Below, one piece after another: positions 1-32,000 of a stretch of 32,000 nucleotides of DNA. Position 1 is the first letter of the stretch, and the number at the start of each line of letters is the position of its first letter. Source of the stretch: Pseudomonas aeruginosa (GTDB taxonomy: Bacteria; Pseudomonadota; Gammaproteobacteria; Pseudomonadales; Pseudomonadaceae). A program made the translations under genes and the position numbers. The stretch is from NCBI RefSeq assembly GCF_001457615.1, contig NZ_LN831024.1, positions 3,180,001 to 3,212,000 on the forward strand, in the 5' to 3' direction. The notes under the pieces are model-generated. The model saw only the letters and a list, made by a program, of their open reading frames with translations. It made no database searches and was not told where the DNA came from.

Positions 1-842
1 GCGTGGATGTCCTCCTCGAAGCGCGCGCCGGCCGGCAGCGGGCCCGAGGCGCCGTCGACCCGCAACGACGAGGGATGCCATTCCGGCCAGAGTGCCGGGC
101 TGGCGGCGTAGGCGAGGGTCGCCTCGGGCCCGCGGGCGATCTCGATTCGGTGCTGCATGCGGGTCATGGCGCGCTCCTCGGCGGGTTCCGCTTCCCAGTG
201 GAGGGTGCCGTAGCACCAGTCCATCAACGGGAAGACCAGGTTGAAGTTGTGCGTCTGCATCAGCTCGCGACGGTGATGCAGTTCGTGCAGGCGGCGCATG
301 TGGCGGATCCACGGCAGACGGCTGAGCGGATGCTCCGGCGGCAGGTGTTCGCAGGCGTGGAAGATCTCGTAGCTGAGGTAGCCCAGCAGCAGGGTCGCGG
401 CGAACAGCGCGGCGAGGTTGTCGTTCAGCAGGCCGAGCAGGCTCCAGGCGAGCAGCGCGCCGAGGCTGAAGACCACCACCAGCCAGGCCGGGAACAGGAT
501 CACCCGCCAGTCGCGTGCCTGTTCGTAGCGCATCTGGCCGGCGACGAAGAAGCTGTGGTGGTCGCCGGTATGGCGCTTGTAGAACATCCGCCCCAGCGGG
601 TGCTTGTGGTGGCCGAGGGACTTGTGGATGCGGTACTCGCCCCAGTTGAAGAACACCAGCGCGGCCGGCACCGTCAGCCATTCCAGCAGGCTCGGCTGCT
701 CGAGCCGGGAGAGGAAGAAGACGATCCAGGCGCCGCCGTAGGCGAGGACGAAGCCGGCGTGCAGCCAGGGGTTGTAGCCGGGCCGGATGGCCGCGCGGTA
801 CTGCTGGCGAAAGGGTTGGGGATCGAAGGACATGGTCGGCAT
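1..842 (-). CDS. Fatty-acid hydroxylase/sterol-desaturase-superfamily membrane di-iron protein with a C-terminal SRPBCC/cyclase-like extension (partial; C-terminus off the left edge)
   Basis: Reverse-strand translation from ATG at 842 (alternative ATG 833) reads MPTMSFDPQPFRQQYRAAIRPGYNPW... with no stop before the window edge. It has three histidine boxes (HKSLGHHKH, HTGDHH, HELHH) and hydrophobic segments. The listed + ORF 3..953 is its antisense shadow. Confidence 0.75.
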   Translation of the reverse strand, partial: MPTMSFDPQPFRQQYRAAIRPGYNPWLHAGFVLAYGGAWIVFFLSRLEQPSLLEWLTVPAALVFFNWGEYRIHKSLGHHKHPLGRMFYKRHTGDHHSFFVAGQMRYEQARDWRVILFPAWLVVVFSLGALLAWSLLGLLNDNLAALFAATLLLGYLSYEIFHACEHLPPEHPLSRLPWIRHMRRLHELHHRRELMQTHNFNLVFPLMDWCYGTLHWEAEPAEERAMTRMQHRIEIARGPEATLAYAASPALWPEWHPSSLRVDGASGPLPAGARFEEDIH

Positions 843-930
843 CTCGCGTGTGATTGTTATTGGCTGGGCCGCGAACCGGGCCGATCCGCCGGGGCGGAAG
901 GGCTTGCATTCGAGTGTAGCGATGCCAGTC

Positions 931-949
931 TTATCAGGGTAATGGATAA
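931..949. promoter_or_regulatory. Candidate LysR-type operator (TTATC-N9-GATAA, containing the ATC-N9-GAT / T-N11-A core)
   Basis: Perfect 5-bp inverted repeat TTATCagggtaatgGATAA in an AT-rich patch between the divergent hydroxylase (ATG 842) and LysR (ATG 968) genes. Confidence 0.45.
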
Positions 950-967
950 ATAGAATGAGGATTATTC

Positions 968-1873
968 ATGAAGCTGAACTTGCAGCAGCTCGACCTCAAC
1001 CTGCTTCTGGTCTTCGATGCCCTGATGCGCGAACGCAACCTGTCGCGCGCGGCGATCCGCCTGCATCGCAGCCAGCCGGCGGTGAGCAACGCCCTCGCCC
1101 GCCTGCGCGAGCAGCTCGACCAGCCGCTGTTCCGGCGCACCGCCAAGGGCCTGGAACCCACCGCCGCCGCCCTCGCCCTGTACGTGCCGGTGCGCCAGGC
1201 CCTGCATCTGCTGCAGGCCGGCCTTGGCTCCCAGGAAACCTTCGATCCGCACACTGCGCGGACCTTTCGCCTGACGATGAACGACTATGCCCAGTTGCGC
1301 CTGCTGCCGGGCCTGGTGACCCGCCTGAAGACCCTGGCCCCGCGGGTGACGCTGGAGGTACGTCCCGACGAAGGCGCCTCGATCCCGGCGCAACTGGCCA
1401 GCGGCGAACTCGACCTGGCGATCGACTACCTGTACTTCGACGAGCCCGAGCTGGCCTACCGGCCGGTCGGCGAGGAACGCCTGGTGGTGATCGCCCGGCA
1501 GGGCCATCCGGCCTTCCGCGGCGGCCTCGACCGCGCGGCCTACGAGGCCGCGCAGCACGTCTCGATCCTGCCGCGGGTCGGGCGCGGCAGTCCGCTGGAG
1601 ATCGTCCTCGGCTCGGCCAGGGTACAGCGCCAGGTGCAATTGCTGGTGCCTCACTACCTGACCATCCCGGCCATCGTCGCCAGCACCGAGCTGCTCGGCA
1701 CCGTGCCGCGCCGCCTGGCCGAGCGTTTCGCCGGCAGCCATGGTCTGCAACTGGCGGACGTCCCCTTCGAGATGGCCCCGGTGCAGGTCAACCTGATCTG
1801 GCATCGCCAGCAGGAAGCGACGCCCGGCCTGCAATGGCTGCGCGAGCAGATCGTGCAGATCGAACAGGGCTGA
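968..1873 (+). CDS. LysR-family transcriptional regulator
   Basis: N-terminal wHTH MKLNLQQLDLNLLLVFDALMRERNLSRAAIRLHRSQPAVSNALARLREQL plus a LysR substrate-binding-type C-terminus. Divergent from the hydroxylase gene. Confidence 0.93.
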   Translation: MKLNLQQLDLNLLLVFDALMRERNLSRAAIRLHRSQPAVSNALARLREQLDQPLFRRTAKGLEPTAAALALYVPVRQALHLLQAGLGSQETFDPHTARTFRLTMNDYAQLRLLPGLVTRLKTLAPRVTLEVRPDEGASIPAQLASGELDLAIDYLYFDEPELAYRPVGEERLVVIARQGHPAFRGGLDRAAYEAAQHVSILPRVGRGSPLEIVLGSARVQRQVQLLVPHYLTIPAIVASTELLGTVPRRLAERFAGSHGLQLADVPFEMAPVQVNLIWHRQQEATPGLQWLREQIVQIEQG

Positions 1874-2020
1874 GTCGCAGGTTGCGCGCCAGGATCAGTC
1901 TTCCGTCACTTTCGATCATTGAGCGAGGCCTTTCCCGCGACCTATGGTGAGGCTGCGCCCCGCTGCCGGCCCCAGGCCGCCCCGGGGATACAGTCCAGCA
2001 CCCGCCAGAGGAGCCACCGT

Positions 2021-2449
2021 ATGACCAGCCTGCCGCTCGAAGCCAACGCCGCCGCCACCCTCGCCGAATGGCACGGGCTGATCGCCCGCCGCGACCTCTC
2101 CGGGTTGCCGCGCCTGCTGCACCCCGACGCCGTGTTCCGCTCGCCGATGGCGCACAAGCCGTATGCCGGCGCACCGGTGGTCTCGATGATCCTGAATACC
2201 GTGCTCACGGTCTTCGAGGATTTCGCCTATCACCGCCAGTTGGCCAGCGCCGACGGCCGCAGCGTGGTGCTGGAATTCAGCGCACGGGTCGGCGAACGCG
2301 AACTGAAAGGCATCGACATGATCCGCTTCGACGACGACGGCCGGATCGTCGACTTCGAAGTGATGGTCCGTCCCATGAGCGGCCTCCAGGCCCTCGGCGA
2401 GGAGATGGGCCGGCGCCTGGCCTCCTATCTGGCCGCGAGCAAGGCCTGA
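2021..2449 (+). CDS. SnoaL/NTF2-like small protein
   Basis: ATG at 2021 preceded by GAGGAG. 142 aa with the size and pattern (LHPDAVFRSP..., IDMIRFDDDGRIVDFEVMVRP) typical of the NTF2-like fold. The ORF-track TTG start at 1919 adds an Arg/Pro-rich leader and is unlikely. Confidence 0.7.
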   Translation: MTSLPLEANAAATLAEWHGLIARRDLSGLPRLLHPDAVFRSPMAHKPYAGAPVVSMILNTVLTVFEDFAYHRQLASADGRSVVLEFSARVGERELKGIDMIRFDDDGRIVDFEVMVRPMSGLQALGEEMGRRLASYLAASKA

Positions 2450-2465
2450 GGCGGAGGAACCTGCC

Positions 2466-3578
2466 ATGACCCGCATCACCGAAGTCGTGGTCGAGCGTCG
2501 CCAGCTCACCACCGCCGCCCTGCGTACGCGCAACCTGCCCGCCCCGGAGGCGCTGGCGGAAGGCCAGGCGCTGCTGGCGGTCGGCGAGTTCGCCCTGACC
2601 GCCAACAACGTCACCTATGCCGCCCTCGGCGATGCCCTGCGCTACTGGGAGTTCTTCCCGGCCGGCGAGGGGCTGGGCATCGTCCCGGTCTGGGGCTTCG
2701 CCGAGGTGCTTGCCTCGCGCTGCCCGGGGGTCGAACCGGGCGAGCGCTTCTATGGCTACTATCCGATGGCCAGCCACCTGCTGGTCGCGCCGGCGCAGGT
2801 CCGCGGCAGCGGCTTCGTCGACGCCAGCGAGCACCGCCGGAACCTCCCGTCGGTCTACAACCAGTACCTGCGCTGCAGCAGCGACCCGCTCTACCGGGCC
2901 TCCGACGAGGCCCTGCAGATGCTCCTGCGGCCGCTGTTCACCACCTCGTTCCTGCTCGACGACTTCCTCGCCGAGCATGCCTTCTTCGGCGCCACCGACC
3001 TGCTGCTGAGCAGTGCCTCGAGCAAGACCGCCATCGGCCTGGCCTTCCTCCTCCAGCGCAATCGTGCGCAACGCGGCCAGGACTACCGCATCGTCGGCCT
3101 GACCTCCGCGGGCAACCGCGCCTTCGTCGAAGGCCTGGGCTGCTATGACGAGGTCCTGGCCTACGACCGCCTGGACGCACTGGACGCCAGCGGAGACGCG
3201 TTGAGCGTGGATTTCGCCGGCAACGGCGCCCTGCTCGGCCAGTTGCACCAGCGCCTGGGCGACCGCCTGCGCTACAGTTGCCTGGTCGGCGCCGCCCACT
3301 GGGACCAGCGCGGCGGCCTGCCGAAGGCGCTGCCGGGTCCGACGCCGAAGCTGTTCTTCGCCCCGGCGCAGGCGGAAAAACGCCTCAAGGACTGGGGCGG
3401 CGCGGCGTTCCAGGCGCGCCTGGCGGAAGTCTGGGGCGAGTTCTCGGCCTTCGTCGGCGGCTGGATCCAGGTCCGCCGCGGTGTCGGCGGCAGCGAGGTG
3501 CTGGAGGTCTACCAGGACCTGCTGGCCGGGCGCTCGGCACCGCAACTGGGCTACATCCTTTCCCTCGACGGCGGCTGA
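2466..3578 (+). CDS. DUF2855-family protein (MDR/dehydrogenase-like, function unknown)
   Basis: GGAGGAA SD before the ATG. Matches my recollection of DUF2855 signatures (FALTANNVTYAALGDALRYWEFFP, PVWGFAEV, GERFYGYYPMASH, HRRNLPSVYNQY). Family assignment is from memory. Confidence 0.75.
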   Translation: MTRITEVVVERRQLTTAALRTRNLPAPEALAEGQALLAVGEFALTANNVTYAALGDALRYWEFFPAGEGLGIVPVWGFAEVLASRCPGVEPGERFYGYYPMASHLLVAPAQVRGSGFVDASEHRRNLPSVYNQYLRCSSDPLYRASDEALQMLLRPLFTTSFLLDDFLAEHAFFGATDLLLSSASSKTAIGLAFLLQRNRAQRGQDYRIVGLTSAGNRAFVEGLGCYDEVLAYDRLDALDASGDALSVDFAGNGALLGQLHQRLGDRLRYSCLVGAAHWDQRGGLPKALPGPTPKLFFAPAQAEKRLKDWGGAAFQARLAEVWGEFSAFVGGWIQVRRGVGGSEVLEVYQDLLAGRSAPQLGYILSLDGG

Positions 3579-3703
3579 GGCCGCCGTTCTATACTGCTGG
3601 ACGGAGGTGGCGAACCCGTCGCGAACGACGAAGCGGGTTCCACCCATGGCGTCGGCGGCGCCCTTGCGCCGTCGCTTCGCGGGGGGATGGAGAGATACCG
3701 TCC

Positions 3704-3946
3704 ATGAACCGAGCCAAGCTCTACCTCTGCTGCGTTGCACTACTGCTGGTGCCGGCCATCGCCGGTGCGGCGACTGCCGACTACGTCTACGGCATGCCGC
3801 TGGACGTGGCCAGGGTGCTGAGCGTCGACGAGGCGCCCAGCGATACCTGCCAGGTGGTGCGCGCCACCCTGGTGTACCTGGACTCCCACGGCGAGCGCCA
3901 GGTGTTGCACTACCTGAAGCAGGCGCGTGCGTGCAGCGACGAATGA
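3704..3946 (+). CDS. Small secreted DUF2790-like protein
   Basis: GGAGAGA SD. Signal peptide MNRAKLYLCCVALLLVPAIAGAA followed by a 57-aa mature domain (YVYGMPLDVARVLS...VYLDSHGERQVLHY). Confidence 0.7.
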   Translation: MNRAKLYLCCVALLLVPAIAGAATADYVYGMPLDVARVLSVDEAPSDTCQVVRATLVYLDSHGERQVLHYLKQARACSDE

Positions 3947-3988
3947 AACGACGGAGGAAAGGACGAACGGTCAGGGTTGTCGTTTCAT
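3943..3988. terminator. Possible bidirectional terminator hairpin between convergent genes
   Basis: 10-bp perfect arms ATGAAACGAC / GTCGTTTCAT, followed by a T-rich tract. The 26-nt loop makes it weak. Confidence 0.25.
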
Positions 3989-4112
3989 TTCACGAAATTT
4001 TCACCGCTGACATGGATACTGGAACCAGCTGAAGGACCAGCGCCCCATTGCATAGAGCCCACCATCGAGTGGGCTTTTTGCATTCCGGGCCGCGTATCGC
4101 CTGGCCTTGGGC

Positions 4113-5189
<1,077 letters not shown>

Positions 5190-5235
5190 GGCGTTTCCCC
5201 TGTGGGAGCGGATGATGCCCGCAGACTAATTCGCC

Positions 5236-5271
5236 ATTCAAGCGCAAGAACTCCGGTTCTTGCGCTTGAAT
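5236..5271. promoter_or_regulatory. Palindromic double Ada box in the ada / hypothetical-gene divergent promoter region
   Basis: Perfect 16-bp inverted repeat ATTCAAGCGCAAGAAC-tccg-GTTCTTGCGCTTGAAT. On the minus strand (towards ada) it reads AATTCAAGCGCAAGA, which fits AAT-N6-GCAA and nearly matches the E. coli ada-promoter Ada box as I recall it (AATTAAAGCGCAAGA). Confidence 0.6.
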
Positions 5272-5380
5272 TCGAGCAAGGCCATGTGCCCGGCTTCGGC
5301 AGGTGCGGAAGGCCGTCGGCTTGCCTACCCATCGCCAGGCGCCATAATGGCCCGCTCGAACCGGCGGAAGGATTGGGAAC

Positions 5381-6361
5381 ATGGCGTTCAAACGGATAGC
5401 ACTGGCCTACTGCGTGCAACTGGATCGGGTGATCTCCATCGCCAGCGCCAGCCGCGAATACTTCTCCCAGGCCGAGCCGCGCAAACGCTTCGATTTCCTC
5501 TGCTCCAGCGAAGGGTGCCGGGCACAGGGGATCAAGGTATCGGCGAGCAACTACGACAAGCTGCCGCAGGACACCCGCAAGGCCGCGCACTTCAGCAAGT
5601 TCCCGCACTCCACCCATCTGTCGGATTGCGAATGGTTCGTCGAGGAGGACGAGGACGCTCTGCGCCCGGGCGAGTCCGCCGAGGATGCCGGCCAGCGGCG
5701 CATCCGCGACAAGCTGGATGCCTACGTCGAGGAGTTCGACCCGGCCATTGCCGAGGAGGCCGCGCCGCCGCAAGCGGACCCGGACACCGAGGAACACCCG
5801 CCGGCCTCCGCCGCAGTGCGCACCGACGCTCCCGCCGCGCCTCGGCAGAGAACGCAACGGCCACGGCGCACCCGCGATTTCGAACTGCTCGTCGACACCT
5901 TCCGCCAGGCCCGCGCCGAGCTGCCGGCGGAAGAGTTCAAGCAACTGGACATCCGCATCAGCGGCCTCGGCCGGATACCGCTGCGCGCCTATTTCCAGCA
6001 CATCGGCTATGCCACCCCGGGCAGCGCCGGCAAGGTATTCTACGGCGGCGCCGACCTGGTCCGGCGCTACGGTGCGCCGAGCCGGCCGCAGGGCTTCCGC
6101 TTCAAGTTCCGCGACCGCATCGACGGCAAGCCGGTATTCCTCTACGTCGCTCCGGAAACCTTGCAGGGCTATCCGCATCGGCGCTACCTCGAAGACATCC
6201 TCGGTTGCGCCGAAACGGTGCGCTACTTCACCCTCTACGCCCTCGGGCGGCTCATCGAAGCGCCGAGCGGCAAGAGCTACAGCCTGGAGCCGGATGCCCT
6301 GCGCCACCTGGCGATCATCCCCGGTCCGGCGAAGGACGACGCCCCTCAGAGCTCGTCGTAG
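5381..6361 (+). CDS. Hypothetical protein: Cys/His-rich N-terminal region, acidic/Pro-rich linker, conserved-looking C-terminal domain
   Basis: GGAAGGA upstream of the ATG and GC3-rich codon usage consistent with genuine coding. I recognise no family. Confidence 0.7.
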
Positions 6362-7143
6362 AGTCGGTCGCTGACCAGCATGTGCCCCGGCGCGTGACTG
6401 ATGTACAGCTCCGGCTGAACCTCGGCGAGCACCGCCTGGGGCGTGACCCCGCAGGCCCAGAACAGCGGGATCTCGTCCGCCGCGAGGGGCACCGGGTCGC
6501 CGTAGTCGGGCCGCGCCAGGTCGCGGATGCCGATCAGCGCCGGATCGCCCAGGTGCAGCGGTGCGCCATGGGTCATAGGGAAGCGGCTGGTGACCTGGAT
6601 CGCCCGGATCGCCTCGGCGGCCTTCAACGGCCGCATCGATACCACCGTGGGCCCGGCCAGGCGACCGCTCGGCCGGGTAGCGATGGAGCTGCGGTACATC
6701 GCCACGTTGCGCCCCAGCTCGAGGTGGCGCAGGCCGATGCCGGCGTCGAGCAACGCCTGTTCGAAGGAGAACGAGCAGCCGATGGCGAAGGCGACGAAAT
6801 CCGCTTCCCAGAAGGTGCCGATGTCGCTCACCTCGACGGGCTCCTGACCGCGTCGATGCACCCTGTAGCGCGGCAGGTCGCTGCGCACGTCGATATCCGC
6901 GCCGAGCCTGGCGAAGTGCGGCGAGCCGGGTTCGCTGACGTCGAGCAGCGGGCAGGCCCGGGGGTTCAGGGCACAGAAGCGAAGGAACTCGTCGGCCCAG
7001 GATTTCTGCAGGATCACCAGGTTGGCCTGCAAGTGGCGCTGGCCGAGGCCGCTGGTATGGCCGGTGTAGTCGCCGCGGCGGATCAGTTGGCGCAGGACCG
7101 GCGGCGGCAGTTGCGCGAGTTCGTGGAAGGTCGGTTCGGGCAT
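6346..7143 (-). CDS. DUF1445/UPF0317 putative hydro-lyase (D-glutamate cyclase-like)
   Basis: [46 protein letters not shown]... is characteristic of UPF0317. I chose the internal ATG at 7143 rather than the ORF-track start at 7212. Confidence 0.85.
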
Positions 7144-7215
7144 GGCGGCTCCGTGCGCTGGCGGACGTCGTTGTTGGCAGGTTTGTAGAAGCGGACGGCG
7201 GTCAGCGTCCAACGA

Positions 7216-7245
7216 GATTTTTCCGCCGGGGGCGATCGGAAAATC
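7216..7245 (-). terminator. Possible terminator hairpin after the LysR gene
   Basis: GATTTTTCCG...CGGAAAATC imperfect inverted repeat (one bulged T) immediately downstream of the stop at 7250. Confidence 0.3.
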
Positions 7246-7249
7246 CGAA

Positions 7250-8203
7250 TCAGCGCGAACGCAGCCGCCCCACTCCTTTCTTCAGCGGCGCCAGGAGCAT
7301 GCACTCCGGGCCGACGTTGGCCGCGTAGTCGGCCAGCACCGCCTTGCTCAGCTCCACCACTTCGTCCACCAGTTCCAGGCCGGTGCCGCCGCGCCAGGAC
7401 ACCACCACCGGCAGGTTCGGCGGCGGCGGGCCGAGGCGCAGCAGGGTCAGTTCGCCGCGTTCCAGTTCCTGGCTGACCAGCGCCGGCGGCAAGGCGCCGA
7501 CGCCGAAGCCGTCGCGCAGCAGGCGGGTCATCGCCGCCACCGAGTTCACGCAGTTCAGGCGCGGCGCCGCGACGCCGTTGGCGTGCAGCAGGCCGAGCAC
7601 GTCCTGGTGCGGCCGCGAGTGCTTGGAGAAGGTCACCACCCGCTCCCGCGCCAGGTCCGCCAGCGAGGCGTAGTCGCGGTGGTAGATCGAGCCGGTGGAA
7701 ACGATCCAGCGCAGCGGATAGCTGCCCAGTTCGAGGTTCAGCACCGACTCGTGGCGCAGCGAGTCGGTCTGGAAGATCAGGTCCAGGTAGCCCTTCTGCA
7801 ACTGCTCGGAGAGGTTGCGCGCGGTGTCCGCCATCAGCTCGATCTCCACCGCCGGGAAGGTTTCCGTGACCCTGGCCACCAACGGGCTCAGCCAGGTGTG
7901 GATGACCGTGTCCATGGCGCCGATACGAATCCGTCCCTGGGTGCTGGCGCCGGTGTCGAGCGACTGCTTCAGCGCGTGCATGGTGTCCATCATCCGCTCG
8001 GCGTAGGCCAGTACCTTGTCGCCTTCCGGGGTCAGGGTCACGCCGCGCGAGTCGCGGACGAACAGTTTCACGCCGAGTTCGTCCTCCAGCACGGCGATCC
8101 GGCTGGAAATGGAAGCCTGGGTACTGAACAGCTTCTCCGCGGTGAGGCGGAAGCTCTTCAGGCGCGCGACCCAGACGAAGGTCTCGAGGAATTTCAGGTT
8201 CAT
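7250..8203 (-). CDS. LysR-family transcriptional regulator (likely regulator of the adjacent pyroglutamate locus)
   Basis: [61 protein letters not shown]. Start taken at ATG 8203. Divergent from the MFS-porin-pxp genes. Confidence 0.9.
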
Positions 8204-8445
8204 GTGGCGGGTACCGACGGGCAAGGGACACAAGGTGGCGGGAGCGAGCAGCTTCCATGCCAGCGCCCACCTTCCGGCGGCACATGATCGACGCATGACG
8301 GCCTGCTCCGCCATCGAAATTTCTTATCCCCGGCGGCCGCATAAATTAGTTGGACGCTCGCTGGCCAGCCTCGAAGAATGCGACCACCGGGTGCGACGGC
8401 GCCCACCGAATCTTCATAACACCAATAACGACGATCGGTGCCCCC

Positions 8446-9729
8446 ATGGAAAAACACATGACCCTCGACGCCGGCCCGGACGCTTCCCGGGACGGTCATT
8501 TCGGCTGGTATCGCGCCCTCGACAAGCAGGAACGCCGGGCCTTCTGGAGCTGCAAGATCGGCTACGGCCTGGACGGCATGGACACCCAGATGCTCAGCTT
8601 CGTGATCCCTACCCTGATCGCCCTGTGGGGGATCGGCACCGGCGAAGCCGGCTTCATCCACACCATGACCCTGCTCGCCTCCGCCGCCGGCGGCTGGATC
8701 GCCGGGATCCTCTCCGACCGCATCGGCCGGGTGCTGACCCTGCAACTGACGGTGCTCTGGTTCGCCTTCTTCACCTTCCTCTGCGGCCTCGCGCAGAACT
8801 ACGAGCAGCTGCTGGTCGCACGGACCCTGATGGGCTTCGGCTTCGGTGGCGAATGGACCGCCGGCGCGGTACTCATCGGCGAAGTGATCAAGGCCCGCGA
8901 CCGCGGCAAGGCGGTCGGCCTGGTGCAGTCCGGCTGGGCCATCGGCTGGGGCCTCACCGCCATCCTCTACTCGCTGATGTTCAGCCTGCTGCCGCCGGAA
9001 GAGGCCTGGCGCGCGCTGTTCATGCTCGGCCTGTTGCCGGCGCTGTTCGTCCTGGTGGTACGCCGGCTGGTCAAGGAACCGGCGATCTACCGCGAGGCCA
9101 GGCAACGCAACCAGGGCGCCGACAAGGTCAGCTTCTACGAGATCTTCGCCCCCGGGATGCTCAGCATCACCCTGCGCGCCTCGCTGCTGACCACCGGCGC
9201 GCTCGGCGGCTACTACGCCATCACCGCCTGGCTGCCGACCTTCCTCAAGACCGAACGCGGGCTGACCGTGCTCGGCACCAGCGGCTACCTGGCGATGGTG
9301 ATCCTCGGCTCCTACGTCGGCTACGTGGTCAGTGCCTTCCTCACCGACCTGATCGGGCGCAAGAAGAACTTTGTCCTGTTCGCCGTCGGCTCCTTCACCG
9401 TGGTCCTGCTCTACACCCAGTTGCCGGTGAGCAACGGCGCCATGCTCTGGCTCGGTTTCCCGCTCGGCTTCTTCGCCTCGGGCATCTTCAGCGGCATGGG
9501 CTCGTTCCTCACCGAACTGTTCCCAACCCGCATCCGCGGCTCCGGCCAGGGCTTCTGCTACAACGCCGGGCGCGCCATCGCCGCGCTGTTCCCGATGCTG
9601 ATCGGCATGCTCGGCCAGAAGCTCTCGCTGGGCCTGGGGATCGGCGCCTTCGCCGCGGTCTCCTACGGCGTGGTGATCCTCGCCGCCCTCAGCCTGCCGG
9701 AAACCCGCGGCAAGCAACTGGAACTCTGA
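8446..9729 (+). CDS. MFS transporter (anion/organic-acid symporter type)
   Basis: About 12 predicted hydrophobic helices and MFS motifs (GWIAGILSDRIGRVLTL, LARTLMGFGFGGEW). Start is ATG 8446 or ATG 8458. Confidence 0.88.
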   Translation: MEKHMTLDAGPDASRDGHFGWYRALDKQERRAFWSCKIGYGLDGMDTQMLSFVIPTLIALWGIGTGEAGFIHTMTLLASAAGGWIAGILSDRIGRVLTLQLTVLWFAFFTFLCGLAQNYEQLLVARTLMGFGFGGEWTAGAVLIGEVIKARDRGKAVGLVQSGWAIGWGLTAILYSLMFSLLPPEEAWRALFMLGLLPALFVLVVRRLVKEPAIYREARQRNQGADKVSFYEIFAPGMLSITLRASLLTTGALGGYYAITAWLPTFLKTERGLTVLGTSGYLAMVILGSYVGYVVSAFLTDLIGRKKNFVLFAVGSFTVVLLYTQLPVSNGAMLWLGFPLGFFASGIFSGMGSFLTELFPTRIRGSGQGFCYNAGRAIAALFPMLIGMLGQKLSLGLGIGAFAAVSYGVVILAALSLPETRGKQLEL

Positions 9730-9753
9730 GCCGTCGACCGAGGAAATCCCAGC

Positions 9754-10983
9754 ATGCATCCCACTCCCCGCCTGGCTGCCGCGCTGCTCGCCGGCAGCGG
9801 GCTGGGCTGGCCGCTGCTCGCCCAGGCCGACCTGGTCGAGGACAGCCACGCCAGCCTCGAACTGCGCAACTTCTACTTCAACCGCGACTTCCGCCAGAGC
9901 GGCGCGCGCGACAACGCCGACGAATGGGCGCAGGGCTTCCTCCTGCGCCTGGAGTCCGGCTTCAGCGAAGGCACCGTCGGCTTCGGCGTCGACGCCATCG
10001 GCCTGCTCGGCTTCAAGCTCGACTCCGGCGGCGGCAGCGGCGGAACCGGGCTGCTGCCGGCCGACGGCTCCGCCGGCGGCTCCCAGGATGACTACGCCAA
10101 GCTCGGCCTGACCGCCAAGGCGCGGGTCTCCAACAGCCTGCTCAAGGTCGGCGCGCTGCACTTCAAGAGCCCGCTGGTCTCGGCCAACGACACCCGCCTG
10201 CTGCCGGAACTGTTCCGCGGCGCGCTGATCGACGTGCAGGAGATCGACGGCCTGACCCTGCGCGGCGCGCACCTGGACCGCAACAAGCTGAACAGTTCCA
10301 GCGACTACCAGGTGTTCAGCGCCAACCGCATCGGCGGGCGCAGCGATGCCTTCGACTTCGCCGGCGGCGACTATCGCCTGACCCCGGCGCTGACCGCCAG
10401 CCTGCACCAGGGTCGGCTCAAGGACATCTACCGACAGACCTTCGCCGGCCTGGTACACACCCTCGACCTCGGCGGACAGCGTTCGCTCAAGAGCGACCTG
10501 CGCTTCGCCCGGGCCAGCGAGGACGGCGGCTTCCGCGAACTGGACAACCGCGCCTTCGGCGCCCTCTTCAGCCTGCGCCTGGGCGCCCACGCGGTGGCCG
10601 CCGGCTACCAGCGGATCAGTGGCGACGATCCCTATCCCTACATCGCCGGCAGCGACCCGTACCTGGTCAACTTCATCCAGATCGGCGACTTCGGCAACGT
10701 CGACGAGCGTTCCTGGCAACTGCGCTACGACTACGATTTCGGCGCGCTCGGCCTGCCCGGCCTGAGCTTCATGAGCCGCTACGTCTCCGGCGACAACGTC
10801 GCCCGCGGCGCGGCCAACGACGGCAAGGAATGGGAACGCAACACCGACCTCGGCTACGTGGTGCAGAGCGGGCCGCTGAAGAACCTCGGGGTGAAATGGC
10901 GCAACGCCACGGTGCGTTCGAATTTCGCCAACGACCTCGACGAAAACCGCCTGATCCTCAGCTACAGCCTGACGCTGTGGTGA
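9754..10983 (+). CDS. opdO: OprD-family substrate-specific porin
   Basis: Signal peptide plus the OprD signature DLVEDSHASLELRNFYFNRDFRQ and a C-terminal beta-strand ending in W. The symbol comes from my recollection that the OprD paralogue next to pxp-like genes in P. aeruginosa is OpdO (pyroglutamate). Confidence 0.85.
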   Translation: MHPTPRLAAALLAGSGLGWPLLAQADLVEDSHASLELRNFYFNRDFRQSGARDNADEWAQGFLLRLESGFSEGTVGFGVDAIGLLGFKLDSGGGSGGTGLLPADGSAGGSQDDYAKLGLTAKARVSNSLLKVGALHFKSPLVSANDTRLLPELFRGALIDVQEIDGLTLRGAHLDRNKLNSSSDYQVFSANRIGGRSDAFDFAGGDYRLTPALTASLHQGRLKDIYRQTFAGLVHTLDLGGQRSLKSDLRFARASEDGGFRELDNRAFGALFSLRLGAHAVAAGYQRISGDDPYPYIAGSDPYLVNFIQIGDFGNVDERSWQLRYDYDFGALGLPGLSFMSRYVSGDNVARGAANDGKEWERNTDLGYVVQSGPLKNLGVKWRNATVRSNFANDLDENRLILSYSLTLW

Positions 10984-11015
10984 GGTCCGGCGAGCAATGA
11001 CCTGAAGGAACCTGC

Positions 11016-11759
11016 ATGAACAACCTGTTGTTGAACTGCGATATCGGCGAGAGCTTCGGTGCCTGGCGCATGGGCCTGGACGCCGAGGTGATGCCGCTGA
11101 TCGATTGCGCCAACATCGCCTGCGGCTTCCACGCCGGCGATCCCGGCACCATGCGCCGCACCGTGGCCCTGGCGGTGGAGCATGGCGTGCGCATCGGCGC
11201 GCACCCCGGCTACCCCGACCTGGTCGGCTTCGGCCGGCGCTCGCTGGCCTGCTCGGCGCAGGAAGTGGAAGACCTGCTGCTCTACCAGATCGGTGCCCTC
11301 GACGGACTCTGCCGCGCCCAGGGCGAACGGGTACGCTACGTCAAGCCGCACGGCGCGCTGTACCAGGACATGATGCGCGACCCGGCGATCCTCGCCGCCG
11401 TGCTGCGCGCACTGGCGGCCTACGACCGCGCCCTGCCGCTGATGCTGATGAGCACCCGCGACAACACCGCGGCGCGCGCGCTGGGCGAGGCCCACGGCAT
11501 CGAGCTGTGGTTCGAGGCGTTCGCCGACCGCGCCTACGACGGCGCCGGCTACCTAGTCTCGCGCAGCCAGCCCGGCGCGGTACACCACGACGCCGAGACG
11601 GTGCTCGCCCAGGCCCTCCTGCTGGCCCGTGGCGCGGCGCTGCGAGCCAGCGACGGCAGCGCCCTGGCGCTGGAGGCGCAGACCCTCTGCGTACACGGCG
11701 ACAACCCCGCCTCGCTGGCTGCGGTGCGGCGCATCCGCGACGCCCTGGAGGCGGCATGA
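11016..11759 (+). CDS. pxpA: 5-oxoprolinase subunit A (LamB/YcsF family)
   Basis: [43 protein letters not shown]... is the canonical LamB/YcsF N-terminus. GAAGGAA SD. Confidence 0.9.
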
Positions 11760-12469
11760 GCCAACCGCAACCGCGCATCGAGGTGGCCGCCATCGACAGC
11801 TTCGTCCTGCGCCTGTTCGAGCGCATCGACGAAGCCAACATGCCCTGGCTGCTGGCGGCGGAGGAAAACCTGCGGGCGGCGTTCGGCGCCGCCCTGCTCG
11901 ACCTGGTGCCGTCCTACACCACCCTGCTCCTGCAATACGACCTGCTCCAGCTCGACCCTGGCGAGGCCCGCGCGCGGATCGCCGCGGCGCTGTCCGACTT
12001 GCACCCGAGACGCCAGGACGGCGGCCGCCTGCACATCCTGCCGACCTGGTACGACCCGCGGGTCGGCCCCGACCTGGAACCCCTGGCGCGGCGCAAGCAG
12101 CTCGGCGTCGCCGAGCTGATCCGCCGCCACAGCCAGCGCGAGTATCGGGTCTTCGCCCTCGGTTTCAGCCCCGGCTTCGCCTTCATGGGGCTGGTCGAGG
12201 AAGCCCTGGCGGCACCCCGCCTGGCGACTCCCCGGCAACGCATCGCCGCCGGCAGCGTCGGCATCGCCGAGCGCCAGACGGCGGTCTATCCGCAGGCCTC
12301 GCCAGGCGGCTGGAACCTGCTCGGGCGCTGCCCGGTGCGCCTGTTCGACCTCACCCTGGACGGCTACAGCCTGCTGCGCGCCGGCGACCGGGTGCGTTTC
12401 GAACCCATCGGACACGCCGAATTCGTCCGTCTCGGCGGCGACGACACGCCCCTGGAGGTCCAGGCATGA
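11756..12469 (+). CDS. pxpB: 5-oxoprolinase subunit B (KipI / allophanate hydrolase subunit 1-like)
   Basis: ATGA start/stop overlap with pxpA. Sequence [12 protein letters not shown]... [16 protein letters not shown]... [25 protein letters not shown]. Confidence 0.88.
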
Positions 12470-13407
12470 ACGACTCCATCCACGGCGGCCTGCGGGTGTG
12501 CCAGAGCACCCCGCTGGTCCAGTTGCAGGATCGCGGCCGCTTCGGCTGCCGCCATCTCGGCGTGACCCAGGGCGGCGCCCTCGACTGGCTGTCCATGGGC
12601 TGGGCCAACTGGCTGCTGGGCAATCCCCTGGACGCCGCGGTGATCGAGATCGCCCTCGGCGGTTTCGTCGCCGAATGCCGTGCCGACGGCTGGTTGGCCC
12701 TGGCCGGCGGCGACCTCGGCACGACCCTCGATGGCCAGCCGCTACCGGCCTGGGGCGCGTTCGCCGTGCGCGGCGGCCAGCGCCTGGCCTTCGCCCACCC
12801 ACGCCAGGGCGCCCGCGCCTACCTGGCGGCGCCCGGCGGCTTCGCCGGCGAGCGCCAGTTGGGCAGCCTGGCCACGGTGGCCCGCGAAGGCCTGGGCGGC
12901 CCCCGCGCCGACGGCAAGGCCCTGGCCGCAGGCGACAGCCTCGGCTGGCTGGCCGATGGCGCGCGACCGCGCGCGCTGCCCCTGCCCAGCGAACGGATCA
13001 TGGACTGCACCGGCGAAGCGCGCCTGGAGCTGATCCTCGGCGCGCAGATCGGCGACTTCCCGGCCATGAGCCTGTTCGATGCGTTCAACGGCGACTGGCA
13101 GGTGGATACCCGCGCCGACCGCATGGGCGTACGTCTGCTCGGCCCGCGCCTGGAATGCCGGCAGCAGTCGATGATCTCCGAAGGCATCGCCCTCGGCGCG
13201 GTGCAGGTGCCGCCGGACGGTCAGCCGATCGTCCTGCTCAACGACCGCCAGACCATCGGCGGCTACCCCCGTCTCGGCGCCCTCGCCCCGCTGGCGCTGG
13301 CGCGCCTGGCGCAATGCCTGCCAGGCCAGCCGGTACGGCTGCTGCCGACGGTGCAGGAGGCGGCGCACCGCGAGCATCGACGCCTGCTGGCGGCCTGGGA
13401 CGCATAG
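12466..13407 (+). CDS. pxpC: 5-oxoprolinase subunit C (KipA / allophanate hydrolase subunit 2-like)
   Basis: ATGA overlap with pxpB. Sequence LQDRGRFGCRHLGVTQGGALD ... DRMGVRLLGP ... NDRQTIGGYPRLG. Confidence 0.88.
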   Translation: MNDSIHGGLRVCQSTPLVQLQDRGRFGCRHLGVTQGGALDWLSMGWANWLLGNPLDAAVIEIALGGFVAECRADGWLALAGGDLGTTLDGQPLPAWGAFAVRGGQRLAFAHPRQGARAYLAAPGGFAGERQLGSLATVAREGLGGPRADGKALAAGDSLGWLADGARPRALPLPSERIMDCTGEARLELILGAQIGDFPAMSLFDAFNGDWQVDTRADRMGVRLLGPRLECRQQSMISEGIALGAVQVPPDGQPIVLLNDRQTIGGYPRLGALAPLALARLAQCLPGQPVRLLPTVQEAAHREHRRLLAAWDA

Positions 13408-13418
13408 GCGGTTTTTTT
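13391..13418 (+). terminator. Possible rho-independent terminator after pxpC
   Basis: Short, weak GC stem (GCCT...AGGC) followed by a T7 run (13412-13418), which is conspicuous in this GC-rich context. Confidence 0.3.
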
Positions 13419-13474
13419 GAACGGCGCCGTATGGCGAGCGTCCACCGCACACTCGTCCCGTCCGGAGGTTCGCC

Positions 13475-13951
13475 ATGCCCAGTCGCCTGTCACTGATCGC
13501 CGCCCTGCTGTTGCCCCTGGCCGTCCAGGCCGAACCCGCTGATACCCGGGCCCTGCTCGCCGACAGCCTGGCCGACAGCCAGGCCCAGGTGGAGGCAGCC
13601 GAGCAAGCCATGCGCCGTTCCGAAAACAAGGCGGTGCAGCTCTATGCCAAGCGCGTACTCACCGAACAGCAGGAGTTCGACCATCAGTTGCGCGCCCTGG
13701 CCGGGGAAAAGGCCTTGGCGCTGCCCTCGCCGCGCCAGACCGAACGGCAGGCCGCCGCTCCCGGCGGCTTCGACGAGCGCGGTTTCCTCGACGCGCAGAT
13801 TCGCCAGCAGGACCGTCTGGTCGCACGCTTCGAGGGAATCGCCCGGGACTCCGCCGATCCTGACCTGCGCCGCTTCGCCGACGAATGGCTGGCGCGCTTC
13901 TACCACCACCGCGAACTGGCCGACCAGTTGCGTAGCGGCCGCGCCGACTGA
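13475..13951 (+). CDS. Secreted DUF4142-like protein
   Basis: GGAGG SD. Signal peptide MPSRLSLIAALLLPLAVQA followed by a helical domain with DUF4142-like features (family from memory). Confidence 0.72.
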   Translation: MPSRLSLIAALLLPLAVQAEPADTRALLADSLADSQAQVEAAEQAMRRSENKAVQLYAKRVLTEQQEFDHQLRALAGEKALALPSPRQTERQAAAPGGFDERGFLDAQIRQQDRLVARFEGIARDSADPDLRRFADEWLARFYHHRELADQLRSGRAD

Positions 13952-13969
13952 GCGCCGCGACCGCCTTGC

Positions 13970-15742
13970 TCAGTGCCGCGCGAGGACCTGCCGGGCGCTC
14001 TGGCGAATCACCCCCCAGCGCTTGGGATCGTCCTGCAGCATGGCGCCAAGCAGGTGCTTGGCCTGCTCGAAACTGATGTGCGGCGGCAGCGGCGGCACGT
14101 TCGGGTCGGTGACCACCTCCAGCAGCACCGGGCGGTCGGCGGCGAAGGCCTCGGCCCAGGCGGCGTCGATGTCCTCCGGGCGATCCACGCGGATGCCCTT
14201 GAAGCCGAGCATGTCCGCATAACGCGCGTAGGGGAAATCGATCACTTCCTGCGCCGGGCTGAACTCCGGGTCGCCGGCCAGGGCACGCTGCTCCCAGGTC
14301 ACCTGGTTGAGATCGCCGTTGTTCAGCACCAGCACGATGAAGGTCGGCGAGTCCCAGCGCTGCCAGTACTGCTGCACGGTGACCAGTTCGGCGTTGCCGT
14401 TCATCTGCATGGCGCCGTCGCCGACCATCGCCACCACCGGCCGCTGCGGATAGGCGAGCTTGGCGGCGATGGCGTAGGGCACGCCGCTGCCCATGGTCGC
14501 CAGCTTGCCCGACAGCGAGCCGAGCATGCCCGGGCGCATGCGGATGTCGCGGGCGTACCAGTTGGTATGCGAGCCGCTGTCGCCGCAGAGAATCGCATCG
14601 TCCGGCAGTTGCTCCGACAAGGAACGGAATACCCGCTGCGGGTTGATCGGGTCGGCTGGCTCTTCGGCCTGGCGCCGGGCTTCCTCGCGACTGGCCGTCA
14701 CCGCCCGCTCGACCCGGCGGCGCCAGGCGCCGTGCTTTTTCTGCTCGAGCAGCGGCAGCAGGCGCTCCAGGGTTTCCCCTGCATCGCCGAGCAAGGCCTG
14801 GTCGATCGGATAGCGGATACCGATGTTGCGCGGATACAGGTCGATCTGCACCGCCCGCGCCTGGCCGGCCTTGGGTAGGAACTCGCTGTAGGGGAAAGTG
14901 CTGCCGACGATCAGCAGGGTGTCGCAATGCGACATCAGCATGCTGCTGGCGCGGGTGCCGAGCAGGCCGATGGAGCCGGTCACGTACGGCAGGTCGTCGG
15001 AAACCGCCGCCTTGCCCAGGAGCGCCTTGGCCACTCCGGCGGCCAGGCGCTCGGCGACCGCTTCCAGTTGCCGGTGCGCGCCCAGGGCCCCGGCACCGGC
15101 GAGGATCGCCACGCGCCGGCCGCGATTGAGGATCGCCGCGGCGGCTTCCAGGTCGGCGTCGCGCGCGTAGGGTCGCGGCTGGACGAAGCCCACCGCCGAC
15201 ATCACGTGGCCGTGCTCGTGGGGCTGGCGCTTCGGGGCCGCCATCTGTTGCACGTCGTTGGGCACGATCACCGTCGCCACCTGCCGCTCGCCGACCGCCA
15301 CGCGCAGGGCTCGGTCCAGCACATGGAGCAGTTGTGCCGGGCTGACCACGGTCTCGACATAGGCGGAAACGTCCTTGAACAAGCTCTGCAGATCGACTTC
15401 CTGCTGGTAGTCGCTGCCCAGCGCGGTAGCCGCCTGCTGGCCGACGATGGCCAGCACCGGCTGATGATCCATGCGCGCGTCGTAGAGCCCGTTCAGCAGG
15501 TGGATCGCGCCCGGCCCCGAGGTGGCCAGGCACACCCCGACCTCTCCGGTGAACTTGGCGTGGGCGCCGGCCATGAAGGCCGCCATCTCCTCGTGGCGCA
15601 CGCGGATATAGTCGAATGCCTCGGCGCGCCGGCCCATGGCGCCCATGATCCCGTTGATGCCATCGCCGGGGTAGCCGAAGACGCGCTTCACCCCCCACTG
15701 GCTCAAGCGTTCGAGCAATTGATCGGCAACCGTGCTGGACAT
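13970..15742 (-). CDS. Thiamine-pyrophosphate-dependent enzyme, pyruvate oxidase/PoxB-like
   Basis: AGGAGG SD. N-terminal TPP-pyrimidine domain (VFGYPGDGINGIM...RHEEMAAFMAGAHAKFTGEVGVCLATSGPGAIHLLNGLYDA) and a C-terminal TPP-binding GDGAMQMNGNAEL motif. Confidence 0.9.
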   Translation of the reverse strand: MSSTVADQLLERLSQWGVKRVFGYPGDGINGIMGAMGRRAEAFDYIRVRHEEMAAFMAGAHAKFTGEVGVCLATSGPGAIHLLNGLYDARMDHQPVLAIVGQQAATALGSDYQQEVDLQSLFKDVSAYVETVVSPAQLLHVLDRALRVAVGERQVATVIVPNDVQQMAAPKRQPHEHGHVMSAVGFVQPRPYARDADLEAAAAILNRGRRVAILAGAGALGAHRQLEAVAERLAAGVAKALLGKAAVSDDLPYVTGSIGLLGTRASSMLMSHCDTLLIVGSTFPYSEFLPKAGQARAVQIDLYPRNIGIRYPIDQALLGDAGETLERLLPLLEQKKHGAWRRRVERAVTASREEARRQAEEPADPINPQRVFRSLSEQLPDDAILCGDSGSHTNWYARDIRMRPGMLGSLSGKLATMGSGVPYAIAAKLAYPQRPVVAMVGDGAMQMNGNAELVTVQQYWQRWDSPTFIVLVLNNGDLNQVTWEQRALAGDPEFSPAQEVIDFPYARYADMLGFKGIRVDRPEDIDAAWAEAFAADRPVLLEVVTDPNVPPLPPHISFEQAKHLLGAMLQDDPKRWGVIRQSARQVLARH

Positions 15743-15912
15743 TCTCGCCTCCTGGTCGTGTCTGGGGTCGTACCAATGAGGACTGGCGCCGCAGGCGAGG
15801 GTTCAAGGCAATCGAGCGGCGGTGCCGACGGCGAAATCGACTGAACTGTCGGCGCGGGCGACCGGCCCAAGGGACAGGGCCCGCATGGGCGCAATCGCCA
15901 GGAGGTGCCGCC

Positions 15913-16311
15913 ATGACCCGCGCCATCAACGATCCCGGAAACGAAGACCCCGGCTCCCTGCTGGAAACCGACGCCGACGCCCTGCTCGGCGGTGCCGCCG
16001 CCCAGGCGCCGGAAGAGCGCTGCCGGCTCGCAGCCCAGGCCTGCATCCGCGCGTGCGAGCGCTACCTGGCGCTCTGCATCGAGTCCAGCAGGGAACAACG
16101 CCAGCACGCCGGCGACTGCGCCGACCTCTGCCGCCTCGCCGCCCTGCTACTGGAGCGCCGCAGCCCATGGGCGCCGGCCGCCTGCGAGCTGGCGGCGCGC
16201 TATGCCCTGGCATGCGCGGAGCGTTGCGATGGCGACGAGCCGCTGGAGCGCGAATGTGCGGGTGCCTGCCGGCGCTTCGTCGAGGCCTGTCGGCCGTTGT
16301 TGCCGGCCTGA
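15913..16311 (+). CDS. Cys-rich four-helix-bundle protein (DUF326 / copper-storage Csp-like)
   Basis: AGGAGG SD. 12 Cys in 132 aa, mostly as C-x3-C on predicted helices (CIRAC, CADLC, CAERC, CAGAC). No signal peptide. Confidence 0.8.
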   Translation: MTRAINDPGNEDPGSLLETDADALLGGAAAQAPEERCRLAAQACIRACERYLALCIESSREQRQHAGDCADLCRLAALLLERRSPWAPAACELAARYALACAERCDGDEPLERECAGACRRFVEACRPLLPA

Positions 16312-16402
16312 GGCCCTCTGGCATTGCATGGAGCTGCCGGGCGTGGCGAGGGTGACCTGTGGCGTAGAATGGGAAACCGACGGCCATGTCGACGGTAGTC
16401 GC

Positions 16403-17137
16403 TCAACCCAGTACCAGTACCACCCTACGGGTGCGCGCTGATTTCTTCTCCATCTTGGAAACGCGCACCACCCCAACTTCTTCGGTATTCGCCACATGGG
16501 TTCCACCGCAAGGCTGCAGGTCGGTGTCTTTAATACTCACCAACCGAACCTGCCCGGCGCCCATCGGAGGTTGGACACTCATGGTGCGCACCAGATCTGG
16601 CCTAGCCCGCAGTGCATCGTCGCTCATGGTGTCGATCGAAACCGGATGTGCTGCCTCGACCATTGTCGCCAAGGCGCTATCAATGGCCTCGCGGGACAGC
16701 GGTTCACTCGTCACGAAGTCCAGGCGCGCATGCTCATCAGTGATGCTGCACCCATTGACCGGATAGGGCAGGACAGCACAGAGCATGTGCGCTGCGGTAT
16801 GCAGTCGCATGTGCCGGTAACGACGCACCCAATCGATCTGCGCAAGAACCACCTCGCCAGGCTTCATTGCTCGGAGAACGGTTGCCTGGCCTTCAGCTGG
16901 GATATGCAGGATGGCATCCCTGCCAGCACCTGCTTCTGTCCCCTTGCGTGTATCGGCGATCCGGAGCCGCGTGCCATCAGCCAGCGTCAGCCAACCACTG
17001 TCTCCAGCCTGGCCACCCCCCTGGGGATAGAAAACGGTCTGGTCGAGCAGCAGGCCATCTTCAACGAGATCGGTGATTCTCGCCAAACACTCTTCCCGGT
17101 AGGAGTCCTGGAGAAAAAGGGAGGCGGTCTGCGTCAT
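16403..17137 (-). CDS. AlaX-like alanyl/threonyl-tRNA synthetase editing-domain homologue (tRNA_SAD)
   Basis: Intact Zn motifs HTAAH (H113/H117) and CGGTH (C210/H214) and an N-terminal AlaRS-type barrel (FYPQGGGQAGD). ATGA overlap with the upstream acetyltransferase gene. Confidence 0.88.
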   Translation of the reverse strand: MTQTASLFLQDSYREECLARITDLVEDGLLLDQTVFYPQGGGQAGDSGWLTLADGTRLRIADTRKGTEAGAGRDAILHIPAEGQATVLRAMKPGEVVLAQIDWVRRYRHMRLHTAAHMLCAVLPYPVNGCSITDEHARLDFVTSEPLSREAIDSALATMVEAAHPVSIDTMSDDALRARPDLVRTMSVQPPMGAGQVRLVSIKDTDLQPCGGTHVANTEEVGVVRVSKMEKKSARTRRVVLVLG

Positions 17138-17877
17138 GATGCCTCCATTGGTTGAATTTGGGTCTGCGTGGCTGCCGGCTGTAGTTGCTGAACTATGTGG
17201 GGGCCTCGGATGACCTGTAGTTCAGAACGCAGGGTTACGACTGAACCGACAGGGATGTCGTCCTTGATGACACAATGCGGACCGACAAACACATCGTCGC
17301 CGATAGCGATGTCACCCAGTACACGCGTGAAGGCCCCGATTTGGACGCGGCTCCCTATGGTGGGGTGACGCTTACCGGCGGGATTAGCCGATATGCCAGT
17401 TGCCCCCAATACCACACCTCCGAGGATGTAACAGTCATCACCGATTACCGCTGTCTCGCCAATGACCGTGCCATGCCCATGGTCCAGGATGAATCGACTG
17501 CCAATCTTGCATCTTGGGTGGATTTCCGCGCCCGACAGGAGCTTTCCACGAGAGGAGACCAGGAGCGCGGTAGCCTCCAACGCTCTCTCAGGATCGCCTT
17601 CAGATGTGCTTCGCAGACACAGCATGTGGGAAAGCCGGTAGTGCAGCACTGCCTTAAACGAGCTGTAGCCAAACGCAATGTCGGATGTCCGTCCCTGTGC
17701 GGCTGGATCCTTGCTGGCGAATGCCTGCAGGTCTTCCTCGCACCAACGTCTGGCTTCTTCGAACATCGAATGAGCGACTATCCGCTCCACCAGTTGGGGT
17801 GAGCAGCACTCCATCAATGCCGCGCGCATCAGATTACCTACCAGTTTGTCCATCGCATGCGACCTCATTTCGACCAT
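17134..17877 (-). CDS. Serine O-acetyltransferase-like hexapeptide-repeat acyltransferase (CysE family)
   Basis: SATase-like N-terminal helical region (DPAAQGRTSDIAFGYSSFKAVLHYRLSH) and a left-handed beta-helix (IHPRCKIGSRFILDHGHGTVIGETAVIGDDCYILGGVVLG...KRHPTIGSRVQIGA). The alternative start ATG 17853 has a better GAGG SD. Confidence 0.85.
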   Translation of the reverse strand: MVEMRSHAMDKLVGNLMRAALMECCSPQLVERIVAHSMFEEARRWCEEDLQAFASKDPAAQGRTSDIAFGYSSFKAVLHYRLSHMLCLRSTSEGDPERALEATALLVSSRGKLLSGAEIHPRCKIGSRFILDHGHGTVIGETAVIGDDCYILGGVVLGATGISANPAGKRHPTIGSRVQIGAFTRVLGDIAIGDDVFVGPHCVIKDDIPVGSVVTLRSELQVIRGPHIVQQLQPAATQTQIQPMEAS

Positions 17878-17910
17878 GCAAGCGTTATCGCCGTGCTCTG
17901 CTCTACAACT

Positions 17911-18828
17911 TCATCGAAAAGCGTCCATGTATGACTCGACGCCATCGTAGATCATCGTCAGTACACGAGCGCCTGACGGCATGGCAGATGCCATGTTCAG
18001 CACCGCGACCAGGTTGGCTGCGGAGGACAACCCCATGCTCACAGAGTCGTTTTGCAGGACTTCCCGGATCATCGACAAGCAGGCAGATTTCGACACCCCG
18101 ACCATGCCAGTAACAATGCCGAGGTTGCAGACTTCCGGCACGATACCAATGGAAAGTCCCTGAATCTCATGCGGTGCGTGCCTATCGTCGAGCAAGTCGC
18201 ACTGCTCTGGCTGCACGCCATAGATGGCCATATCCGGCCAGTGGTTCCTCAGCACCTCTCCAACACCCGTGATATGTCCACCAGTTCCAATGCCAGCGAA
18301 GAAGAAGTCCGGGGGTGGCTGGCCTGCAAAGTCCCTCAGGATTTCCAGGGCTGTAGCTTCGCGATGGGCTTGCGGGTTGGCTGGATTGCGCTGCTGGTTG
18401 AGCATGACGAACTCCGGATGTTCCAGCAGTATCTGGATTGCCAGCTCGCCATGCGAGTTGTTCCCTTTTCTGCTATCCGACAGCACGACGTGAGCGCCAT
18501 ACAGCTCGAGCAATTGTCTCTTGTCAGGGCTGTAGTTGTCGGGAACCACCAGGGTCACGCGGTACCCCAGGATGTTCCCCGCCATTGCCAGTCCAATCCC
18601 CGTATTTCCCCCGCTCGGCTCGAGAATGGTCTGCCCTTTCCCGCGCACCAGGATTCCTTTGCGTTCGGCATCCAGAATCATCCAGAGCGCGATACGCGCC
18701 TTATGACTTCCTCCTGGATTGAAGGATTCCAGCTTGGTGAATACGCTCACCCCCAGGCGAGCAGACAATTTGCTCAGCCGTATCACCGGCGTCCCGCCAA
18801 TTAAATCGAGTAGCGAATCGTAGATCAT
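17911..18828 (-). CDS. PLP-dependent cysteine synthase-family enzyme (CysK/CysM-like, divergent active-site motif)
   Basis: LIGGTPVIRL...ESFNPGGSHKARIA (PLP Lys43), EPSGGNTGIGLA and GIGTGGHITG are fold-type II PLP signatures. Confidence 0.9.
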   Translation of the reverse strand: MIYDSLLDLIGGTPVIRLSKLSARLGVSVFTKLESFNPGGSHKARIALWMILDAERKGILVRGKGQTILEPSGGNTGIGLAMAGNILGYRVTLVVPDNYSPDKRQLLELYGAHVVLSDSRKGNNSHGELAIQILLEHPEFVMLNQQRNPANPQAHREATALEILRDFAGQPPPDFFFAGIGTGGHITGVGEVLRNHWPDMAIYGVQPEQCDLLDDRHAPHEIQGLSIGIVPEVCNLGIVTGMVGVSKSACLSMIREVLQNDSVSMGLSSAANLVAVLNMASAMPSGARVLTMIYDGVESYMDAFR

Positions 18829-18846
18829 GCTTTCCCTGCCTATGGT

Positions 18847-20265
18847 TCAGTACATCGGCATGTGCTGCTCTATCTCTTTCGCCCATCGCTTCATGCCGCC
18901 ATCGAGCACTTGGACGTTGGAGAACCCTGCCCCCATGAGCTGTATGGCCGCGCGTTCGGCACGAGTGCCGGCGTAGCACACGAGGATGTAGCGCTTACTG
19001 AAGTCGAGATTGGCGAAATGGCTGGCGAGTTCGTTCAAGGGAACGTGGACGATCCCCGGCAACTGGCACACTTCGAGCTCGCCCGCGTCGCGTACATCCA
19101 GAAGGGCATAGTTTTCGCTGTTGGATTTCATCAACTGCAACAGGCAGCTGGGATCGATATAGCGATCGTCGTCGAGTCGTTGCGACGGTGCCGCGCTTGC
19201 CTGGCAGAGCAATCCCTCCCTCCAGTGGCGGGGATTCTCTGCAGCGGTTTTGCCGCAGGCCGGACAATCGTCGCGCCGATTGAACTTCACTTCATTGAAG
19301 TGCATGAGCAGCGCGTCGAATCGAAGAAGTCTGCCTGATAGGGACTTGCCCAGGCCGACGAGGGCCTTCACCGCCTCGGTTGCCTGCAGCAGGCCAATCA
19401 CTCCAGGCAGCACACCAATAACTCCCCCTGCGTTACAGCTTGGAGCCACCTCAGGCGGGGGATTGTTCGGGAAGAGACATTGGTAGCAGGGGCCTCCCTC
19501 CAGATTGAAGACGCTGACCTGACCTTCGAACCGATAGATCGCGCCAAAGACGAGTGGTTTTCCGAGCTTGGCGCAAACCGCGTTGACCAAGTAACGTGTG
19601 GCGAAGTTGTCGGTGCCATCCAATACCAGGTCATAGCTCTGAATCAGTGACTGCGCATTGTCCGCGTCGATGGCGTAACGGTGGGTTACGACTTCAATGT
19701 AGGGGTTCAGGTCCTGCATCCGGCGCTGGGCGGACTCAACCTTCGGCATACCGAGCGTGCTATAGCCATGGACGACCTGGCGCTGGAGATTGCTCGACTC
19801 CACCACGTCAAAGTCAACCAGCCCGATGGTGCCCACTCCTGCTGCGGCCAGATAAAGGCAAGCGGGCGAACCCAGGCCGCCCGTTCCGATTATCAGCACC
19901 CTGGCCTGCTTCAGGCGCTGCTGGCCTTCCCTGCCAACGCCTGGCAACGTGATGTGGCGAACGTAGCGTTGAACTTCTTCGTCGCTCAACGCTTCAACGC
20001 CAGAACCGCCAGATGTCGCGAGCATGACTTCGACTTCATCTCCATCGGAAAGCTCGCCATCCAGATTGACTAGCGAACCTTTGTGGGTCAGCAGGAAGTG
20101 TTCTTTCAATTGACCGTTTTCGTAATACAGGTGCCCGAGTAATGAAGGATGCTTCCTGGCAAGGCCTGCCAGCAGCTCGCCAACCGTCAAGCCCGCTCCC
20201 TCCAGGCGCCCGCCTTCCAGTTGGGCGGCCCGTACCAGTACTTCCGGAAAAATTACCGTCTTCAC
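18847..20265 (-). CDS. Tri-domain fusion: MoaD/ThiS-like ubiquitin-fold domain (aa 1-87, ending ...EVEVMLATSGG), MoeB/ThiF E1 adenylyltransferase and a C-terminal rhodanese
   Basis: GTG start with AAGGAG SD. Nucleotide-binding LIIGTGGLGSP, Zn CxxC pairs (CYQC, CPAC) and a rhodanese active-site loop VCYAGTRAE. The internal Gly-Gly is at codons 20010..20005. Confidence 0.9.
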   Translation of the reverse strand: MKTVIFPEVLVRAAQLEGGRLEGAGLTVGELLAGLARKHPSLLGHLYYENGQLKEHFLLTHKGSLVNLDGELSDGDEVEVMLATSGGSGVEALSDEEVQRYVRHITLPGVGREGQQRLKQARVLIIGTGGLGSPACLYLAAAGVGTIGLVDFDVVESSNLQRQVVHGYSTLGMPKVESAQRRMQDLNPYIEVVTHRYAIDADNAQSLIQSYDLVLDGTDNFATRYLVNAVCAKLGKPLVFGAIYRFEGQVSVFNLEGGPCYQCLFPNNPPPEVAPSCNAGGVIGVLPGVIGLLQATEAVKALVGLGKSLSGRLLRFDALLMHFNEVKFNRRDDCPACGKTAAENPRHWREGLLCQASAAPSQRLDDDRYIDPSCLLQLMKSNSENYALLDVRDAGELEVCQLPGIVHVPLNELASHFANLDFSKRYILVCYAGTRAERAAIQLMGAGFSNVQVLDGGMKRWAKEIEQHMPMY

Positions 20266-20287
20266 TTTTCAGCTCCTTGCCAGATGT

Positions 20288-20746
20288 CTACTCGTCCTGG
20301 CTCGATGGCCCGAACTCTCGTGTGCATTCAAAGCGTCCGTTGCGCCAGGCAAACAGTTTTGCGCCGCGAACGTTGCCGGCGGCCACATCAACAACCAGGT
20401 AGTCGACCGGCAGCATTGGCTCCCCGGCATACAATGCCTTGTCGATATCCTCCCGGCTGAAGTAGGCACCGACGTCCGGGTGGGAGTGGTAGATGACGGA
20501 TACCGGGCTGCACGTCTTGAAGCTGCTGTTGAGGAATACGGTATCCGTCACGGAAAACGTGTACCCGTTGGCGGCCGTGCGTGGGTACCTCCGGGGGTCA
20601 GCCATGTGCAGTTCATCCTGGATGTTCGTACCCTCTTTCACTTTTGCATCGGCGAGAACGAATCCGCAGCATTCCCTTGGATAGGTCCTGCAGGCGTGTC
20701 TGTAGATCACGCTCAATGCATGCTCGGTCAACACGTTCGTATTCAT
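20288..20746 (-). CDS. JAMM/MPN+ (Mov34, Mec+/QbsD-like) metallopeptidase
   Basis: AGGAGG SD 6 nt before ATG 20746. Complete JAMM motif: E25 (PRECCG) and HSHPDVGAYFSRED (H-x-H-x7-S-x2-D). The stop of the upstream EamA gene lies 1 nt before this ATG. Confidence 0.88.
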   Translation of the reverse strand: MNTNVLTEHALSVIYRHACRTYPRECCGFVLADAKVKEGTNIQDELHMADPRRYPRTAANGYTFSVTDTVFLNSSFKTCSPVSVIYHSHPDVGAYFSREDIDKALYAGEPMLPVDYLVVDVAAGNVRGAKLFAWRNGRFECTREFGPSSQDE

Positions 20747-20747
20747 G

Positions 20748-21689
20748 TCACCTCCTGCCGAGCAGCTTCTCGATGGGAAGCTTGGTGATGGCAAATCCAG
20801 CCAATAGGAGCACGGTGAAGCCAATCAACTCGCGAGAGATGGCAACCCCTTCGTACCAGGCGCCGATGATCACGGCGAACACCGGGAAAATGATGAAGAC
20901 GAACGACAGCACAACGGGACTCAAACGCTTGAGCAGGAAGAAGTACACGATGAATCCCCCGACTGATGCCACCAGACCGAGATAGATCAGGGCAGCCCAA
21001 GATCGGCTTGTGACGGCAGACAGGTTCGGGTGTTCCATCACGAGTCCGGCCATGAACAGCCCCAAGCCGGCGATGCCAATGGGCAGCGTATTGAAGGTGA
21101 TCACGCCGATGTCAGCACCTTGCCTTTTGGTGATGACGTAGCTGAGTGCGTGCATGATCGCCGCGAGCAGGATGGCAAGTACGCCTAACAACTCCGTGTA
21201 GTCCAGATGCAGCCCTTGAGACCTGATGATCATGAACAGGCTGCCGAAGCCAATCGCAATACCAAGGATCTGCGACAGGTAGATGCGCTCGCGCAGGAAG
21301 ATCGCGGAGAAGATCAGGATGAACACGGGCATGCTGCTGAACAGCAGCGCGGTAAGACCTGAAGCGACGTATTGCTCGCCATAGTTCAGCAGGTAGTAGG
21401 GCACGCTGAAGTAGCCGAGCGTCACGAAGACGAAGAAGGCCAGGAGTCGCCGCGGGAAAAAGATCGTCTCGTGGCGCAGCCGCGCAAAGAGCAGGAAAAG
21501 CGGAAATGCGATCAGAAAGCGCAATCCGGCGGCAGTTAGCGGCGGCACGCTCTCCACGGCGATCTTGATGCCGAGCCAGGTAGTCCCCCAGCTGATACAC
21601 ACCACTAGAAATAGAACAGCGGTCACCAGGCTGGCCACACGTACCTGCCGCCTGTTGATAGTCAGAGCTTGAATTGACATAAGTTGCAC
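20748..21689 (-). CDS. EamA/DMT-family transporter (10 TM; same family as the E. coli O-acetylserine/cysteine exporter EamA)
   Basis: Two EamA-type repeats of hydrophobic helices (CISWGTTWLGIKIAVESVPPLTAAGLRFLIAFP...). Start is GTG 21689 or ATG 21680. Confidence 0.88.
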   Translation of the reverse strand: MQLMSIQALTINRRQVRVASLVTAVLFLVVCISWGTTWLGIKIAVESVPPLTAAGLRFLIAFPLFLLFARLRHETIFFPRRLLAFFVFVTLGYFSVPYYLLNYGEQYVASGLTALLFSSMPVFILIFSAIFLRERIYLSQILGIAIGFGSLFMIIRSQGLHLDYTELLGVLAILLAAIMHALSYVITKRQGADIGVITFNTLPIGIAGLGLFMAGLVMEHPNLSAVTSRSWAALIYLGLVASVGGFIVYFFLLKRLSPVVLSFVFIIFPVFAVIIGAWYEGVAISRELIGFTVLLLAGFAITKLPIEKLLGRR

Positions 21690-21720
21690 GTCTTTCCCCC
21701 ATGTTATTCTTTGATTGACG

Positions 21721-21750
21721 CCCTTTATTGCTTATCAAACCTCTTTATTT
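21721..21750. promoter_or_regulatory. Candidate MocR operator: direct repeats CC(C/T)CTTTATT spaced 20 bp apart in an AT-rich divergent promoter region
   Basis: CTTTATT at 21723-21729 and 21743-21749, plus TTGAT (21711-21715) / ATCAA (21734-21738) inverted half-sites, within the 81-bp gap between the operon and the MocR gene. Confidence 0.3.
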
Positions 21751-21770
21751 GAGGTTAATTCGGAGAAAAT

Positions 21771-23204
21771 ATGCCGGTCAAAGCAAATATTGACACCGAT
21801 TCAATTTTCAGATTCTTCCTACCAGAAGGGCCCGGCCTGAAGTACAAACGGCTGGCCCAGGGCATCGAAGAATCTATTCGCAATGGGGTTCTCCGGCAGG
21901 GAGTCAAGCTGCCGCCACATCGCATCCTCGCGGACAAGCTCGGTGTGACCGCGGGCACGGTGAGCCGGGCCTATGGTGAGCTGGAGCGCATGGGGCTGGT
22001 TGAGGCTCGGGTCGGCGACGGTACGTTCGTCCGCAACCGCGGTCGAGAACGTGCTCGGGAGGCGGGCTTTCGCAATTTCGTAGACAGCACCGAGATGTGC
22101 AACGACATGAGCCGGAATATGCATATTCCGGGCAATGAGACCGAACTGCTTTCCCGCAGCCTTCAGCAATTGAGTGCGGCCCCTGAGCTCCTGCAGGAGT
22201 TAATGCTCTACACACCCGACACAGGACTGCTCCGACACCGGCAAGCGGGAGCAACATGGCTGTCTCACGGTGAGTTTCAAGCGGAGCACCAGCAGATTCT
22301 GTGCGTCAATGGCAGCCAACACGGTCTGCTCGTCGTGCTTATGGCCATGCTGCGCGCCGGCGACACCCTGGTAACGGAGCAGCTCTCCTATCCTGGGCTG
22401 ATCAGTGCCGCGCAACTGTTGGGCATCAAGGTGCTCGGCTTGGAAATGGATGAAGAGGGGCTACTGCCCGACGCCCTCGAAGAGGCCTGCCGCACGAACA
22501 GGATCACCGCCCTGTACTGCACACCCACCATCCAGAACCCGACCACTGCAGTGATGTCAGGCGCCAGGCGGAAGGAAATCGCGAAGATCTGCCGCGAGCA
22601 CGGCTTGATCGTCATCGAGGACGAAACCCATGCTGTATTGATGGCCGAACGCCCCACCCCTCTCTGCCATCTGCTGCCTGAGCGGGGCATCCTCATCGGT
22701 GGCATGAGCAAGGCGGTCGCTGCAGGATTGCGGGTTGGATACGTTCATGCTCCTGCATCCATGGTAAGTCGCATGGCAGCAGCGCTTCGCAATTCGTGCT
22801 GGATGGCGACACCACTGGTTCTCGAGATTGCGAGCCGATGGGTCGAGGACGGTACTGCAAGCGCACTGCTCGAATACCAGAGAGGGGAAATCGCGCGTCG
22901 CCAAGCGCTGGTTGTGGACCTGCTGCAGGGCCTGACCTATCGCAGCCATCTATGCTGTCCGCATTTCTGGGTAGAAGTGCCAGCCCCCTGGCGCGCCATC
23001 GAAATAGAGCAAGGCATGCGCGGACAGCAGCATCTTGTCACCACCGCAGAGGCCTTTAGTACGGGCCGCGGTACGCTTCCCCAGGCCATTCGAATCAGCG
23101 TCAGCAATTCCCCAGGAGGGGGGAATACGTTATCTGACGGCTTCGCAGTCCTGGCAGCGCTCCTACGCGAAGGCCCCCAAGAGATGCTGACGATGCGTGC
23201 TTGA
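21771..23204 (+). CDS. MocR-subfamily GntR regulator (wHTH plus a PLP aminotransferase-like effector domain)
   Basis: GntR HTH (KLPPHRILADKLGVTAGTVSRAYGELERMGLVEARVGDGTFV) and a fold-type I domain with the PLP-Lys motif GGMSKAVAAGLRVGY. Confidence 0.9.
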   Translation: MPVKANIDTDSIFRFFLPEGPGLKYKRLAQGIEESIRNGVLRQGVKLPPHRILADKLGVTAGTVSRAYGELERMGLVEARVGDGTFVRNRGRERAREAGFRNFVDSTEMCNDMSRNMHIPGNETELLSRSLQQLSAAPELLQELMLYTPDTGLLRHRQAGATWLSHGEFQAEHQQILCVNGSQHGLLVVLMAMLRAGDTLVTEQLSYPGLISAAQLLGIKVLGLEMDEEGLLPDALEEACRTNRITALYCTPTIQNPTTAVMSGARRKEIAKICREHGLIVIEDETHAVLMAERPTPLCHLLPERGILIGGMSKAVAAGLRVGYVHAPASMVSRMAAALRNSCWMATPLVLEIASRWVEDGTASALLEYQRGEIARRQALVVDLLQGLTYRSHLCCPHFWVEVPAPWRAIEIEQGMRGQQHLVTTAEAFSTGRGTLPQAIRISVSNSPGGGNTLSDGFAVLAALLREGPQEMLTMRA

Positions 23205-23424
23205 TACGGGAGGCAACGGTCCCACCCGAGGAGGACTCTTGGGCTCAACGGTAGCGATAAGCACCGGCGCCTGACTAAGGCATACCTATGGTCCGAGATC
23301 TACCATGGATTTCACTCGCCTGGGACGGCGAAACAAGAAGTCGAGGCAGCCACGAAAAGCAGCTAGACCATCCAGCGTGAAACCCACCCAAGCTTTAATC
23401 CGTTCTATCCATCCTGCGCAGAGC

Positions 23425-24201
23425 CTAACCCCGCGACAACCACGCCATCACCGCTCGGTTCACCCACGGCGGAGACAACTGCCCAGCCCAGTACAGCGCC
23501 GTGAACAACCCGCCCACCGGCCGGTGTACCCGCCGGCTGTGCGCCTGCCGCCAGGCCGCCTCGGCGATATCCTCGGCGTCCAGTCTCAGCCCCAGGCGAC
23601 GCAACACCGGCGGCTGGTAGGGCTGCCCGGCGACCATCGGCGTGCGGACGAACGGCGGCATCAGGTCGGCCACACGAATACCGTGGCGGCGCCATTCCAG
23701 CTCCAGCGCCTCGGTAAGCCCGCGCACGGCGAACTTCGAGGCCGAGTAGACGGCCATCTCCGGTACGCCATACAGCCCCGATGCCGAGCCCATGTTGAGC
23801 ACCTGCGCCTGCGGCGTCGCGCGCAGGAACGGAAAGGCCGCGTGACAGCAGTTGAGGACGCCTTGCAGGTTGATCGCCAGCAACCGCGCGTGGTCCTCCA
23901 GGGCGACCTCTTCGAAGCGGCCGAAACGCAGGACGCCGGCGCAGTTGAACAGCAGGCGCAGGCGGCCATCGGCACAGAACTGCGCAAGCGCCTCGCCGAC
24001 CACGTCGGGCTCGCTGACGTCCACGGCGCGGTGCCAGGCGCCCGGCAGTTGCGCGGCCAAGCCGCGCAACGCCTCGGCATCGATGTCCAGCAAACCGACC
24101 CGCCAGCCCCGGCGGTGGAACAGACGCGCGCTGGCGGCGCCGATTCCGGAAGCGGCACCACTGATCAGGATGTTCTGCACCTGTCGCCCTCCGCGCTGCA
24201 T
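23425..24201 (-). CDS. Short-chain dehydrogenase/reductase (classical SDR)
   Basis: NILISGAASGIGAA (TGxxxGxG), NCAG and a YSASK catalytic motif. Start is ATG 24201 or GTG 24180 (the latter preceded by GGAGGG). Either start overlaps the 3' end of the esterase gene. Confidence 0.88.
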   Translation of the reverse strand: MQRGGRQVQNILISGAASGIGAASARLFHRRGWRVGLLDIDAEALRGLAAQLPGAWHRAVDVSEPDVVGEALAQFCADGRLRLLFNCAGVLRFGRFEEVALEDHARLLAINLQGVLNCCHAAFPFLRATPQAQVLNMGSASGLYGVPEMAVYSASKFAVRGLTEALELEWRRHGIRVADLMPPFVRTPMVAGQPYQPPVLRRLGLRLDAEDIAEAAWRQAHSRRVHRPVGGLFTALYWAGQLSPPWVNRAVMAWLSRG

Positions 24202-25121
24202 TCGACGACGAACGCGGCCGCCTCGTCCAACGCCCGGTCGGCGCTGGCCAACACGCCGGCATGGGCCTGGAACACGTGCCAGCAACCGGCGTAGCGCTGC
24301 AATCGCACCGCGACGCCCTGCTCACCGGCCCGTTGCGCCAGGCGCAGGCTGTCGTCGCGCAGCAGTTCGTCCTCGCCGACCTGTACCAGCAGCGGCGGCA
24401 GCCCCGCCAGGTCGGCATGCAGCGGCGACAAGGCGGCCGAGCCTGGCTCCGCGTCGGCCGGCAGCAGCAGGCGCACCGCGCTTTCCAGCCAGGCCCGCGA
24501 CAGCAGCGGGTCGCCGGCCGCCGGCGTGTGCAGGCGCTGGCAGCCGAGGTCGGTCCAGGGCGAGAACAGCAGCAACCCGGCCGGCAACGGCAAGCCGCGC
24601 GCCTTCAGCTCCAGGGCCAGGGACAGCGCCAGGTGGCCGCCCGCGGAGTCGCCGGCGAGCAGCAGCCGGCGCGGCGAATGGCCGGCCTCCAGCAATGCCA
24701 GGTAGACCGCCAGGGCGTCGTCGCGGGCGGCGGGGAACGGATGTTCCGGGGCGCGCCGGTAGTCCACCGCGCAGACCTCGGCGGCGCAACGCCGGGCCAG
24801 GTGCGTGGTGATCGCCCGGTGGGTCGCCGGCGAGCCGATCAGGTAGGCGCCGCCGTGCAGGTAGAGCACCCGGCGCCGCGCCTCCACCCCGCGCGGCCGC
24901 AACCACTCGCAGGGCACGCCGGCGAGGCTGCGGCGCTCGCGGACGACGCCGCCGGCGCCCAGCGTCGCCAGGCTCAGCCCGCGCAACACGCCGCGTTGCA
25001 GCGCCACTGGCATGGGCGGACGGACCAGCCCGCGGAACAACAGGCGCAGGCAGCCGCGCAGGAGACCGGCGCGCAGGCGTTGCGGCGGCGACATCAGGGG
25101 CGCTTCAGCGGGCCAGGTCAT
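24165..25121 (-). CDS. Alpha/beta-hydrolase esterase, hormone-sensitive-lipase (family IV) type
   Basis: HGGAY oxyanion motif and GDSAGG nucleophile elbow. Start is ATG 25121 or ATG 25094. Confidence 0.85.
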   Translation of the reverse strand: MTWPAEAPLMSPPQRLRAGLLRGCLRLLFRGLVRPPMPVALQRGVLRGLSLATLGAGGVVRERRSLAGVPCEWLRPRGVEARRRVLYLHGGAYLIGSPATHRAITTHLARRCAAEVCAVDYRRAPEHPFPAARDDALAVYLALLEAGHSPRRLLLAGDSAGGHLALSLALELKARGLPLPAGLLLFSPWTDLGCQRLHTPAAGDPLLSRAWLESAVRLLLPADAEPGSAALSPLHADLAGLPPLLVQVGEDELLRDDSLRLAQRAGEQGVAVRLQRYAGCWHVFQAHAGVLASADRALDEAAAFVVECSAEGDRCRTS

Positions 25122-26580
25122 AGTCGGCAAGCTCCGGCCGGCGCGTACGCCAGCGATAGACGAAGGTGTAGCCCGGCCAGTTGTTGGTGTTCTTGCCGGC
25201 GGCAGTCTTGTACCAGCTGTCGCAGCCACGCTCCCAGACGGTATGGCGCAACCCCTGTTGCACCTCCAGGTTGAAGCGCCGCTGGACCTCGGGCTTCACG
25301 TCGAGGTAGCGCAAGCCCTGCGCCTGGAGCTGGCGCAGGCAGCCGAGCACGTAGGGGAACTGGCTTTCCAGCATGTAGACGATGGAGTTGTGGCCGAGGT
25401 TGGTGTTCGGCCCGTAAAGGATGAACAGGTTGGGGAAGCCGCTGACGCTGATGCCCTTGTAGGCTTCCGCGCCATCCGCCCAGGCCTGCCGCAGGTCGCG
25501 TCCGTCGAGGCCGAGGATGCGCATCGGGGCGAGGAACTCGGTGGCGGCGAAGCCGGTACCGAAGATGATCGCGTCGACCTCGTGCCGGCGGCCGTCACGG
25601 CCGACCACGGCGTCTTCGGTGACTTCGCGAATGCCCGTGTCGACCAGTTCGACATTGCTCCTGGCCAGCGCCGGGTAATAGTCGTTGCTGATCAGGATGC
25701 GCTTGCAACCCAGCGGGTAGTCGGGAACCAGCCGCGCGCGCAGTTGCGGATCGGCGATCTGCCGGTGCAGGTGACGATGGAAGCTCAGCCGCATCACCTT
25801 CATCAGCGCCGGGAAGGTCGCGAAGGCGAGCATCCGCGATTCGTGGTGCAGGTACTTGAGCCCCCGATCCAGGCGTTGCAGCCACGGCCAGCGCGCCTTC
25901 AGGCGGCGTTCCCAGTCGGCGTAGGTGCGGTCCGGCTTGGCGATCACGTAAGGCGCGCTGCGCTGGAACAGCGACAGGCGTTGCACCTGCGGGGCGATCC
26001 GCGGGACGAACTGGATGGCGCTGGCTCCGGTGCCGATCACCGCGACCCGCTTGCCGGCCAGCTCGACCTCGGCGTCCCAGTTCGCCGAGTGGAACGCCGG
26101 ACCCTGGAAGCGCTCCAGGCCGGGCAGGCGCGGCAGCAGCGGCCGGCTCAACTGGCCGGTGGCGCAGACCAGGGCCCGTGCGCGCAGCGTCTGGCCATCG
26201 GCGCAGCGCACCTGCCATTCGCCGCTGCCGGCGTCGAAACGGGCCTCCTCCACCTCGCAGTGGAAACGGATCTTCTCGCGCAGACGGTACTTGTCCGCGC
26301 AATGCCGCAGGTAGTCGAGGATTTCCGCCTGCGGGGCGAACTTGCGCGACCAGTCGGCCTTCGGCTCGAAGGAAAACGAATAGAGATGCGAGGGGACGTC
26401 GCAGGCGGCGCCCGGGTAGCGGTTTTCCCGCCAGCAACCGCCGACATCGGCGGCCTTTTCCAGGACCAGATAATCGTCGATGCCTGCCTGTCGCAGGCGG
26501 ATCGCCAAGCCGAGACCGGCGAAGCCGGCGCCGACCACCAGCACCCGCAAGGGGGCTTCAGGGCGGGACTCGTTGTGCAT
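25105..26580 (-). CDS. Type I Baeyer-Villiger flavin monooxygenase
   Basis: Rossmann VLVVGAGFAGLG, BVMO fingerprint FQGPAFHSANWD (FxGxxxHxxxW[P/D]) and a second Rossmann VAVIGTGASA. Confidence 0.92.
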   Translation of the reverse strand: MHNESRPEAPLRVLVVGAGFAGLGLAIRLRQAGIDDYLVLEKAADVGGCWRENRYPGAACDVPSHLYSFSFEPKADWSRKFAPQAEILDYLRHCADKYRLREKIRFHCEVEEARFDAGSGEWQVRCADGQTLRARALVCATGQLSRPLLPRLPGLERFQGPAFHSANWDAEVELAGKRVAVIGTGASAIQFVPRIAPQVQRLSLFQRSAPYVIAKPDRTYADWERRLKARWPWLQRLDRGLKYLHHESRMLAFATFPALMKVMRLSFHRHLHRQIADPQLRARLVPDYPLGCKRILISNDYYPALARSNVELVDTGIREVTEDAVVGRDGRRHEVDAIIFGTGFAATEFLAPMRILGLDGRDLRQAWADGAEAYKGISVSGFPNLFILYGPNTNLGHNSIVYMLESQFPYVLGCLRQLQAQGLRYLDVKPEVQRRFNLEVQQGLRHTVWERGCDSWYKTAAGKNTNNWPGYTFVYRWRTRRPELADYDLAR

Positions 26581-26726
26581 TGTTGTGCTCCCGTTTGTTG
26601 CTTGCCACGCCGTCCGGCGCGATTCCGCCCAGCGGCGGATGGCAGCATCCTAGTTCGCCGGGGCGACTGGCGTTATGGCCGGGCCGGACATAAAGTTGTG
26701 ATTTTCGGTCAACCTCGGACGCCACC

Positions 26727-27761
26727 ATGCCCACTCCGCCCTGGTCTCCCCGCCGCAGCGCCATCAGCGCGCACCTGCTGATCCAGTTCGGCATCGACCG
26801 CGGCCTCGGCCTGGAGCAGTGCCTGGCAGGTAGCGGCCTGGATATCCGCCTGCTCGGCGATCCCTCCGGGGAAATCGACGCGGCCCAGGAACTGAGCGTA
26901 GTGCGCAACCTGGTCCGGCACCTGGGCGACGCCTGCGCGCCGGGCCTGGCGGCAGGCCTGCGCTATCACCTCAACGCCTACGGCATCTGGGGCTTCGCCC
27001 TGCTCAGCAGCCCGACCTTCCTCAGCGCCGCGCAACTGGGCCTGCGCTACCTCGACCTGACCTTCGCCTTCCATGGCATCCGCCTGGAGGTACACGACGA
27101 TGAAGCGCACCTGGTGCTCGACGACGCCGGCATTCCCGAGGACCTGCGGATTTTCCTCCTCGAACGCGACGCCGGTGGCGTGCTGCGCATCCAGCGCGAC
27201 CTCACCGGGCAGCGCCTGCCGATCCTCCGCGCCGGCTTCCGCCGCCCACCGCCCGCCGATCCCGCGCCCTACGTGCGCGAGCTGGGCCTGTGCCCGGCGT
27301 TCGGCCAGGCGGACAACCGGGTGGTCTTCGAACGGCGCTTCCTCGACCTCCCGCTGCCCGGCGCCAATCCAGAGGTGGCGCGCGCCTGCGAGGAGCAGTG
27401 CCGCGCCCTGCTCGCCCGCCGCCAGGTGCGCGGCGGTCTGGCCGGACGCATCCGCGACCGCTTGCTGAGGACGCCCGGCCACTTGCCGGACATGCAGACC
27501 CTGGCCATGGAACTGCACCTCACCGTGCGTACCCTGCGTCGCCGCCTGGACGACGAGGGCAGCAGCTACCGCCTGTTGCTCGACGAGGTGCGCCAGGCCC
27601 TCGCCGAAGAGCTGCTGGCCACCGGCGCGATTCGCCTGGAGGAGATCGCCGAGCGCCTCGGCTACGGCGAGGTGTCCAACTTCAGCCATGCCTTCAGGCG
27701 CTGGAAAGGCATGACGCCGCGCCAGTATCGCCAGCGGCGACGACTCGACGCGATGTCCTGA
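26727..27761 (+). CDS. AraC/XylS-family transcriptional regulator
   Basis: C-terminal double HTH (LEEIAERLGYGEVSNFSHAFRRWKGMTPRQYR) and an N-terminal AraC-type ligand-binding domain. Divergent from the BVMO operon. Confidence 0.9.
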   Translation: MPTPPWSPRRSAISAHLLIQFGIDRGLGLEQCLAGSGLDIRLLGDPSGEIDAAQELSVVRNLVRHLGDACAPGLAAGLRYHLNAYGIWGFALLSSPTFLSAAQLGLRYLDLTFAFHGIRLEVHDDEAHLVLDDAGIPEDLRIFLLERDAGGVLRIQRDLTGQRLPILRAGFRRPPPADPAPYVRELGLCPAFGQADNRVVFERRFLDLPLPGANPEVARACEEQCRALLARRQVRGGLAGRIRDRLLRTPGHLPDMQTLAMELHLTVRTLRRRLDDEGSSYRLLLDEVRQALAEELLATGAIRLEEIAERLGYGEVSNFSHAFRRWKGMTPRQYRQRRRLDAMS

Positions 27762-27909
27762 GCCGCTCCGGGCTTATTCCACGAAGGCAGGACGCCAGCG
27801 CTCGATGTTCGTTTCGCCGCCGCCTGCCAGCGGCTAGATTGGCCGTTCACGCGCGGCATCCGGCGGCGCGGCAGCGGAGGCATCTCCGCTGGCAACGGGA
27901 GAACGACAC

Positions 27910-28755
27910 ATGGGTTGCCAGCAACACGCATGGCCGGCGCACGCGCCGGAGCAGGTCGAGGCCGAGGTCAACTATATCCGCGACAACGGCCAACGGCCGG
28001 TCGCCTACACCTATCCGGCCCCCGCCGGGACGCCGCAGCGCAGCGCGCTGTTGCAGCCGACCCGGGTGGCGATCCGCAATGCGCGTCTGCTGGCGCAACC
28101 GGCCAGCCTGGAGCGCGAGGGTTTCCAACTGGTGCGCGAGGCGAGCGCGGTGGGCGATTTCGAGGATGAAGCCCAGGTTCGTGAACGCTACTACCCGGAA
28201 AGCATCGCCCTGCTCCGCCGCCTGACCGGCGCCGCCGAGGCGGTGATCTTCGACCACACGCTGCGCGTCGACCAGGCCGGGCGCGAAGAACGCGGCCTGC
28301 GCGAACCGGTGCGCTACGTGCACAACGACCAGACCCTGCGCTCGGCGCCGCGCCGGGTCCGCGACCACCTGCCGGCGGAACGCGCCGAACGGCGCCTGGC
28401 CGGACGCTTCCAGATCGTCAACCTGTGGCGTCCGTTCGGCCACCCGGCGCAGCGCGCGCCGCTGGCGTTGCTGGACGCCCGCAGCCTGGCGTTCGACGAC
28501 CTGGTGGCCAGTGACCTGGTGTACCGCGACAAGGTGGGCGAAACCTACTCGGTCAAGCCCAACCCGGAGCACCGCTGGTACTACTACCCGCACCTGCTGC
28601 CGGAGGAAGCGCTGCTGCTGAAGATCTACGATTCGCGGGAGGACGCGCAGGCCCGCCTCGGCGCGCACACCGCCTTCGACGATCCCTGCACCCCGGCCGA
28701 TGCGCCGCCGCGGCAGAGTATCGAACTGCGTTGCCTGCTGTTCTTCGACGAATGA
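27910..28755 (+). CDS. CmcJ/NvfI/AsaB-like oxygenase-family protein
   Basis: GGGAGAA SD. Pattern EAEVNYI...GFQLV...VIFDHTLR...VHNDQT...IVNLWRP...DLVYRDKVGETYS...HRWYYYP matches my recollection of this family (unverified). Confidence 0.65.
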   Translation: MGCQQHAWPAHAPEQVEAEVNYIRDNGQRPVAYTYPAPAGTPQRSALLQPTRVAIRNARLLAQPASLEREGFQLVREASAVGDFEDEAQVRERYYPESIALLRRLTGAAEAVIFDHTLRVDQAGREERGLREPVRYVHNDQTLRSAPRRVRDHLPAERAERRLAGRFQIVNLWRPFGHPAQRAPLALLDARSLAFDDLVASDLVYRDKVGETYSVKPNPEHRWYYYPHLLPEEALLLKIYDSREDAQARLGAHTAFDDPCTPADAPPRQSIELRCLLFFDE

Positions 28756-28756
28756 G

Positions 28757-29713
28757 TCAGGCGGGGCGCAGGCTGATCCAGTAGTCGCTGTAGCGCAGCA
28801 CGCGGATCGGCAGGCTGCGTCCGAGCATGTCCAGGGACGTGTGCATGTCGTCCAGCGGGAACAGACCGCTGACGCGGTTGCCGGCGATCTCCGCGTCGAG
28901 CTGGAGGATGCCTGGCAGATAGGGCCGGAAGGCCTCCGCGACCCAGGCCAGGGAGCGGTCGTGGACCTCCAGCCAGCCGCTGGCCCAGGCATCCTCTCCG
29001 GCCTGCATCGGGCCCTGTTCGAGCAGGCCGCCGGCATCGAACAGCAGACTACGTCGTGCCGCCACCGCCAGCTGGCGTCCCTCACCGGTGGTCAGCCGCG
29101 CGCTGCCGCGCAGGGTCACCAGGCGGATCGCCCCGCGCTCCTCGGCCAGCAGCAGGCTGCCGCTGGCGCAGTCCACCCGTCCGGCGGCGCAGTCGAGGGC
29201 GAAGGCGCCGCGCGGGTCCTCCTTCACTTCCAGGCGCATCGCGCCGCGCCGCAGCTCCAGGCGCCGCTGGGCGCCGTCGAGCAGCGGTCGCGCCTTGCTC
29301 CGCGCGTTCAGGCGCAGGCGGCTGCCGTCGGCCAGCAACCAGTCGCGGCGCTCGCCGGTGCCGGTCGCCAGTTCGCCGGGCAGGCCCATGCCGGCCTGGA
29401 CCCAGCGCTCCAGGCCGGCGCCGCCGGCGAGCAGGACGAACAGCCCGAGGGCGCCGCCGACGAAGCGCCGGCGGCTCGACGGCTGCTCCAGGGCGCGCAG
29501 CACGGTAGCGCTCGGCTGGCCGCGCCAGGGCGAGTCCTGTAGCGGCGCGAGGCTGCCAAGCAGTTGCCGGAACACCTCGGCATGCTCGCTCGACAGCGCC
29601 TTCCAGCGTTCCAGGGCATCGCCCTCGGCGACGCTGAAGTCGCCGGATTGCAGGCGCACCATCCATTCGATGGCCTCCTCGACGATGCGTTGCCGTTCCG
29701 GCTTCTCGCTCAT
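28757..29713 (-). CDS. FecR-family anti-sigma factor / transmembrane sensor
   Basis: N-terminal anti-sigma domain (EEAIEWMVRLQSGDFS...ALERW), a single TM (FVGGALGLFVLLAGGAGL) and a periplasmic FecR domain. ATGA overlap with the sigma gene. Confidence 0.88.
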   Translation of the reverse strand: MSEKPERQRIVEEAIEWMVRLQSGDFSVAEGDALERWKALSSEHAEVFRQLLGSLAPLQDSPWRGQPSATVLRALEQPSSRRRFVGGALGLFVLLAGGAGLERWVQAGMGLPGELATGTGERRDWLLADGSRLRLNARSKARPLLDGAQRRLELRRGAMRLEVKEDPRGAFALDCAAGRVDCASGSLLLAEERGAIRLVTLRGSARLTTGEGRQLAVAARRSLLFDAGGLLEQGPMQAGEDAWASGWLEVHDRSLAWVAEAFRPYLPGILQLDAEIAGNRVSGLFPLDDMHTSLDMLGRSLPIRVLRYSDYWISLRPA

Positions 29714-30219
29714 TCCTGGAATCCCCGGTAGCAGCAGTGCAAGGCATCCTTCATCAACTGGTGGATGCGCCCCAGGGACAATCCGAGGCGTTCGCCGATC
29801 TGCACGTAGGTCAGGCCTTCCAGCTGGCTCATCAGGAACACCGCGCGGGCCTGCCCGGACAGGCCGTCGAGCAGGCGGTCGATGGCTTGCAGGCTCTCGA
29901 TCAGCATCCACTGTTCGTGGGGCGACGGCTGCACCGCCTCCGGCGCCTCGGCGAGGATCTGCAGGTAGGCGCGCTCCAGGTCCTTGCGCCGCCAGCTCTC
30001 GTACATCAGGCGTTGCGCGATGGTCGCGAGGAACGCCCGCGGCGAGCGGATCGACGCCGGGTCGGGGAGCATCCAGACCTGCAGGAAAGCCTCGGCGGCG
30101 AGGTCTTCGGCGCTGTGGCTACAGCCGGTCTGGTAGGACAGCTTCTTGCACAGCCAGTCGTAGTTCTGCTGGAACAACTGGGCGATCAGGGTGTTCTTGA
30201 TGGAGCCTTGGCTATCCAT
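29710..30219 (-). CDS. ECF sigma-70 factor, FecI-like
   Basis: Region 2 (AEDLAAEAFLQVW) and region 4 HTH (FLMSQLEGLTYVQIGERLGLSLGRIHQLMKDAL). Start taken at ATG 30219. Confidence 0.9.
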   Translation of the reverse strand: MDSQGSIKNTLIAQLFQQNYDWLCKKLSYQTGCSHSAEDLAAEAFLQVWMLPDPASIRSPRAFLATIAQRLMYESWRRKDLERAYLQILAEAPEAVQPSPHEQWMLIESLQAIDRLLDGLSGQARAVFLMSQLEGLTYVQIGERLGLSLGRIHQLMKDALHCCYRGFQE

Positions 30220-30321
30220 GGTAAGCGTTCGCTGCTGGCAGGCCACGCCACGGATAGCGGTAGTGAGCCTGGAGGTTGAGGAACGGCGCCCGGGGCTGTT
30301 CCCGTGGCGCACGGTAGGGAA

Positions 30322-31518
30322 TCAATCGAGGCGCTCCCGGCAGTCCGCCGTGCCCGCCGCCGGCCGCTGCGCGGACAGCCAGCCGCAGGCGGCGGCGCCG
30401 AGGATCAGCGCGGCGCCCCACCAGGGGAGCGCGCGCACCGCCACCTGGTCCACCAGGATCGCGCCGATGAAGGCGCCCAGGGCCACGCCCAGCTGGATCG
30501 CGCTGGTGTTGAGGCTGATCTGGATCGCCGCGGTGTCCGGGCTGAGTTCCACCAGGTATTTCTGGATCGCCGGCCCCGGCGCCATGTTGAACACGCACCA
30601 GAACACCACCGCGCCCAGCAGCAGCGGCAGGCCGCCGGTGGCGAACGGCAGCAGGACCAGGGCCAGTGCATGCAGGAGCAGGAAGGCGACGAAGGTGGCC
30701 GGCCCCGGCCAGCGGTCGGCGGCACGTCCGCCGAGCAGCGCGCCGAGGATGCCGCCGCCCCCGTAGACCAGCAGGACCAGGCTGATGGTCGGTTTGTCGA
30801 GGGCCATGCTGCCGACCAGGAACGGCACGATGTAGGTGTAGACGGTGAACTGGCCGGTCATCTGCAACAGCGATGCCAGGTGGGCGAACGGCACCCGGCC
30901 CCGGGCCAGCGCCCGCAGTTGCTCCGCCGGGGCGATGCCGGGCGCGCCGGGTATGGCCGGCAGCAGGCGCAGGAGCAGCGGCAGGCCGAGCAACGCGACC
31001 CCGGCGAGCAGCAGGAACAGGCTACGCCAGCCCCAGAACTCGCCGATCAGGGTGCCCAGCGGTACGCCCAGCACCAGTGAGGCGACGATGCCGGCAAACA
31101 CCAGGCCGATCGCCCGGCCGCGCCGTTCCGGTGCGACGATGGCCACCGCCAGGGTGATCGCCACCACCACAATGACCGAGGCACTGGCCGCCACCAGCAG
31201 CCGGCTCGCCAGCAACAGGGCGAAGCTCGGCGCGGCGGCGCTGGCCAGGTTGGCGCCGATGAACGCCAGCAGCGCGCCGGCCAGCAGGCGGCGGCGCTCG
31301 ATGCCGGCGCTGAGGTAGACCAGCAGCGGGCCGAGCAGCGCATAGACCAGCGCGTACAGGCTCATCAGCAACCCGGCCCGGCCCTGGCTGACGGCGAAAC
31401 TGGCGGCCAGTTCGTCGAGCACCCCGGCCACCACCAGTTCCACCGTGCCGACCACGAAGGCCAGCCCGGCCAGCAGCCAGACGCCCACCTCCGCCCTGCT
31501 CCGTTCAGTCTCGCCCAT
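30322..31518 (-). CDS. MFS transporter (DHA1-like)
   Basis: 12 hydrophobic segments over 398 aa. Start taken at ATG 31518, after the Ser/Pro-rich spurious leader of the ORF-track call. Confidence 0.85.
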   Translation of the reverse strand: MGETERSRAEVGVWLLAGLAFVVGTVELVVAGVLDELAASFAVSQGRAGLLMSLYALVYALLGPLLVYLSAGIERRRLLAGALLAFIGANLASAAAPSFALLLASRLLVAASASVIVVVAITLAVAIVAPERRGRAIGLVFAGIVASLVLGVPLGTLIGEFWGWRSLFLLLAGVALLGLPLLLRLLPAIPGAPGIAPAEQLRALARGRVPFAHLASLLQMTGQFTVYTYIVPFLVGSMALDKPTISLVLLVYGGGGILGALLGGRAADRWPGPATFVAFLLLHALALVLLPFATGGLPLLLGAVVFWCVFNMAPGPAIQKYLVELSPDTAAIQISLNTSAIQLGVALGAFIGAILVDQVAVRALPWWGAALILGAAACGWLSAQRPAAGTADCRERLD

Positions 31519-32000
31519 GGCTGCGTGCCTCCCCGTCGATGGCATAGCGATAGCGCCCGAGCATGACCAGCAGCCCTGCCGCCACGCCGAACGCGCCGAG
31601 CAGGACCAGCGTCGAGCCCGCGTAGGAGCCCGCGCGGTCGTAGAAGTAACCCAGCAGCCAGGACCCCAGGCTGATGGCGATGGCGAAGGTGAAGGGCTGG
31701 ATCGAGCCATAGATCACGCTGAAATGGCGCAGGCCGAAGTAGCGGCTGACGAAGTACTGGGTGGTGCCGGTCTCGCCGCCGGCGCCCAGGCCGATCAGGA
31801 ACACCGCGCCCCAGAGCAGCGCCGGCGGTCCGCCAAGGAGCAGGAGCAGCAGCCCGAGCGCCGCCAGCAGGGCGAACGGCAAGGCGATGCGCGGGGTGTC
31901 GTAGCGGTCCAGCAGGTAGCCCAGCGCCGGTTGCGAAACGATCATGCCGACCCACAGCGCCGCCAGCACGTCGGTGGCGACTTCCCGCGACAGGCCGCGC
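31505..32000 (-). CDS. MFS transporter, C-terminal part (N-terminus beyond the right edge)
   Basis: The frame stays open to the window edge (…RGLSREVATDVLAALWVGMIVSQPALGYLLDRY…) and codes hydrophobic helices. It overlaps the downstream MFS start by 14 nt. Confidence 0.7.
   Translation of the reverse strand, partial: RGLSREVATDVLAALWVGMIVSQPALGYLLDRYDTPRIALPFALLAALGLLLLLLGGPPALLWGAVFLIGLGAGGETGTTQYFVSRYFGLRHFSVIYGSIQPFTFAIAISLGSWLLGYFYDRAGSYAGSTLVLLGAFGVAAGLLVMLGRYRYAIDGEARSHGRD

Follow-up and report, generated by a model that had tools for sequence, protein, structure and literature searches.

The proven Mycobacterium tuberculosis protein-thiocarboxylate pathway to cysteine uses CysO, CysM, Mec and MoeZ, and a homocysteine route with MetO, MetM, Mec and MoeZ has also been described. 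A core of ubiquitin-like protein (Ubl), E1+rhodanese protein, JAB peptidase and cysteine synthase was predicted in 2006 as an uncharacterised operon type by Iyer, Burroughs and Aravind (PMC1779556), whose Table 1, row 4c, names P. aeruginosa. The locus described here, PA2100-PA2106 of P. aeruginosa PAO1, contains this core and is already known in part, so the term "undescribed" used in a preliminary description of this DNA is only partly right: its genes are annotated, and no biochemical characterisation of the module was found in the literature search. By analogy, the module would resemble the CysO/CysM/Mec/MoeZ pathway, a comparison drawn earlier also with QbsCDE and the best available reading. 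In this reading, the islet would add its own O-acetylserine supply and a regulator-exporter unit.

The islet and its distribution

The window is the whole stretch of 32,000 nucleotides of P. aeruginosa DNA that was analysed. An island-free P. aeruginosa locus (L110) matches the window by blastn at 15713-16314 and 23430-24419 only, and has a 408-bp REP-like spacer in place of the seven-gene islet (Table 1). The GC content is 0.581 in the islet versus 0.698 in the remaining window, and where the flanking Csp gene occurs elsewhere, the islet is mostly missing. The islet is a horizontally acquired, accessory and mobile module.

The seven-gene set is found in the same order in nine distinct taxa, which include Bordetella, Paraburkholderia, Burkholderia (where the SAT-AlaX pair is inverted), several Pseudomonas and one Granulosicoccaceae MAG. 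The flanking genes are unrelated, which argues for a grouping beyond chance, and the whole set co-occurs across genera. The six minus-strand genes are packed as first described, with all reading frames present: the EamA stop codon is followed after 1 nt by the JAMM ATG at 20746, the gaps are 22 nt (JAMM-E1), 18 nt (E1-PALP) and 33 nt (PALP-SAT), and the SAT and AlaX genes overlap at ATGA. Every domain call of the Pfam search exceeds its gathering score, which confirms the parts list, and every module enzyme scores below its NCBIfam equivalog cut-off.

Table 1. Coordinates of the islet and its features in the window
Feature	Position	Strand	Basis
Accessory islet, seven genes inside	16315..23429	.	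7,115 bp; blastn versus island-free locus
AlaX-M-like trans-editing protein, PA2106, 244 aa	16403..17137	-	tRNA_SAD 47.8 bits, tRNA-synt_2c 33.8 bits
Serine-O-acetyltransferase-like (SAT) hexapeptide acyltransferase, PA2105	17134..17877	-	Hexapep 59 bits
CysK/CysM-family PLP beta-replacement enzyme, PA2104, 305 aa	17911..18828	-	PALP 243 bits
Ubl-E1-rhodanese fusion, PA2103, annotated MoeB, 472 aa, GTG start	18847..20265	-	Pfam ThiS, ThiF, Rhodanese
Rhodanese domain of PA2103, residues ~378-463, active-site loop CYAGTR	18877..19134	-	Rhodanese 55.2 bits
E1-like adenylyltransferase domain of PA2103, residues ~93-342	19240..19989	-	ThiF 281 bits, residues 101-335
Ubl carrier domain of PA2103 (ThiS/MoaD/CysO-like), residues 1-87, ends LATSGG	20005..20265	-	ThiS 31.1 bits
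JAMM/MPN+ metallopeptidase, PA2102, 152 aa	20288..20746	-	Prok-JAB 68 bits
EamA/DMT-family transporter, presumed exporter, PA2101, 310 aa	20748..21680	-	Pfam EamA x2, 145 bits
Divergent promoter/operator region, MocR-EamA intergenic	21681..21770	.	sequence read by eye
MocR-type regulator, PA2100/MdrR2	21771..23204	+	GntR 56.8 bits, Aminotran_1_2 89.6 bits (Pfam)

Proteins of the module

The mechanical reading frame of the JAMM gene (TTG 20824) runs into the EamA gene; the real start is ATG 20746, which gives the product of the gene callers. The motifs E-C-C-G and HSHPDxGAYFSxED (E...HxHx7SxxD) are present in 9/9 PA2102 orthologues, and the sole PDB sequence match is 2KCQ, a member of the Mov34/MPN/PAD-1 family. 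In the P. yamanorum/brenneri group, the JAMM domain forms the N-terminal part of a 619-aa fusion with the Ubl-E1-rhodanese protein.

PA2103 scores 393-430 bits against the NCBIfam MoeB/MoeZ models, and its AF2 model resembles Uba4, MoeB and ThiF; the E1 domain matches MoeB 1JW9_B in Foldseek with a TM of 0.83 and 46% identity. The rhodanese residues C430 and R435 do not vary across 13 homologues, and both CxxC pairs and C277 vary little or not at all. The ThiS model scores 26.5 bits with the full protein and 31.1 bits with residues 1-90 (cut-off 22.5), and phmmer aligns Ubl residues 25-87 to SAMP1, finishing at the SAMP1 C-terminal GG. Ubl residues L82, A83, S85, G86 and G87 are invariant and are followed by a variable linker before the E1. 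In the AF2 model, the Ubl domain has pLDDT values of 76-92 and residues 85-90 fall below 50; the Ubl-E1 junction is predicted to be flexible, between two confident domains. As a precedent, the fused MoaD of MoaX has to be cleaved to be active (PMC4326299).

Distant relatives have minimal PALP-JAB-Ubl-E1 clusters without other module genes, a neighbourhood that is the arrangement of the M. tuberculosis pathway. At the position of the fused Ubl they have a free CysO-like Ubl reading frame ending AGGR-stop, which, together with the invariant GG, bears out the earlier reading of a carrier fused to its own E1, a fusion that is conserved. In one minimal cluster (L035) the free Ubl adjoins the E1-rhodanese, and in the PDB this Ubl matches 4N6E_B and M. 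tuberculosis CysO 3DWG_C best (~1e-19); in another locus (L057) the Ubl is in the fused form.

PA2104 scores 272 bits against the cysKM subfamily model (cut-off 344). The PDB sequences that match it best belong to CysK-type enzymes and DcsD, with 203-216 bits, versus 164 bits for M. tuberculosis CysM. The earlier assignment to the CysK/CysM family stands, but the enzyme is no nearer to M. tuberculosis CysM than to the CysK type, and its use of a protein thiocarboxylate is therefore argued from context. The lysine motif is SHKAR and the substrate loop is (S/T)GGNTG, versus the canonical TSGNTG. PA2105, whose start is uncertain (17853 or 17829 in gene callers), scores 141 bits against the cysE model (cut-off 210.65). 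The residues D92, D157, H158, R192 and H193 of E. coli CysE are kept in 9/9 orthologues, and these serine-binding and catalytic residues uphold the serine acetyltransferase call; the D143 position is Glu in all of them. PA2105 lacks the C-terminal Ile, the CysK-docking residue, which fits a PLP enzyme with an active site that would have to admit a protein tail instead. PA2106 scores 184.6 bits against the AlaXM model (cut-off 300), aligns with archaeal AlaX and AlaRS editing domains, has the motifs HTAAH and CGGTH in all orthologues and is 59-63% identical to the Burkholderiaceae housekeeping AlaX.

PA2100, which was given the name MdrR2 in PMC9431628, combines a GntR HTH with a fold-type-I aminotransferase-like domain and keeps the PLP-lysine motif SKxxxxGLRxG in 9/9 orthologues. 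It comes closest to the ectoine regulator EhuR, scoring 452 bits with the EhuR-like NCBIfam model (cut-off 480); it is a MocR as first described, but the wording "PLP-sensing" was imprecise for a PLP-dependent regulator. The MocR gene is divergent from the EamA gene at every locus. Read by eye, a putative box AATTAACCT, which in the window carries the inverted repeat AACCTC-N7-GAGGTT, adjoins the MocR start, and a second putative box, GGTCAAT(T/C), lies farther from it; both recur in orthologues. A consensus promoter scan of this intergenic region (21681..21770) gave no match.

The EamA start is probably the ATG at 21680, because ATGTCAAT is conserved among orthologues; the end coordinate 21689 given earlier is a GTG three codons upstream. 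The best NCBIfam match of PA2101 is YedA (100.7 bits versus a cut-off of 270). PA2101 does belong to the EamA/DMT superfamily, but the E. coli exporter to which it had been likened is no orthologue of it (44.7 bits against the O-acetylserine/cysteine exporter model, cut-off 472).

Proposed route to cysteine

With moderate confidence, the module is read as a regulator-exporter unit joined to a self-contained, free-sulfide-independent synthesis of cysteine on a Ubl sulfur carrier. Its chemistry, the thiocarboxylate steps included, is inferred throughout, as are what is exported, which effector is bound and why AlaX is there. PA2103 would be made as the Ubl-E1-rhodanese fusion and cut after Gly87 by PA2102, freeing an 87-residue carrier with a Gly-Gly carboxylate, which the E1 domain would adenylate and the Cys430 persulfide of the rhodanese would turn into a thiocarboxylate. 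PA2105 would convert L-serine to O-acetylserine, PA2104 would form the PLP-aminoacrylate, and the carrier thiocarboxylate would attack it; an S-to-N acyl shift would then give carrier-Cys, from which PA2102 would release L-cysteine by hydrolysis, returning the carrier for reuse. PA2101 would export cysteine or a closely related compound, expression would be set by PA2100 in response to a PLP-bound amino compound, and PA2106 may clear tRNA-Ala of wrongly attached serine, or of another small residue, during pathway activity.

N-acetylcysteine raises PA2100-2103 (log2 0.7, 1.7, 1.2 and 0.8; PMC9431628), and RpoH overexpression raises PA2101-2104 and PA2106 (4.3-, 3.8-, 3.3-, 3.2- and 2.2-fold; PMC9866376), so both treatments co-induce module genes, PA2100-PA2103 in the first case and PA2101-PA2106, with a 5'-to-3' gradient, in the second. 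N-acetylcysteine is a cysteine prodrug and an odd inducer for a cysteine-biosynthetic operon, which counts against the scheme, as do the below-cut-off NCBIfam scores of the module enzymes and the departure of the PA2104 substrate loop from TSGNTG. The scheme can also run without AlaX, yet AlaX is in every module, and cysteine synthesis would be circular if the rhodanese sulfur donor were cysteine via IscS; the question of the sulfur donor stands for MoeZR too (PMC3227635).

Alternative explanations and cellular role

It is unlikely that the same enzymology makes a non-proteinogenic product, a toxic or signalling beta-substituted thio amino acid that would be exported, with AlaX as self-protection against mis-charging of tRNA-Ala. 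The atypical substrate loop of the PLP enzyme, the constant Glu of the SAT and a dedicated exporter, more strongly conserved (63-88% identity) than any other module protein, would suit such a product, and CtdA and canavanine set a precedent for linking an editing factor with a non-proteinogenic amino acid. AlaX is found in 9/9 modules and is drawn from three different AlaX lineages; this supply points to strong selection for a generic editing activity, but the lineage-A AlaX is equally close to housekeeping AlaX and to other module AlaX. The module also lacks tailoring enzymes, and since the SAT retains every serine-binding residue, O-acetylserine and the thiocarboxylate would yield cysteine. 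MocR and EamA occur alone, with 75-80% identity, in P. mandelii and Castellaniella, where the enzymes are absent, which suggests an ordinary metabolite as the cargo of the transporter and weakens the secreted exotic metabolite of the preliminary description.

This stand-alone regulator-exporter unit would also fit a module for serine/O-acetylserine overflow stress, a rather improbable reading in which MocR senses the excess and EamA exports it, the SAT together with the carrier-dependent PLP enzyme channels it into cysteine, and AlaX repairs the Ser-tRNA-Ala formed when serine is high. AlaX would thereby act on its textbook substrate, its gene overlaps that of the SAT by 4 nt and the two co-vary as a cassette, and regulators of the MocR family use PLP to bind amino compounds. 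An ATP-consuming carrier is, however, a costly sink where serine deaminases are available, the compound reported to induce the genes derives from cysteine and is not serine, and serine transport by PA2101 lacks support.

Equally improbable is that PA2104 and PA2105 form an ordinary sulfide/thiosulfate cysteine synthase pair, while the Ubl, E1-rhodanese and JAMM serve another acceptor (tRNA thiolation, a cofactor or SAMP-like protein conjugation) and AlaX, which binds tRNA, marks a tRNA link. PA2104 is more CysK-like than M. tuberculosis CysM-like, the best PDB sequence matches of the Ubl domain are SAMP1 and MoaD, and Uba4, which the E1 resembles, is a tRNA-thiolation protein. Against this, the PLP enzyme adjoins JAB-Ubl-E1 even in the minimal clusters, a thiouridine synthetase (TtuA/Ncs6-like) and an E2-like gene are absent from all loci, and the SAT is without the tail that usually pairs with CysK.

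It is very improbable that the cluster in P. aeruginosa is without function and decaying after horizontal transfer. The islet does have low GC and varies between strains, in one genome Gln15 of the Ubl domain is replaced by a nonsense codon, and the operon fails to keep a cysK cysM mutant growing in M9 medium (PMC12895370). Against decay, none of the seven reading frames and none of the catalytic motifs is disrupted, either in the window or in the other genera, the exact PA2103 fusion protein is recorded in 1,632 index blocks and the genes answer two treatments as a unit.

The PAO1 cysK cysM double mutant is a near-auxotroph with late residual growth, for which additional OASS-like enzymes are given as a possible cause (PMC12895370, PMC12800425), PA2104 and PA1061 being named as candidates (PMC12800425). 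Given this near-auxotrophy, the module is not a housekeeping one.

Genes and predicted enzymes of the module

The six co-directional minus-strand genes of the preliminary description are borne out by ORF listing and translation, with gaps of 1, 22, 18 and 33 nt and one overlap (ATGA). For the JAMM gene the start is ATG 20746, since one at TTG 20824 would overlap the transporter gene; for the transporter gene ATG 21680 is the most likely start, given the conservation of ATGTCAAT there in orthologues. The locus tags used in papers are PA2100 (MdrR2), PA2101, PA2102, PA2103 ("MoeB"), PA2104 ("probable cysteine synthase"), PA2105 ("probable acetyltransferase") and PA2106. Every product falls in the family first named for it, above the Pfam gathering score: the AlaX-like PA2106 matches tRNA_SAD and the AlaRS C-terminal region, the SAT-like PA2105 Hexapep, the PLP enzyme PA2104 PALP, the fusion protein PA2103 ThiS, ThiF and Rhodanese, the JAMM product PA2102 Prok-JAB (68 bits), and the transporter PA2101 a double EamA. 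The nearest NCBIfam families are AlaXM, CysE/EpsC, CysK/M, MoeB/MoeZ, YedA and EhuR. The broad MoeB subfamily model NF004281 (316 bits, cut-off 266) is the sole curated NCBIfam cut-off reached, and since no equivalog model reaches its cut-off for any module product, these proteins are best regarded as distinct subfamilies and not as orthologues of characterised enzymes. Three ORFs in a mechanical ORF list of the window, 13659-16046 (-), 15822-16355 (+) and 23305-24294 (+), are rejected as genes; they are long, Arg/Pro/Gly-rich high-GC artefacts lying across the genuine genes for the TPP enzyme, Csp and the dehydrogenase.

Coordinates of features in the window and in comparison loci (L-numbers)
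Feature	Sequence	Coordinates	Strand	Remarks
Csp-family copper-storage gene PA2107	window	15913-16311	+	PF03860; abuts the islet
Divergent regulator gene PA2100	window	21771-23204		GntR and Aminotran_1_2 (Pfam)
Spacer of island-free strains	L110 (P. aeruginosa)	10400-10802
JAB-Ubl-E1-rhodanese fusion gene	L022 (Bout1)	8001-9860
Group-B SAT genes	L007; L022 (Bout1)	~12391-13389; 10822-11814
ABC-transporter genes of the Bout1-type insertion	L022 (Bout1)	12773-15855
Gln15-stop allele	L112 (P. aeruginosa)	~14290-14300
Stand-alone MocR-EamA pairs	L120 (P. mandelii); L121 (Castellaniella defragrans)	6500-8933; 6477-8936
AlaX-like gene with in-frame stop	L024 (metagenome contig)	10503-11201
Housekeeping AlaX and DUF924 genes	L026-L028	8001-9400
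DUF4142-side hot spot	L002, L004; L116 (P. aeruginosa)	17142-21419; 1-7243

PA2103 begins with a ThiS/MoaD beta-grasp domain ending in Gly-Gly, which is fused and not free (ThiS 31.1 bits, residues 1-90), and continues with an E1 (ThiF, 281 bits) and a C-terminal rhodanese with its active-site Cys (55 bits); on the NCBIfam MoeZ model it scores 393 bits against a cut-off of 647. In an alignment of 13 homologues (53-100% identity), L82, A83, S85, G86 and G87 are invariant, and Gly87 is followed by a variable linker of 2-4 residues and by the conserved E1 N-terminus LS(N/D)EE(V/I)xRY. Both CxxC pairs, the crossover-loop Cys277, and Cys430 and Arg435 of the rhodanese are also conserved. Ubl residues 25-87 align to SAMP1 up to its GG, and residues 1-90 align to SAMP1 and MoaD, finishing on their terminal GG. 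The AlphaFold model built on the 13-homologue alignment is confident for the N-terminal beta/alpha domain (pLDDT 76-92) and shows disorder at the junction, where residues 85-90 fall below 50, and its E1-rhodanese body resembles Uba4, MoeB and ThiF; a single-sequence AF2 model of the Ubl domain alone is unusable (pLDDT 41). Distant relatives (41-47% identity) are found by a metagenome scan in minimal PALP-JAB-Ubl-E1-rhodanese clusters. The metagenome cluster L035 has a separate 92-residue Ubl ORF, ending ...VAGGR at its stop codon, in frame and directly before the E1 start; in the PDB this free Ubl matches the CysO-type carriers 4N6E_B and 3DWG_C best. In cluster L057 the Ubl is fused to the E1 via a longer linker. 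The invariant GG, the ThiS score, the SAMP1 and MoaD alignments, the disordered junction and the free Ubl of L035 argue that the fused Ubl is a bona fide CysO-like carrier, predicted to need release after the GG.

The JAMM product has the MPN+ metalloprotease signature E...HxHx7SxxD, as E-C-C-G and HSHPDxGAYFSxED in nine of nine orthologues, which represent nine distinct taxa. In the P. yamanorum/brenneri group, JAB, Ubl, E1 and rhodanese form one 619-residue protein (P0014-P0084), in which a cut at the GG would leave the carrier joined to its own peptidase. One P. aeruginosa assembly (GCA_053211075.1) has a C-to-T change that turns Ubl Gln15 into a stop, and the gene is called there as a 447-residue E1-rhodanese without the carrier, a predicted natural loss-of-function allele.

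Of six catalytic or substrate-binding residues of CysE (1T3D, E. coli numbering), the SAT-like enzyme keeps D92, D157, H158, R192 and H193 in each of the nine orthologues aligned with the E. coli protein, and has Glu in place of D143 in all nine. PA2105 scores 141.2 bits on TIGR01172, below the curated 210.65, the CysK-docking C-terminal Ile is absent from all nine SATs (PA2105 ends ...QPMEAS), and the N-terminal helical domain of the module SATs is shortened. With the CysE residues kept, the Ile absent and the N-terminal domain reduced, the module SAT likely makes O-acetylserine, probably without forming a complex with CysK. The group-B SATs (L007, L008, L022 and L009, hosted by P. indica, PIC25, Bout1 and a Granulosicoccaceae) have about 100 extra C-terminal residues, which have no Pfam match. 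This extra domain ends in Gly-Gly in the three Pseudomonas (...PTIGG, ...LIVGG), which could possibly be a second carrier-like tail, and the Granulosicoccaceae version is without GG.

The PLP enzyme has the CysK-family lysine, the glycine-rich phosphate loop and the Asn loop, the last as (S/T)GGNTG and not TSGNTG. It is closest to CysK-type enzymes and to the O-ureidoserine synthase DcsD, with 203-216 bits against 164-166 bits for CysM chains, by which PA2104 is rejected as an orthologue of M. tuberculosis CysM. The module may work like the M. tuberculosis pathway, but with a PLP enzyme of another lineage. The SAT encoded in the operon points to O-acetylserine, not O-phosphoserine, as its substrate, and we infer the use of a protein thiocarboxylate only from the constant adjacency to the carrier system in full and minimal clusters.

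PA2106 has the motifs H113-TAA-H117 and C210-GGT-H214, found in all module orthologues and in housekeeping AlaX, aligns to 2E1B and 2ZZE, and has the AlaX-M domain layout. It gives 184.6 bits on the AlaXM equivalog model, below the cut-off of 300, and is 59-63% identical to the syntenic core (housekeeping) AlaX of Burkholderiaceae. Module AlaX proteins fall in three lineages. Lineage A, which comprises those of the window, Bordetella, P. ribeironis and P. chlororaphis, has 55-67% identity with the housekeeping AlaX found in synteny in Pandoraea, Burkholderia and Paraburkholderia. Identity to lineage A is about 40% for lineage B and 27% for the Burkholderia module version. AlaX co-varies with the SAT, and the two genes share 4 nt. 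Ordinary AlaX activity would presumably be needed whenever the pathway runs. The searched literature offers a single precedent for a trans-editing factor that serves a non-proteinogenic amino acid specifically, namely CtdA for canavanine. The divergent AlaX-like gene of the Burkholderia-type module has an in-frame stop in a metagenome contig and is intact in a genome copy (L025); this AlaX may be dispensable there, because a housekeeping AlaX is present elsewhere in Burkholderia. In Pandoraea, Burkholderia and Paraburkholderia the housekeeping AlaX gene always has a DUF924 gene downstream of it, often overlapping, in a conserved neighbourhood with truncated-globin, MacB/FtsX-family permease and KdpD/E genes.

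The transporter had been assigned to the family of the E. coli O-acetylserine/cysteine exporter, an assignment that does not hold as orthology, since NF008523 gives 44.7 bits against 472 and an EamA/YdeD orthologue is thereby rejected. PA2101 is an EamA superfamily member only, with YedA as best NCBIfam model (100.7 bits against 270), in a tight family whose best 120 matches are at least 71% identical. The proposed MocR regulator is confirmed by its GntR winged helix and its fold-type-I aminotransferase-like domain, in which the PLP-lysine SK (residues 313-314) is conserved; with 452 bits against a cut-off of 480, the regulator is distinct from EhuR. The module operon is probably the primary target of this adjoining MdrR2. 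The MocR-EamA pair also stands alone, with the five downstream genes absent, in P. mandelii and Castellaniella defragrans (EamA 75-80% identical), and in P. mandelii the neighbours of the pair, on the ppsA side and on the prpD side, are those of the full Bout1 module. The biosynthetic genes would thus be an add-on to an independent regulator-exporter unit, or have been lost from one. The lone pair also points to an ordinary metabolite as the transported compound, which weakens the exotic secreted end product that had been proposed.

Distribution across genera and within P. aeruginosa

The gene-neighbourhood check proposed in the preliminary description, carried out by tblastn with the seven window proteins, recovers the complete gene set together in other genomes, with the regulator always divergent. 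The loci searched are from Bordetella genomosp. 1, Paraburkholderia ribeironis, P. chlororaphis, P. indica, Pseudomonas sp. PIC25, Pseudomonas sp. Bout1, a Burkholderia and a Granulosicoccaceae MAG. The module flanks differ from genus to genus in every case, and identity to the window proteins ranges from 26% to 88%, being highest for the transporter (63-88%) and lowest for SAT and AlaX. A scan of genome contigs with the fusion protein alone gives four full-length relatives only, the other eight matches being plain MoeB/MoeZ loci with none of the remaining module genes. In Pseudomonas sp. Bout1 two ABC-transporter genes follow AlaX, and they are rejected as a sulfur importer of the module because all other modules lack them; one of the two, in the Bout1-type insertion, encodes a fused permease of 581 residues and the other an ATPase that has an AAA_assoc_C domain.

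PA2100-2103 are upregulated with N-acetylcysteine in a study that places them outside the Zur regulon (PMC9431628), and PA2101-2104 and PA2106 are upregulated on RpoH overexpression (PMC9866376). The joint response of the module genes in published transcriptomes, with a 5'-to-3' gradient, is consistent with one transcript beginning at PA2101. The promoter and terminator scan finds nothing above the shuffled expectation and nothing in the divergent region, and the whole window has no Rfam match that attains the family's gathering score.

In P. aeruginosa the module is a strain-variable, horizontally acquired islet, as indicated by its low GC, by Csp contexts without it and by blastn breakpoints. 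The module genes form a compositional trough, with GC of 0.56-0.61 against about 0.70 around them. The fusion-protein locus is flanked by genes for an OprD-family porin, FecR and a sigma factor, and the Csp copper-storage protein; a Csp look-up across assemblies gives ten distinct contexts, and in nine of them the short-chain dehydrogenase gene comes immediately after the Csp gene. The breakpoints lie at window 16314/16315 and 23429/23430, and in island-free strains a 408-bp REP-like spacer takes the place of the 7,115 bp. This spacer is rich in REP-like palindromes, GTAGGGCGAATAACGCC...GGCGTTATCCGCC, and one 35-bp stretch of it is 89% identical, inverted, to window 23315-23349. As a rough guide only, index blocks number 13,169 for the Csp protein and 1,632 for the fusion protein. 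The borders show no integrase, tRNA or direct repeats, and a plasmid origin is rejected, since megablast against PLSDB gives no match for the islet. PA2107 belongs to the core genome and is not kept beside the module in other genera. Just past the DUF4142 gene, P. aeruginosa has a hot spot that holds a Trb/VirB-type conjugative element in some strains and, in one, a defence island with a BrxR/WYL regulator, a helicase, a DprA-like protein and type I restriction-modification genes.

Relation to known sulfur-carrier systems

The CysO-CysM-Mec+-MoeZ(R) system of M. tuberculosis shares with the module a GG-ending carrier of ThiS/MoaD fold, an E1 with C-terminal rhodanese, a JAMM peptidase and a fold-type-II PLP beta-replacement enzyme, and in both the parts are encoded together. 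In contrast to that system, the module carrier is fused to its own E1, which lies within the operon, the SAT implies O-acetylserine instead of O-phosphoserine, the PLP enzyme is not a CysM orthologue, an exporter, AlaX and MocR are added, and the host already has CysK, CysM and CysE. The Pseudomonas systems QbsC/D/E (thioquinolobactin) and PdtF/G/H (PDTC) have E1-rhodanese, JAMM and small carrier in common with the module. QbsD, a JAMM enzyme, trims the residues after the GG of QbsE, and the module would need a similar processing step. Qbs and Pdt, however, thiolate an aromatic acid adenylate for a siderophore and are without PLP enzyme, SAT and AlaX.

The MetO-MetM-Mec-MoeZ route of Streptomyces albulus, as cited in bioRxiv 10.1101/2024.10.14.618325, shares carrier-thiocarboxylate thiolation of an amino acid and requires the JAMM enzyme (Mec) for carrier maturation, as in the module scheme, but uses O-phosphohomoserine and a threonine-synthase-like enzyme to produce homocysteine. 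MoaX of M. tuberculosis, a fused MoaD-MoaE, is reported to be a sulfur-carrier fusion that needs cleavage for activity (PMC4326299); its fusion partner is a synthase subunit and not an E1, and its pathway is molybdopterin biosynthesis. The E. coli CysE-CysK/CysM enzymes with EamA (YdeD) share SAT and O-acetylserine sulfhydrylase chemistry and a DMT-superfamily transporter, whereas the module SAT is without the C-terminal Ile and has Glu for D143, the transporter is no EamA/YdeD orthologue, and the presumed sulfur donor is a protein thiocarboxylate. PA2106 shares the HxxxH and CxxxH zinc motifs and the layout of AlaX/AlaX-M proteins, but remains below the AlaXM equivalog cut-off and is translationally coupled within a metabolic operon.

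The module belongs to class 4c, an operon type in Table 1 of Iyer et al. 2006 (PMC1779556) that has P. aeruginosa among its members and an E1 fused to rhodanese; in the window, genes for a ThiS/MoaD-like Ubl, E1-rhodanese, JAB and a cysteine synthase adjoin. The passages of that paper examined do not mention SAT, AlaX, EamA, MocR, the Ubl-E1 fusion here or the strain variability. The claim that the system is undescribed thus stands in part: a computational catalogue of 2006 already has its core, and gives P. aeruginosa as an example, while the seven-gene architecture kept across genera, its modular link to a MocR-EamA unit that also stands alone, the repeated AlaX recruitment, the carrier-E1 and peptidase-carrier-E1 polyproteins and the strain variability of the islet appear new in the searched literature. 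Analogous pathways are characterised in actinobacteria. No functional study of PA2101-PA2106 is found in a full-text literature search, in which these genes are mentioned only in transcriptome tables and, for PA2104 and PA2105, as candidate paralogues.

Proposed pathway and its significance

The best-supported scheme for the module follows the M. tuberculosis logic, with all of its chemistry presumptive. The JAMM peptidase would free the carrier, which the E1 would adenylate and the rhodanese persulfide would convert to a thiocarboxylate. The SAT would provide O-acetylserine, the PLP enzyme would join it to the thiocarboxylate, and after an acyl shift the JAMM enzyme would liberate cysteine, so that cysteine or a close relative could be exported by the transporter under MocR control. 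The scheme is favoured by a complete parts list, by conservation across genera and by the precedents of class 4c, cleaved MoaX and MetO/MetM. It is weakened by the PLP enzyme of another lineage, by the sulfur donor of the rhodanese, which is not settled for MoeZR either (PMC3227635), by the inducer N-acetylcysteine being a cysteine prodrug (PMC9431628), and by the presence of AlaX, for which it does not account.

PAO1 without cysK and cysM hardly grows unless cysteine is given (PMC12895370, PMC12800425), and PA2104 is named as a candidate behind the late residual growth of such a mutant (PMC12800425). Since many strains are without the islet and this PAO1 mutant grows poorly, the module pathway is not housekeeping. 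A bolder reading, which we consider improbable, makes the module an auto-regulated cassette for production and export of a thiol amino acid, in which AlaX would be an integral immunity or fidelity part because the product or an intermediate is charged onto tRNA-Ala, and the carrier, in some species with the peptidase, would form a self-processing polyprotein with the E1. If true, it would be a bacterial counterpart of deubiquitinase-dependent maturation of ubiquitin precursors and the first biosynthetic operon known with AlaX-type protection.

The operon is present in PAO1, the standard laboratory strain of P. aeruginosa, where the module is readily testable, and many clinical strains are without it. 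It could account for the residual growth that studies of 2025-2026 describe in cysK cysM mutants, which bears on cysteine synthesis as an antimicrobial target. MdrR2 lies beside its putative primary target operon, which makes its effector testable. With its invariant GG junction, the fusion protein is a clean bacterial system in which to study how a JAMM enzyme would release a Ubl from its own E1, with the JAMM itself inside the same fusion in some species, and the constant pairing of SAT with AlaX proteins from at least three lineages points to an unrecognised link between this pathway and translational fidelity.

Follow-up and report, generated by a model that had tools for sequence, protein, structure and literature searches.

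The PA2100-PA2106 locus of Pseudomonas aeruginosa, which lies inside a low-GC island, raises the question of how a ubiquitin-like (Ubl) sulfur carrier could operate when it is encoded as the N-terminal part of its own activating enzyme, and what role is played by the JAMM peptidase encoded next to it. The locus was analyzed within a window of 32,000 nucleotides (the whole stretch of DNA examined; contig NZ_LN831024.1, positions 3,180,001 to 3,212,000), where the fusion and the peptidase comprise the following features, in window coordinates.

20288-20746, minus strand: JAMM/MPN+ metallopeptidase of the PA2102 type, 152 aa (Prok-JAB; E25, H87-S-H89, S97, D100)
20273-20278, minus strand: Shine-Dalgarno sequence AAGGAG, read off the sequence, 7 nt 5' of the GTG at 20265
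18847-20265, minus strand: 472-aa Ubl-E1-rhodanese ORF, GTG start
20005-20265, minus strand: sulfur-carrier Ubl (CysO/MoaD/SAMP1-like beta-grasp), residues 1-87, ending in LATSGG (Pfam ThiS, AF2, Foldseek)
20010-20005, minus strand: Gly-Gly codons GGC GGT
19990-20004, minus strand: linker SGVEA, residues 88-92, with the predicted scissile bond Gly87/Ser88
19240-19989, minus strand: E1 adenylation domain of the MoeB/ThiF/MoeZ type, residues ~93-342 (Pfam ThiF, MoeB alignment)
18877-19134, minus strand: rhodanese domain, residues 378-463, with the active-site loop C430-x-x-G433-x-R435 (Pfam)

The 472-aa protein is a complete CysO/MoaD-type carrier fused head-to-tail to a complete MoeZ-type E1 with a rhodanese domain. 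Pfam matches to ThiS (PF02597, 26.5 bits against a gathering cutoff of 22.5 bits; residues 19-87, with Gly87 on position 76/76, the end of the profile), ThiF (280.9 bits, residues 101-335) and Rhodanese (55.2 bits, residues 378-463) follow each other in this order, in agreement with the original prediction of a Ubl running into an E1 within one 472-aa chain, and direct reading locates the Gly-Gly codons at 20010-20005, as that prediction had it. The N-terminal 87 residues had further been proposed to form a MoaD/ThiS-like beta-grasp, and structure prediction bears this out: the AF2 model of residues 1-92 adopts the beta-grasp fold (pLDDT 91.3, pTM 0.80), and its closest structures in a Foldseek search are SAMP1 (3po0), CysO (4n6e_B, 3dwg_C and 3dwm_A) and MoaD (1fm0_D), with TM scores of 0.72-0.81. 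The profile of the carrier family matches SAMP1 (4e-05), 4n6e_B (9e-04) and the MoaD protein 1vjk (1e-03), and in the profile alignment the position of Gly87 corresponds to the last residue of all three. Free-standing relatives of the carrier, 86-92 aa in length, terminate in [SA]GG, with the last residue aligned with Gly87.

The E1 portion is similarly complete. Escherichia coli MoeB (1jw9_B) aligns end to end with residues 92-339 (1.1e-63), and MoeB residue 3 is matched with residue 92, so that a complete E1 begins 5 residues past the Gly-Gly. The domain carries the nucleotide-binding glycines, the arginine finger, the catalytic aspartate and two CxxC zinc motifs; R100/R103, G127-G132, D153, K175, D216/D219 and the zinc cysteines C260/C263/C334/C337 are invariant, as are C430, G433 and R435 of the CxxGxR loop of the rhodanese, and the crossover-loop C277 is nearly so. 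The E1 scores 316 bits with the NCBIfam MoeB subfamily PRK05690 (cutoff 266) and 393 bits, below the cutoff of 647, with the MoeZ equivalog NF005902; it shares the architecture of mycobacterial MoeZ but belongs to another orthologous group.

The junction between the two parts is the most informative region of the protein. LATSGG followed by a 5-residue linker is present in all 82 loci with the fusion; the linker is fixed in length and variable in sequence, with M, I, L, S or T at the P1' position after Gly87. L82, A83, S85, G86 and G87 are invariant in alignments that reach down to 54% overall identity, a pattern that, judging by the alignment, is not due to chance. The original prediction had called for a model of the full chain; in the AlphaFold monomer, the Gly-Gly and linker form the least confident and most flexible stretch, with pLDDT below 50 for residues 85-89. 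The encoded Gly87 is not the C-terminus of the gene product: 385 further residues follow, so that what the ORF specifies is no more than the precursor of a carrier. When all stop-to-stop segments of 50 aa or longer were searched with a Ubl-domain HMM, the window and each of 81 loci (+-8 kb) gave a single match, that is, no second carrier gene.

The adjacent 152-aa ORF matches Prok-JAB with 68.6 bits against a Pfam cutoff of 25. The residues that the original prediction had assigned to the JAMM motif, E25, H87-x-H89, S97 and D100, are all in place, and the motif (E...H-x-H-x7-S-x2-D) is intact in 85/85 complete homologs. The sole NCBIfam match of this protein is a weak one, to the haloarchaeal desampylase. 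The JAMM domain adjoins the carrier or is fused to it in every locus, and in 61 of the 82 it is encoded in the same ORF as the Ubl-E1, yielding a single JAMM-Ubl-E1-rhodanese chain of ~619 aa. Judging from this gene context, the peptidase probably hydrolyzes the bond after the C-terminal glycine of the carrier.

Orthologous clusters in which the genes are split (CysK-like proteins 51-62% identical, JAMM 39-51%, EamA 43-55%) reveal the free form of the carrier. In L085/L086, an 87-aa carrier gene ends with ...AAGG-TGA and a separate ThiF gene begins 1 nt later; the carriers of L082 and L087 also end at GG-stop, and that of L084 ends with GG-YS. Because split carrier genes stop exactly at the Gly-Gly, Gly87 appears to be a genuine carrier C-terminus. 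L082, L084 and L087 encode the carrier, the JAMM protein and the CysK-like enzyme without an adjacent E1 gene; hence, it seems to be the carrier, not the E1, that the pathway enzymes cannot do without. The JAMM gene is directly upstream of the carrier gene in L082, L084, L085/L086 and L087. Given that it keeps this position even next to carriers that end in GG (L082, L085/L086, L087), the primary role of the peptidase is more likely to be a Mec+-like product release, and its presence alone is no proof of a maturation role. The original prediction had made maturation of the fusion the main task of the JAMM protein and product release a possible extra; the two roles stand, whereas their emphasis is reversed. 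The ancestral role was probably Mec+-like release of an amino-acid product, and the same hydrolytic activity would serve, in addition, for maturation of the proprotein.

The remaining genes of the locus are as follows.

21771-23204, plus strand: MocR/GntR-aminotransferase-type regulator (PA2100, mdrR2), divergent (Pfam GntR, Aminotran_1_2)
20748-21689, minus strand: EamA-family transporter of the PA2101 type, first gene of the operon (Pfam EamA, 145 bits)
17911-18828, minus strand: CysK/CysM-family PLP enzyme of the PA2104 type, 305 aa (Pfam PALP, 243 bits)
17134-17877, minus strand: serine O-acetyltransferase (SAT)-like hexapeptide acyltransferase of the PA2105 type (Pfam Hexapep)
16403-17137, minus strand: AlaX-like tRNA-editing-domain protein of the PA2106 type (Pfam tRNA_SAD, tRNA-synt_2c)

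This cluster of seven genes recurs in 80 species-level genomes, in all of which (80/80) the carrier, E1-rhodanese, JAMM and CysM-family enzyme are encoded together in one operon. The EamA gene, whose stop is 1 nt ahead of the JAMM ATG, is kept in all variants of the cluster, and in each of them a CysK-like gene follows the carrier gene. The SAT-like gene is found in 80/80 loci and, among the split variants, in L082, L084 and L085; the AlaX-like gene is found in 80/80 loci and in L082; and L082 as well as 79/80 loci keep the regulator in divergent orientation. Apart from the JAMM protein, the cluster has no conserved protease, and no E2-like protein was found in the window or in the conserved loci. 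PA2101-PA2106 are co-regulated in P. aeruginosa transcriptomes. The CysK-like enzyme reaches no NCBIfam equivalog cutoff, including those of cysK and cysM; its PDB relatives include cysteine synthases, O-ureido-L-serine synthase and Mycobacterium tuberculosis CysM, and it is closer to CysK-type enzymes (6e-63) than to M. tuberculosis CysM (1e-47). In the PDB and NCBIfam comparisons taken together, cysteine synthases, O-ureido-L-serine synthase, SbnA and CBS all have good scores. The SAT-like protein scores 141 bits with NCBIfam cysE (cutoff 210) and the AlaX-like protein 184 bits with AlaXM (cutoff 300). The conserved AlaX-like protein has no part in the cysteine scheme outlined below. A search for direct and inverted repeats at the borders of the low-GC island gave short matches at chance level, with no sign of a mobile-element boundary, and a promoter and terminator scan gave no excess over shuffled controls. 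A scan of the genome collection, which returned no P. aeruginosa, had its best match in Burkholderia (80%).

Altogether, we consider it fairly probable that a carrier-E1 proprotein is matured by the JAMM peptidase and feeds a thiocarboxylate-dependent synthesis of the cysteine type. For the cleavage, its agent, the chemistry and the product, we infer the following succession of steps. In the fusion as translated, the peptide bond at Gly87 would keep the carrier inert. Cleavage of Gly87/Ser88 by the neighboring JAMM protein would yield a carrier of 9.27 kDa and an E1-rhodanese of 41.98 kDa, the N-terminus of the latter now matching that of free MoeB. The E1 would then adenylate the freed Gly87, which the persulfide of the rhodanese would turn into a thiocarboxylate. 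The SAT-like enzyme would supply O-acetylserine, and the CysK-like PLP enzyme would join the carrier thiocarboxylate to the aminoacrylate intermediate, with an S-to-N acyl shift giving a carrier-Gly87-Cys peptide bond. The same JAMM protein would hydrolyze this adduct, so that cysteine or a close relative comes out and the carrier is regenerated, and the EamA transporter may export the product or surplus O-acetylserine. The most likely function is thus thiocarboxylate-dependent synthesis of cysteine, or a related thiol amino acid, from O-acetylserine. This substrate is suggested by the SAT-like gene that is always adjacent; since the scores of the CysK-like enzyme and the SAT-like protein stay under the cysK, cysM and cysE cutoffs, neither O-acetylserine nor cysteine is established. 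The masses computed for the predicted species are 9,268.5 Da for residues 1-87, 41,981.6 Da for residues 88-472 and 51,232 Da for the intact protein, with a thiocarboxylate adding 16 Da. The tryptic peptide predicted to span the uncleaved junction is GSLVNLDGELSDGDEVEVMLATSGGSGVEALSDEEVQR, and the predicted semi-tryptic products of cleavage are ...VMLATSGG (GSLVNLDGELSDGDEVEVMLATSGG) and SGVEALSDEEVQR.

Four other readings of these data have to be weighed. In one, translation begins at Met81, giving a 392-aa MoeB, and the "Ubl" upstream of it is not translated. Many deposited P. aeruginosa records of the gene are indeed 392 aa long, but the 80 upstream codons are kept as protein in 82 loci from several genera, give a confident beta-grasp fold and are in frame with the JAMM domain in 61 loci; the P. 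fluorescens group has Leu in place of Met81; and the 472-aa start is favored because a strong AAGGAG precedes the GTG. The Met81 start was rejected on these grounds as a most improbable annotation artifact, and its use in many database entries conceals the carrier domain. It is also conceivable that the fusion is never cleaved, with the beta-grasp serving as a docking or regulatory domain, the E1-rhodanese charging a housekeeping MoaD or ThiS, and the JAMM protein acting only on the adduct of that carrier. Such an arrangement would recall the mycobacterial MoeZR, which serves several carriers (PMC3227635), and the N-terminal Ubl-ThiF fusions with a free ThiS in the operon, for which Iyer et al. 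(2006) inferred a different role of the fused Ubl; no cleavage of the P. aeruginosa-type fusion is reported in the literature searched, either. Against it, all 82 loci retain LATSGG unchanged, in contrast to the free variation of the five residues that follow; the domain occurs in orthologous clusters as a separate 87-aa protein with GG at its end; no other carrier is encoded within any locus (+-8 kb); the carrier, JAMM and CysK-like genes stay together without an adjacent E1 in L082, L084 and L087; and the model predicts a flexible, exposed Gly-Gly segment, so that we regard a permanently intact fusion as unlikely.

Two further possibilities accept the cut after Gly87. Another protease, or autoprocessing, might be responsible for it, leaving to the JAMM protein only the release of the amino-acid product, as in the case of Mec+; product release alone would explain the conservation of the peptidase, which is present in split clusters where maturation is not needed. 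However, the bond hydrolyzed is in both reactions the alpha-peptide bond Gly87-Xaa of one beta-grasp, and therefore an enzyme that performs one should perform the other. JAMM proteins are known to cut linear Ubl fusions (PMC8832034), this one shares a polypeptide with its presumed substrate in 61/82 loci, and the cluster conserves no alternative protease; a separate maturation protease is accordingly quite unlikely. Alternatively, the freed Ubl could, instead or in addition, modify proteins in the manner of SAMP1, TtuB and Urm1, and the JAMM protein would be its deconjugase. The carrier has its best matches in both sequence and structure with SAMP1, a protein that combines sulfur transfer with protein modification, and the weak desampylase match of the peptidase points the same way. 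Still, the cluster always includes the CysK-like enzyme, the SAT-like protein and the transporter and never an E2-like protein, and the E1 has a rhodanese, a domain that, according to Iyer et al. (2006), typifies the sulfur-transfer class and never occurs in the E1s of their neighborhoods of the E2/JAB conjugation type, which makes this reading highly unlikely.

The proposed carrier pathway, with JAMM-dependent release, has a close parallel in the CysO/CysM/Mec+/MoeZR system of M. tuberculosis, which combines the same four functions, namely, a beta-grasp carrier ending in GG, an E1 with a C-terminal rhodanese, a JAMM protein and a PLP enzyme of the CysK/CysM family (PMC3227635). The carrier model superposes on M. 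tuberculosis CysO with TM scores of 0.78-0.81, and M. tuberculosis CysM is a clear relative of the PA2104-type enzyme (1e-47). The differences are substantial: the PA2103-type carrier is fused to the E1, and often to the JAMM domain as well, whereas the mycobacterial carrier is not; moeZR is located elsewhere in the M. tuberculosis genome whereas the P. aeruginosa E1 is encoded in the same operon; the SAT-like gene, always present in the P. aeruginosa-type cluster, suggests O-acetylserine rather than the O-phosphoserine used in M. tuberculosis; and the EamA, AlaX-like and MocR genes are extras.

Fusions of another class are matured in the way proposed here. In Deinococcus radiodurans, DRJAMM cleaves the MoaD-MoaE fusion DR2607, leaving a C-terminal glycine, and this cleavage is needed for activity; HvJAMM1, likewise, cleaves linear SAMP fusions (PMC8832034). 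In DR2607, the mycobacterial MoaX and the SAMP fusions, as in the P. aeruginosa protein, an N-terminal Ubl is joined through GG to its partner (PMC8832034). The partner in DR2607 is MoaE, the sulfur acceptor of molybdopterin synthesis, whereas in P. aeruginosa it is the carrier's own E1-rhodanese and the proposed process is amino-acid thiolation; furthermore, cleavage of DR2607 was demonstrated experimentally (PMC8832034), whereas that of the P. aeruginosa fusion is predicted. This fusion would act like the cleavable MoaD-MoaE class but falls outside it, its partner being an E1-rhodanese, not MoaE.

The QbsE, PDTC and CxnE systems belong to the thioquinolobactin, PDTC and chuangxinmycin pathways of Pseudomonas or actinomycetes. 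In QbsC/QbsD/QbsE, PdtF/G/H and CxnE/CxnF, an E1 with a rhodanese, a JAMM protein and a ThiS/MoaD-like carrier are clustered as well (PMC5925218, PMC1779556), and QbsE (CF) and CxnE (a decapeptide) bear residues after the GG that the JAMM protein is proposed to trim (PMC5925218). These extensions span 2-10 residues, compared with a 385-residue enzyme in the P. aeruginosa fusion, and the substrate thiolated in the respective pathways is a small-molecule carboxylate in adenylated form or a secondary metabolite; these pathways lack the CysK-like/SAT-like pair. The sections of the survey by Iyer et al. (2006) that cover these operons list the P. aeruginosa type (Table 1, row 4c) and propose that the JAB protein cuts ThiS/MoaD fusions to free the C-terminus (PMC1779556). 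That listing is purely computational, and the same sections make no mention of the Ubl-E1 junction, four-domain chains, the SAT, AlaX, EamA and MocR partners or split orthologs. The Campylobacter-type Ubl-ThiF fusions described there are encoded in thiamine operons beside a free ThiS and without a JAB gene, and a non-carrier role was inferred for them; in contrast, the P. aeruginosa-type clusters have no free carrier in the locus, always include the JAMM gene and have an invariant GG.

The searched literature on PA2100-PA2106, consisting of transcriptome tables, passing mentions and the 2006 survey, reports no cleavage, thiocarboxylate or other biochemistry for the fusion. The original prediction overrated the novelty, given the listing and proposal in the sections of Iyer et al. 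(2006) cited above and the demonstrated MoaD-MoaE cleavage (PMC8832034); the novelty of the Ubl-E1 fusion with a JAMM peptidase is moderate. If the scheme holds, this would be the first ubiquitin-like sulfur carrier to be synthesized in one proprotein with the enzyme that activates it and then set free by a JAMM protein, a parallel to ubiquitin itself, which is made as fusions matured by deubiquitinases.

PA2101-PA2106 constitute an uncharacterized, putative sulfur/cysteine module in an organism whose cysteine synthesis is pursued as a drug target. A P. aeruginosa cysK cysM double mutant regrows, and the authors of that work suggest an extra cysteine synthase, for example, PA2104 or PA1061 (PMC12800425). 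A speculative and rather doubtful variant is that the operon makes a thiol amino acid, or one with another beta-substituent, for export, rather than back-up housekeeping cysteine; EamA would then be the exporter, the AlaX-like paralog would guard the tRNA charging of the producer, and JAMM cleavage of the proprotein would be a post-translational on-switch, thrown in the P. fluorescens group by cis self-processing of the JAMM-Ubl-E1-rhodanese polyprotein. The series from split genes through Ubl-E1 to JAMM-Ubl-E1-rhodanese within one family of clusters amounts to a clean natural experiment, in which a peptidase that already cuts after Gly-Gly would make read-through fusions tolerable.

The minus-strand ORF at 18847-20265 encodes a protein of 472 aa and begins with a GTG codon that is preceded, 7 nt to its 5' side, by a Shine-Dalgarno sequence (AAGGAG, 20278-20273). 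The Pfam matches in this protein are:

Residues 19-87: ThiS, 26.5 bits (cutoff 22.5), ending on Gly87, the last profile position
Residues 101-335: ThiF, 280.9 bits
Residues 378-463: rhodanese

Residue 3 of E. coli MoeB aligns with residue 92 onward (1.1e-63), so that a complete E1 (MoeB/MoeZ-type adenylation domain) starts 5 residues past the Gly-Gly, and the chain consists of two complete proteins joined head-to-tail; it is not an E1 to whose N-terminus an unusual segment has been added. The original prediction that a MoaD/ThiS-type carrier (Ubl) runs straight into the E1 is confirmed by the ThiS, ThiF and MoeB alignments, and the underlying observation holds in all details: the domains, the Gly-Gly codons (20010-20005) and the complete JAMM motif (E25, H87-S-H89, S97 and D100) of the 152-aa Prok-JAB protein (Q9I213_PSEAE; 68.6 bits, cutoff 25) encoded by the upstream ORF, 20288-20746. 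Every residue that E1 catalysis requires is present and invariant (Arg finger R100/R103, G127-G132, D153, K175, D216/D219 and two CxxC zinc motifs), and the crossover-loop C277 is nearly so.

The N-terminal part of the protein is a real sulfur-carrier domain, as indicated by its fold, structural neighbors, profile matches and free-standing relatives. The beta-grasp expected for residues 1-87 was obtained when residues 1-92 were modeled with AlphaFold from 20 homologues (pLDDT 91.3, pTM 0.80); confidence falls only in the tail beyond residue 82. Foldseek searches of the PDB with this model return SAMP1 (3po0), the CysO proteins of Amycolatopsis (4n6e_B) and M. tuberculosis (3dwg_C, 3dwm_A), and MoaD (1fm0_D), with TM scores of 0.72-0.81. 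By sequence, the carrier profile matches SAMP1, 4n6e_B and Pyrococcus MoaD, and its position 87 aligns with the final residue of each of these chains. A phmmer search of 1.84 billion representative proteins with the carrier domain yielded 54 relatives, many of which stand alone as 86-92-aa proteins and have ...[SA]GG as their C-terminus, at the aligned position. A few free-standing relatives deviate: P0242 and P0241 carry short tails after the Gly-Gly (GG-YS, with an adjoining JAMM gene in locus L084, and GG-MGCR, respectively), resembling precursors of the QbsE and CxnE type, and P0239 has lost the Gly-Gly and ends in ...LATSNRVDFTSSI.

Alignments of 22 and of 53 homologues, reaching down to 54% identity, show no substitution at A83, S85, G86 or G87. 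The smaller set has no change at L82 either, whose conservation in the larger one is 90% or more, and residues 88-92 vary freely. The LATSGG motif followed by a 5-residue linker is present in 82/82 loci (80 species-level genome loci, the window and a metagenomic contig identical to it), with M, I, L, S or T as the first linker residue. The full-chain model (pLDDT 81.7) has five segments with pLDDT below 50; among them are residues 85-89, the crossover loop of the E1 and the linker between E1 and rhodanese, so that the modeled Ubl-E1 junction looks like an exposed hinge.

The carrier domain is absent from many deposited P. aeruginosa records of this protein (PA2103), which give a 392-aa form starting at Met81 ('MLATSGG...'; the region concerned is codons 1-81, window 20023-20265); other records give 472 aa. 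Residue 81 is Leu, not Met, in the P. fluorescens group, and the AAGGAG ahead of the GTG at 20265 is strong, so that the 392-aa form very likely reflects a wrongly assigned start codon.

The gene belongs to a tightly packed unit of seven genes with gaps of 0-33 nt (PAO1 numbers from published papers):

PA2100, 21771-23204, divergent: MocR-type regulator, mdrR2
PA2101: EamA transporter
PA2102, 20288-20746: Mov34/MPN protein (JAMM)
PA2103, 18847-20265, minus: 'MoeB' (Ubl-E1-rhodanese)
PA2104: 'probable cysteine synthase' (CysK-like PLP enzyme)
PA2105, 17134-17877: acetyltransferase (serine O-acetyltransferase-like, SAT-like)
PA2106, 16403-17137, minus: AlaS-domain hydrolase (AlaX-like)

The cluster is retained in 80/80 loci in the same order (divergent MocR, then EamA, JAMM, Ubl-E1-rhodanese, CysK-like, SAT-like, AlaX-like), and all seven genes are visible in 79; in the sole exception, L002, the upstream DNA is too short to show MocR. 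No second carrier-like ORF was found within 8 kb on either side of any locus.

Three fusion states occur in this gene-cluster family. In 61/82 loci, mostly from the P. fluorescens group, JAMM is in frame with Ubl-E1-rhodanese, yielding a chain of about 619 aa (single-ORF examples are locus L009, 7500-9410, and proteins P0016 and P0076). This chain unites the peptidase, its presumed Ubl substrate, the E1 and the sulfurtransferase in one polypeptide; cleavage at the Gly-Gly would leave JAMM tethered to the carrier N-terminus. In P. aeruginosa, Burkholderia, Paraburkholderia and others, JAMM is separate and Ubl-E1-rhodanese is fused. Finally, the metagenomic and genomic contigs found via the free-standing carrier relatives contain fully split clusters, which are considered orthologous because of their identity to the window proteins (CysK-like 51-62%, JAMM 39-51%, EamA 43-55%, SAT 44-48%, AlaX 46%). 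Their gene contents, with PALP denoting the CysK-like PLP enzyme, are:

L085/L086: SAT, EamA, JAMM, Ubl (87 aa), ThiF (251 aa, without rhodanese; its ATG lies 1 nt past the carrier stop), PALP; carrier ends ...AAGG-TGA
L082: MocR, EamA, JAMM, Ubl (87 aa), PALP, SAT, AlaX, without E1; carrier ends ...LLATSGG-stop
L084: SAT, HD, EamA, JAMM, Ubl (88 aa), PALP; carrier ends GG-YS
L087: JAMM, Ubl (87 aa), PALP; carrier ends GG-stop

The JAMM gene of the metagenomic contig L082 (2728-3162), located between EamA and the free-standing carrier, was missed by the gene caller, and the gene call at face value would wrongly imply a JAMM-less version of the cluster; the protein is readable in frame, 51% identical to the window JAMM and has an intact HSHPDVGAYFSAED motif.

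The split clusters show that Gly87 is a genuine carrier C-terminus in evolution, and the P. aeruginosa Ubl-E1 arrangement is a stop-loss fusion of adjacent genes. JAMM is kept even where the carrier needs no maturation, and hence the mature carrier must be among its substrates. In M. tuberculosis, the JAMM protein Mec+ hydrolyses the CysO-cysteine adduct (PMC3227635); the bond in this adduct is a Gly-Xaa alpha-peptide bond, the same chemistry as Gly87|Ser88 in the fusion. A JAMM selected for product release would therefore automatically process a read-through fusion, and this explains how such fusions can be tolerated and become widespread. The dual role originally proposed for JAMM, fusion processing and product release, is thus supported by its retention beside carriers already ending at Gly-Gly and by the nature of the bond, but the emphasis shifts: proprotein maturation is probably the derived role.

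In the most likely mechanism, JAMM would cut Gly87|Ser88 to give a 9,268.5-Da carrier and a 41,981.6-Da E1-rhodanese; the E1 would adenylate Gly87 of the carrier, and rhodanese C430 would deliver sulfur to form the carrier thiocarboxylate. The CysK-like enzyme would couple the latter with O-acetylserine provided by the SAT-like enzyme, JAMM would free the amino-acid product from the carrier, and EamA would export the product or surplus O-acetylserine. The mechanistic case for the predicted Ubl-E1 cleavage is well founded. The cleavage would resemble the cleavage of the Deinococcus MoaD-MoaE fusion by DRJAMM, which leaves a C-terminal Gly, and of linear fusions by HvJAMM1 (PMC8832034), as well as the trimming that QbsD and CxnF are proposed to carry out on QbsE and CxnE, respectively (PMC5925218). 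The system as a whole would work like mycobacterial CysO/CysM/Mec+/MoeZR, except that its carrier is fused to the E1, its donor is likely O-acetylserine and additional genes are present.

Iyer, Burroughs and Aravind (2006) already list the P. aeruginosa operon type in their Table 1, row 4c (PMC1779556), and suggest that JAB cuts ThiS/MoaD fusions so that the C-terminus becomes free; no biochemical work on PA2102, PA2103 or any Ubl-E1 fusion was found in the literature searched. New here are the identification of the locus as PA2100-PA2106, the chains that carry all four domains, the split orthologues, which fix Gly87 as a true C-terminus and re-weight the role of JAMM, and the very likely annotation error that hides the carrier domain of PA2103. 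The system bears on cysteine metabolism in P. aeruginosa and on the origin of ubiquitin-like proprotein processing, the coexistence of split, Ubl-E1 and JAMM-Ubl-E1-rhodanese states in one family being a natural experiment.

The seven-gene unit (window ~16300-23400) is a low-GC island (53-63% GC vs 68-78% in the flanks), and a search of its borders revealed neither repeats nor mobility genes. One transcriptome table marks the genes ND (not determined) for strain PA14, which suggests that the unit is absent from this strain. Identity of the encoded proteins is 80-85% with Bordetella/Burkholderia homologues vs ~60% with those of other pseudomonads, suggesting horizontal transfer. PA2101-PA2106 respond together in published transcriptomes: PA2100-PA2103 are induced by N-acetylcysteine (PMC9431628) and PA2101-PA2106 are up on RpoH overexpression (PMC9866376). 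The MocR-type regulator scores 452 bits with the NCBIfam EhuR model, below the cutoff of 480. A P. aeruginosa cysK cysM double mutant shows late regrowth, for which the authors invoke a further cysteine synthase such as PA2104 or PA1061 (PMC12800425).

Neither the CysK-like nor the SAT-like protein reaches any NCBIfam equivalog cutoff, and the best PDB relatives of the former include O-ureido-L-serine synthase, a non-sulfide beta-replacement enzyme. The AlaX-like protein, a tRNA-editing-domain protein whose HxxxH and CxxxH zinc motifs read as intact in translation, is fixed in 80/80 loci and in the split locus L082; the first 4 nt of its gene overlap the end of the SAT-like gene. The protein has no place in a simple thiocarboxylate cysteine pathway and may provide self-protection against tRNA mischarging by serine or the pathway product. 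The SAT-like protein has 348 aa in the P. fluorescens group (L009, 10318-11364) vs 247 aa in P. aeruginosa, and the extra ~100 C-terminal residues occupy an apparent ~360-nt gap before the AlaX-like gene. The C-terminus of the Ubl-E1-rhodanese protein, ...MPxY (window 18847-18861, residues 468-472), is conserved in all homologues, with P470 and Y472 invariant and M469 nearly so; the NCBIfam MoeZ and PRK07411 profiles align up to this extreme end, so that MPxY is shared more widely among MoeZ-like proteins.
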